64,000 bases of DNA from Blepharisma stoltei ATCC 30299 (GCA_965603825.1 CBFDEM010000019.1:1-64000), one strand, 5' to 3'; numbered from the stretch's first letter, positions 1 through 64,000 are shown. Notes: generated from the sequence alone by a model not told the origin. A program made the numbers and translations.

Positions 1-2259
1 CTATCTAAAAGATAACATCTAACAACCCTAACACCCTAACATCCTAACACCCTACCTCACCCTAGACACCCTAACACCCTAACACCCTAACACCCTAACA
101 CCCTAACACCCTAACACCCTAACACAACCCTAACACCCTAACACCCTAACACCCTAACACCCTAACACCCTAACACCCTAACACCCTAACACCCTAACAC
201 CCTAACACCCTAACAACCCTAACACCCTAACACCCTAACACCCTAACACCCTAACACCCTAACACCCTAACACCCTAACCACCCTAACACCCACACCTAA
301 CACCCTAACACCCTAACACCCTAACACTAACACCCTAACACCCCTAACACCCCTAACACCCCTAACACCCAACCCCCTAACACCCTAACACCCTAACACC
401 CTAACACCCTAACACCCTAACACCCTAACACCCTAACACCCTAACACCCTAACACCACACCCTAACACCCTAACACCCTAACACCCTAACACCCCAAACA
501 CCCTAACACCCTACACCCTAACACCCAAACACCCTAACACCCTACAACACCCTAACACCCTAACACCCTAACACCCTAACACCCCTAACACCCTAACTAC
601 CCCTAACACCCTAACACCCTAACACCCTAACACCCTAACACCCTAACACCCTAACACCCTAACACCCTAACACCACCTAACACCCTAACACCCTAACACC
701 CTAACACCCTAACACCCTAACACCCTAACACCCTAACACCCTAACACCCTAACACCCTAACACCCTAACACCCTAACACCCTAACACACCCTAACACCCT
801 AACACCCTAACACCCTAACACCCTAACACCCTAACACCCTAACACCCTAACACCCTAACACCCTAACACCCTAACACCCAACACCCTAACACCCTAACAC
901 CCTAACACCCTAACACCCTAACACCCTAACACCCTAACACCCTAACACCCTAACACCCTACACCCTAACACCCTAACACCCTAACACCCTAACAACCCCT
1001 AACACCCTAACACCCTAACACCCTAAACACCCTAACACCCTAACACCCTAACACCCTAACACCCTAACACCCCTAACACCCTAACACCCTAACACCCTAA
1101 CACCCTAACACCCTAACACCCTAACACCCTAACACCCTAAACACCCTAACACCCTAACACCCTAACACCCTAACACCCTAACACCCTAACACCCTAACAC
1201 CCTAACACCCTAACACCCTAACACCCTAACACCCTAACACCCTAACACCCTAACACCCTAACACCCTAACACCCTAACACCCCTAACACCCTAACACCCT
1301 AACACCCTAACACCCTAACACCCTAACACCCTAACACCCTAACACCCTAACACCCTAACACCCTAACACCCTAACACCCTAACACCCTAACACCCTAACA
1401 CCCTAACACCCTAACACCCTAACACCCTAACACCCTAACACCCTAACACCCCTAACACCCTAACACCCTAACACCCTAACACCCTAACACCCTAACACCC
1501 TAACACCCTAACACCCTAACACCCTAACACCCTAACACCCTAACACCCTAACACCCTAAACACCCTAACACCCTAACACCCTAACACCCTAACACCCTAA
1601 CACCCTAACACCCTAACACCCTAACAACCCTAACACCCTAACACCCTAACACCCTAACACCCTAACACACCCTAACACCCTAACACCCTAACACCCTAAC
1701 ACCCTAACACCCTAACACCCTAACACCCTAACACCCTAACACCCTAACACCCTAACACCCTAACACCCTAACACCCTAACACCCTAACACCCTAACACCC
1801 TAACACCCTAACACCCTAACACCCTAACACCCTAACACCCTAACACCCTAACACCCTAACACCCTAACACCCCTAACACCCTAACACCCTAACACCCTAA
1901 CACCCTAACACCCTAACACCCTAACACCCTAACACCCTAACACCCTACACCCTAACACCCTAACACCCTAACACCCTAACACCCTAACACCCTAACACCC
2001 TAACACCCTAACACCCTAACACCCTAACACCCTAACACCCTAACACCCTAACACCCTAACACCCTAACAACCCTAACACCCTAACACCCTAACACCCTAA
2101 CACCCTAACACCCCTAAACACCCTAACACCCTAACACCCTAACACCCTAACACCCTAACACCCTAAACACCCTAACACCCTAACACCCTAACACCCCTAA
2201 CACCCTAACACCCTAACACCCTAACACCCTAAACACCCTAACACCCTAACACCCTAACA
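1..2259 (+). repeat. Telomeric repeat tract (CCCTAACA)n, C-rich strand; chromosome end
   Basis: About 2.25 kb of the 8-mer CCCTAACA with sporadic 1-3 nt variants; this repeat is known from the heterotrichs Blepharisma and Stentor. Confidence 0.97.
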
Positions 2260-2316
2260 TCGAATTTATATGATAATAGGGCGATAGTTTTTTATTTTAT
2301 TATTACTAAATTTTAT

Positions 2317-4493
2317 TTAAATCTGCATTTTTTGGAGTAGTTCAATGTGGTCTCGGCCTAATGTGTGGTCAATAAATTTGATATCTTTTTCAGAAAGTTT
2401 ACATTCATCCTTAGTGAAAACATCACCTTCTTGATATTGTTGCCATAAATTATAAGCCGTATTAAAGTCCTGCAAAGCTGCTTCTTCTTGTCTGAGATTA
2501 TTAAATACCCTAGCTCGATTGCAGAAATGCAAAGGATTGTTGGGCTTAAGTTTGATTGCCTCATCATAGCATTGTATTGCTTCTTGATATCTCTCTAAAA
2601 CACAAAGAGTATTTCCTTTATCATTATAAAGCTTGGCATTGCTTGAATTGATTTTAATTTCTTTATTATGTCTTTCTGCTTCTTCGAGAAAACTACCGAA
2701 TTTATTTAAAGTATATCCTTTCTTCGGGTAAAAATCAGCATTGTTTGGATTGAATTTATTGAGTTTGATTGCTTCGTCATAGCATTTGATTGCTTCTAGA
2801 TAGCTTTTTAAACCATAAAAAGCCTTGTCTTTATTATAGTAAAAATCAGCATTGTATGAATCGAGTTCGATTGCTTCGTCATACCATTCTATTGCTTCTA
2901 GATATCTTTCTAAGCCATAAAATGATTTGCCTTTATTATGGTAATTATAACCATCTTTTGGATCTAGTTTGATTGCTCAGTCATAGCATTCAATTGCTTC
3001 TAGATATCTTTTTAAGCCATAAAAAGCGTTGCCTTTATAAAAGTAAAAATTAGCATAGTTTGGCTTGAGTTTAATGGCTTCATCAAATCATTCAATTGCT
3101 TCTAGATATCTTCTTAAACCAAGCAAAATGTAGCCATTGTTAGAGTAATATATAGCGCTATTTGGATATTTTTTGATTCGTTCGTCATTGCGTTCGATAT
3201 CTTCTAGATGCTCTCCTAAATTGCCCAGACTCATGCCTTTTAGATCTCATTCATCCAGATAGCGAGAATCAAACATTAAATTCTGGCTATTTCATTTTAT
3301 TGATTCAATCTTATTACCAACTCTTCTTAGTCAGTAATTTCTACTATAATAAGTTAAATCAATAATTTTTTTTCGATCTAAATCAAAATAATAATAATAT
3401 TGTCTGAGTAATGGATGAATAGATGAGATGTATATTCCTCCTTTATTATATACACAATACGTTTGAGAATAATAATCGAATTTTGACTTTCTAATTCGTC
3501 TTCAATTTAAGTAACTTCCAATTTCGCTTTCATAGATTCATCCACAGCATTCAATCAAATATAGTCTCTCTGCATTTACCAGGATCTTTTTTTTATCCCA
3601 TTCGAACTCATAAGGAATTGTCGAGAAAGAGTCAATATCAATTGAGTATAATAAAAGATTTCTATTATACCGTCCAGAAATCAAAATATTTCCATTAAAT
3701 ATTATCATGTTGCACTCGGAATCATCTTCTGGCATTGGGGTTAATTGAATTCAGCGATTTTGATCCAAATCGAATCTCATAGATAGAGATGAAGTCATTT
3801 GATTAGATCCTCCAAAGCAATAGACGCTGTTGCTAAAATAGATACATGATGAATTTTGTGAAGGAGTTCCAGATAGCAGCATTTCGACTCCGCCATTCAC
3901 ACCAATTAGCATTGCAATTACAGAAAATTTATCCTTACTAAAACAAAATAGCTTGCCATTTGGAAGTTGAGTTATGCAGGTGACAAAGTCTAATAGTGTT
4001 GTCTGCAATTTTTTTGCTTCTTCAGTTTAAGTGTTATAAATAATTAAATAAGTCCTATTTTCTTCATAATCTCTTGCAACATTATAAAGAGATGTTTTTT
4101 GTTGATAAGCATTAAGATAATCTTGGTAAGCTTGCATTACTAGTGGATCGTGAAGGCTAGAATTGGTCTGAATTGCTGAGCACGTTGCTTTAAAATCTAT
4201 TTCTAATTCTCGATTGTTTGGTCTACTTAGAATCTCAGCTGTTTTATTTCTTAAGTTGTCTATTACGTTTAAAGCGCTTTCTGTTTCATTGTATTTGTTA
4301 TCGAGATCATTAGAAACAGTTATTTGAGAATTAAGCAAGCTGATCTTTTTTTCTAGGCTTTTTTGTATTGGCTTGTTTGCGTTTTCAGACCTTTTGAACT
4401 CTCACAGTTTTCACTAATTATCAAGGAAGTCGAATCTTTAACGTTTGCTGACTCTATAATTGTTTTATTAAGCATTTCAGGAGTATTTTGCAT
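2317..4493 (-). pseudogene. Kelch-like propeller + TPR protein, copy A (7 TPR-like units); disrupted
   Basis: With TGA=W, 4338-2317 is one frame except an in-frame TAA at 4027-4029 (GAA in paralogs); 1-nt deletion near 4390 relative to copy C; ATG at 4493 matches the copy C start (MQNTPE vs MQNSPE). Confidence 0.8.
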
Positions 4494-4538
4494 ATTTATT
4501 TTTCTAAATATGCCTTACATATTTTTGTAAAGACGGAT

Positions 4539-6233
4539 CTATTTAGACTCTCTAACTTTTAATTGAAAATTTAAAACAGCTTTGCATCCAAATAACCAAT
4601 ATTCTTGCCAAAAATTATAAGCCGTATTAAAGTCCTGCAAAGCTGCTTCTTCTTGTCTGAGATTATTAAATACTCTAGCTCGGCTGCAGAAATGCAAAGT
4701 ATTCTTGGGTTGAAGTTTGATTGCCTCATCATAGCATTGTATTGCTTCTTGGAATCTCTCTAAAACATAAAGAGTATTGCCTTTATCATTATAAGCTTGG
4801 GCATTGTATGAATTGAGGTCGATTGCTTTTTCATAGCATTCGATTGCTTCTAGATATCTTTCTAAGCCATAAAAAGCTTTGCCTTTATTATGATAATTAT
4901 AACCATCTTTTGGATCTAGTTTGATTACTCAGTCATAGCATTCGATTGCTTCTAGATATCTTTTTAAGCTATAAAAAGCGTTGCCTTTAAAATAGTAATT
5001 ATTTGAATTATTTGGATCTAGTTTAATTGCTTCGTCATAGCATTCGATTGCTTCTAGATATCTTTCTAAACAATAAAAAGTGATGCCTTTATTATAGTAA
5101 TACCGAGAGCAATCTGGATTGTTTTTGATTAATCCGTCATAGTATATGATTTCTTCTAGGCGTTTTCCTAAATCGTGTAGACTCATGCCTTTTACACTTC
5201 ATTCATCCAGATAATAAGGATCAGGCTTAAAATTCTGGTTATTTCATTTTATTGCTTCAATCTTTTTACCGACTCTTCTAAGTCCGTAATTCCTACTTTC
5301 ATAAGCTAAATCAATAATGGTTTTTTGATCTAAATCAAAATAATAATATTCTCTAACTAATTTAAAAACAGTTGAAATGTATATTCCTCCTTTATTGTAT
5401 GCACAATACACTTGAGAAGATTCTCTATTGATTTTTGATTTTCCTATTCGTCCCCAATTCATGGCACTTCCAATTTCACTTTCATATATTCATCCACTGC
5501 ATTCAATCAAATATACTCTCTCTGCACCTACCAGAATCTTTTTTTTATCCCCTTCAAATCAATAAGGAATTGTCGAAAAAGAGTCAATATCAATTGAGTA
5601 TAATAGAAGATATTTATTATACCGTCCAGAAATCAAAATATTTCCATTAAATATTATCATGTTGCACTTGGAATCAGCTTCTGGCATTGGGGTTAATTTA
5701 ATTCAGCGATTTTGATCCAAATCGAATCTCATAGATAGAGATGAAATCATTTGATTAGATCCTCCAAAGCAATAGACGCTGTTTTTGAAATAGATGCATG
5801 GTGAATCATATGAAGGAGTTCCAGATAGCAGCACTTCGACTCCGCCATTCTCACCAATTAGCATTACAGTTCCAGAAGATCCATCATTACCAAAACAAAA
5901 TAGCTTGCCATTTGGAAGTTCAGTTAAGAAGGTAATTGAAGTTATTAATGTTGTCTGAATTTTTTTGACTTCTTCAGTTTCAGTTTTATAAATATATAAA
6001 TAAGTTCTATCCTCTTCATTATCTCTTACAATATTATAAAGAGATGTTTTTTGTTGATAAGCATTAAGATAATCTTGGTAAGCTTGCATTACTAGTGGAT
6101 CATAAGAATTGTTCTGAATTGCTGAGCAAGTTGTTCTGAAATCTATTTCTGATTCGCGGTTGTTTGGTCTACTCAAAATCTCAGCTGTTTTATTTCTTAA
6201 GGTGTCTGTAACGTTTAAAGCGCTTTCTGCCAT
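4539..6233 (-). CDS. Kelch-like propeller + TPR protein, copy B (5 TPR units; C-terminus replaced)
   Basis: ORF pieces 5703-6233, 5244-5462 and 4929-5186 join in frame through TGA=W; family homology stops at WQEY (~4600) and the frame runs on to TAG at 4539. Confidence 0.75.
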
Positions 6234-6371
6234 TGGGTTATGCAGAGATTATTATAAATAGTTTTTGAGAATTAAGCAAGTTTATCTTTTTTTCTAGGTT
6301 GATTTTTATTGGCTTGCTTACGTTTCAAGCCCTTTTGAACTCTCACTGTTTTCATTTATTATCAATGAAGT

Positions 6372-6415
6372 CCCCCCTCCCCCCTGTGAGAAAAAATTTT
6401 CTTTTTTGCCAAAAA
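6372..6415. mobile_element. ~44-bp insertion with a C-run/GTGAG end; possible transposon terminal-repeat remnant
   Basis: Absent from the aligned position in copies A, C and D; abuts TTAA at 6416-6419; reads CCCCCCTCCCCCCTGTGAGAAAAAA. Confidence 0.4.
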
Positions 6416-6734
6416 TTAACGTTTGCTGACCTGCATTTTATTTTAATGCATATTCACTCAATTAATAAATATATTTATAATAAGTGAGCATCATTGAAGA
6501 GTAAATATGATATTAAAAAATTCACAGAATATAAATACGTAACAAAAATTATTGAAAGTAGAAAATATTAAATATTGCAAGTTACAGCAGTCTCTAGGAA
6601 TTATTAAGTCTCTAATGCCCACCGCTGGCTATAGATACAGGCCGCCCTTATCACCTGACATCAAACCACACCATTTTCTTGCTAGCATCATCGAAAAATG
6701 GTATGCAAGCAATCTCCTAGGATTCACTCGACCA

Positions 6735-6976
6735 TGCATATGCCCTAGAAACATTCCTGACATATGAGCTGTATTAATAAAACCGAGTTAGTAAGACTCC
6801 AGTTCACACCAATCTTTAGCGCTTCTCATTAGAAATGAAACTACAGTGTTCAATAAGTTATTGAAAACCAAGCTCCTCCGCATACGATAAAATAAAAAGT
6901 TAAGTATTTCCCCCCAGCCAATTGAGTTAAGGAAGGCATTTATTTGTCGAATCTTTTGATTTTCTTCGCCTCACAT
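6735..6976 (-). pseudogene. 5' fragment of an SV2-like MFS transporter
   Basis: FLNSIGWG...FLMRSAKDW..LESY..GFINTAHM aligns to the N-terminus of the 8441-9865 gene; frameshifted and truncated. Confidence 0.75.
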
Positions 6977-7192
6977 GTAATTTTAATTATAAATATTCTG
7001 TTTTATATTTTAATGTAATAAAAAATAAATTTCAAAGAAATAATGAATAATTCAGAAGAGCGCTGAGTATTAATTGATATTAATAATTATTATAAAAGCT
7101 TGATTAGCCATTAAAGAAGTGCTAGCAAATAATGATAAATTAGGATTAGTTAGCACAGTAAATTAATTTTTAAATCTAGTTTACTTAGTTTA

Positions 7193-7666
7193 TTAGTTTT
7201 TTATGCATGGGTTTTTTACCAGCAATTCTTCATATAAACTTTCATTGGCAATTGGAGATGCAGATTTTATTATTCGGAATAAAATGTGACCACAGGTAAG
7301 GCCTGTCGTGATTGCCCAAAAAACTCCTATGCTATATGTCATTATTGCAAGCATAAGTAGATATGATAAAGTAACCCAAAGAAAAAATAAACATAAATTT
7401 CCTAAATTAAGCAATATTGTAATGTAATCACTTTTAGGGACTTTTTTTAGATAGACTGCTGTTAATTTAGCGAGGAAATGCACAAGTTCTAATCCAATTG
7501 CTGCCAAAAATAAAGCAGCAATTGTTATTACATATCTAAAATCATTATCAACATTTCAGCTGAATTCATTTTACCTATCAAAGTAAAGCTTGAAGTCATT
7601 ATTATGGAAGGTCATTTGCATAGTCATACTCATATTCATACTTTCGCACAAGCTCATGTCTTCCAT
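7193..7666 (-). CDS. Ctr/SLC31 copper transporter (Ctr-b); 15-nt intron at 7560-7574
   Basis: Met-rich N-terminus MNMSMTMQMTFH, LYFDSW (W=TGA), TM2 MLAIM (MxxxM), TM3 GLTCG (GxxxG); intron GTAAAATGAATTCAG restores the frame. Confidence 0.9.
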
Positions 7667-7749
7667 TTCTCCTATTAATTTTATTCTTTTATACGATTTA
7701 AAATTAACTGGCCATATCTTTGATGATTTATTTAACTATTTTTAAGCTC

Positions 7750-8226
7750 CTAGCAGCATGGGTTTTTTACTACTAGTTCTTGTGACAAACTTTCGTTTGC
7801 TATAGGAGTTTTATGTTCAATCATTCTGAACAAAAAATGACCAAAAGTGATGCCTGTGGTGATGGCGCAGAATACTCCAGTGCTATAAGTCATTATGGCA
7901 AGCATTAAGAGATATGCGAGGGAAACCCACAAGAAATAAATAATGCCATAGCCGAAATTATAGAAAATCAGATTTTGAATTGTTTTTTGGGCTTTTATTT
8001 GATAGACAGTAACCAATTTAAGCAGGAAATGCAGAAATTCTAGTCCCATTGAGACGAGGAATAGAAGAATAATAGCCCCTGCATATTTCGCATCATTGTC
8101 AACGTGCCAACTAAGTGAGATTTACCTGTCAAAAAAGACAACAAAATTATGATCATTATAAAAAGTCATGGCCATGTACATATTCATGTTCATAGTCATA
8201 TTCATATCCATCCCCAGGCTCTCCAT
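7750..8226 (-). CDS. Ctr/SLC31 copper transporter (Ctr-a); 15-nt intron at 8111-8125
   Basis: MDMNMTMNMNMYMAMTFY, FFDSW (W=TGG), MLAIM, GITFG, C-terminal CC; intron GTAAATCTCACTTAG at the same position as in Ctr-b. Confidence 0.9.
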
Positions 8227-8440
8227 TTATTGATTTATATTACTTTTTGCTATGATAATTTTTATTCAAAAAATACTTTTGGATCCGCATATTATAATAA
8301 TAAACATGAATTCATAAATCTTAAAAATATGGCAAAGAAAAATAGATTTTCAAAGAACAATTATGTGATATGTTTCTTTTTAATTAAAATTAAAGAAAAG
8401 ACATTATATAATTATTTCTCATGGTTTCTTAAGCAATTAT

Positions 8441-9865
8441 TTATAATAAATTAATTGTTTTGGTTTCTGGGAGAAACATACTTATTATTCCTGAACAAAT
8501 GCAAGAAAATGAGCAGATAAAAATTGATATTTCTAAGCCACCAGGAAGCCCCAAAAGCGCACCTATAATAGAAACTGCTATTAAGCCGAAAAATTTATCA
8601 CAAAAACTAAGCCACCCAAGTGTTCCAGATCTTATTCCTGTAGGATAAAACTCAGAAACCATTGCATACCATGCAGAATATCCTATATAATTAAAACAAG
8701 TCTGTATTGATGAAAATACCAATAACATTGGATAATTAACAGCACTATAAAACAAGAAAATTGATAATCCCATAAATAAAAATGACAAAGAAACAGTTCA
8801 TTTTCGTCCTAATCTCGTCTCTATTAAATAAGATGACAAAGAAATCCCAGGAAGACTTGCGGATTGCTGAATAATTAGTGTATAATACAGCTGGGCATCA
8901 TTTTCTATCTTTGCGTGCACTCTATCTAAAAAAATGGGCATAAACCCTAGCAAAGTACTAAATGATATTTCATTTAGAGCAATGGTCTACATTTATTTTA
9001 CAATTGCAAATAGCATCGTATTTCTGATGTATTTTTTGCTTAAAATCAGTCTAAGTGCTTCTCAGGCATTTTTTTCTCTAAATCGAGTTATAACTGGCCC
9101 TTCTAATTGTATAGTTTCATTATATCATTCTTCATCTGCATTTATATCGAAATTTACAGATATTTCAGCACGATTATGTCTTGCAATTTTTCTAGTTTAT
9201 TTTCACCTTAGCACATTTTCGCATTCCTCAATCTTATTATGTATTAGCAAAAACCTAGTGGATTCATATAAAAACAATCTGGGAATCCACCAAAGAAATT
9301 CTATTATTGCTCCTACAAGATAAACCCCTCTTCATACTTGAAAACTATTAGATAGCTCAAAAACTAATGCTATAAAAGCAGCAAACATAGCGCCAATAAC
9401 TCAGCAAGTGGAAATTAAAACTAAAGTCCACCTTTTTTTAGGTGGGCAAGCTTCTATATAAGTAGGTCCACCAGCTGTGATTTCGCCACCCCCTCCCATT
9501 CCTGCTATAAGTATTAGTGGAACAGCTGTTTCATAATTTGGCGAAAATGCTAAAATCACGGAACCTGCGATGCTTAATAACCCAGAAATTTTAAATGAAA
9601 AAACCCTCCCATACCGATCACCTATAAATCCAAATAATATTGATCCAATACAAATACCTAGCATATGGGTTGCGTTTATAAGTCCAACTTGGTATGATTC
9701 AAGATTTCATTCATTTTGAGCTGTTCTCATTAAAAACGATATTGAAATATTCAAGTAATTTAGTGTTAATCAAGCACCTCCACAAACAAAAAAATTAAAA
9801 GTTGAATATCTTCCTCAGCCAATGTTGTCTAAAATTGTATTTAATTGTTGAACCTTATCTTCCAT
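8441..9865 (-). CDS. MFS transporter, SV2/SVOP-like; 15-nt introns at 9192-9206 and 8987-9001
   Basis: LDNIGWGRY, GDRYGR, ESTRFL, ETRLGRKW, SEFYPTGIR and LPETK motifs; continuous after TGA=W and removal of two GT-AG 15-mers. Confidence 0.9.
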
Positions 9866-9889
9866 TATCGTATAATAATAATAATAAAC

Positions 9890-10438
9890 ATGCTTAGGCT
9901 ATCAAATGCCATTCGCCGTATAGCTTTATTCCGTGCTTTTGCAACACCTGACATTAAAACAAGAGAAAAAAGAGCCAAGCTTGAGGATGATCCTTATGAT
10001 AACCCATGGGCTGACGTCGAAAACACCAAAGCAAATTCCCTAAGTCCTTTACCTGTAGAGCCTTATCCAAGAAGAAAACTCAAAGAACTTCTACTGATTA
10101 CCTTAGAAAGGCTAAAAGAATTCCCAGAAGACTGGGGCTACAGGATTTTAGTTGAAGAAACTTGTAGATTCCGCCTAAAAATTGTGGAGGAAAACGAAGA
10201 CATTGAAGAAATTGAAAGAAAAATAGGACTGGGATATTGTGAAGGTTTAATTCAGTCTCATGTAGCAGAATTGAGATTATTAGAAAAATGCAAACGTAAG
10301 AAATAAGTAGATGAAAAACCATGGGAGCCAGAAGTCATGGACGAAGGTGATAAAGAATTCTTTGAGAATATTACAAACGGGCAGTTTGGAAATTGGAAGC
10401 CTATTTTCACAGTACCAAAGCCACCTAGAGGAGCTTAA
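9890..10438 (+). CDS. NDUFA5: Complex I accessory subunit NDUFA5/B13; 15-nt intron at 10296-10310
   Basis: Mitochondrial presequence-like start, GYRILVEETCRFRL, IEEIERKIGLG, ELRL...KPWE after splicing GTAAGAAATAAGTAG. Confidence 0.85.
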
Positions 10439-10522
10439 GAATAACTTAACAGTGTTCTGAAAATCAATAATTTAAAATTAATAAAAAAATTTTGATTTTT
10501 AGGAAATTTCTAGCTAATTTTT

Positions 10523-10972
10523 TTAATATGGCTTAAACCTCGAATAGCGTGGTCTTCCATAGGCATAAGCTCCTCTCATCCTCGCCCTAGACCTAGGAAA
10601 TCTAGATCTAGACTGTCCAGGAATATTTGTTCTTTTCGGCAAAACTTTCAGCTTCCTTCCTTTGAAGCTTTTTTCATTTACACTTTGTGCTTTTAAAACG
10701 CTGCTTCTATCCGAAAACTCGATATATGCATATCCTTTAGGATGATGAGTCCATTTGTCAAGAGGAATCGTGACCCTTTCGATGTTTCCACATTCCTTAA
10801 AAACATCTCTAAGTTCTTCAGTGCTGGCGCTAAAATCCACATTCCCTACAAAAATTGATCTATTATCAATTTCGTCAGTCTCGCTCTGTTTTTGATCTAG
10901 ATCTTCAGCTTCTTCTTGGTCTTCTGAGCTGGTCTTGTCGTTCTCATTGTTTGCGGCTTTGCTTTCCTCCAT
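10523..10972 (-). CDS. PABPN1: Nuclear poly(A)-binding protein 2 (single RRM)
   Basis: [35 protein letters not shown], Arg-rich tail ending in PY. Confidence 0.9.
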
Positions 10973-11067
10973 TAATATGTCAAATTATAAATCATCTTAT
11001 CAATATGATTTTTTGCTTTATTTATCTATTCTGCTAGAATTTTGTTTAAGGGCCTGAAAATATAATA

Positions 11068-13362
11068 ATGTGGATTGTTAAACCTGAATGAATTTTCCAT
11101 GGCGACACTCGCAAACTCCCAATTCTAAGCATAGACATAGAGCCTGCTGGGGCGAGATTTATTACTGGGTCTATGGACCACACAATAATCATTTGGAAGC
11201 TAAGTGCAATTAATGACGAACAAGAAGAAGAAGTCCAATTGTCCATTTTAACACAACACTGTGGGCCTGTAAATTGTGTGAGGTGAAGCCCGTCATCACA
11301 ATATTTTGCATCAGGATCTGATGATGGAATTGTTATTATATGAGAACAAGTCGAGGCGGGACTTTCAGATAATTTAGAAGAATGGCGCTGCATTTTAAGT
11401 TTACGTGGCCATTCGTCAGATGTTAAAGAACTCTCATGAAATAACTCAGGAACTTTATTAGCGAGTGGGAGTGTTGATAATACAGTCATTTTGTGAAATA
11501 TTGTATCGAAACAGCTAGCTCCGGCAAGGATTCTGAATGGCCATGAAAGCTATATAAGCGGACTGGCATTTGATCCGATGGATAGATATTTAGCTACTGT
11601 AGGAGAAGATAAGCAATTAATTATATGAAGCACAAATGACTGAAAACAAATCAAAAAAATTTCTCAAAATTTCAATCATGCCTCAAGCCAGCCTTTAAAG
11701 AGGTTTTCTTATACCCCAGATGGGCTAAATTTAATATTGCCAGGCCCCAAAAAATCAGCTTATAAATATACAGCAAGTGTTTTAAAAAGTGACGAATATG
11801 AAATAGAAAAATACCTCGTTGGGCATCTCCAAGCAATTTCTGTAGCAGCAGCCAGCAAAGTGCTATATAAAAGTGATAAAAATCCTGTTTGAATTGTAGC
11901 GCTAGGAGGTTATGATTCTGCTGTGTCATTTTGGAAAAACGGAGATAATGAGCCTGTTGTAATCAAAGATATTTTTGCATGCTCAGTAGCTGATATTTCA
12001 TGGTCAAACGACGGCAATATGATTCTAGCATGCTCAAGTGATGGAACAGTCGCTGCAATAGGGCTTGATGGAGAACTTGGAACTCCTTTATCACAACAAG
12101 AAATGAATCAATATATGTTTTCTCTCTATGGAAGCCGCCCTCCTGTTCCAATTGGTGGCCCACATTCGCATTCCCATCACAAAAGGATCGAGCCGCAACC
12201 TCTAAATGAACAAAAGGAAGAACGAGTCCAAGGCGGCAAACGTCGAATTCAGCCTGTTTTATTATCCACTCCACAATCCACAGGTGGCGGTTTTCCACAA
12301 TCCCCACAGCAGCTTCCTCAAATTTCTTCTCTACAACTGCCTCAAGCTTCTCTCATAAGTAGCCCAAATTTTCCTCAGCCCCAGCTCCGTAATCCTATAA
12401 TCATGACCAGTCCAAACGCTCCGCCAGTTCCCGATTTCAAAGACCTTCAAAACTTTTCTATTCCTTTTTTCGCATCTTTTTCAAAAGTAATTAATAAAGG
12501 TACTTCAAAATCGTATACAGATGGGATTTGTGATATGAAGATGCTTGAAATTTCACAGCTGATTTCGGCTGATGCAGATATGGTTGTGGAATGTATGGAA
12601 GTCAAGACACACCCCCAGTTTAAATCTATTATAAGATTTAGAGAAGGGAATAAAACGTTATGGCAACGATATTTACCACATACTGCGAATGTTTTGACTG
12701 GCAGTGATGTATTTATAGCGGCAATCACCGCTGAAGGATTTTTATATTGTTTTGCTACAGGGTCTGGAAGACAAATAATGCCAGAATTATGCATTGGAGC
12801 AGTTGATTTTTTTGAAAGCAATGGTGCATTTTTAATCGTGATCTTAAAAGATGGAAAAGTCCAATGCTGGAATATAAAAAACCAGAGCATTCATCTAGAA
12901 AGTAATATCAAAAGCATTGCAGGGCCTATTGTAAAAGCTGTATTGAAAGAAAATGGAGAGGTTTTAATAGAAAATCAAGCTGGGGAAGGCTATATTTATG
13001 ATCTAGAACTCCATGCTTGGGCAAGAGTAAAAGATCCTACTTTTATACAGAAACCTGATGAAAGGATGAGTGGATGGAACCCAGGAAGCATTGAAGAAGT
13101 CCTCAATGTGGATTTGCAGACTTTTCATGATTTTTCACTTACAACGATGGAAATGCAGCTACTCAGGTTGAAAAAATTAGGATATACAGAAGAATATGCT
13201 TATAATTTAGTAAGATATGCCCAAATGCTTGCTGATGGGAAAGATATGCTTAGACTCTGGGATATCTGTATGGAACTTAAAAGAGCAAATCAAAATTTAT
13301 TGGCTTCGATCATGCCAATCTTAAATGCGAACCAGCTTCAATTTAAAGGAATTAATTGTTAG
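11068..13362 (+). CDS. HIRA: HIRA/Hir1 histone H3.3 chaperone
   Basis: MWIVKPEWIFH, VNCVRWS, WRCILSLRGHSSDV WD40 repeats (several W encoded by TGA), B-domain GKRRIQP, C-terminal Hira domain. Confidence 0.9.
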
Positions 13363-13653
13363 TTTTACCCAAGGTTTAAATTAATTAAATTAAGAATTTA
13401 TATATATTTAGTTTCCATTCCTTTTCAATCACAAAATTATTATCATCTAATTTTTTATATATTTAAAACTGGCTTTATTCTAATTAAATTTCTCATGTTT
13501 ACAGTAAATTAGCCTATTCCTTATCATCAAAAAATTAATTTTAATCAAAATTCCTCTACAGTTCTAACTTCTGTTAAATTTTCTTTATTTTCATATAGTC
13601 CTCACAATTATTCTTTTCCAGAATTTAATTTTAAACTATTCTGTTTAAATAAA

Positions 13654-15051
13654 ATGACTAAATCTTCACCTTTATTATCTGAGAAAGAATACTTGCTAAA
13701 AGACTCTCCAGAATTCTCAAGCAAAACTAGACTTTTCCTACAGAGCATCAAAGATCTGTCTTCATCACCTAGAGATCTCTGGCTTTTATTAATTGCTTAT
13801 ACTTTTGGATACACAGGATATGCGATGGTAACTATATGTGGCCCAATTTACGCAACTGAGGTAAAGGGGCTGGATGACACCTTAGCTGGGATTATTATGG
13901 CTTCTTTAGGAATTTCAACAGTCATTTATGCATTAATTTTAGGACATATGCCAGATCGATATGGCGTAAAAAAGTCAATCATTACGGCATATATGGTAGG
14001 ATTAATTGGATTTGTGATAATAATTTTTTCAAATGATATAGCTATACAAGTAACTGCAATTGTTCTTTGTATAACAGCAAGCACCGCATTAAGTGTGCCC
14101 TCGGCCAAGCTAGGAATAAAGCGATATACAACAGAATCAGCAAGAAGCATGGCTTATTCTCTATTTTACTTAATAGTTTTCGGAGCTTCTGCTATTGGCG
14201 GAGTTTTGGTGGATTTTATTATAAGTTTAGGAAAAGTGGATGAAAATTCTTTTTGGTATATTTTATTTACTGGAGGAATTTGTATGAGTGTGGCCACAGG
14301 GCTTTGCTTTTTATTAAGAGAAATTGAGTATAACTCTGCAGGGGAAAGAGTTTTAGAAGTAAATCAAGAGCATTTATCGGCTTGGGAGCATACCAGAGGA
14401 ATTTTTGTATTAAAATCTTTTTGGAGATTTACTGGCTTGACTATGCTTATAGTCATAGTGAGAGCTATTTATTTACATTTAGAAATAAATTTATCAATTT
14501 ATATGTACCGAGACATTGAGCAAGGAGCTCATTTTGGGTATATGCTAGCTTTGCATCAGCTTATCATGATAATTTTCGCCCCAATTATGACATTTTTGAT
14601 TTATTATTTCAGCCATTACACCTTATTGATATTAGGAGGATTTCTCTCTGCAGTCTCCCCATTGGTGTTTATTTTTGACTCAAGCTATGTTACAGTATTT
14701 TTATTTGTATTTATTGCATCTGTTGCTGAAAGCATTTTTGCGCCAAGACTGATTGATTATACATTACAGATTGCTCCAAAAGGCAAAGAAGGCGTATTCT
14801 TAGCAGTCGCAGCGTCTCCATTGCCACTTAGCTTAATTATTTCTGGATTGATGGGAGGAATTTTGTTGTCAGAATATTGTCCAAGTGAAGGAGAAAGGCA
14901 TTGCTGGAAAATGTGGGCAATTATATCAGGCCTAACACTTTTTGCTGTATTTTTGATGATTACTTTGAGGAGTATGCTGGAGCAGCCGAAAATTGAAGAG
15001 CAGCCTTATATACATTGCTCAAGGGAAGCTAAAAAATTAGAAGAATTATAG
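13654..15051 (+). CDS. MFS transporter (POT/peptide-transporter-like)
   Basis: ~12 hydrophobic segments, GHMPDRYG, AYSLFY, IAPKGKEG. Confidence 0.8.
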   Translation: MTKSSPLLSEKEYLLKDSPEFSSKTRLFLQSIKDLSSSPRDLWLLLIAYTFGYTGYAMVTICGPIYATEVKGLDDTLAGIIMASLGISTVIYALILGHMPDRYGVKKSIITAYMVGLIGFVIIIFSNDIAIQVTAIVLCITASTALSVPSAKLGIKRYTTESARSMAYSLFYLIVFGASAIGGVLVDFIISLGKVDENSFWYILFTGGICMSVATGLCFLLREIEYNSAGERVLEVNQEHLSAWEHTRGIFVLKSFWRFTGLTMLIVIVRAIYLHLEINLSIYMYRDIEQGAHFGYMLALHQLIMIIFAPIMTFLIYYFSHYTLLILGGFLSAVSPLVFIFDSSYVTVFLFVFIASVAESIFAPRLIDYTLQIAPKGKEGVFLAVAASPLPLSLIISGLMGGILLSEYCPSEGERHCWKMWAIISGLTLFAVFLMITLRSMLEQPKIEEQPYIHCSREAKKLEEL

Positions 15052-15275
15052 ATAGTAGCTAATTCTATAGCATATTATATGAATTTTAATTTTAAATAAA
15101 TTTCAGATCACAACAGTATTTTATCATAAATTCTTTCTGTTATATTTCCCATATATTTGGAGCACTGAGCTCAATCTAATTATTATTCTTTTCATAAACT
15201 TCTATATGCCACATAAATTAGCAATAAAAATATCATATATTTTTGTTTCAAAAATCCTTTTGTTTATAAAATCAT

Positions 15276-16160
15276 ATGTTCGCTGCTAAAAGGGTAGCTC
15301 GATCTCTCAATCGCCGAAGTTTTATCCCAGGCTTTATAATAGTCCCACATCAATACGCTGTCGTTATCGAACGATTTGGCAAATTTTATAAAACTCTTCA
15401 GCCAGGATTTCACTTATTAATCCCATTTGTGGACCGTGATGCTTACTATCACTCATTAAAAGAAGAAGTCTACCAAATCAGTAGCCAAGCTGCAGTTACA
15501 AAAGACAACGTTACTATCCAGCTCGACGGTGTCTTATATCTCAAAATTGTGGACCCTTTTAAAGCGTCTTATGGTGTAGGAGACCCTATTTCTGCAATGA
15601 CCCAGCTTGCCCAAACTACTATGAGAAGTGAATTAGGGAAACTTACTCTTGATAAGACTTTTGAAGAAAGAGAACACCTTAACAATGCAATCGTGGACGC
15701 TATTAATGATGCAGCAGAAGATTGGGGAATTGTGTGTATGAGATATGAAATTAGAGATATCGCTCCTCCTTTAAATATCAGAAAAGCTATGGAGCTACAA
15801 GCTGAAGCTGAAAGACAAAGAAGAGCCGATGTCCTTACTTCTGAAGGGAAAAAACTGTCAAGTATAAACATTTCTGAAGGACAAAGACAAGCTGCAATTT
15901 TGGCTGCTGAAGGAGAAGCGCAGGCAACTATTGTAAAAGCCAAAGCAATCGCTGATGGAGTTTCGGTGCTTGCGAAGAATTCTAAAGAAAGTGGAGGGCA
16001 TAATGCTATAAAGCTGAGACTGGCTGAACAGTATATTGAAGCGTTTTCGTCTCTTGCGAAGTCTGATAATACTATGATTATTCCTGCACAACCTCATGAT
16101 GCTTCAACGATGGTGGACAAAGCTTTGGGAATTTTTGAAGATATAGGACTTAAAAAATAA
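15276..16160 (+). CDS. STOML2: Stomatin-like protein 2 (SPFH/Band 7)
   Basis: VIERFGK, TKDNVTIQLDGVLY, LAQTTMRSELGKL, RLAEQYIEAF. Confidence 0.9.
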   Translation: MFAAKRVARSLNRRSFIPGFIIVPHQYAVVIERFGKFYKTLQPGFHLLIPFVDRDAYYHSLKEEVYQISSQAAVTKDNVTIQLDGVLYLKIVDPFKASYGVGDPISAMTQLAQTTMRSELGKLTLDKTFEEREHLNNAIVDAINDAAEDWGIVCMRYEIRDIAPPLNIRKAMELQAEAERQRRADVLTSEGKKLSSINISEGQRQAAILAAEGEAQATIVKAKAIADGVSVLAKNSKESGGHNAIKLRLAEQYIEAFSSLAKSDNTMIIPAQPHDASTMVDKALGIFEDIGLKK

Positions 16161-16179
16161 TTATTTCATTAATTTAATG

Positions 16180-17529
16180 TTATCTAAGCTCGCTCATTGC
16201 AGGAAGCAAGCTACTGCTACGTTGTCCGAAATCTGGTCTTGGGAAAACTTTCCAGAATCGTAAAGTTTCATCGCCAGCGCCTGTCACAATAGTTTGCGAG
16301 TCAGCTGACATTGTAAGATACAAAACTCTTGACGTGTGACCCGTCAATACTCCGATTTTTTGCATTGTTGGGTAATTTCATACCACTACTTGGTTTTGAG
16401 AATATCCATGCGTGGATACCAGTTCATTCGAATTTTTAGAAAAAATTAAATTGCAGACTTGTGATTGTGTGTCAATGCATGATACATTTTGCGATAATAA
16501 AGTATTCCAAGAACGAATAGTGCGATCTGTAGTACCTCCACCTGATACCAAAAGTCCATGCTGATGAGGTGACCATGCAATTGCTTTTACCGCTGCTGTG
16601 TGTTCTTTGAATTTAGCGACTGGAGTAATGCTTTGAGCGCTCCAAACTACTAGTTTATTGTCATTTCCTCCAGAGGCAAGTTGGTCTCCTTCAAAGGACC
16701 ATTTCAGTCCGCAGACTTCTTGTTTGTGTCCTTGAAGTTTGGCTGTAAATTTACTGGAGCTTCTCAGGTCTCTATGTAAGATGTTTTTATCTCTGGAACC
16801 TGAGCTAAGTAATGAACCATTCCATGCTAGTGCTCCTACCCTTCCTGCATGGCCTGGGAGAGTTCGAACAGCGTTGCTTCTTTCGACGTCATAAAGCATT
16901 ACTTTTCCTGATGTCGTGCCAACTGCGAGATGGGAGCCTGTAGGGGACCATGATAAAGAGGCAACTACATCGTTTTGATATGTAGATAATTTAGATACTG
17001 CTCCTGTTACAGGTGATCATAGATAAATTGAGTTATTCAGCCCAACTGTCAAAGTGTCTGCTGATGACCAATCTACAACATTTAAATAAAAATCATCTAA
17101 CAGCTGAGGTGCATCAAGTACTTTATAAGGGACTTTTGGGACAATTCTCTGTGTTGGGCTAGTTTCTTCATTGTTAACTATATCAGGTACAAATCCTTGG
17201 TTTTCTTTGTTTTCTCGCAATTGGGCTGATTGGGAATTATAACGGAATAAATTTGTGGAGACTGAATTATCGAAATTTGTCTTGTCTGAGCCAAAAAATT
17301 GGTTGTCTAGCAAGGTAGAAAAAGCTCCAGCTTTTTCAGTGATTGTAACTACATTTCCGGAATTCTCTTGGCCTGCCTTTTCAAATGCATTAAGGAGATT
17401 TGAAGAGATACGATTTGGAATGAATCTTCCACCACTGTTTTCTGTGAGTTTTGTGTTCTTTTTGTAGCTAGATGAAGAGTTCTGGCGGAGTGAAGATATA
17501 TCAAACGACTTTTTTGGAGTAAACTGCAT
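16180..17529 (-). CDS. FZR1: APC/C activator Cdh1/Fizzy-related
   Basis: C-box-like RFIPNR, PYKVLDAPQLLDDFYLN, GHKQEVCGLKWS, THGYSQNQ, AGDETLRFW, terminal LR; three ORF pieces joined at TGA=W. Confidence 0.9.
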
Positions 17530-18084
17530 AAATTTTTTAACGATTATAATATGGATATAGGAGTAATATGTGATTTTAAGTATGGAATCAACCCCCTTGA
17601 AATAATTTATTAAGATATTAAGAGGATTGCTGAAATAAAAGCAAAAATTATCGAGAATAGTTAAATTAAATGAGATGATAAACTTATTCTATAACAAAAC
17701 CTGATAAAATGATTATTGAATTTTAACTAAGCATTATCGATAAAGGATATCATAATTCTTTGCTCAATTGCTAATTAAAGTATACTTCGCACTTTAAATA
17801 AGCAGCTATAAGTTTTTATGTTTTTAGCATAATATCAGCTATCAATTATTTCTCTTCCTTAATCATAAATCTAATCTCATCTAATATAAATCATAATTTT
17901 GTATATTATAATATCAAATATAATCCTCAAGAAAAAAGGAGGAAGTTTTTATAAGTCATATTTCTCTAACATTATTTTATTGAAAACTAAGCTAAATCCT
18001 TCATTCAAACTTATGAAAAATTCCCACTTTGCTCAAGCAATATTAATAAAATAGCCATAAAATGTGAAAAATCTTATTTAAAAA

Positions 18085-21000
18085 ATGTTTAGAGAAGCAG
18101 GATCGCTGGAGCCTAGTCTCTCAATTTCTCCTCATTCTTTATGATCTCCAAGTTTGTTAGGACTAGACCATACAGATATTTTTAAATCTTTTGGAACCAC
18201 TAGAGCCCCATCAGTCTCAGTTCTTGGACGCCGAATTAATAGTGAATCAATCATTTCTCCATCATCTGAAAGCACAAGCCGTTTCCCAATTGCAATTCAA
18301 TCACCCAAGGTAAAATGCTTATCGCCTCAGCTGACAAAAAAAGCTAATATTTTACCTAATGATTCCAACAAAAAGGAAAAAGAAATCAAGCATAAAATTA
18401 TATCAAAAACACCAGAACCTCTAAAAGTGACGAAACCAATTTCCAGCAATTTTCCTAAACAGCTATCAAGTAAAATTATAAAGAAAATTTCGAGAAAACC
18501 TTCAGTAACTCCTCAACCTAAGATTAATAGTGATGAAATAAAAACTGAAAAACTTGTCATTGATGAATTTATCCATAAAATATCAATTGATAGGATTATT
18601 AGCAAAAGTTTGAGAAAACAGAAATTGAGTAAAGATTTAGAAGAAAAGAAAAAATATGAAGAGATTGTACAAAAACAGAAAAATAAATGACAGTTAGATG
18701 AACTTAATAAACAAACAAGAATTGAAAATTTAAGGTTCAAGAAAAATGAATTTAAGCCGAAAATACCATGGGGTGCTGATGAAAGAAGGATTAATGGAGA
18801 AATTGATGAACAAATTCGCAAAGGTGTAGAAGAAATAAGGAAAAAACATAGAGAAAATAGAGAAAAAAGCAAGCAGCTTGGGAAAGCAAGTATTGGACTA
18901 GATGATATGAAATGACGGCCTTCAGAAAAGTTGAAAACTCCGAAACCAACTGCTACCACTGATACTAAAAGTTTACAGAAAAAAATTAAACAGTCTGATC
19001 CTGAAATAGTGATCTTTATGAAAACCCAAAAAAAATTAAGAAAACTCCAAAAAGAGCTTGATTATGAAAAACAGCTCGAAGAAGAAAGCAAAAGGATTTT
19101 CCAATTAAATCGTCTGGAATCTCATGTGAAAGCAAACTTAAAAAAATTTAAAAAAAAGAAACAAAAAGAAAAGAAAAAAGAAAAGATAAGAAATAAAATT
19201 TTAAAGAAAAAGCCAAAACAAGAGTCTATTGAAGTAACAAGTTATCCAGAAGATGAAGAAGTTAAAGAAATTATGTATGGGATGCCCCCAGAAAGCGCAG
19301 AGAGCTATAATAGAGAAGGAAGAGAATGCCAAGCTTTTGGAAATTACTCTGATAACCAATCAAACGAAAAACAAGAAAATGCAACTCAACTAGTGAGTGA
19401 CATAGTAGAACGGCGAGTTCATCAAGAGCCAACCCTACCCCTATTCAATGCTACAATGCCAATCTTGGAAGTAAAAGAAACCACCCCTAGCTACACAGAT
19501 GATCCTAGTGAAGAAATAAAAACTAAAGATCTTCAGTCTTCTGATGTTATAAGGAGAAAAAATGAAATCCATAAAAAGTTAAATGATTTAAAAAACCGGG
19601 TGGATCGAGCCAGAGAAAACGCTAAATATTCAGTCAGTGAGGAAGATCTAAAAAATTCTGCTGCAATAAAAATTCAAGCATGGGTAAGAGGTTGGCTTAC
19701 AAGGGAAGCATTAAGGAGATTTTTTAATAATTTGGATGCTTCTGATGATAGCTGATTAAAGCGATTCTATGGAAGTGATGGACAAGTTTCGTTTGAAGAT
19801 GAAGATGAAGAGGTACAAAAAATTCTAAAGAAAATAGGAAAGCCTGATAATCTTGCTAATGGAAGTAGCTGAGAAGAATCTGATCTTATAAGCCCAAGAA
19901 ATTTTCAGCAGCCTTCAAATCTGCAAAAATGGGAAATCTCTTCTCCAGGATCACAATTTGCTAGATTTTCTCCAGTTCCTGTAAAAAATCAATTTGAAGA
20001 CTCAGCAAGGATGGACTCACACTTCTGCAAACTTTCATCAGTTCTTGCAACATCTTCACACGAAATCATAGAAAAAGAAAAAAATGATAAAAAAACTGAC
20101 AAAAATAATCAAAGAAAACTCAAAGAAATTTTAGAGTCTCAAACTCAATGAAAGCTGAGCCAGAAACAAAAATTAAACGAAATGAAAGAAAAAGACTTAA
20201 AAGAGATGAAAAAAATCGCAAAAAAAGCAGGAAACGATACAGAAACAATGAAATTTTTGCAGGAGTTGATAGAGCAAAGATACTCCTCAATAAGCAAGAT
20301 TTTTGATGAGGCGAAGTCAGATTTTTTAGATAGCCTAGAAAATTCCCATGAAGAAAGAAAAATATCGAAAAACATAATTAAAGAAAACCAAAAAAAATCA
20401 CTAATTAAAGCAATTGATTTTGAAGAAAATGATGAATATTTAAATACAGATTCAGAGATAGTAAAAAGTGTCAGAGTTAGCAAGCTAGATATTGAAAAGC
20501 CAGATACTGATATAGAAGAAGCCAAAGAAGAGCAAAAGCAATTATTAAATGATATAGAAGAATTTACACCTTATCCTGATAAAAAGCATACTGATATTTC
20601 TAATAGTTTTATTGAGCAAATAAAAGCGTTACAATTGCCTACTAGCAGTTCTATAAGCAGTCAAGATTTAAAATTCACTAATTCTATCAGTCCAGAAGTA
20701 AAAGCAGAGGATAGAGATTCTCCAGAATTCGTCCCTATGCCAGTAGAAAAGTTTCCAGGCCCTCAAATTTTTGATAAAAATGATATTTCTTTATATTCTG
20801 AGCCAATTGAAGCGGAATTTATTGAAGAATATTCACAATCGTTTAGTTCATTTCAAGAGGATACAGAAATTGAAAATAAAGATGGAAAAATTGAGAAAGA
20901 AATTTCTTTGGATTTAAATTCTAATGAGTCAGCTAATGGTGAAGAAAAAAATGAAAGCTCAAGTTTAATTGAATGCGACAACTCTCCATATGATGCTGCA

Positions 21001-22101
21001 GAGCCTGAAGGCATTAGATATATATTAAGCGATAGTGAATCAAAACAGAATTCTCCTGCTAATAAAAATGCAGCAATTTTTATCCAAGAATGAAATTCCC
21101 CTGAGACTTCAAGTGCAAATATTAAAAATGAGATATCAATAGAAACTCCAAACCCAGAAAATTTAATCGACATGGCTAAATTTGAAGAGAAAATTTCTAA
21201 GCCATTTAACGAAGAACAATGTGAAGAAATGATAATTTCTGATGCATTAGAAAATATTTGCAACCAAATTCTATCTTTATATGTATATGAGGCTATAAAA
21301 CAGCTGATGAGCTCTCCAGATTTTCTTGTAAAAATAACAGATTTTATTCTTTTTGATTTAGTTTTTGAAGAAATAAAAAACCAGCCACATGAAGTAGCGA
21401 ATATAAATATTTCAACAGAAAATTCAAGGGAATCTTTAAATAAAAATGAAAATTACGTTCAGTCATATACAGAGAAATTGCTGATTTTTGTATTAGAAAA
21501 TTTTGAAATTTCTGAAGAAGTCCAAGCAAAACTTCTGACACCGATAGAAAAAAATCCTTTAGACCAGCTCTCAAAAATGCAAGAAAATGAAATCGGGTCC
21601 ATCAAGACTCCTGATGTAATAAATGACCCAGTTCTATCACCAGAAATATACTTTGTCTTAGAAAAAGATAATAAAATTGATAGTCTTGATGTAGCTGAGT
21701 CAATACATAACAAAATGATTTTTGATACAATTAATGAAGAATTACAAAAACATCGAAAAGATGGGGAAAAAGGCCTACCAATGCCATGAAGTAGCAGAAG
21801 CCCAAGTACTTCAAATATAATAAATATATACGAAATTTTCAACCAAACTCGTGACCGCATCATAGAGTACGACCAAATCAAGGCTGGAATAATCCCAACA
21901 GCCGATCTAAGTCCAGACAGTATTTTTTTCAAAAAAATCCGTGACGAAAAACTAGCAAAATTACTCACCTTAGAAGTCGTTGAAAATGAGCAGCAATGGG
22001 TTGACTATGAATTTGAAGAGACTCAGGTAAGGCTAGACCTTGCAGACATGATGCTAGAGCAACTTGTCGCTGAAATTGTGGAAATCCTTTATATGAATTA
22101 A
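18085..22101 (+). CDS. Large IQ/coiled-coil protein with CEP350/DUF4378-like C-terminus
   Basis: Four ORF pieces in one frame via TGA=W; IQ motif IQAWVRGWLTR; C-terminal QWVDYEFEETQVRLDLADMMLEQLV. Confidence 0.75.
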
Positions 22102-22125
22102 TAAATGGCATTATATTTTTAAAAT

Positions 22126-22857
22126 ATGTTTAAAAGAAAGGACATCAAAACTTCAGACGTTCTGGATTGTCCTTATGAAAATTTAAGAAGAGGATTTGCA
22201 GAGTCTGCATGCGCCGTAGGCGCATTTAAAACAAGCTCAGGGACAAATACTGCTCATATTTTATATTTTCAGCCTTTAATTATAGGCACAGTCACTACAG
22301 AAGAAACAGGAAATTTTTACCCAGAATCTCCAGGATTTTATGGGAAATTTACATCTTGTAAATCCATTGCAAAATCCTCAAATAATTACACACTAATGCA
22401 ATGTGATAAAATTGATGGGGATGCATTAAGACTTAAAGCAGCCTATCCCAAAATTTACTCCAAAGATGAGGATAAATATTTTTTAGGATATTCAAATGAA
22501 AACCAACAAAAGATCCTGACAAAAAACCCTGAGGAAATTAGCATGAAAGGAGCTATTTTGACTGATATAGGCACTGATAAAATTTTTGGGGTCGTAGGAG
22601 AAAATGGGGTAATTGATGTTGACGAATTCTATGAAATTTATGATAATTATATATATCCAAGGGCTCAAATTTACAATACAACTATTTCAAAACATTATTT
22701 TACTTATTTTAGGGAATATGAAGTAAAACATGAACTTTCTCATAAAGGAAGGGAGGGGAATAGGCCAAGGTTCATAGACATGTCTCTTAGACGTGAAAAA
22801 TACAAAAAAATGGTCAAAGATTTCATAAAAAAATATATCTACAACTACGATGGCTAA
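22126..22857 (+). CDS. Hypothetical protein
   Basis: 243-aa ATG-TAA ORF fitting between its neighbours; no confident family. Confidence 0.65.
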   Translation: MFKRKDIKTSDVLDCPYENLRRGFAESACAVGAFKTSSGTNTAHILYFQPLIIGTVTTEETGNFYPESPGFYGKFTSCKSIAKSSNNYTLMQCDKIDGDALRLKAAYPKIYSKDEDKYFLGYSNENQQKILTKNPEEISMKGAILTDIGTDKIFGVVGENGVIDVDEFYEIYDNYIYPRAQIYNTTISKHYFTYFREYEVKHELSHKGREGNRPRFIDMSLRREKYKKMVKDFIKKYIYNYDG

Positions 22858-22863
22858 GATAAA

Positions 22864-23457
22864 TTAAAGATTATCGAAAATTTGCTTATAAGTCTTTAGA
22901 GTACTATCTTTGAAAAACTGAGTAATGATTTTTTGCACTTTAATTCTGTCCTCAGCCAAGCATTCAATTTCTATGATTCTTTCTGTTGTTTTCCCAATCT
23001 CAGCCAAAATATGCATATTTTTAATTATTCTTTTTCTTGAAATTATGTGTTGGAATTCTTCACATTTATTCTCTTCATTAGTCGAAAATTTAATTAAAGC
23101 CATTTGATGCCCATTAATAAGTGGCTCGTTTTTATTTCTTTTTCTGGGGAGCTCAAATCTTTCATGGCACTCCAAATCATAATCAGTGTGATTTGTATGG
23201 CTTATAATCTCTTGTGGCTGGTTAATGATTTGGTCCATAGTTTTTGACTGTTTAGATCTGGGGATTTTATGCTCAGAAGGATTTAAGTGCTGGTTTTTTA
23301 ACGTTATTTCTTTCGTTAAAATGTTATAGTGCAATTTAGCTGGGCATCGTTTGTCTGAGCAGCGGAAGTATATGATGTTTTTCCGAGCACTGTGACGGTG
23401 GTAGTTATAATCTTAATGTCAATTACTGTTAGCTTCTTCTGTTTGCTCACTCTGCAT
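22864..23457 (-). CDS. FLYWCH/WRKY-type zinc-finger-like protein; 15-nt intron at 23412-23426
   Basis: After splicing GTAATTGACATTAAG: YNYHRHSARKNIIYFRCSDKRCPAKLHY...QH..SEH. Confidence 0.6.
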
Positions 23458-23524
23458 TATAGAAAATGGAAGCTGTTTATTTAAATATTTTAATTATTTT
23501 AAATTATTTTTGAATTCAAAAAGA

Positions 23525-24595
23525 TTATTTTAATGCTGGCTCGACATATGTAAAATTCATGAACACGTTGGCTTCTTGCTGAGGAGTGTTCCAATTGGGG
23601 GGAGGGCTGGCTTCATCTTTTATATTGGCCACGTTGAAGTTTCTTGTATCTTTATCACCTCTAATCATCGGCTTTAAAGGCGGCTCCATTAGTTTGCGTC
23701 TTAAAAAATCCCAATCCATCCCGCCAAAAAATGGATGCGGTTTTATGTCAGCTGCATTTGCGAGCCTTTGCTTTGGGTCTGTAATTAACAGTTTTGATAT
23801 TAAATCCTTAGCTTTATCAGAAAAAGTTTCAGGGAAAAAGAGTTTTCCGCTTATAATATTCTTGAAAAGCTTATCATAATTTTTAGCGTAAAATGGCGAT
23901 TTTCCATTTAGCATTTCATATAAAAGAATCCCTAAGCCCCAATAATCAATTTCTTTGCCTTGGACATGCCCTTTTAGCACTTCTGGCGCTATATATTCAG
24001 GTGTTCCACATATAGTATGTGACCTATTCACTTCAGATGAAATTTTCGCTAAATTAAAGTCTCCTAGTTTTATATGCCCATCTGCATCTAAAAATACATT
24101 TTCAGGCTTTAAATCTCTATAGATGAAACCTTTATCATGTAAATCTTCTAAAGCTAGCAATACTTCAGCTGCATAAAACCTTGCAATTTCTTCTGTGAAT
24201 TTATTTAGCTTTCTTAAATGAAAGAACAGTTCTCCACCTTGCATAAAATCTAAAACTAAATAAAGCTTCTGATAATTCTGAAAAGCAAAATGCAATTTTA
24301 CTACAAAAGGGCTTTTCACTTGTGATAGCACTTCTCTTTCAGTCTGAGCATGAGCTTTCTTTTTCGCGTCAAAAAGTCTCTGTTTACTTATAAGCTTCAT
24401 TGCATATAGTTTCCCAGTATCTTTTTTCGTAACTAGCATGACTTTCCCAAATGATCCTTTCCCCAGGACTTTTTCTACCTTAAAACTTCTGACATTTATA
24501 GCTCTGGATTCCAAACTGTCAGGGATCACCAAAATATCTTCATTTTGCTTAGGCTGTGGGACTACTTCAGGATGGCAGCAACAAATATTGCCCAT
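23525..24595 (-). CDS. AGC Ser/Thr kinase (Akt/SGK/S6K-like)
   Basis: GKGSFGKV, YAMK, YRDLKPEN, DFN, CGTPEYIAPE, hydrophobic motif FMNFTY; N-terminal MGNICCC. Confidence 0.92.
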   Translation of the reverse strand: MGNICCCHPEVVPQPKQNEDILVIPDSLESRAINVRSFKVEKVLGKGSFGKVMLVTKKDTGKLYAMKLISKQRLFDAKKKAHAQTEREVLSQVKSPFVVKLHFAFQNYQKLYLVLDFMQGGELFFHLRKLNKFTEEIARFYAAEVLLALEDLHDKGFIYRDLKPENVFLDADGHIKLGDFNLAKISSEVNRSHTICGTPEYIAPEVLKGHVQGKEIDYWGLGILLYEMLNGKSPFYAKNYDKLFKNIISGKLFFPETFSDKAKDLISKLLITDPKQRLANAADIKPHPFFGGMDWDFLRRKLMEPPLKPMIRGDKDTRNFNVANIKDEASPPPNWNTPQQEANVFMNFTYVEPALK

Positions 24596-24647
24596 TATTA
24601 AAAATTAAGAAATGGTCCTTTATTCAAAATTTTTAGCTAAAATTTAA

Positions 24648-25763
24648 ATGTGGAAAACTTACCTTCAGCCTACTAAAAGTTTTAAAGCAAAAACAAAGGA
24701 CCCGTCAAACGTGAGGGAAAGAATCCAAAGCTTATCAGAAGCTGTAAGCGGCCTAAAGCAAGACGTCCATAATGAAGCTACAGTTAATGCAATGAACTTT
24801 GAAAGGATTGAAAAGCAGCATTTTAATACATTAAATAGCCAAGTAATGACCCTAAAAAAAGCTTTTACAGACCTTGCAGATGCTTTAGTAGAAGAATTAG
24901 ATGGGGTAAGAGAAGAAATGAGGGGAGAAATAAAGATGAACAAAGAAGAAATTTGGCAGAAATTTGAGGAAATTAATATGAACAACAGGCAAGCACAAGA
25001 AAACCATCATCAACTGAATGCTGCACTAACACAGACTACGAAACAAGCTTTTCAGCATATACAAACACTGAAAGCAAACCAAGATAAATTAGCAGGAGAT
25101 ATTGAAGCGGGAAGAGCAAAGGCGAGTGAAGCTCAAAATGATTTAAAACAGTTTATTACCCAGCTGCAGAAAATTGTGGAGACAAATTCACAGCATGTTG
25201 CAAGTCTTTATAAAGAGCAAAAAATCATACAAAATAATTTGGAAAAATTAAATAAACTGCCTGATGAAATTTCAAATGAAATTTTGAATGAAAAAGAAAA
25301 AAACCAAGAAAACGTAGAAATTCTTCAAGAAAGCATTAAAAATCTTAGTTTTGATATAAGAAACCTCGAAAAACAGCTTCTTGAGTACTCCACTAAGTCT
25401 GATTTACAGCTATTTAAAGGTGATTTTATTGATTTAGAAAAGAAATTAAAAGAACTATCAGAAGAATACAGAAAATCTTTTTATGAAATTAGAAAAGAAT
25501 TTGATGGGAAATGCGATGATATTAAAAGAGAACAAATTAATATTTCTGATGAAATTATCCAAGAAATCAGAGAAAAAAGTAGCCCACAGATAGAAAATAG
25601 GGTGGAATATCTGGAAGAGCTAACCACTGCTCAGCGAAGAGAATTATTTGGGTCAATTACATCAATGGAGCAGTCCTTTGTGAAAAAGCAAGAAAAGATT
25701 ATAAGGGCAATTTATCAGCTTGCCAGACACCAAGATCTCCCTGAAGCTCTTCTTGGGCTTTAA
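24648..25763 (+). CDS. Coiled-coil protein of unknown function
   Basis: 371-aa heptad-rich ORF. Confidence 0.75.
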   Translation: MWKTYLQPTKSFKAKTKDPSNVRERIQSLSEAVSGLKQDVHNEATVNAMNFERIEKQHFNTLNSQVMTLKKAFTDLADALVEELDGVREEMRGEIKMNKEEIWQKFEEINMNNRQAQENHHQLNAALTQTTKQAFQHIQTLKANQDKLAGDIEAGRAKASEAQNDLKQFITQLQKIVETNSQHVASLYKEQKIIQNNLEKLNKLPDEISNEILNEKEKNQENVEILQESIKNLSFDIRNLEKQLLEYSTKSDLQLFKGDFIDLEKKLKELSEEYRKSFYEIRKEFDGKCDDIKREQINISDEIIQEIREKSSPQIENRVEYLEELTTAQRRELFGSITSMEQSFVKKQEKIIRAIYQLARHQDLPEALLGL

Positions 25764-25992
25764 TTTAATTCTCTAATTCATTATTCTTTTAATTCTAAAT
25801 TATTCCTATTCAATCAGCCTTAATAAGCAATCGTATTAATTCTCCTACGTCACTATTTCATATTAAAATCCTCATTTTCATATTTTCCACAGACTTAAAT
25901 TCTGATTTCTTACAAATTCTCCTACTTGAATTTTTCTTCATCCTAACAATCAAATAATAAGAGAACTAATCAAAAAGTTTACTATAATAAAT

Positions 25993-28956
25993 ATGAGTGT
26001 AAAAGTTGCTGTCCGAGTTCGGCCGTTCAATACAAGAGAAAAAGACCTAGGTGCTCAGTTATGCATCAAAATGGAAGGCCAAACTACAATCATCATTGAC
26101 CCCAAAACTGGCAATCCTAGAGATTTTTCATTCGATTATTCTTTTTGGTCCCATGACGGCTTCACCGAACGTGAAGACGGCTACCTGTTAAGAGCTGACG
26201 ATAGATACGCTGACCAGAACATCGTATATCAAGAGCTCGGAGAACAAGTTTTAAACAATGCATGGGAGGGTTACAATTGTTGCCTTTTTGCATATGGGCA
26301 AACTGGATCTGGAAAATCTTACTCAATGGTAGGATATGGGGCTAACAAAGGGATCATTCCAGTGAGCTCAGAAGAAATTTTTGTAAGAATTGATAGAAAT
26401 CATGACCCAAATTTGATGTATGAAGTTATGGTCAGCATGCTTGAAATTTATAATGAAAAGGTGCAGGATTTGCTTATACCAGTAGCTCAGAGGCCACAAG
26501 GAGGGTTAAAAATCAGAGAAAGCAAAGCAACTGGCGTTTTCGTAGAAAATTTGTCAAAACACCCTGTTACTTCGTATGCGGAAATTGAAAAGCTGATGGA
26601 GAAAGGGAATACAAATAGGTCGATTGGGTCTACGCAGATGAACGCCACAAGCAGTAGAGCTCATACGATTTTTACGATAGAGTTTAAGCAGATTATAGTT
26701 AAAGGGGACACAAAAACGACAAAAGCTTCTGTGATTAATTTAGTCGATCTTGCAGGCAGTGAAAAAGCTGGACAAACAGGAGCTACAGGAGAAAGACTTA
26801 AAGAAGGATGCGCTATCAATAAATCTTTGGTCGTCTTAGGCTCAGTTATAGAAGCTCTTGCTGAGAAATCTCAAGGAAAAGACAAAAAAGGCATCGTTAT
26901 CCCTTACAGAGACTCAGCTTTGACTAGAATTCTTCAAAACGCCTTAGGAGGAAACAGCAAAACTGTCATGGTCTGTGCTCTTTCCCCTGCAACTGTAAAT
27001 TATGAAGAAACTTTGTCAACCCTCAGATATGCAGACAGAGCTAAAAAAATCAAAAACCATGCTGTCGTCAATGAGTCTCCAGAAGAAAAAATTATTAGGG
27101 AGCTTACACAAGAAAATGATGAACTTAAGCGGCTTATAGACCAAGCTGGAGGAATTGAAAAACTAAGGGAACTCAGAGAACAATTGGAAGCCAATGAAAG
27201 ATTTTCTTCAGCACAAAGGATCAGCTGGCAGCAACAAAGAGAAGCAGTCCAAGACGATTTTGAGCCTGAAATTGATAGATCTGGGCCTCATATTACGAAT
27301 ATTAATGAAGACCATTTATTGTCTGGAAAAGTTGTATATAATTTTGATAATGTACCAATCGTCGTGGGGAGAAAAACTGGAAACCCAAAGCCTGATATTT
27401 TAATATCAAATTCTAGTGTAAGGCCAAGACATTGCACTTTTGACAAAGACGAAGACGGGAATATTACTTTGCAGCCAATTGACCCTAGTTGCAGTGAATA
27501 TTTATTTGTAAACGGCAATAAAGTGTTTGAAAAAATAATACTCAAACATTTAGACAGGATAATTATAGGCACCAATCAGATTTATTTATTTAAAATCCCT
27601 GGGGAAGAAGCTGATATAAAAGAAAATGATATTGATTATGAATTCGCGATTGAAGAAAAAAGCAATGCCCAGCAGATTGATATTGAAAAAGAAATGCCCC
27701 AGATGCCTCAGCAACTTCCTACACCTATACAAACTAAGACTGCACCAGTACCTGTAGCGCAGGAAGAACCTAAAAATGATGTCATTGGAAATGAGCCAGG
27801 AAATAATTATATCCCTGAAAGCCAAGTAAATCATGAAAACCACCCAGAAAATCAAGAAAACCATGAAAGCCATGAAAATCACGAGAGCCATGAAAATCAT
27901 CATCCTGAGCACGCTCCAGAAGTAGCTCATGAGCCTGAGCCAGTAAATAAGAAACGTCAGCTTCACTCAAGGCTAGCCAAGCTTTTCCCTCTGGTAAATG
28001 AAGCCAATTTAATCGCAACTGACCTCAACCGTCATGTAAAATTCAATGTAAAAATTATCAATATTCTCCCTGATGAAGTTGAAAAAGAAGAAGACCTAGA
28101 GCCAGACTACTGGGAAAAAGAGCTTAAGGTTGAAGTCCAAAACCAAGATTATGGATTAATTTGGCTGTGGGATGTAGAAAAGTTTGAAGACAGGCTGTGC
28201 ATGTTGAGAGAAATGCTGGATGAGCAGACCGACCCTTCACCTGAAGAAGATCCACTCTGGGATCCACCAGAAGAAAATTTATTAGGAAAAGGATATTATT
28301 CATTAAAACCGCTTGGCTTGCTTTTTGATAATCCTTTCAACATATTAATCATCAGCACAAGTGGAGGAGATGCAGGATTATTGAAAATGAACATCGTCCC
28401 TACAGACGAAGATGGCCAAATGCTAGATGAAGGCCCAGAATCGCCTGAAGAATTAGTAGGATCACTTATAAATTTCCGTGTAGAAATTCAAGAAGCCTGA
28501 AATATTCCTTTATCCCATGCAAACAATGTATACTGTGAATATCATTTTCCAGGCCTTGGAATTCGTAGGACAAATGTGTTCCCAGGATACTCAGAGCATC
28601 CAACATTTAGCTATAAAGAGCAATTTACTAGTGTTTTGGTAGATGATTACTTGTGTAACTATATGCAAACTAAAAAATTAGCAATTTCTGTATTCGGGAC
28701 TGGTATGGCAATGAAAGTAGAGACCCAAAAACCAGCCAAAAAGAAGCCAACCTATGAGAGTGCCCCAGCGCAAACCCCATGTGTAGAAAATGTTATGGAA
28801 AACAGAACCAGAGCCACCACTGTAGGAGTTGCCAATAATGTATCACAAGGAATGGCTAGTCCCAAGATGGCGACAAAAAATATAAAAGCAGCAAAAGAAA
28901 AGGCAGTAAAGGGGGATAAAGGTGGAAAAGATAAGGAAAAATGCGCGATATTCTAG
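25993..28956 (+). CDS. Kinesin-3 family motor (KIF28/KLP-6-like) with FHA domain and C-terminal CaaX
   Basis: GQTGSGKS, SSRAH, DLAGSE, FHA region (LKHLDRIIIG), PLVNEANLIA; extends through TGA at 28498 to ...KEKCAIF-TAG. Confidence 0.9.
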
Positions 28957-29069
28957 AAGGCATAATTATTACTTAATATCATGTTTAAAGAGCTGCTGAG
29001 TTTTTATTTATGATTCTTATTTTTCTTCTTTACTTTTCCAATGGATTAACTCTCTTAATAAACCTAAAA

Positions 29070-30794
29070 ATGGGTGGCAAAGGTAAGAAGAAAAGAGATA
29101 CCCCAGAATCCTTCAAAGAAAAAGGTAACTCTGCCTTTAATATGCGCGATTTTTCACGAGCTCTTGAATCATACTCAAAAGGTTTAGAACTAGACCCAAA
29201 CCATGCCACCCTGCTTACAAATCGAGCATCAGTTTATATAGAACTCCATAGATATGAAGACGCCATCACAGATTCTGCTAAAGCAATAGAAGTTGACCCA
29301 AGCTGAATCAAAGGTTACTTGCGTATGGCTTTAGCCTTACGAGAGTTAAGCAGATTCCACGAAGCCATTGATTTTGTGCATCGTGGACTTACAATTAAGC
29401 CTGACTTTGAAGAACTCTTAATCTTGCAAAAAGGCATTGAAGAAGATTTAGCAATAGAAACAGCTCTTCCTTTAGATCACCCAGAAAGAGTCAAATTTGA
29501 TAACTTGATTAAGTGGCTGCTTGATGGAGGAGCCCAATTCCCCAAGCTAAAATTAAGATTTTATTCAAAAGACTACAGAGGCGTCCACAGTACCACTTTT
29601 ATTGCAAAAAACGAAACCATCGTAATAATCCCAAGAACTCATATCATTACTTTAGAAATGGCCAAAGCAACCCCAATTGGGCAAAAAATGGTCGCAGCCA
29701 ATCTAAACTTGTTGTCTCCTAAACATTCCTTTTTATCGTCCTTTATTTTACAAGAAAAAGCTAAAGAAGAAAGCTGGTGAAAGCCTTATTTAGACATTTT
29801 GCCTGAGTCTTATTCTAATTTTCCAATATTTTATACAGAAGAAGACAAAGAATGGCTGACTGGCTCTCCTTTTCTAGACCAAGTAAACGAAAAAATTCAA
29901 GATATAGAAGAAGATTATAACGCTATTGTAGAAGCTGTCCCTGAGTTTGCAGAATTTCCATTATTTGAATTTTCTAAAATCAGAATGGGAGTCAGTTCTA
30001 GGATTTTTGGCATGCAGATTGACGGGAATAAAACTGATGGCTTTGTACCTCTGGCTGATATGTTAAACCATAGAAGACCAAGACAGACCACGTGGTCTTA
30101 TGAAGACTCAAAAAATGGATTTGTTATTGAAGCTATGGAAGATATAGAAAGAGGACTGGAAGTTATGGACAGTTATGGGAAAAAATGCAACTCAAGGTTT
30201 TTATTAAATTATGGATTTATTGTGAGGAATAATGACGCCAATGAGTACCCATTTAAATGCAAGCTGAGGGAGGATGACCCGAATTTGATGACAAAAAGAA
30301 ATTTAATTGATGGAAGCTTGTCACAGACTTTTAGGGTGCAGGCTGATGAAAAAGAAAACATTTTTAGTGACTTTTTAGGGTTTTTGAGGTTTGTGGAGCT
30401 TAATGATATATCGATTTTGCCGAGGATTATGGAGGAATGCCAAGAAGAAGAGCAGCCAGGGTTTAAACCAAGAAAAATTAAGCCAATTTCTTTGGCAAAT
30501 GAAAGAAGAGTGCTGCAGCATGTGCAAAAATTAGCTAAAAATGGCATAGATTTGTACCCTGAAACTTTAGAATCAGATGCTCAAATTTTATTAAGAGAAG
30601 ATTTAACTGAAAATCAAAGAAATTGTGTCTTAATGAGACAAGGGGAAAAACAAATTTTAGATTGGTATTTTAAATTTGCTGAACAAGCTTTAGCTCTTTT
30701 AGACTTGGAAAGAAAAGATGTCAAAAAAGCAGCGAAAGGGAGTCCTTATGAGTCTTACTTAACACACAGCATAATACCTTTGTTAGGAAAATAA
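29070..30794 (+). CDS. TPR + SET-domain (Rubisco-LSMT/SETD3-like) methyltransferase
   Basis: KEKGNSAF TPRs, YRGV, VPLADMLNH, SYG..CNSRFLLNYGF; three pieces joined at TGA=W. Confidence 0.88.
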
Positions 30795-31755
30795 ATAATA
30801 ATCATATGGCTTTTGGGTCTTCGTACTTCAAGATTTAATATCTATTTGTTTCATGTACTTCCGAATCTCTTAAAACTCTCTCTGATATTTTAAACAAGCT
30901 TTTTATATAATCTTTTAGCAAATAATCATTAACTACCCTTATATTGATGAATAATCGGTCTATATCAAACTGCCAATAGTTCGATCATTACAAAAAAATT
31001 CCATTTTAGTCAGGTATTTCTGGATTTTTCTATTTAATTATTTTATCTCAAAATTGAAAGAATTACGCAAGAATTTTATCTAAAACTTTACATTTCAGCC
31101 TTTTCTTGAATATTTTTCTCTATTATACTGAGAATTTGACTTCTGGCTCTTAAATATGGATTTCTGACTTAACAATTAAAATAATTTGAGCTTTCTCTAG
31201 CACAGACTTATTATCAAAAGCCATTCAAGAAATATATAACTACTCATTCCTATTTGTCTCTGCCCTTAAATATTCTCAAGGCTAAAGCTAGAAATCCAAA
31301 TAAATTAAGGTGAGATGCTCAAAACTAAAATAAATGAACCCAGAATCGAAATTTATAAAAATCTCAAGATCAAGCTCCAGTTTTAAAATCACAAAAATAA
31401 ACATTGATCTATGCTCTCTCAGAATTCTCTTTTCTTTCTGTCAGTATCTCTGTAGAAAAAATCAAGAAAATTTTGTTTTTTGTCGCCAATAGAAATTAGT
31501 CTTACCACTTAAAAAAATAGTTTGAATTGGCTTAATGCAATAAATCCATGAAAATCTCACGAATATTTTGAAATAAGTTTAAAAATGCTGAGCAGCATAC
31601 TGAAAATAAAATTCAACATAAAATAGGCCATATTTAAATCAGCTGTGATTACTGATTCCATATTAGAATGTGTTAACTTAAATGTAATAAAATATGCATT
31701 TTTTAATTACATGTAGTAATGCTTAAATATAATGAGATTAGTAACTTTTTTCTAT

Positions 31756-32232
31756 TTACTCGTCGAGCATGCTTGAAGGATGCACAAGCATGCTATGCTT
31801 TTTGAACGCATACTTGTTGTAAAGAGTTAATCCGCATTGCAAACATTTGACTTTTTTGACGTCTTGGTGAACTTGTTCCATGTGATATTTCGCACAGAAT
31901 TTGCTATTGAACTTTTTATCACAAATTTCGCATTGATGAATTTTTTCAATTTTACTATGGAGTTTTCCTGAATGCTGCCTTAAACCTTTGTAGTTTTTAA
32001 ATGATCTTCCGCATATCTCGCACAAAATTTTTCGCCGGATTACTGTGTTTTTAAGGTTGGCAAATCTACTGCAATCAACCTTCACAAAATTAAGAATTTT
32101 TGAAGGAAAAGAGGGCTGAATTTCAGCAGAAGATTCATCTCCAAAGGCACCAATGAGAGGAAGATGTGGAATTTCGTTGTCATAAGGCCATATAAACATG
32201 TTGCAGAGCTCACTTTTCAATATTAGATCCAT
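31756..32232 (-). CDS. C2H2 zinc-finger protein (3 fingers)
   Basis: CEICGRSF..LRQHSGKLH; CEICDKKF..HMEQVH; CLQCG..HSMLVH. Confidence 0.85.
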   Translation of the reverse strand: MDLILKSELCNMFIWPYDNEIPHLPLIGAFGDESSAEIQPSFPSKILNFVKVDCSRFANLKNTVIRRKILCEICGRSFKNYKGLRQHSGKLHSKIEKIHQCEICDKKFNSKFCAKYHMEQVHQDVKKVKCLQCGLTLYNKYAFKKHSMLVHPSSMLDE

Positions 32233-32875
32233 ATATATATTAGTTTTAGCTTAACTTTGCCATTTCCAAACTTTTCTAGAACAAAGTTCCTCAAAATAAA
32301 AATAGCGAAATGCAGTTTTTCGTTAAAATCAGAGAGAAATACCTATAAAATAACAAATAGATAGAATGAAAGGCCTTAACTGTGTGTGTATTAGCTTAGT
32401 TTGGTGCTGCTTACTATAAGATTCAAAAATAAAATTAGGAATGAAAATATAGATAAAATCTGATTAAAATCCAGGTAAAATGTAGATTAATTAAGAAGAA
32501 CGCTTATATCGATAAAAAATTAAGGATATTAGTAGCAAATTGTGGAAGATATGAGAATTTGTTTTATTTTTTTTTTAAAAAATATCAAGAATAGTGTAAG
32601 ATGAGTTTAATAAAAATTAACACAAAGCTATTTTCAGGTAATTTATTAAGAAAACTAACTATAAATGAAATATTGTTAATATTATGAAAATAGGTATTTT
32701 CATTCATTTTACCATAAGCTTTTAGAATTTTATTCACAAAAATGGCTAGTTCTGATAGCATTTATAGATATAAAAAATCCAAAAATAATCATAAATCTCC
32801 TTTAATTCCTCAAATTAAAGTAGAATTAAATATGAATTCCTTAAATTTATATACTTTTAGAAATCCTAAATAGCA

Positions 32876-33559
32876 TTATTTAAAAAAAACTAAATTTGTA
32901 ACCAAAACAATTGAAACTTCACCTAAGAACAGCATAGCCGCTATAACTGCTTTCAGTTTCCCATTAATATTATTCTCACTCACTAAATTTTTTATTAAAG
33001 CTCCCATACTTCATAACCCCGCTGACAGTGTAAGCACAATTCTTACAACCTGTGACGTAAAAATGCAAATTGGTAAAATAAATAAATACAAAGAAAAAGA
33101 ATACCCATATAAAGAAACCAAATAAATAAATCCCACATTTGATAGTAAGCAGCAAGAAATTAAAGGAAAAGCAACTAAAAGTCCATAAATAATTGAAGCT
33201 GCCACCAAAAAATTAGATAAATGTGGTCCGATTGTATTGTAGTTAATTGCTGATTCAATATTTCCAAATGCACAAAGCATAAAAATGACTGTGGTCGCGA
33301 TCCAAAACGGGCCATATGCATCTGGCTTTGCAGAGCCAAAAAATCCAGACGGTGCAATAGGAATTATTGAGATAAATATCCTGTGAAAAACTGTACGTGT
33401 ATCTACATTGAAGTAAGGTCTATAGTATTTTACCTGCCAACACTTGTAGTTTTCTTTTGGTTTGGTCTCAAAAAGCCTATCAAATTCAAAAATTCCATCA
33501 GAGTTGATTGAAAGGTCTTCTTGTTGCAATAAACCTTTTTGATATGTGGATTTTTCCAT
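32876..33559 (-). CDS. Yip1-domain protein (YIPF1/2-like)
   Basis: YYRPYFNVDT, PDAYGPFWIATT, LYGYS; extends past TGA at 33011 to TAA. Confidence 0.85.
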
Positions 33560-33719
33560 TTTATCACTATGTATTTCGAAGAACAGAATTTATAATTAAG
33601 TAATTCTATATAATTCAGCAGTTTTAGAGCTTAATTTATAGCAAACTAATCCTTATAGCTTCTTATCTAAATAAACTATCTGAAAAGAGTATGTTTTCTA
33701 TTAAGAAATTTTACTTAAA

Positions 33720-34160
33720 TTATTTATTATCTGGGTAAAATTCCTCACTCAATTTGCTAATGGTTTTTCTCAAAAAATCTTGTTCATTTTCGTAATTTTC
33801 AAAGGATTTTTCAAGGCATGGTTTACTGCAGTCTTTATATGTTTTGTATTTTTCTAAACTATCTTGATCAACTAAGTCAAACTTTTGGTATTCCTCTAAA
33901 GTGATATTTCCCATGCATCTTTCAAAACATGATTGAACATCTGCTCTGCGTCTTTTTAGTCTATTATATTGAAGGAAATATTGGTCGTATCTCTGGACAC
34001 ATTTATCTTTACCTTCCATATAGCATTTCATATGAAGATCCCATAGTTTTGTTTCGTAGAAGTTAATATCTTCTTTAGCTCTCATTATTTTTTTGTTAAT
34101 TCTTTTGGTTTCTTCTAAAAGCTTTAGTTTTTCTTCTTCAAATGTACTCTTGCTAGCCAT
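33720..34160 (-). CDS. Hypothetical helical protein with CX3C pairs (FAM136/DUF842-like?)
   Basis: CFERC and CSKPC motifs in a 146-aa ORF; family call weak. Confidence 0.6.
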   Translation of the reverse strand: MASKSTFEEEKLKLLEETKRINKKIMRAKEDINFYETKLWDLHMKCYMEGKDKCVQRYDQYFLQYNRLKRRRADVQSCFERCMGNITLEEYQKFDLVDQDSLEKYKTYKDCSKPCLEKSFENYENEQDFLRKTISKLSEEFYPDNK

Positions 34161-34436
34161 ATTCAATTATTTATTAGTTTTATAAATTCAGTGAAATATT
34201 TTAGATGCTGCCAAATAGACTTTTCAGTAATGTTATCTCATATCATATATCCCAATTATGACTATGCTTATAGGGTATAAAATTTTATAATGATTATTAA
34301 TCTATGCTCTTTATTTTTCATTATAAGCTTATAGGAAACTTTGTTTTCAGCGCTAAGCAATAGTCTTACACTAGCCATATCCTTATATAGCCAAACTTAT
34401 AAATATGCAACTAAAATGAATAAATAAATTACACGT

Positions 34437-35198
34437 ATGCAAGACATATTTAAAAAGGACCAATACAACTTCCAGCTTGTCGGAGAGCCCAGCCAAACCT
34501 TACAGCTAATTTTACTCCAAAATCAATCAGTTTTCACTAACCTCCCTTATATCGTTTATATGTCGAAAAATCTAAAAATCAAAAAAACTAAAAATTCCTG
34601 ATACAAATCTCTATCAAGCCTATTTTACGATAATCCTGAGTTTATTCACAAAATAAAAAACCAAGAAGGAGCTTTAGAATATGTAGGGATCAGCAAAACA
34701 ATGGGTGGCAAAATATTCGGATTAAATCCCAAGATTTTTGATGGAAAAATGATAATTAGATTTGATGCTTTACTAGCTTATACTTCAGAAATTTCAATAA
34801 AGAACCATTTAAGTCAAGATATGCAGATGAGAAAAGAATTATGGATTGAAGGGTCAGGTGATGGAATTATCTTTCTACAAACCCCTTGCACTTTAATAGA
34901 AAAAAGATTGAGCAATGATGAAGAAATTTTGGTTTCGAAGAATTCAATTGTAGCGTGATCAAAAAATATAAGGATCACAAATAATACAGAAAATAATTCG
35001 TTCGCAAATTCTTATTATTATGGATGGGTTCAAGCCAATGTGAAAGGGCCTGGCGTAGTTTATATAGAAGGGAATGGGATAACACAAGAAGAAAGAAAAA
35101 AGAGTATTTCCAACAAGAGAATTAGAGCTTTTATGTTTATGTTTTTCTTTATGATAGTCGTAGAAATTATTCAAATGTATCTAGAAGAGTTCATCTAA
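34437..35198 (+). CDS. AIM24/DUF124-like protein with a C-terminal TM segment
   Basis: FQLVGEPSQTL, GSGDGIIFLQ, SIVAW, KGPGVVYI; joined via two TGA=W. Confidence 0.7.
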
Positions 35199-35464
35199 GA
35201 AATGTAAAATCCTATGATTTAACAAACAATATCTAAATAGTTAACTATTCTTTGGTTTATTTATTATTTTTAAATCCTGAAATGGTTATAATATAATTAT
35301 CAGTATTTTTTAAATAATTAAATAAAATTATTTATTTAAAAAAATTTTACGAATTAAGTGGCTATTTAAATATTTTGTGAGATTGATATTAAATGTATAA
35401 AAGTTCAGTAGATTTATATGATTTTTCAAAATAATGAAAATGGCAGTTAAAAATATTAATTTGA

Positions 35465-36055
35465 ATGAAGTTAAGCGATATTGGAAACTTGCTTGAACGA
35501 AGAAACAGAGAAATGAAGCAGCATATAAAGCAAAATGACTGGAAAACAGATGAAAAAATCAAAATAAATCATCGAAAAACAGCTAGCTTGAATTTTCCTA
35601 TGCAAAATAATGGAGTCAAATATATGAGATTTCAGTTTGATTCTGAAAGTTTAGGAAAATCGCTTAGAAACCAAAACATTTATATTGCTCCTTTAAGCAG
35701 CAGCACAAATTTACGAGATGCACTAGGAAAATATTACCAGCCAAAAACTTCAGTTGTTAGAATTCCTGCGTTTCCAAAAAGTCCTTTTGGCACTCATAAC
35801 AACTTGAATAATTCAAGTTTGATTTTTACAGAATTAGAGCTCCATAATTTAAATGAAGAAAAAAATGAAGAAAACATTAAGCTCATTAAAAAAGTTAATG
35901 GCAGAAACGCAAAGAGAAGGAATTCAGAAAGAGACATGACAAACTCAATATCTTTTAGATATAGAATTAAATCACTGCAGCCACAGAGGAACTATTCCTA
36001 TGGAATTAATACTGGATCCACAGAAGGGAATTATTGAAGTGAGCTTCTGTGATAA
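35465..36055 (+). CDS. Hypothetical protein
   Basis: ORF extends through two TGA codons to TAA at 36053. Confidence 0.6.
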
Positions 36056-36075
36056 ATTAATTGTTTATTATTAAT

Positions 36076-36891
36076 TTAACGCTCGAGCTTAATTAGAGCT
36101 TCGTTGGATTGAAATTTTCCATTTTTCCAAAGTCCTGTATATGTGTTTCCGTTTTCATCTATGTATTTTCCTGTTCCGTTTGGCATATTGCCACAATATT
36201 CTCCTTCATATATACTTTTATCATTATAAATGCATTTTCCTATCCCATGTTTTGAGTCACATTTAAAATCTCCGACATAAATTGTCCCATCAGAGTAAAA
36301 ATATTTTCCTTTTCCATCAAAATTGTCATTTTTAAATTCGCCTTCATATTTATCCCCAAATATAAAAATATAAACACCTCTGCCATTCCGTTCCCCATTT
36401 TTATGATCTCCTTCATAAATATTTCCTTTTGCGTAAATATATCTTCCTCTTCCATGGAAAACATTATCTTTGAAATAGCCTTCATAAATATCTTTTGAAG
36501 CAAAAATAAATTTTCCATATCCATCGAATTTATCATATAAAAATTCACCTTCATAATAGGCGCCACTTGGATATACTAATTTTCCTTCTCCATGCATAAG
36601 CCCATTTACTATTTCCCCAGTATAGATATTGCCATCAGCAAATCGAATAGTCCCAACGTTGTCAATAGAATTGGCATTGCTTTCTGTTGGGGGATTTGAA
36701 GTAAAATCTGTAAATTGAAAAGAAAGATTGTAGTGATTCAATGATATTGCTCTTGGATTTGGTTGTAAAAAAATCATATGATTGCGAGTTGAAAGATTAT
36801 AAAATAGAGATTCTCACCTAGATAGAAAAATTTTTCTAAAATAATTTTTGTATTCAAGCAGACCAACAACCAATTTTTTATATTTTTTCAT
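36076..36891 (-). CDS. MORN-repeat protein
   Basis: ~8 YEGEF..G.G.Y repeats; upstream in-frame ATG at 36891 via TGA=W. Confidence 0.88.
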
Positions 36892-36983
36892 TATAATAAA
36901 TCAAAAATGATAAAAATTCAGAATTACTTATTTTACTTTCATAAAATTACAAATAAGTAAATCTATAGCGTTTTAATTACACG

Positions 36984-37457
36984 TTAGACTGCTGCAGCTA
37001 TTTTATCACTAAAAACCATTCCTTCAAACTCTTCTAGCTGCCTTCTAAACCCAAAATTCGGATCAATAATTTCTCTTGTATGTCTTACATGCTCAAAAGC
37101 ATCTGAATACCTCATATTATGAAATTTCATTAAATATGCGATTACAACCGTTGCAGACCTCGAAACTCCTTGAAAGCAATGCACTAGCACTTTCCCTCCA
37201 TTATTAATTGCAGCATTTATAAATTCAAAGCATTCGTCAAGTTTCGATAAAATATTTACTGTGGGATCGTCACTAATGCTTACTAGATAATAAGTCACGT
37301 TCGGCACTTTTGAAGGTCTAATAGGGCAAACAGTAAGCACATGTGTAATCCCTAGCCTATACAAAATTGTATGATTATTTGCAGCAGCAAGCGACCCTAA
37401 ATACAGTTTCTTTATAACTTGATCTGGGACATCATTTCTTTTCCTTTTAATTACCAT
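36984..37457 (-). CDS. Atypical dual-specificity phosphatase
   Basis: LYLGS, VHCFQGVSRSAT, PNFGF. Confidence 0.92.
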   Translation of the reverse strand: MVIKRKRNDVPDQVIKKLYLGSLAAANNHTILYRLGITHVLTVCPIRPSKVPNVTYYLVSISDDPTVNILSKLDECFEFINAAINNGGKVLVHCFQGVSRSATVVIAYLMKFHNMRYSDAFEHVRHTREIIDPNFGFRRQLEEFEGMVFSDKIAAAV

Positions 37458-37475
37458 TTATAAAAAACTTTACAA

Positions 37476-38930
37476 TTATCTTAAAAGTTTTTTAAACAAA
37501 ATTTCTCCTTCAGCGCCTGTTTTATCGACCCCAGCCCAACTCTCTGCACTGACGCCAGAAAAACTGAACGACGGAGGATTTAGACATTCCATTATATCTT
37601 CACTGTTTCTTCTTTTATTCTGTTTATCTACAATTGAGCTTATATTAAGTGTTTGAGGCCTTTTCATAATGGGAGGTGGGGATACTTCACTAGTTAAGAC
37701 ATGTGGCCAAAACTGTGGTAAAGTTCTGCTTTGTCTGAAAAATTCTTTTGGGGTTGCGTTATAGTAAAATAGTAAATAAGCTTTGTTGCTTTCTACAGCA
37801 TCTTCGCTCATTTCTTCGACCATATCGTCATCGAATTTGTATCATCTTTGGTCATTTTTGTTTTTGGAATAAGTGAAATAGTGCCCTTCTGTTAATTTTC
37901 CAGAGTGGTTAACGACTGCGTATAAGTCGTATTTTGGAGGAGTTTTTTGTGGGCCAGCTACATATTCAGCTAAGTCAAGACTTTTTAGAGGAAATCCTAT
38001 ATCAGTTTTAATTTTTTCCTGAATTTCTGGGGTGAAATGAAATCTTTTTAGCTGGAAAATTAAAATCGGCGGAACCTTTCAAATGCTGTAACTTTTCGTG
38101 GCAGTCACCTGCTTGTTGCATTTTGAGCAGAACCAGCTTTGCTCTAAGCTTTCATTTTTTGTGAAATCTTTTAAGCATTGCTTTAGTGAGGTGCCTTTAT
38201 TAGCACTTATAGGTAAAGAAATTGACATAAAAGGCTCGAAATTTTGAGAAATTTGGTCACATTGTGTGCATTTTAATGTTGATTTTAATTGCCCATGAAA
38301 TAAATCAACTATAACGGAACTTGTAGATTTCAAATGATCATGCCAGGCTTGTGCAGCTTGGTGTTCATCTGTATCTCCATTGCATTCGGGGACTGGTGAA
38401 GATGAATTTGTGTTGGCTCTATTGAGCAGCTCATTCATTTTCCCCATAAAAAAAGTAAGAAATTCATGAACGTCATGCTCCTCTTCTTGTGCAAATTGAG
38501 TATTTTTTTGGACAATTTCAACGAAATGCTTAGGCACTATACAGTCATAATTTGCCTTTCATTGAGTTCTTATGATTTCTGCAAACGCATAAATCAGCTC
38601 TGCGGATGAATTATCTCTGTTTTGAAAGCACATCTCTTCTTTAAATAACCCACTCAAGAAATAATCCGCCAATGGATTTGTATTGCAAAGGCACTGAAGC
38701 ACTGCATTTATATAGCAAGTTTTCCCTAAATTTTCAAAGCCACCGATTCCTGAAATAGCCTTCTTTTCTTTTTTAGGGTTTTTGAAGTTGTTAACAAGCG
38801 AAATATACCCTTTACTTGTACGAGTTGGAGAAATTACTTCAGTTTTTTCTTCTTCGTTGATTTCTTTGAGTTTTTCAGACATAAGTCTTTCGTTTTCAGC
38901 TACGCTTTTTCGGCAACAAGCTGCGCCCAT
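37476..38930 (-). CDS. Ubiquitin-specific protease (C19; USP2/8/21-like)
   Basis: NLGKTCYINAVLQCL Cys box, QLKRF, NHSG..EGHY His box, WYKFDD (W=TGA); N-terminal MGAACC. Confidence 0.9.
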
Positions 38931-39227
38931 ATATAATTTATTAGTTGAAAAAATAATTGGGAATTCGAATTTAAGCTAATTATTTATTAAAGGTTTTTGA
39001 GGAGAGAAAAGAACTTTCTGGAGAAAATTGCTAATTTCTTTTGATATTATAAAAATTATAAACTTAAAAAATTATACATGGAGCTTTGATCAGTTAGTTA
39101 GTATAGAATCTATTTATTTGATAAATTTAAATGCGTTTCAAATGCAAAATCTTGAATAAAAGATTTAGCTCTTAGAATTATAAATGAAAATATCATAATA
39201 AAAATTGGTTAAGAAATAATATTTTAG

Positions 39228-41417
39228 TTACATTATAGATAAGTCACGTCTTTGCTTTTCTAGAAGTTCTTCTAACTTCTGAGCCTTAATTTGCATAAAC
39301 TTCAAGTCTTCTTGCAATTCCCTTATTTTTTCATCTTTTCTTGAAATGGTCTGTTTGACCCTCTGTTCAATTTCTTCAAGTTCTTCAGCTTCTCTCTGTG
39401 TCATTTCTTCAATTTTTTCTTCATGAACTGCTTTTAATCTATTTATTTCCATTTTCGCGTACTCAAGCTCTTCTTGCAGCTTCTTTTGCTGCCTCCTTTC
39501 TTGAATTCTCACTTCTTCTGCATACTCGCTTTCTCCTGCTTTGAATTTTTGTATCCTTGCTTCTAAATTTTCTATGTGCTCTTTCAGTTGCTTTTTTTGG
39601 CCTTTCTGTTTTAAAATCATTAATTCCTGGTCTTGGATTTTTCTATTTAATAAATCAAAATTTTCGTCTAAATTTCGCTTAGCTTGGCTTGATTCATCAA
39701 TTTTGGATTTTAAGTTATTGACGAGCTCTTGGTATTGGTTGAATTCTGATTCAAATTTTTCTCGCATTGTCCTGATCTTGGACTCCGATTCTTTATCAAT
39801 TCGCTTTTTATAGGCGACTTGCTCTTCTCCTAATTTTTCTACTATTTCTTTTAATTCTCTGTCTCGCTGTCTAATTAACTCATTTTTCAAATCATTTTTT
39901 TGGGTATCCAGATCTTTATTCATCCTATTTTGATGTAAATCCATAAATTCTCTTTTTTCTTCTTCATAGTCAAATTTCAGTTTTTTTATTTTATTTTCAT
40001 GTTTTCTTTCTAATTCTTCTAAATCTTCCTGGAATTTTTTCTCTTGGTCCCTTAATTTTTGCTGATTTTCTTCTTCAATTTTTTTCAGTTTTTCTTGATG
40101 GATAGTTTCATCATGAGCTCTTAGCTCAAGATTTCTTTTATGCTCTGTGGCAACATCTTCGCTTCAGTTTTTTCGCATTTTTTGGAATTCTTCTTCTTGC
40201 TTTATATGCATTTCATTAATGCGTGATTTATAGTGCTCCCTTTCTCTTTCTAATACGTCGTCGAGCTTCGATTTTTGCTCTTCTCTTACTGATAAAAGCC
40301 TTTTTTCATAATTTTGTTCAATTTCGTGCTTATATTGGCGCATTTCAAGCTGATGCTCTTCTTTTAGTTTTTCTATAACTCTTTTATGCTCGTTTATAAG
40401 CCTCGAAATTTCTGGCTCAAGCCCTTTGGCAGTCTGCTCTTTGATTTCTTTCGCTTTTTCTTTCATTCATGAATCCCTCTTTATTTTCTCTGTCGTTATA
40501 ACTGCATCTTTCCCTTTTTTCATTTCTTTTTGGAATTTTTCTCTCATTTCTTGCATTGCGATATAATTTTGCCCTTCCATTTCTTTTATTTTCACGTTTA
40601 GCTCATTTAGTTGCTTCAGTCTGATTTCTTTTTCAGCTAAAAGTTGCTCAATAAACTTAACGTTTTTTTCAATGACTTCTTCGAATTCTTTTTTTTGATT
40701 TTCCAATGCTCTTTCTATTTCTTCAATTTTTTCTTGGTCTTTTTCAATAATTTTTTGCTTTTGTTTAAAAATTATTTCCTTTAAAGACGAAATTGTTTTG
40801 GCAGCATCTTCTAGTTCTAATTTATAAGTAATGGACTCTATATTACTAGAAGTCTCAGATTTTTGGTGCTTGAATACATTTTCTGATTCATTTAAAAAAT
40901 TCATCAAATTGCTAGCTTTTTCAGAAGTCTGGGATCTTACGTCTGGAGTCATGCGATCAGAGCTGTCACAAATTGAATTAGAAAATACGCTATTTGGCCT
41001 TAATATTGAGGATTCTTCATGTTTTGCTGGAGGAGTTTTTGGAGGCAAAAAATTTTTTTTATAGTAATTCATGCTGGAATCATTATATATAAATCCAGAC
41101 CTAGAATCTTCAGTGTTTAAAGTGCTTTGGTTGCAAGAATTGCTTTTTAAATGGTACCGCCCTTGAATTTCTTTAGCATCATTTTCTAAACTTTCTTGCC
41201 TCGCCTTAAACTGATTTTTCATCCTATTGATCTTTTGGCTCATCTAATTTAAATTTACAAGCTTCATAGACATTTTTCGCCATCATCTCTGGATACAAAT
41301 GACAGAAGATAAGCTTACTTGTACTGGGTGCTTTGGCACTGGCTTTGGAGGATGACTTAGCTGCTTTTTTGTGCGGACTTGCGAAGGGTTCTTTTTTGTG
41401 TCTCCTCTTTTCATCAT
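39228..41417 (-). CDS. CEP131: CEP131/AZI1-like centriolar satellite protein; 15-nt intron at 41244-41258
   Basis: IQRWWR IQ motif, IKEQTAKGLEPEI signature, RDRELKEIVEKL, LEELLEKQR. Confidence 0.78.
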
Positions 41418-41596
41418 TTTTGTAAATTTAAATAAAATTGTTACGTAAGGAATTTATTTAATTTGAGTATATCTTATTGCTCTTCTCAGTTATCAATGAT
41501 TAAAATATGCGGAATTTTTCTGGATAGTTTTGATATACTGTAATTAAAAAAGAAGAAGGAAATTGAGAGTAAAATTTTTATCATAAATTGACCTAT

Positions 41597-42004
41597 TTAA
41601 AAATCAAATGTATTACACAAATACAAGCAATATTCAGCATCCTTTATATAAGTGGGCTCTAGGCATTTTTTAAAGTAGTCCTTGACACTGAATTTCTTGT
41701 CAGGATGTGCTAGTTTCTTTCAGCCGCTATGCTTTTCAGTCAGAATTTTATCAAGTTCATCAAGAGATAGTTGCCTTTCCTTAATTTGCTCAAAAAGATT
41801 GTTTATTTTATCATAATCATAACTGCCTGGGTTCCTATTCCCATTTGGATTCCAATATCTCCATATGCGGGATCTATCATTATTACCATGATATATCTTG
41901 ATATTTCTACCTTTATTTCTTTTCTTTTTCTTCTCCAATAGTTTTTTATCCTTTTGAGTTTTTATTACTTGTGATCTCTTTTGCTTGAAAAATTGATTTT
42001 CCAT
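41597..42004 (-). CDS. Unrecognised small basic protein family, member 1 (135 aa)
   Basis: KQKRSQVIK...PDKKFSVKDY...YLCNTFDF-TAA through TGA=W. Confidence 0.75.
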
Positions 42005-42465
42005 TATTTTAAATATTTGATTGATTTTTTACGTTTAGGTTTTAGCACCAAAAATATGTGAGCTCTGCATTTAGAATAAAACTCAATTCGTTAAATATAT
42101 GTAAACAAATAGGGTATAGATTGCATCAGTATAAATTCTAAATATCTATAAGTTAAAATAGAAATTTTACTTTGATAAAATTTAATATAAAATATAAAAA
42201 TGACAAATTATAAATAATATATATAGCTTTTATAAAATTGTAAATAAACTCTTTAGCTTTAAATAGATATGTTTAGCTAATATATATCTTAAATTGTGAT
42301 GTTTTATAGTCTTATCATTCCCGTAAAGAACACAATAAAAATTAATTATTAAATATCTTCTTTGTAAAGAGTGCAAATTAGGCACATAATTTAAATAAAT
42401 TTATTTAAATTAGTCAGGCTAAATATCTCAAAAATCTTTTATTTTTCCCCAAATATAATAATAAA

Positions 42466-43686
42466 ATGGCATTTATCCAAATTCAACAGAACTTGCTTCT
42501 TATCTCAGTTTTTCTTTTCCAACAGTCCCAGGGATTCACTTTCACATCAGAATCCTCTTTCTCTATTGAAAAAGGAACTGGGAATCAAAATTGTGAAAGT
42601 TATGCCTGCAAAGATCCAGCCCAAAACTACTCAAAAAATACATGCCTATATTATAATACAGAATTTAGCATGTGGTATGCAGATCCATGTAGTAAAAGCT
42701 CACAATATTGCAAGCAAGATACGCAAAATGCCAACGATCCACATGCTAATTATACATGTGAGACTTATACATCATTCAACGCTGCTTTGCCAGGAGAATA
42801 TTGCGAAAAAATCTACATGTGCAATACAGCTTATACTTCAGGATGTTCTAACAACGTATGCAAAGCTATATCCAGTTTAGACCAGGCTTGCCAAAACACC
42901 AAGCAATGCGAGTCAGGGACATACTGCTATATCCCTGATCAAGCTACTCAAGGAACTTGCCAAGCCCAGATTCCAATAGATGGGGAATGCACATCCTATA
43001 AGCTCTGCGCAAATAATGCAATATGCAACTACACCTCAACAGTCAATAATGTCCCAGTTGGAAAATGCAAAGCATTTGGCTCGTTCAATAATCACGACTA
43101 TGTAGGCAGCTGTGATTTTTTAGACGGAATTCATACATTTGGGTATAACGATTTATGTCCATCTGGTTACTGTGCACCTTCTGGGAATTCATATATGTGC
43201 CTTGAATCAGTCACTTCAAGCCAAGGACTCCCTGTCCTTTGCAATAATGACCCTATTAATATGATAAATGCAACTACAGGCTGCACAAGCAATAAAGACA
43301 GTTTACTAGGCGTTTCTGTGACTTCAGCTTGTGATTGTGCAAATAACTATAACGCAGAGGCGTATTGCAATCTTTTTTCTGGGGACCCAACAATGGCGAA
43401 ATTTAGACAATATTTAACTAAATGGACCCAAAGCAAAGAGATTTTGAAATGCAACCTTATGGGGAGATATGATCTACTTTGTGTAAAAGCACATTGGGAT
43501 AAGGATAATGCGGCGGCTTATACCTATTATTTTTATGCTGCGTATTTTTATCCAGAAATAGTAGAGGCTGACGACTGCGTGCTTTCTGTGACGAATTATG
43601 GGTACAAGATGGCGAAAAAGGCTTATAATGATGACTTGGCAAGCCTTATAGGAGTTTCGTTTTTAGTTATGATGGCGCTCCATTAA
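42466..43686 (+). CDS. Secreted/GPI-type cysteine-rich surface protein
   Basis: Hydrophobic N-terminal signal, periodic Cys, hydrophobic C-terminal tail SLIGVSFLVMMALH. Confidence 0.8.
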   Translation: MAFIQIQQNLLLISVFLFQQSQGFTFTSESSFSIEKGTGNQNCESYACKDPAQNYSKNTCLYYNTEFSMWYADPCSKSSQYCKQDTQNANDPHANYTCETYTSFNAALPGEYCEKIYMCNTAYTSGCSNNVCKAISSLDQACQNTKQCESGTYCYIPDQATQGTCQAQIPIDGECTSYKLCANNAICNYTSTVNNVPVGKCKAFGSFNNHDYVGSCDFLDGIHTFGYNDLCPSGYCAPSGNSYMCLESVTSSQGLPVLCNNDPINMINATTGCTSNKDSLLGVSVTSACDCANNYNAEAYCNLFSGDPTMAKFRQYLTKWTQSKEILKCNLMGRYDLLCVKAHWDKDNAAAYTYYFYAAYFYPEIVEADDCVLSVTNYGYKMAKKAYNDDLASLIGVSFLVMMALH

Positions 43687-43825
43687 TAATTAAGGATATA
43701 AGCTTTCAGAATAAAAAATTATCATTTTAGTTTATGCATGGTATTACCAAACCTCATAAAATTATATATAAACTGCTATTATAACCCTTCTGATAGCTCA
43801 AAATAATAATATCTTTATTAATTGC

Positions 43826-44290
43826 TTAGAAATCCATTAGGCAGCATAAAAAAAATGCATGAGTAACATCTTTCATAGAGACGTGCTTTAAATATGTTTT
43901 TGAGTAATTGTAAAAATTGAATTTTTTATAATGAATCATAGGTTTCAAATATTCATACTCTGTATTAAGAATAGCATCAGATTTTTTAAATAATTTTTCG
44001 TTTTCGTGTACGCTTGTATTTACTATAGCAATTTCCTCTTCGTCATCGCCACCAAATGGAGTTTCTAGGCCACTATAAAATAAAGAATAGTAATACCCAT
44101 AATTTCAATTATGATATTTCAGCCTAGCTTTATTTCGCAGAGCAAAGTTGCTAGTAGTTGGAATTCTTTCTTTACGAATTTTAGGTACTGCTTTTTTTTT
44201 GCTTTTTAGCTTTTTGTTTTGCTTGAGTTTTATTATTTCTGATCTTTTCTGCCTAATTGATACTCCATCTTTATATCAACTTATCCGCAT
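43826..44290 (-). CDS. Unrecognised small basic protein family, member 2 (154 aa; absent from the ORF track)
   Basis: Hand translation: RQKRSEIIKLKQNKKLK...KARLKYHNW...KKFNFYNYSKTYLKHVSMKD..AFFLCCLMDF-TAA. Confidence 0.7.
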
Positions 44291-45082
44291 AAAAAACTTT
44301 ATTTGATAAAAGGAATTGAAATAGTTTGCTTGTATCAGCATATATAAGCAATTTATAAAAAGAATTCTATGAATTTATATAATAATTTTTATTTTAAGGA
44401 GATAAAATGGGTTGAAAATGATTTTATTATTAATGGGAGTATTAAAATCTATAAATAGCAATCATTTATCATTAAGATTTAAATATACATAATAGCAATA
44501 AATAATTTTTTTATCATATAATTATTAGCAAATAGCAAATTAAGTTTACAGTGAATCTACGATAAGTCAGTAAAGCCATTAGCCTTTTTTTGTCCGAAAA
44601 AGCAGTCTTCATAAGCATCGGAGCTCAAATGAAGAAAATAGAAGGTTCCCCTATTGGATTTTCTTCCTGAACCAGCTGTCCAAGTTATTAGCTACATAGG
44701 ATAGCGCTATCTAATAGGCTCGCATACTAGGAGCAATTTCACTACCCATTACGCTGGCCCACATATAATAAAATTAATTTTTACTAGAAATACTTCCTTT
44801 AAACAAGAATTCTATAAACCGTCAATTAAATTTAGCATTGATCTATTTCAGTAAATTTTATTTCAATTATAAATGCTCAAGGTGAATAAAGGAGTGATAG
44901 TTCCAGCAATATTGTCTTAATATAGCACCTCAGCGAGATCCAAACTCACAAAAAGACTATTAGTATGCTCAATATAAAATGCGACATGAATAAGGCAGTT
45001 CTTTTATGACTGTTTATGTAAATGATTAATATATAAATTATAGCAGCAATATCGCACTAAGCTTTTTCAAAAAGCAAATTCA

Positions 45083-45499
45083 TTAAAAATCAATTGAATT
45101 AAATAAGTAGCACGCATAGTTAACATCTTTTAGAGCAGCAAGATTAAGATAGCGTTTTGGATATTTTGAAAATTTTTCTTTTTTATAAAAAACGGCCTGC
45201 CTTTTCGAGCCATGCTTTCTATCAACAGCTTCATAATATTTTTCAAGAGCCTTCAACTTTTTATCTATCTTAGCAAGTAATATATAAATTTTCTTTAGAT
45301 CATAGCTGCTCGATGTATGGTTTGGGCCATTATGACGCCATCAGTCTCATTAGTATTCTATACAATTATTATGATAATCAAGTCGAATTTTTTTCCTATG
45401 TGTGAAGCGAAAATTCCTTCTGCACTTTATTTTCCTTTTTCTAGGGTCTTTTCTTGTGCTTTTTGGCTTTTTAGTCTGCTTGACTTTTAGTATTTCTAT
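45083..45499 (-). pseudogene. Unrecognised small basic protein family, member 3 (no ATG, one in-frame TAA)
   Basis: EILKVKQTKKPK...RLDYHNN..Y-TAA-WDWWRHNGP...DRKH...YLFNSIDF-TAA. Confidence 0.7.
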
Positions 45500-46163
45500 T
45501 AATTAATGCGCAATTTTTTATAAACTACTTATAAATTTTGAATAGGGCCTGGAAGAATTATTTTTGAAATCTAAAGTTCATAAACATAGATAGTATGTTA
45601 ATCCATATACGACCATAATTTTATGGTTTGCACTAGGAATTTTATGATTTTTTATTCGTGATGATTTTCTTCTACAACTCTACACAGGACAGTGGCCTGA
45701 AACAAAGCCACAGAGTAAGATAATACATCTATCTATAACTATATTCTTTCAATCTTTTTCTATATCATATATTTTATGGAAACTCTCTATATTATTATTA
45801 TTATTATAATAGGAGTAGAGGATGAAATATAAAGTATCAAAGTTTAATCTAGGTAAAGTTATTCTGAAAATAATACTTTAATTATAGAAATTATTTTACG
45901 ATAAGTGTTTTACTGTTGTTGATTTGATTACTTTGGGAGTTGTTCTCATTAACAAGAGTATAGCTTTACTTAAATATAGATTAATTTTAAATGAACTTTA
46001 AACAGCTAAGTCGTTTTCAGTTAATAGAATTTTTCCATTACTTCAAATTAAACAGCTTATAAAATAATAATCATTATAACGCAATTATTAAATCTGTTTT
46101 TTGTAAACAATGAAATTTAACCTAAAATAATATAATAGTCAAATTGCAAAACAGATGAATTAT

Positions 46164-46610
46164 TTAAAAATCTGTTAAAGTGCATAAATGAATTGCATGG
46201 TTAACGTTTTTCATAGCTGAAGAATTCAAATATTGTTTCAAATATTTAGAAAAATCAAATTTTTTGTTAGGAACTATTGATGTTATATTGGAATGCCTTT
46301 TATCAAGAATCTCATAAAATTTTTCAAGAGTTTTATTTTTTTCTTTTATTTCGCCAAGCAATTTTGTGGTTTTCTTTGCATTATAGCCTCCTGTCCTAAT
46401 ATATTGACTCTTACGGTACCCTCAGTCCATGCTGCTATTTCAATCATTATTGTGATAGTTAACTCGCAGCTTATTCCATGGAGTATAGTTTTCATATGCT
46501 CTTTTATACTTACTATTTGAAAAATCTTTCTTTTTTGTACCTTTTGGCTTTTTAATTTTTCTGGTTTTTATTATTTCTGATCTCTTCTGCTTCAATATTG
46601 GCTGCTCCAT
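46164..46610 (-). CDS. Unrecognised small basic protein family, member 4 (148 aa)
   Basis: MEQPILKQKRSEIIK...RVNYHNNDW...PNKKFDFSKYLKQYL...HLCTLTDF; two ORF pieces joined at TGA=W. Confidence 0.78.
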
Positions 46611-47025
46611 ATTATGCTGCTTATTAAATATAATTATAAAAAAATAATAAGGAATAGACTTTATAAATCTAAGATTTAGGCATTTTCGCAATTAGTTTTT
46701 AAAGTTAAATTTATTTTAGAAAATATCATAATCTTCTAATATTTTCTACTTTCACAAATTTTGGTTAGGTATTTGTATTCTGTGATTTTTTCAATATCTA
46801 TTTACTCATTAATCAAGCTTCAAAATTATTAAAATCAGAACAATCCAATTTAAGAATTATTGAGTTAACCGCCTTAAGAAGCTATTGAAAGTAAAATTGA
46901 TGACAATAGCTAACAGAAATTGATACAACGATGCAAAGCTGTTTTATATTTTCAAATAAAAGCTAGAGAGTCTAAATAGATCCTTCTTTACAGAAATATG
47001 CGGGGCATATCTAGAAAAAAGAAAT

Positions 47026-49185
47026 ATGCAAAATTCTCCTGAAATTCATGATAAAGCTAGTGTCGAGTCAGTAAACGTTAAAGATTCAACTTCCTTTATA
47101 ATAAGTTCGAACAGTGAAAGTTCAAAAGGGCCTGAAAACATAAACAAGATAATGGAAAACAACCTAGAAAAAAACATAAGCTTGCTTAATTCTCAAATAA
47201 CTGTTTCTAATGAACTCAACAATAAACCCAAGGAAACAGAAAGCGCTTTAAAAGTTATAAACATCTTAAGAAATAAAACAGCTGAGATTCTCAGTATACC
47301 AAACAATCGCGAATTAGAAATAGATTTCAGAACAACTTGCTCAGCAATTCAGAACAATTCTAGCCTTCACGATCCACTATTAATGCAAGCTTACCAAGAT
47401 TATCTTAATGCTTATCAACGAAAAGCATCTCTTTATAATATTGCAAGAGATTATGAAGAAAATAGAACTAATTTATATATTTATAACACTGAAACTGAAA
47501 CCGAAGAAGTCAAAACCGTTCAAATTCCACAGCCACTAAGCTCATGCTCCTGCATAACTCAACTTCCAAATGGTAAGTTATTCTGTTTTGGTAGTGATGA
47601 ATGCTCTGGCACAATGCTAATTGATATGAATGGCAGAGCCAAAATGCTGCCATCTGGAGCTCCTCACGGAGTCTCATCAATTATTTATTTCAGCAACAGC
47701 GTCTATTGCTTTGAAGGTGAAAGAAATCTATCTAGCAGATTCGATTTGGATCAAAATCGTTGAATTAAATTATCTCTAATGCCAAAAGCTTATTGCTGGT
47801 GCAATAGTATAATATTTAATAGAAATATTTTGATTTCTGGAAGTAAAAATAGAAATCTTTTGTTATACTCAATTGATATTAACTCTTTCTCCACAATTCC
47901 TTATGAATTTGAAAAGCATAAAATAAAGATCCTGATAAATGCAGAGAGACTATATTTGATTGAATGCTGTGGATGAATCTATGAAAACGAAGTTGGAAGT
48001 TACTTGAATTGGAGACGAATTAGAAAATCATCAATCGATAACAATCTTCAAGTGCATTGAGTATATAATAAAGGAGGAATATGCATCTCAACTACTAACG
48101 GATCGGTTAGAGAATATTATTATTTTAATTTAGATCAAAAAATCATTACTGATAAAGCTTATTATAGTAAGTATTACTTACTTAGAAGGGTAGGTAAAGA
48201 GATTGAATCAATAAAATGAAATAATCAGAATTTTAAGCTTGATCCTTATAATCTGGATGAATGAAGTCTAAAAGGCATGAGTCTAAAAGAATTAGGAAAT
48301 TATTTAGAAGAAATCATATATTATGACAAAAAACTCAAAGAAGATCCAAATTACGCTTTTTTTTATTATAATAAAGGCAACGCTTTTTATTGTTTAGAAA
48401 GATATCTAAAAGCAATCGAATGCTATGACAAAGCAATCAAGCTAGATCCAAATGAAACTCTTTTTTACTTTAATAAAGGCAACGCTTTTTATGGTCTAAA
48501 AAAATATCTAAAAGCAATTGAATTCTATGACAAAGCAATCGAACACAAGCCAAGCAAAGCTAAATATTACTATCATAAAGGCAACGCTTTTTATGGCTTA
48601 GAAAGATATCTAGAAGCGATCGAATGCTATGAAGAAGCAATCAAAGTTAGGCCAAATGATGCTGATTTTTACTGGAAGAAAGGTTCTGCTTTTAATGAAT
48701 TAGGAAGATATCTAAAAGCAATCGAATGCTATGACGAAGCAATTATAATCAATCCAAACAATGCTGATTTTTGCAGGAAGAAAGTATCTGAATTAATTGA
48801 ATTAAGAAAATATCAAGAAGCAGAAATAATCAATAGCGAAACAATAAAGATCAACCCAAACAATGCCAAGTTTTATAATGATAAAGGCAATACTCTTTAT
48901 GTTTTAGAGAGATATCAAGAAGCAATTCAATGCTATGATGAGGCAATCAAACTTAAACCCAACAATCCTTTGCATTTCTGCAATCGAGCTAGGGTATTTG
49001 ATAATCTCAGACAGGAAGAAGCAGCTTTGCAGGACTTTAATACGGCTTATAATTTATGGCAACAATATCAAGAAAGTGCTTTCGTTGGGAATGGATGGGA
49101 ACTATCTGAAAAAGATATCAAATTTATTGACGACATATTAGGCTGAGAGCGCATTGAACTACTCCAAAAATGCAGATTTAAATAA
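47026..49185 (+). CDS. Kelch-like propeller + TPR protein, copy C (full 5' end, 7 TPR-like units)
   Basis: Continuous 719-aa frame with TGA=W; ITQLPNGKLFCFG, VYCF.G, RFDLDQNRWIKL..MP blades, then 34-aa TPRs. Confidence 0.85.
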
Positions 49186-49260
49186 TTTGGTTAGAATAAA
49201 ATAAAAAATTATCTCCCTATCATATAAAATTCGATGATACAAAGCAGGCGGTCTCTAGAA

Positions 49261-49570
49261 TCCTTGTCTCAATGGGACTAGAACTTCTACATTTCCTGCT
49301 TAAATTGATCACTGCCTACCAAATAAAAGCCCAAACAGCAATTCAAAATCTGATTTTCTATAATTTCGGCTATGGCATTATTTATTTTTTGTGGGTTTCC
49401 CTCGCATATCTCTTAAAGCTTGCCATAATGACTTATAGCACTGGAGTATTCTGCACCATCACCACAGGCATCACTTTTGGTTATTTTTTGTTCAGAATGA
49501 TGGCATAAAACTCCTATAGCAAACGAAAGCTTATCTCAAGAACTAGGAGTAAAAAACCCATGCTGCTAGT
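49261..49570 (+). pseudogene. 5'-truncated, frameshifted copy of Ctr-a
   Basis: Matches 8060-7750 inverted; lacks the Met-rich N-terminus; MLAIM changed to KLAIM; frameshift near 49500. Confidence 0.85.
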
Positions 49571-49651
49571 AGCTTAAAAATAGTAAAATAAATCGTCAAA
49601 GATATGGCCAGTTAATTTTAATCGAATAAAAGAATAAAATAAATAGGAGAA

Positions 49652-50125
49652 ATGGAAGATATGAGCTTCTGCGCAATTATGAATATGAGCATGACTATGC
49701 AAATGACATTCCATAATAATGACTTCAAGCTCTACTTTGATAGGTAAAATGAATTCAGCTGAAATGTTGATAATGATTTTAGATATGCAATAACAATTGC
49801 TGCTTTGTTTTTGGCAGCAATTGGATTAGAACTTGTGCGTTTCCTCGCTAAATTATTAGCAGTCTATCTAAAAAAAGTCCCTAAAAGTGCTTACACTACA
49901 ATATTGCTTAATTTAGGAAATGTGAGTTTATTTTTTCTATGGGTTACTTTATCATATCTACTCATGCTTGCAATAATGACATATAGCATAGGAGTTTTTT
50001 GGGCAATCACGACAGGCCTTACCTGTGGCCACATTTTATTCCGAATAATAAAATTTGCATCTCCAATTGCTAATGAAAGTTTATATGAAGAATTGCTGGT
50101 AAAAAATCCATGCATAAAAAACTAA
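49652..50125 (+). CDS. Ctr copper transporter, intact duplicate of Ctr-b; intron at 49744-49758
   Basis: Same length and identical intron as 7193-7666, with scattered substitutions. Confidence 0.88.
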
Positions 50126-50341
50126 TAAATTAAGTAAATTAGATTTAAAAATTAATTTTCTGTGCTAACTAATCCTAATTTGTCATTATTTGCTAGCATT
50201 TCTTTAATGGCTAATCATGATTTTATAATAATTATTAATATCAATTAATACTCAGCGCTCTTCTGAATTATTCATTATTTCTTTGAAAATTATTTTTTAT
50301 TACATTAAAATATAAAACAGAATATTTATAGTTAAAATTAC

Positions 50342-50580
50342 ATGTCAGACAAAGAGAATCAAAAGGTTCAACAAATAAATGTCTTCCTTAACTCAATTGG
50401 CTGGGGGAAATGCTTAACTTTTTATTTTATCGTATGTGGAAGAGCTTGGTTTTCAATAGCTTATTTGAACACTGCAGTTTCATTTCTAATGAGAAGCGCT
50501 AAAGATTGGTGTGATCTGGAGTCTTACTAAGTCGGTTTTATTAATACAGCTCATATGGCAGGAATTTTTCTATGGCATAT
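50342..50580 (+). pseudogene. 5' fragment of an SV2-like MFS transporter (duplicate of 6735-6976)
   Basis: FLNSIGWGK...AWFSIAYLN...LESY-TAA. Confidence 0.75.
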
Positions 50581-51039
50581 ATATGGTCGGGTGAATCTCC
50601 TGAGAGATTGCTTACATATCATTTTTCGATGACGCTAGCAAGAAAATGGTGCGGTGTGACATTGGATGATAAGGGTAACCTATGCCCATAGCCAGCGGTT
50701 GGGTAGCTAGAGAATGTTGTAATTTATTACAGTATTTAATATTTCCTACTTTCAATAATTTTGGTTACATATTTATATTCTGTGAATTTTTCAATATCAT
50801 ATTTACTTTTCAATGATGCTCACTTATTATAACTATATTTATTATTTGGGTGAATATACATTAAAATGAAGTGCAGGTCAGCAAACGTTAAGGAATGGAC
50901 TTTAATTATAATAAATGAAAACAGTTAGAGTTCAAAAGGGTTTGAAAACGTAAGCAAGCCAATAAAAATCAACCTAGAAAAAAAGATAAGCTTGCTTAAT
51001 TCTCAAATAACTATTTATAATAATCTCTGCAATAACCCA

Positions 51040-52812
51040 ATGGCAGAAAGCGCTTTAAACGTTATAGACACCTTAAGAAATAAAATAACTGAGATTCTGA
51101 GTAGACCAAACAATCGCGAATTAGAAATAGATTTCAGAACAACTTGCTCAGCAATTCAGAACAATTCTTATGATCCTCTAGTAATGCAAGCTTACCAAGA
51201 TTATCTCAATGCTTATCGACAAAAAACATCTCTTTATAATGTTGCAAGAGATTATGAAGATTATAAATATTATTTATATATTTATAACACTGAAACTGAA
51301 GAAGTCAAAAAATTGCAGGCTACACCACCGCTATCTTCAGTTAACTACTTAGCTCAACTTCCAAATGGCAAGCTATTTTGTTTTGGTAATGATGGATCTT
51401 CTGGAACTGTAATGCTAATTGGTGAGAATGGCGGAGTCGAAGCGCTGCTATCTTGTACTCCTTCACAAGATTCATCATGTATCTATTTCAGCAACAGCAT
51501 CTATTGCTTTGGAGGATTATTTAATAGATCCACTTGAACTCTATCTAGAAGATTTGATTTAGATCAAAATCGCTGAATTCAATTATCCCCAATGCCAAAA
51601 GCTGATTCCAAGTGCAATAGCATAATATTTAATGGAAATATTTTGATTTCTGGATGGAACAATAGAAATCTTTTGCTATACTCAATTGATATTGACTCTT
51701 TCTCGACAATTCCTTATGAATTCGAAGAGAAGAAATGAAAGATCCTGATAAATGCAGAGAGACTATATTTGATTGAATGCCTTGGGTGAATCTATGAAAG
51801 CGAAATTGGAAGTGCCATGAATTGGGGACGAATAGGAAAATCAAAAATAAATAGCGACTCTTCTCAAGTATATTGTGCATACAATAAAGGAGGAATATAC
51901 ATTTCAACTGTTTTTAACGGAGTTAGAGAATATTATCATTTTGATTTAGATCAAAAAAACATTATTGATTTAGCTTATGAAAGTAAGAATTACGGATTTA
52001 GAAGAGTCGGTAAAAAGATTGAAGCAATAAAATGAAATAACCAGAATTTTAAGCCTGATCCTTATTATCTGGATGAATGAAGTGTAAAAGGCATGAGTCT
52101 ACACGATTTAGGAAAACACCTAGAAGTAATTATATACTATGACGAATTAATCAAAAAATATCCAGATGAATTTATTAATTACTATAATAAAGGCATCACT
52201 TTTTATAGTTTAGAAAGATATCTAGAAGCAATCGAATGCTATAACGAAGCAATCAAACTAGAACCAAATATTTCTAATAATTACTATCAAAAAGGCAACG
52301 CTTTTTATAGTTTAAAAAGATATCTAGAAGCAATCGAATGCTATGACGGAGCAATCAAACTAGATCCAAAATATGGTTATTATTACCATGATAAAGGCAA
52401 AGCTTTTTATGGCTTAGAAAGATATCTAGAAGCAATCGAATGCTATGAAAAAGCAATCGAGTTCGATTCATACAATGTCAAGTGTTATAATGATAAAGGC
52501 AATACTCTTTATGTTTTAGAGAGATATCAAGAAGCAATACAAAGCTATGATGAGGCAATCAAACTTCAGCCCAAGAATCCTTCACATTTCTGCACCCGAG
52601 CTAGGGTATTTAATAATCTCAGACAAGAAGAAGCAGCTTTGCAGGATTTTAATACGGCTTATAATTTATGGCAACAATATCAAGAAAGTGATGCTTTTGC
52701 TGGGAATGAATGGAAACTTTCTGAAGAAGATATCAAATTTATTAACGACATATTAGGCGAGACCGCATTAATTACTCCAAAAAATGCAGATCTAAATAAA
52801 TTTTTAGAGTAA
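51040..52812 (+). CDS. Kelch-like propeller + TPR protein, copy D (5 TPR units)
   Basis: Continuous frame from MAESALNV with TGA=W; last ~17 codons frameshifted relative to paralogs. Confidence 0.8.
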
Positions 52813-52954
52813 AATAAAAAATTATCTCCCAATTTCATATAAAATTCGATGATGTCCGATCTACCTATACCGAGTCATGCTCAAGCCAATAAAGAAAGGG
52901 ATATAAGCTTGCTTAATTTTCAAATACGTTTCTAATTATCTCTGTGATAATCCA

Positions 52955-54720
52955 ATGGCAGAAAGCGCTTTAAACGTTATATACACCTTAAGAAATAAAA
53001 CAGCTGAGATTCTGAGTAGACCAAACAATCGCGAATTAGAGAGAGATTTCAGAACAGCGTGCTCAGCAATTCAGAACAATTCTAGCCTTCACGATCCACT
53101 AGTAATGCAAGCTTACCAAGATTATCTTAATGCTTATCAACAAAAAACATCTCTTTATAATATTGCAAGTGATTATAAAGAAGATAAAACTTATTTATAT
53201 ATTTATAACACTGAAATTAAAACCGTAGAAGTCAAAAACTTACAGAGAAAACTGCGACTAGACCAATGCGTCGGCATAACTCAACTTCCAAATGGCAAAC
53301 TATTTTATTCTGGCTCTGGAATTACAATCCTAATTGGTGTGAATGGCGGAGTCAAAGTGCTGCCACCTGGACCTTTTAGCGAAGATCCCACATGTATCTA
53401 TTTTAACTACAGCGTCTATTGCTTTGGGATCTATAGCTTTGGAAAATTTACTAAAAGTGGTTTACCTCTATCTTATAGATTCGATTTGGATCAAAATCGC
53501 TGAATTAAATTATCCCCAACGCCAAAAGATGGTAGCACGTGAAATAGCATAATATTTAATGGGAGTATTTTGATTTCTGGATGTCAAAATAGAAATCTTT
53601 TCTTATATTCAATTGATATTGACTCTTTCTCGACAATTCCTTATGAGTTCACAGAGTATAGTAGAAAGATCCTGATAAATGCAGAGAGACTATATTTGAT
53701 TGAAAGCCCTGGATGAATCTATGAAAGCGAAATTGGAAGTTACTTAAATTGAAGACGAATTAGGAAATCGATAATCAAAAGCAAGTTTACTCAAGTGTAT
53801 TGTGTATATAATAAAGGAGGAATATACATCTCAACTATTGATCGATCAGCTAGAGAATATTATTATTTTGATTTAGATCAAAAACACCTTATTGATTTAG
53901 CTTATTATAGTAAAAATTTCTGACTTAGTAGAGTTGGTAAAAAGATTAAAGCAATAAATGAAATAGCCAGACTTTTAAGCTTGATCCTTATTATCTGGAT
54001 GAATGAAGTCTAAAAGGCAATAGTTTACAAGATTTAGGAAATAATCTAGAAGTAATTATACCCAGTGTCAAAAAAGCCGATAAATTATCTACCATACTTA
54101 ATTACTGTAATAAAGGCAACGCTTTTTATTGTTTAGAAAGATATCAAGAAGCAATTGAATGCTTTGGCGAAGCAATAAGATATTACCCAAATAATGCTAA
54201 GTTTTACAATAATAAAGGCAACGCTTTTTATAGTTTAAAAAGATATCTAGAAGCAATCGAATGCTATGACAAAGCAATCAAACTCAAACCAGATGAAAGT
54301 CTTTTTTACCATAATAAAGGCAATGTTTATTATGGCTTAGAAAGATATCTAGAAGCAATTGAATGCTATGACAAAGCAATCGAACTCAATCCAAAGAGTG
54401 TCAAGTTTTATTATGATAAAGGCAATACTCTTTATGTTTTAGAGAGATTCCAAGAAGCAATACAATGCTATGATGAGGCAATCAAACTTAAGCCCAATAA
54501 TCCTTTGCATTTCTGCAATCGAGCTAGGGTATTTAATAATCTCAGACAAGAAGAAGCAGCTTTACAGGACTTTAATACGGCTTATAATTTATTGCAACAA
54601 TATCAAGAAAGTGGTGTTTTCGTTGCGGATGAGTGTAAACTTTCTGAAAAAGATATCAAATTTATTAACGACATATTAGGCCGAGACCGTATTGAACTAC
54701 TCCAAAAAATGCAGATTTAA
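52955..54720 (+). pseudogene. Kelch-like propeller + TPR protein, copy E (5 TPR units); one frameshift
   Basis: 1-nt loss in an A run near 53958 (GCAATAAATG vs GCAATAAAATG); may be an assembly error. Confidence 0.7.
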
Positions 54721-54789
54721 ATAAATTTGGTTAGAATAAAATAAAAATTATCTCCCCCAATTTCATATAAAATTCGATACAGTATCATA

Positions 54790-54935
54790 GCCGAATCTGA
54801 AGATAAGGAATACTAGATCCTGCGCAACGAAGGCTCACCAGAAGTCTTCAATAGTTATCAGCTCTTTAAGCTGCAGATCATTGTGGGCTACCACAGGAAG
54901 AAGAAAGGTGTAGAAGGCTTTCGATTCAATAAGAG
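54790..54935 (+). mobile_element. Decayed non-LTR retrotransposon RT fragment
   Basis: Aligns to 57172-57345; encodes ILDPAQ, LFKLQII and KAFDSI across frameshifts. Confidence 0.7.
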
Positions 54936-55031
54936 GACGTACCTATATCAAGCCAATAAAAAAAAGCCCAGAAAAAAAGATAAGCTTGCTTAATTCTCAA
55001 ATAAGTTTCTAATTATCTCTGCAATAATCCA

Positions 55032-56783
55032 ATGGCAGAAAGTGTTTTAAACGTTATAGATACCTTAAGAAATAAAACAGCTGAGATTCTGAGTAGACCA
55101 AACAATCGCGAATTAGAGATAGATTTTAGAACAACTTGCTCAGCAATTCAGACCAATTCTAGCCTTCACGATCCACTAGTAATGCAAGCTTACCAAGATT
55201 ATCTTAATGCTTATCAACAAAAAACATCTCTTTATAATATTGCAAGACTCAATAAATTTAGCTTAATTATTTATAACACTGAAACTGAAATCGAAGAAGT
55301 CAAAACCTTACAGGGACTACGGTGACTAGATATTTGCGTCTGCATAACTCAACTTCCAAATGGCAAGCTATTTTGTTTAGGTAATGATGAAAATTCTGCA
55401 GTTGCAATGCTAATTGGTGTGAATGGCGGAGTCGAAATGCTGCCACTTGGAACTTCGTGCAAAGTCTCATCATGTATCTATTTCAGCAACAGCGTCTATT
55501 GCTTTGGAGGATTTACTAGACCCTATTGATCTCTATCTATTAGATTTGATTTAGATCAAAATCGCTGAATTAAATTATCCCCAATGCCAAAAGCTGATTC
55601 CAAGTGCAATAGCATAATATTTAATCGAAATATTTTGATTTCTGGATGGAACAATAGAAATCTTTTGCTATATTCAATTGATATCGATTCTTTCTCGACA
55701 ATTCCTTATGAGTTCGAAGAGCGTACAAGAAAAATCCTGATAAATGCAGAGAGACTATATTTGATTGAAAGCCCTGGATGAATCTATGAAAGCGAAATTG
55801 GAAGCTACTTAAATTGAAGACGGATTAGAAAATCAATAATCAATAGCGACTCTTCTCAAGTGTATTGTGTATATAATAAAGGGGGTATATACATCTCATC
55901 TATTCATCCATCATTCAGAGAATATTATTATTTTAATTTAGATCAAAAAAACATTATTGATTTAACTTTTTATAATACGAATTACTGCCTTAGAAGAGTC
56001 GGCAAAAAAATTGAATCAATAAAATATAACCAGAATTTAAAGCTTGATCCTTGTTATCTGGATGAATGAAGTCTAAAAGGCATGAGTCTACACAAATTAG
56101 CAAATAATCTAGAAGATATCAAACAATATGATGAATGAATCAAACAAAATCCAAATTGAGCTTGTTTTTACTATAAAAAAGGCAGCACTTTGCGTTGTTT
56201 AAGAAGATATCTAGAAGCAAACGAATGCTTTGACCAAGCAATCAAACTCAATCCAAATGATACTGATTTTTACTTTAATAAAGGCAAAACTTTTTATGGT
56301 TTAAAAAGATATCTAGAAGCAATCGAATGCTATGACAAAGCAATCGAAATCAATCCAAATGAAAGTCTTTTTTACCATAATAAAGGCAAAGCTTTTTATG
56401 GCTTAGAAAGATATCTAGAAGCAATCGAATGCTATGAAAAAGCAATCGACCTCAATTCATACAATGCCCAAGCTTATAATGATAAAGGCAATACTCTTTA
56501 TGTTTTAGAGAGATATCAAGAAGTAATACAAAGCTATGATGAGGCAATCAAACTTCAGCCCAAGAATCCTTTACATTTCTGCACCCGAGCTAGGGTATTT
56601 AATAATCTCAGACAAGAAGAAGCAGCTTTACAGGACTTTAATACGGCTTATAATTTATGGCAAGAATATCAAGAAAGTGTAGTCGTTAGGTATAAATGGG
56701 AACTTTCTGAAAAAGATATCAAATTTATTAACGACGTATTAAGCCGAGACCGTATTGAACTACTTCAAAAAATGCAGATTTAA
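55032..56783 (+). CDS. Kelch-like propeller + TPR protein, copy F (5 TPR units)
   Basis: Continuous 583-aa frame with TGA=W, ending ELLQKMQI-TAA. Confidence 0.85.
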
Positions 56784-57171
56784 ATAAATTTGGTTAGAAT
56801 AAAATAAATAACTAAGAAAGGCCATCTAATTGATTTTAGTTTATTCTTGCACTTAAATACTGACTCTGAATTATATAAGTATAAAAAATGCAAAAATTTA
56901 AAGGTCAAGATCAGGTGAAATCATTTATTGTGGAAAAAGGAATCTAGCTTGTCAATCTAAAAACGAAAAATCTAGATTTTGGAAGCTTTACTAGTTACCA
57001 TTTACTATTTCAAACAAAATATTGATTTTGAAATAGAGATGAAAAAAAATGGAAGGCAAAAAGAACTTTCTATTTAGAATTTTATTCAACAAAGAATAAA
57101 TAAAACGTAAATTAAGTTTAGAGAGTAAACATATATTTAATTTATATTCTTTTATATTACTTCTGTGTCGA

Positions 57172-57345
57172 GCTGAAGAAAAAGAATACTAGATCCTGCT
57201 CAATGAGTGCTCACCAAGAAGTTTTCAATAGCTGGCACGCTCTTTAAACTGCAGATCATTGCGGACTACCACAGGAATCACAGAAAAGAGATGCACTGTG
57301 CTTTTCTTGACTTGCAGAAGGCTTTCAACTCAATAAGCGGTTGTA
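57172..57345 (+). mobile_element. Non-LTR (LINE) reverse transcriptase fragment, in frame with the downstream gene
   Basis: RILDPAQWVLTKKFSIAGTLFKLQIIADYHRNHRKEMHCAFLDLQKAFNSI matches the LINE RT pattern Q-x-GF...S...F(I/L)D(L/F)xKAFD. Confidence 0.75.
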
Positions 57346-57449
57346 TCGATACCGAGTCATGCTATCAAGACAATAAAAAAAGCCTAGAAAGAAAGATAAG
57401 CTTGCTTAATTCTCAATTAGCTATTTCTAATAATCTCTACAATAACCCA

Positions 57450-59306
57450 ATGGCAGAAAGCGCTTTAAACGTTATAGACACCTTAAGAAATAAAACAACA
57501 GAGATTCTGAGTAGACCAAACAATCGCGAATTAGAAATAGATTTCAGAGCAATGTGCTCAGCAATTCAGAACAATTCTAGCCTTCACGATCCACAATTAA
57601 TGCAAGCTTACCAAGATTATCTTAATGCTTATCAGCAAAAAACATCTCTTTATAATATTGCAAGTGATTATGAAGAAGATATAACTTATTTATATATTTA
57701 TAGCACTGAAACTGGAGAAGTCAAAAAATTGCAGACTCCACCACAACTAGACTCATTTACCTACTTAACTCAGCTTCCAAATGGCAAGCTATTTTGTGTT
57801 AGTAATTATGAACTTTCTGGAATTACAATGCTAATTGGTGTGAATGGCGCAGTTGAAATGATGCTATCTGGAACTCTTTTACCAGATTCACCATGCATCT
57901 ATTTCAGCAACAGCGTCTATTGTTTTGGAAGATTAACTAGACCCTATTTATCTCTATCTATTAGATTCGATTTGGATCAAAATCGCTGAATTAAATTATC
58001 CCCAATGCCAAAAGCTGATTTAGCGTGCAATAGCATAATATTTAATGGAAATATTTTGATTTCTGGATGTCAAAATAGAAATCTTTTCTTATATTCAATT
58101 GATATCGACTCTTTCTCCACAATTCCTTATGAGTTCGCAGAGTATAGAAGAAAGATCCTGGTAAATGCAGAGAGACTATATTTGATTGAAAGCCCTGGAT
58201 GAATCTATGAAAGCGAAATTGGAAGCTACTTAAATTGAAGACGAATAGGAAAATCAATAATCAATAGTGAGTCTTCTCAAGTGTATTGTGTATATAATAA
58301 AGGAGGAATATACATCTCAACTATTTATGAATCATCCAGAGAATATTATTATTTTAATTTAGATCAAAAAAACATTATTGATTTAGCTTATTATAGTAGA
58401 AATTACTTACTTAGAAGAGTTGGTAAAAAGATTGAATCAATAAAATATAACCAGAATTATGCCCTTGATCCTCATTATAGGGATGAATGAGACCTAAAAG
58501 GCATGAGTCTACACGAATTAGCAAAAATTCTAGAAGATATCGAGCGCTATGACGAACGAATCAAAGAAGATCCAAATGACGCTTCTCTTTACGATAGCAA
58601 AGGCTACACTTTGGGTAGTTTAAGAAGATATCTAGAAGCAATTGAATGCTTTGATGAAGCAATTAAACTCAATCCTAACGATATTGGTTTTTACTGTGGT
58701 AAAGGCTGCGCTTTATATGGTTTAAAAAGATATCAAGAAGCAATTGAAATCTATGACAAAGCAATCAAACTAAATCCAAATATTACTATTTTTTACTATG
58801 ATAAAGGCAACGCTTTTTATGGTTTAAAAAGGTATCTAGAAGCAATCGAATGCTATGAAGAAGCAATCAAACTCAATCCAAATGAAAGTCTTTTTTACCA
58901 TAATAAAGGCTGCGCCTTTTATGGCTTAAAAAGATATCTAGAAGCAATCGAATGCTATGAAAAAGCAATCGAACTCAATCCAACGAGTGCCACGTTTTAT
59001 AATGATAGCGGCAATGCTCTTTATGTTTTAGAGAGATTGCAAGAAGCAATACAATGCTATGATGAGGCAATCAAATTTGAATCCAATAATCCTTTGCATT
59101 TCTGCAGCCGAGCTAGAGTATTTAATAATATCAGACAAGAAGAAGCAGCTTTACAGGACTTTAATAGGGCTTATAATTTATGGCAAGTATATAATGAAAG
59201 TGTTTTCTTTGAGGATGAATGGAAACTTTCTGAAGAAGATATCAAATTTATTAACGACATATTAGGCCGAGACCGCATTGAACTACTCCAAAAAATGCAG
59301 ATTTAA
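57450..59306 (+). CDS. Kelch-like propeller + TPR protein, copy G (6 TPR units); alternative start at ATG 57291
   Basis: Continuous frame with TGA=W to ELLQKMQI-TAA. Confidence 0.85.
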
Positions 59307-59464
59307 ATGAATTTGGTAATAATAAAATAAAAACTATCTCCCCAATTTCATGCAGGAATAAGCGTCTTTAACATTTCCAACATAAAAAAATCTTATAATT
59401 ATGCATAGTGTATTTCGAAATGTTACTTTAATGTATATATATTAGCGAATCCCTATATATATAA

Positions 59465-59929
59465 TTAAAAATCTGTTAAATGACACAGGTAAAATGCATT
59501 GTAAGGCTCTTTCATGCTAACTCTTTTTAAATATGACTTTGAATACTCATAAAAATTAATTTTTTTGCTGGGAATTGTCTTCTTTATTGAGCTATTATGC
59601 TTATTATCCAAAATTTTGTCCAAGTTTTCAAGAGATTTAATATTTTCCTCTATACTTTTAAGTAATGCAGAAATTTTCTTACCATTATAACTTTTAGATG
59701 TTTTGCCAGGGCCATTATGGTATCATTGAGATCATTCATAGTGGACAGTTTCATGTTCATGATAGTGAAGCCTTGCTGTTCTCCATGGAAGGTATCTATA
59801 ATAGAGGCCTCCTGTTGATTTACGTTTTTCAGGATCTTTTTTGGTTTTGGCCTTTTTGAGTCTTTTTTCTTTAGATTTTATTATACCTGATCTTTTCTTA
59901 GTTTGTTTTCCATTTTTAGAAAACATCAT
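59465..59929 (-). CDS. Unrecognised small basic protein family, member 5 (154 aa)
   Basis: KKRSGIIK...TARLHYH...WYHNGP...PSKKINFYEYSKSYL..SMK...FYLCHLTDF. Confidence 0.78.
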
Positions 59930-59986
59930 GTATAAATTAGTATTTATAATTAAACAATTGTTGTAAAATAATAGAAATAGCTGAGG

Positions 59987-60382
59987 TTAAAAGTCTAAAG
60001 TTTCACAGAAATAGAGACTATATTGTAAACTCTCCATAATCATAGGATCAAAATTTGTGTGTGCGTATTTTTTAAAATCAAACGTTTTATTAGGAATTTC
60101 GTGGTTTTTATTAATATAGTGCTTTTCTTCTATGATTTTAGCTAGAAATCTGTTTTTTTCTCTCATTTTATCAATATCATTCATAGTTTTCTCATAAAGA
60201 CCTGGCTCATATTCGTTATGATGATGATAGCTCCAACGAACTTTTCTTCTTTGCCAATAACACCCATGACGATTATAACTTTTTCGTTTTTTCGATATTT
60301 TTCGAGACTTGTTTACTTTTTTTAGCTTTTTTTGGCTTTTACAAATTGTTGTGTTTTGAAAGAAAAATACCTTATTATCCAT
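59987..60382 (-). CDS. Unrecognised small basic protein family, member 6 (131 aa)
   Basis: Lys-rich N-terminus, KVRWSYHH, PNKTFDFKKY, LYFCETLDF. Confidence 0.75.
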   Translation of the reverse strand: MDNKVFFFQNTTICKSQKKLKKVNKSRKISKKRKSYNRHGCYWQRRKVRWSYHHHNEYEPGLYEKTMNDIDKMREKNRFLAKIIEEKHYINKNHEIPNKTFDFKKYAHTNFDPMIMESLQYSLYFCETLDF

Positions 60383-60638
60383 TTACTTTATCAGTTCATA
60401 TTGGGTTCGCTTTTGATAAATCTTTATTATAATCATAATAAAAATGATAGATTTCACCTTAAAACAATTACCTGATTCTTAAAAAATTAATCATTATTTA
60501 TTATTTCTATATTCACATATCACAAAATAGCCTTTTTACCAAAAATCCATTTTCTAGTCTCCTCAAAATAGCAAAATTCCTATAATCCTCTATCTCTGAA
60601 AGAAAAAAACTTTCATTTATCAAAATTAATTTAAACAA

Positions 60639-61403
60639 ATGTTTGAAAACGTGTACTCTATCTCCCAAAAAATCGATGAAACTATTACCAGACGACTTGG
60701 CTGCTTACTTACAGGACACTCCATAGAAGAAAATTTCCCCGAACTTCAACGAATTCTACCACAGCCTATAATCCCAAGCTTATCTGACAATCCAAAGCAC
60801 AGCAGGCTTTCCTCTCTCCAATACGACCACCAGCTTCTTCAAGAATGAAAAGAAATGGCCTCTTTGCTTCACCTTGTAAACCAAGACCGAATTCGGCTAC
60901 GAGACCTCAATTTTGAGCTTCTCACCTTAATTCACAAAGGCAGCATTTCTTCTACAGATTTCGGTGCCTTTCTTGCCAAAACTCAACAAATTAATTATGA
61001 AATTCTCAAGAAATCTCTTGAAAAAGAACGAGAAAAAAACGAAAAACTTCTAAAAAAATTAGAAGAAAAATCCTTAAAAAAAGAAAATTCCACACAAACT
61101 GAGGAAAAGAAGGAAAATGTAACAGGAATAAATTTGCAAAAAATTGATATGCTGGGACTTTCGTTCCATGATGCGCTGACGCCTATGAGTTGTAGGGGAC
61201 ATTCAAGGATGGGGTCAGATATTTCGATGTGCTCATGACAAAGTACAGATAGTTTGGAAAATTCGACGCTTAATACGAGTACTTTCTCAACGAGGGCGTC
61301 TACGGTTGAGTTGAGCAGTAAACTGCCGAGAAATGCAAATAAAGGGGCGAAAAGGTCGTCGTGCATACAAATTGGAAGCAAAATAGGGAAACCAAAAAAT
61401 TAA
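60639..61403 (+). CDS. Hypothetical coiled-coil protein
   Basis: Two ORF pieces plus a tail joined at TGA=W, ending TAA at 61401. Confidence 0.65.
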
Positions 61404-61437
61404 TAACAAGATTATTGTTAAGTAATATTAGATATGT

Positions 61438-62199
61438 CTAAGGCATAAATACATTTTCTAGAGGCTTTTTAATTTTTTGTCCAGGCCGATTTTGCGGATT
61501 TTTTTTATCAAATCTAGAAGATGCTTCGTAAGTCCCTGGACCAGGCACCATTGATAATTCTTTATTTGTGAATTTATACCTTCCACCAAACCCAAAGCCA
61601 ATGTTTGAAAACCTATTTTTATATGCTAAGCTCAGTCTTGGCGTATAATAATTCGGCCCTGGCACAATTTTTCTGGAATCTATTGCTTCACATCGGGATT
61701 TTAACAAAAATCCTTTATTTTTCCCAGAAACTTCTCTGGATATTTCATACTGCCCAGGCCCAGGAATATCTCTGTGGCAATCCCATGATTCTCTTCCAGT
61801 TTCTTCTGAATTTAATCTTTTATGCATAATAGGCCCTGACCTTGAAAATAAATTTGACTTAGGCTCATATGCATTTGGAGGAGGACTTTCGACAGCTTTT
61901 CACTGATACCTTCCTCCATATCCTTGAGTTGTAGCTCTAGGAGATAAAGTACTTCCTAAATTAGGAATAGGGACTTCAGATGTATCATTGGCATCATCAT
62001 GGAAACGTTTCGCTTTGGAAAACGACCAGTGGATTACACTTCGTGTCAATGTTGTAGCGGACTGACCAAACACTCCATTAGAGGAGATCATGCTTGCACC
62101 TGTAAGAGGCCGATTTTGAGAGGATTGGAGATTATTTCGTGGAGATGTAAAAAGGGAAGACCTTGTTTGCAGTTGTGGAAGTGATGAGCTCGTCTCCAT
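61438..62199 (-). CDS. ODF3/SHIPPO (STPG-repeat) ciliary protein
   Basis: PPPNAY, PGPGQY, PGPNYY, PGPGTY repeats; FSKAKRF. Confidence 0.82.
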
Positions 62200-62384
62200 T
62201 TTATTTTTAAGTAGATTCTGATATTATTACAATAGAAAATTAGGAAAAAATATCCAGCTAGGGAGATTTTAACTATGATTAAATGAACAGAAAACACAAT
62301 ACAAATAAAATACTGGATTATTTTAGAAAAAAAAATTTTAATAAATTTTATAGACTAGAAATATGATTTTTTTAAAATATTAGG

Positions 62385-64000
62385 TTAAACAACTTTATCT
62401 TCGTTGTAACTTTCATCGTATTGGTCGCCTTCATATTCAGAGCTACTATGAGATTTAGAGCTATTAGAACTTGAGCTACTAGAACTGCTTGAACTCTTTT
62501 TATGTTTTTTATCACTTTTTTCTTTTTTCTGACCTGCTCCTTTTACAGCTTCTCCATCTACATGGAAATCGATCAAGCTTTTATGTAACTTCCCAAATTC
62601 TAGAATCCAATTTTTTACAAAATTCAAAGCTTCTTTATCTTCAACTTCTGATTTTAGTTTTTCTAAATTTTCTGCATATTCTAAAATTTTTTCTAATAAA
62701 GCTCCTCTGGTATCTATATCAATATCAATCCCAGTCTGCATGGCCTGGGTCATTTTTTCTTCTACTAAATCGCACAGTTCTTTGCACTGTTTATTCACAA
62801 TTTCTATAAACTCTTGGACATTTTCTTCTTCTGCTTCTTCTGCCTGTTCTTGTTCTCCTTCACTGCTACTTGACTGTTTTTCTTCTTTTTCGTGGCTTTG
62901 GCTGAATTTTACTTCTTCTAGTAACGATCTTTCTTCTCTAGAAAATTCTTTGCTGATTTCAGCTTCTTTAATAGCTTTTTGTTTTTCATCTAAAAATTTA
63001 TTTCTATAATATTCGTCATTAGGATTTGGGTGGTCTGTAGAATATTGCCCTGATGGGATATGGCGATATTTAATATATCCACGGCTATCAGACACAACTT
63101 CCCATCCTTCAGGCAAATTCGCCCCTAAAGCTTCTTGAGCTATCCAATAATACCCTTTGTCTTCAATAGAATCCATTCCTAAAAACCTTGCATATGTATC
63201 AACACTTTGAAATCTTGATGGCTTTTGCAGCTGGAATTTTCTATGTTTTTCATATCTTTTTCTAATCATCGCCAAACTGACTCCATTGGGAGTAATAAAG
63301 CTTCTCATTGCATACTGTAACCCATCATCATTACATTTTATTGATAAAATTTTTCTCAAAATTTCAGGTGACACAAATTTGTCCCTCCCATAATCCGTTT
63401 GTTTAGACACCCCACTCTGGTCAAATCCAAAAACTGCTGAAATTGAATCTGAGCTTTCAGCCAAATTAATGATTTCGTGGAACACCGAAAAATAATCTCC
63501 CCAATGGGTAAGTTTTTCATCTGTGATTACATTAGTTTCTATAAAATCATTCCTGTCCTTAAAATAAACCCCTATATCCCACCAGCTTCCTTTCCCATAG
63601 CTTGGTATTATATTATATTCTTGCTTCTGTCTCGCATAATAATTTACACTAAATCCTGAGCTTAATAACGGAGCTTTATCATTATCTTTTCCTTCTAATA
63701 ATTCTTTTGACAATGATTTTGCCATGACCCTTAAATCGCCACATTCTGGGGTAATACAAATTGTAGCGATTCCATGGGATTTTAGCATGTCAATGAATTG
63801 GCAGCCTTTTCCATTAGGTGAACGTAATGATAAAAGAAGATTATCTCCAATTGCTTCTATTTCTAAATCATCACTGCAGCGGGTTCAGGAAAAAACTAAA
63901 TAGGAGAGCTCTGGGCGAGGAATTGGGACTAATCCAACAGCAATAATGGTGTTTCCTTTTGTGGAGACTTTTAGAGTAACTTGAGCGTCCATATAGCCTT
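62385..64000 (-). CDS. Partial gene (5' end at or beyond the window edge) with an internal CEP164-type WW module
   Basis: Frame open to the edge via TGA=W; YARFLGMD...WIAQEAL...LPEGW...STDHP..DEYYR. Confidence 0.72.

Follow-up and report, generated by a model that had tools for sequence, protein, structure and literature searches.

Kelch-TPR genes at a macronuclear chromosome end

The window analysed here, a stretch of 64,000 nucleotides from Blepharisma stoltei ATCC 30299, belongs to a macronuclear contig capped by a telomere, whose unit, CCCTAACA, is the Blepharisma telomere unit given in PMC9942806. It carries seven paralogous genes (Table 1), five in tandem (T1–T5, 47026–59306) and two adjacent to the telomere (S1 and S2, 2317–6233), which share 83–87% DNA identity and encode predicted cytosolic proteins in which TPR repeats follow a Kelch propeller. 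TGA codons at conserved Trp positions confirm that UGA is read as Trp. All seven copies counted in the initial annotation were found, including S1 and S2 outside the interval that it delimited for T1–T5, and each of the variable strings that it listed after three anchor motifs was located in the expected copy.

Table 1. Features of the window. Residues are numbered as in T4, where nt = 55032 + 3(n-1).
Feature	Position	Strand	Remarks
Macronuclear telomere, CCCTAACA repeats	1..2260	.	Read directly
S1, probable pseudogene	2317..4413	-	In-frame TAA at 4027-4029; frame changes further upstream
S2	4539..6233	-	Model P0085, 564 aa
Inverted segmental duplication, 3.4 kb, subtelomeric arm	4599..8060	-	Partner 49261-52680
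T1	47026..49185	+	Model P0081, 719 aa
T2	51040..52812	+	Model P0084, 590 aa
T3	52955..54720	+	Broken; 1-nt deletion, A-run near 53957
Related reverse-transcriptase remnant	54797-54984		Ahead of T4; DNA match to T5 remnant
T4, intact	55032..56783	+	Model P0080, 583 aa
T4 helical N-terminal region	55032-55226	+
T4 Kelch propeller	55230-56018	+
Selected B-C loop (example)	55512..55526	+	Residues 161-165, right after Gly-Gly doublet
Patch after MP	55590..55607	+	Residues 187-192, D-A loop past Trp strand
Patch after IPYEF	55716..55730	+	Residues 229-233, D-A loop
Patch after GGIYIS	55899..55916	+	Residues 290-295, B-C loop
T4 TPRs	56064-56675	+
T4 C-terminal helix	56709-56777	+
Non-LTR reverse-transcriptase remnant	57207..57449	+	In-frame fusion to T5 5' end
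T5, intact from conserved start motif	57450..59306	+	Six TPR units

T4 and T5 have frames of ~580–620 codons that are uninterrupted at 13–17% DNA divergence; the database model of T5 (P0082) begins upstream, at 57291, within the reverse-transcriptase remnant. T1, which also has six TPR units, preserves more of the ancestral helical region than the other copies do, starting at about residue 146 in full-length numbering, and its last residues are altered by a 1-nt change. T2 is the sister of S2; its C-terminal 15 residues are frameshifted, and S2 has unrelated residues in place of its final TPR cap and C-terminal helix. The deletion in T3 falls in the linker between propeller and TPRs. In S1, of which database model P0096 spans 2317–3912, ~57 bp separate the stop codon and the telomere. 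Five window copies start with a new ATG that is identically placed in all of them.

The Kelch-TPR architecture proposed in the initial annotation was borne out by both fold and Pfam. The AlphaFold2 model of T4 (pLDDT 89.5, pTM 0.84) comprises, in this order, a helical N-terminal region, a six-bladed Kelch propeller, the TPRs and a conserved C-terminal helix, with ~24 strands over residues 67–329 arranged as six blades of four antiparallel strands. Foldseek aligned ~275 columns of this model with Keap1, KLHL3, PfK13 and designed six-bladed Kelch proteins (TMt 0.66–0.77; 0.68–0.72 for the Kelch domains of Keap1, KLHL3, and PfK13), and its TPR part with consensus TPRs (CTPR) and those of OGT. The Kelch sequence motif has Gly-Gly after a hydrophobic strand, followed by Tyr and later by Trp. 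In the full-length kin, Kelch_1 (29.2 and 34.6 bits, cut-off 20.1) and Kelch_6 (28.7 bits, cut-off 25.3) were above threshold, and in window pieces split at TGA codons the Kelch motif reached E 0.03–0.2 only. TPR_1 was matched with E 1e-45 (151–158 bits, cut-off 27.8); the tandem repeats are helix-turn-helix units of 34 residues, have a DNA period of 102 nt, and amount to 155 gap-free units, 3–11 per gene. The maximum Kyte-Doolittle 19-residue mean does not exceed 1.36, so that no transmembrane segment is indicated, as already noted from the sequence.

The wider family and its turnover

At least 45 DNA matches out of 166 candidates belong to the family, with 16 of the 45 no more than 15 kb away from a contig end, an enrichment near telomeres (P 8e-11). 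A phmmer search of 1.84 billion representatives returned 63 matches, and the 20 that were examined were all from B. stoltei; judged from these searches, the family appears to be large and so far known from this species only. A feature search of the ESM Atlas gave generic Kelch clusters alone (scores ≤0.83). No paper pairing Blepharisma with Kelch was found in the literature searched, and the genome paper, its appendix, and the preprint are silent on Kelch or TPR families.

In other paralogues the same propeller is fused to a U-box (E 4e-19) or to kinase domains. Full-length kin begin with a Cys/His zinc-type head (C6, C11, C19, C29, H32, and H44 invariant; modelled hairpins with pLDDT 78–90), followed by a helical region, and both are missing in 7/7 window copies; residues 1–142 of the full-length protein left no trace in the window by tblastn. 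The head had no match in Pfam and, in a profile search of PDB sequences, gave just chance coiled-coil rows; by Foldseek, its model yielded only weak rows (E>1) to B-box, ZZ, UBR-box, and TRIM RBCC structures, and VIA-align matched helices at residues 52–110 only. No BTB or BACK domain was detected in Pfam scans of six kin or in the precomputed lists for 37/45 kin (those with any Pfam entry on record), and no F-box in Pfam scans of window pieces or kin. RING is likewise absent from the kin, some paralogues having a U-box instead, and neither a NACHT or NB-ARC NTPase nor a death-fold or HET effector occurs among the 45 listed kin.

The window copies form one clade, whose 5'-truncated founder had lost the zinc-type head together with some of the helical region. 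Growth and decay of the family proceed through tandem and subtelomeric segmental duplication, conversion among neighbouring genes, truncation, and pseudogenisation. The "subtelomeric outpost" of the initial annotation corresponds to S1 and S2, and the 3.4-kb inverted duplication (arms with 91–92% identity by blastn) supports a subtelomeric copy; its subtelomeric arm carries S2, an N-terminal fragment of a transporter and a fragment of a Ctr copper transporter (Ctr Pfam matches with E 1e-8 and 7e-6). Mosaic nearest neighbours, almost always other window copies and not full-length kin, indicate gene conversion. The birth-and-death turnover postulated earlier is visible in the S1 nonsense codon, the T3 frameshift, and the altered C-termini of T1, T2, and S2.

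Reverse-transcriptase remnants precede T4 and T5, the one adjacent to T5 matching RVT_1 with E 0.009, which is under the cut-off. The genome preprint reports >30 APE-type retrotransposon genes. Carriage by a mobile element was considered as a cause of family spread and rejected: the T5 remnant has only three short other matches in the genome, and such remnants account for the 5' ends of T3–T5 only.

Positive selection on propeller loops and TPR helix A

Site models were fitted to 39 genomic copies, 32 of them from outside the window; pairwise counts aside, the tests relied on our own marginal-likelihood implementation with fixed topology and naive empirical Bayes posteriors. M0 gave omega 0.70 for the 39 copies, and M2a was preferred to M1a (lnL -17017.3 vs. 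-17445.3; 2dlnL 856, omega2 4.8), in a type of test that can be inflated by within-segment recombination and multi-nucleotide mutations. Values of dN/dS above 1 at the variable sites, in keeping with the diversifying selection first suspected, emerged from the window clade (2dlnL 84) and, independently, from the remaining copies (2dlnL 721). Fitted with their own trees, the four propeller segments gave 2dlnL 113–199 each and the helical N-terminal segment just 9.4; the TPR start region and the C-terminal region gave 94 and 30, respectively.

When only the window clade is analysed, omega0 is 0.06 for 40% of codons and omega2 is 5.7 for 16%, so that both constraint and diversification acted after the truncation, and selection continued inside this clade. 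In the window clade, pN is 0.373 at the sites marked as hypervariable by the 32 outside copies and 0.116 at the other sites; since hypervariability recurs there on independent branches, the patches exceed chance by far. In the youngest pair, S2 and T2, pN at selected sites is 0.278, against a divergence of 8.2% in flanking DNA (P 5e-8).

Mapped on the predicted structure, the variable sites do not scatter. They occupy alternate inter-strand loops on one face of the propeller: 27 selected residues belong to loops of face A and 2 to loops of face B (P 2e-5). The selected face-A loops are the B-C and D-A loops, i.e., the canonical ligand face of Kelch domains, and the same loops make up the pocket of Keap1 (PMC12314335). 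For example, T4 residues 161 and 163–165 have posteriors >0.99 for the class with omega>1, and residue 162 is not selected. In the TPRs, positions in helix A are hypervariable and selected, and helix B is nearly constant. The scaffold is under purifying selection, and the B-C and D-A loops together with TPR helix A are under recurrent positive selection.

Related systems and candidate roles

Several known systems resemble parts of this family. As in Keap1 and the KLHL proteins, the propeller is six-bladed (TMt ~0.7) and residues vary in the pocket-forming D-A and B-C loops; unlike these Cullin-3 adaptors, with which identity is ~11%, the Blepharisma proteins lack BTB/BACK, carry a TPR array after the propeller, and form a large, lineage-specific, positively selected family. 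Plant F-box-Kelch and nematode F-box and MATH-BTB expansions, in which the substrate-binding domain reportedly evolves adaptively and which have been proposed to target foreign proteins, share with it lineage-specific amplification, birth-and-death evolution, and selection confined to a binding surface. They differ in their F-box or BTB, which is absent here; a ligase domain (U-box) is found in some paralogues only, and the window copies have no effector domain. TRIM proteins consist of RING, B-box, coiled coil, and a variable C-terminal domain, and the SPRY loops of TRIM5alpha are under selection. Full-length kin are similarly built from a Cys/His head, a long helical region, and a variable recognition domain; unlike TRIMs, they lack RING, recognition would be by Kelch and TPR rather than SPRY or NHL, and the window copies are head-less. 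The B-box candidate in the head reached only E >1 by Foldseek, with zero Pfam or PDB sequence matches.

In fungal STAND/NLR-like proteins, WD40, ANK, and TPR repeats are said to be highly similar to each other with hypervariable binding positions. The variable TPR number (3–11), the contrast between helices A and B, and the signs of conversion and unequal exchange are comparable, whereas NACHT/NB-ARC and death-fold/HET domains are missing in the 45 listed kin. Subtelomeric contingency families are represented by surface-gene families of yeast, Plasmodium, and trypanosomes; telomere enrichment, duplication between chromosome end and internal array, and many pseudogenes are shared with them, but the Blepharisma products are predicted to be cytosolic rather than surface antigens, and the chromosomes are those of the somatic macronucleus.

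The diversified-receptor interpretation put forward in the initial annotation is supported, and the genes probably encode variable cytosolic binding proteins on a fixed scaffold that serve as a recognition or adaptor repertoire. Binding of rapidly evolving partners, for instance proteins from microbes, viruses, prey, or selfish elements, would fall to both the propeller face and the TPR groove, output would be supplied by the U-box ligase and kinase paralogues with the same propeller, and the head-less window copies may be stand-alone binders, competitors, or TPR-docked adaptors. By analogy, the repertoire may act in non-self recognition. More tentatively, it is possible to envisage a germline-encoded, variable intracellular recognition system in which ~100 or more sensors built of propeller and TPRs have diversified on both surfaces, have multiplied at the ends of chromosomes, and signal through U-box and kinase paralogues; it would form a ciliate repertoire for innate immunity or genome defence that evolved separately from NLRs and TRIMs, the head-less clade acting as decoys or modulators.

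How ciliates recognise bacteria inside the cell, viruses, molecules of prey, and their own mobile elements is poorly understood. Free-living predatory ciliates host many symbionts and have transposon-rich germlines. The Kelch-TPR family provides concrete candidates, with known interaction folds, a signature of positive selection that is strong and coherent in space, and paralogues fused to ligase or kinase domains, and it shows that somatic chromosome ends in a ciliate can be nurseries of fast-evolving genes. B. stoltei grows in culture, and with its genome published and RNA-seq available across development, studies of expression, knock-downs, and pull-downs are feasible.

The family could alternatively have an endogenous function instead of one in defence, its members being, for example, adaptors for fast-evolving self proteins in mating or conjugation, in cortical patterning, or in restraining mobile elements of germline origin while the genome is edited. 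Kelch and TPR are general protein-interaction modules, fusions with U-box and kinase domains suit ordinary signalling, and mating-type signalling is elaborate and DNA elimination massive in Blepharisma (PMC9942806, PMC9942856). Such an endogenous role is unlikely: nothing so far ties the family to any of these processes, subtelomeric amplification, rapid turnover, and binding-face selection are more typical of conflict-driven families, and the proposal overlaps with a recognition repertoire if the partners are selfish elements.

The window clade might instead consist of decaying head-less relics that are idle today, with a signature of selection inherited or converted in from full-length ancestors. 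The untraceable N-terminal residues, the lesions in S1, T3, and three C-termini, and a retrotransposon remnant that makes up the 5' ends of T4 and T5 fit such decay, and the mosaic neighbours point to conversion. These neighbours are, however, nearly all window copies, five copies share the new ATG, T4 and T5 have kept long frames despite their divergence, and both omega classes of the window clade are estimated on post-truncation branches, which makes the relics improbable.

It is very unlikely that the patches are non-adaptive, as loops free of constraint into which micro gene conversion or error-prone repair feeds extra changes locally. Synonymous divergence at the selected codons is indeed ~1.9-fold that of the remaining codons (1.85-fold in a dual-rate model), and once the synonymous rate is taken locally, pN/pS for pairs of copies is 0.8–1.65 at these codons, and <1 for two pairs, so that pairwise counts alone fail to show omega >1 and the claim depends on the site models. 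In these models, however, the data reject a fast neutral class (rate 5.5-fold, omega 1) in favour of omega 3.1 on 11% of codons (2dlnL 79, 1 df), dN/dS thus staying above 1 when the variable sites have their own synonymous rate; moreover, two independent clades show the same set of codons, which are confined to one face, the loops of the opposite face being conserved. A neutral pseudogene family is ruled out by the omega near 0.2 of about half of the codons.

Copies and architecture of the family

The 5' end of the window consists of about 2.26 kb of directly readable CCCTAACA repeats, the unit reported as the Blepharisma telomere repeat (PMC9942806); the assembly comprises 64 contigs (41.46 Mb). 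Gene models of the window have identical database proteins, which fall in Blepharisma stoltei kin groups. Conserved Trp positions of the Kelch propeller-TPR genes are encoded by TGA, so the reading of UGA as Trp holds, and TGA-free pieces or database protein ids served as queries in protein searches. Seven paralogues, with DNA identities of 83-87%, were called from reading frames under table 4 (see table). The initial annotation, given for 47026-59306 with a subtelomeric outpost, had counted seven copies; the count stands, with five of them in tandem within these coordinates (T1-T5) and two adjoining the telomere (S1, S2). Every hypervariable patch string it quoted occurs in the expected copy.

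Features of the window
Feature	Position	Strand	Remark
S1	2317-4413	-	table 4 reading frame
S2	4539-6233	-	table 4 reading frame
T1	47026-49185	+	table 4 reading frame
T2	51040-52812	+	table 4 reading frame
T3	52955-54720	+	table 4 reading frame
T4	55032-56783	+	table 4 reading frame
T5	57450-59306	+	table 4 reading frame
Reverse-transcriptase remnant	54797-54984		fused to T4
Reverse-transcriptase remnant	57207-57449		fused to T5
Duplicated segment	4599-8060	-	includes Ctr fragment
Duplicated segment	49261-52680	+	includes Ctr fragment
Ctr fragment	7750-8049	-	Pfam E 1e-8
Ctr fragment	49272-49508	+	Pfam E 7e-6
N-terminal fragment	6788-6976
N-terminal fragment	50342-50530
Gene	9197-9898	-
Common 3' flank	2259-2316
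Common 3' flank	49190-49236
Common 3' flank	52815-52851
Common 3' flank	54730-54779
Small basic protein	41597-42004	-
Small basic protein	43826-44341	-
Small basic protein	46164-46610	-
Small basic protein	59465-59929	-
Small basic protein	59987-60382	-
Cys-rich protein	42466-43686	+	406 aa

The AlphaFold2 model of the intact copy T4 (P0080, 583 aa), built from a 49-sequence family alignment (pLDDT 89.5, pTM 0.84), has helices at 1-65, beta strands at 67-329, paired helices at 345-548 and a final helix at 560-582. In Foldseek the beta part resembles the six-bladed Kelch domains of Keap1, KLHL3, PfK13 and designed Kelch proteins (TMt 0.66-0.77), and the helical part resembles consensus TPR and OGT TPR structures. 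The proposed Kelch-like propeller and TPRs are thus confirmed, also by one Kelch motif above the Pfam cut-off in full-length kin and by Pfam TPR_1 (E 1e-45). In line with the initial annotation, no membrane segment was found, as the 19-residue hydropathy mean peaks at 1.36.

The family had been seen as too small and too short; its members are more numerous and longer. The DNA search gave at least 45 family matches among 166 candidates (71-87% identity, the window's own copies included). Complete members, found in extended loci, have about 880-920 residues. Their N-terminus is formed by a Cys/His module with invariant C6, C11, C19, C29, H32 and H44; it has only a weak resemblance to B-box or ZZ fingers and is followed by about 250 helical residues. 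In tblastn, residues 1-142 of the full-length protein have no match within the window, and the copies start on full-length numbering at about 145 (T1, S1), 205-214 (T2, S2) or 235 (T3-T5). The T3-T5 truncation point is the fusion site of a reverse-transcriptase remnant; such remnants, of non-LTR type, join T4 and T5 in frame at their 5' ends, and the one at T5 contains the start of its database model, P0082. The window copies form one clade in the tree, and therefore descend from a truncated founder.

Paralogues elsewhere in the genome have the same propeller and preceding helices fused to a U-box (E 4e-19) or a protein kinase (E 6e-49), with or without TPRs. A separate clade of about 311-325 aa (L025:386-1354, L028:1497-2474, L030:1126-2085, L032:445-1380) ends directly past the last blade, without TPRs, and has a different, shorter last B-C loop. 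With a 179-residue query, phmmer found no more than 63 matches among 1.84 billion representatives, with B. stoltei as the source of all 20 looked up, and a word-based protein search gave 45, all from B. stoltei. No description of the family was found in the searchable literature.

Selection and location of variable sites

Selection was assessed on 39 copies and 345 codons (T4 numbering). By Nei-Gojobori counts, dN/dS is 0.62-0.70 in the scaffold, and in the three patches that follow GGI(Y/C)IS, IPY(E/W)F and (M/T)P it is 3.5 among window copies and 1.2 among other copies, whose changes approach saturation; the hypervariable sites of both groups coincide. In the S2/T2 pair, pN at selected sites is 0.278, compared with 8.2% divergence in the non-genic part of the 3.4-kb duplication carrying both (P 5e-8); at the remaining sites pN is 0.069. 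Local synonymous divergence is raised at variable codons. Measured against this local rate, the selected codons have a pairwise pN/pS of no more than 0.8-1.65, and an omega above 1 is therefore argued from the site models.

These models are our own implementation (F3x4, fixed ML topology, single branch-scaling factor) and do not replace recombination-aware published tools; per-segment trees were meant to reduce the effect of recombination. For all copies, omega is 0.70 under M0, and lnL is -17445.3 under M1a vs -17017.3 under M2a, with omega2 of 4.8 at 11.8% of codons. The window clade by itself gives 2dlnL of 84 (omega0 0.06, 40% of codons) and the other copies 721. With their own trees, the four propeller segments give 113-199 and the helical N-terminal segment 9.4. 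The TPR start region gives 94 (omega2 2.9) and the C-terminal 109 residues 30, part of the latter signal falling in a low-confidence linker. Because of the raised local synonymous divergence, a fast but neutral codon class was also tried; it is rejected by lnL of -17044.0 vs -17004.4 for free omega (omega 3.1, synonymous rate 1.85-fold).

Propeller loops alternate, every second inter-strand loop having selected sites and the intervening ones being conserved, and the two faces of the T4 model have 27 vs 2 selected residues (P 2e-5). The variable loops follow the Gly-Gly doublet and the Trp strand, and are named here B-C and D-A, respectively, after the established strand scheme of the Kelch repeat. 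The same loop sets form the substrate pocket of Keap1 (PMC12314335). Among 155 TPR units, variation is focused on helix A (unit positions 1-4, 6, 7, 10, 13 and 14), helix B being almost constant, and in the first TPRs the site model picks the same helix-A positions.

The structural and evolutionary claims on the family are well supported. As to function, we infer that the members would together form a set of variable binders, one that conflict has probably driven, and that the ligase and kinase paralogues could be its outputs. The window clade has no effector domain, and its proteins may be free binders or competitors.

Turnover, telomeres and neighbouring genes

S1 has a nonsense codon (GAA-to-TAA at 4027-4029), T3 has lost one nucleotide of an A-run near 53957, and T1, T2 and S2 have altered C-termini. 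The nearest neighbour shifts along the gene, a sign of conversion between adjacent copies; for instance, that of S2 is T2 in most segments and S1 in codons 150-250. The duplicated segments are 91-92% identical. The Ctr copper transporter C-terminal fragments were carried along with the S2/T2 duplication, and the gene at 9197-9898 begins with a sequence similar to a short N-terminal fragment present twice.

Of 45 family matches listed, 16 are no more than 15 kb from a contig end, a zone that amounts to 4.6% of the genome (P 8e-11), and telomeres are present at the ends checked. The common 3' flank is closed by an ATTCGAT motif, directly followed by telomere repeats in S1 and by unrelated DNA in T1-T3; the telomere addition site is therefore the duplication-unit boundary. 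At L043 (G000:C24:1-8800), a more divergent head-plus-propeller gene (4087-5849) lies immediately upstream of a typical member and 2.4 kb from the telomere, and subtelomeres may thus hold mixed arrays of subfamilies. Distant from contig ends, L025 (G000:C18:563700-569300) has five fragmentary family pieces within 5 kb in opposite orientations, which appear to be clustered dead copies.

The tandem array is flanked on both sides by genes for five small, strongly basic proteins (131-171 aa) with a common C-terminal motif; none of the five has a significant Pfam match. The Cys-rich protein has a hydrophobic N-terminus and may be secreted; its Cys pattern is weakly Dickkopf_N-like (E 0.002, under the cut-off).
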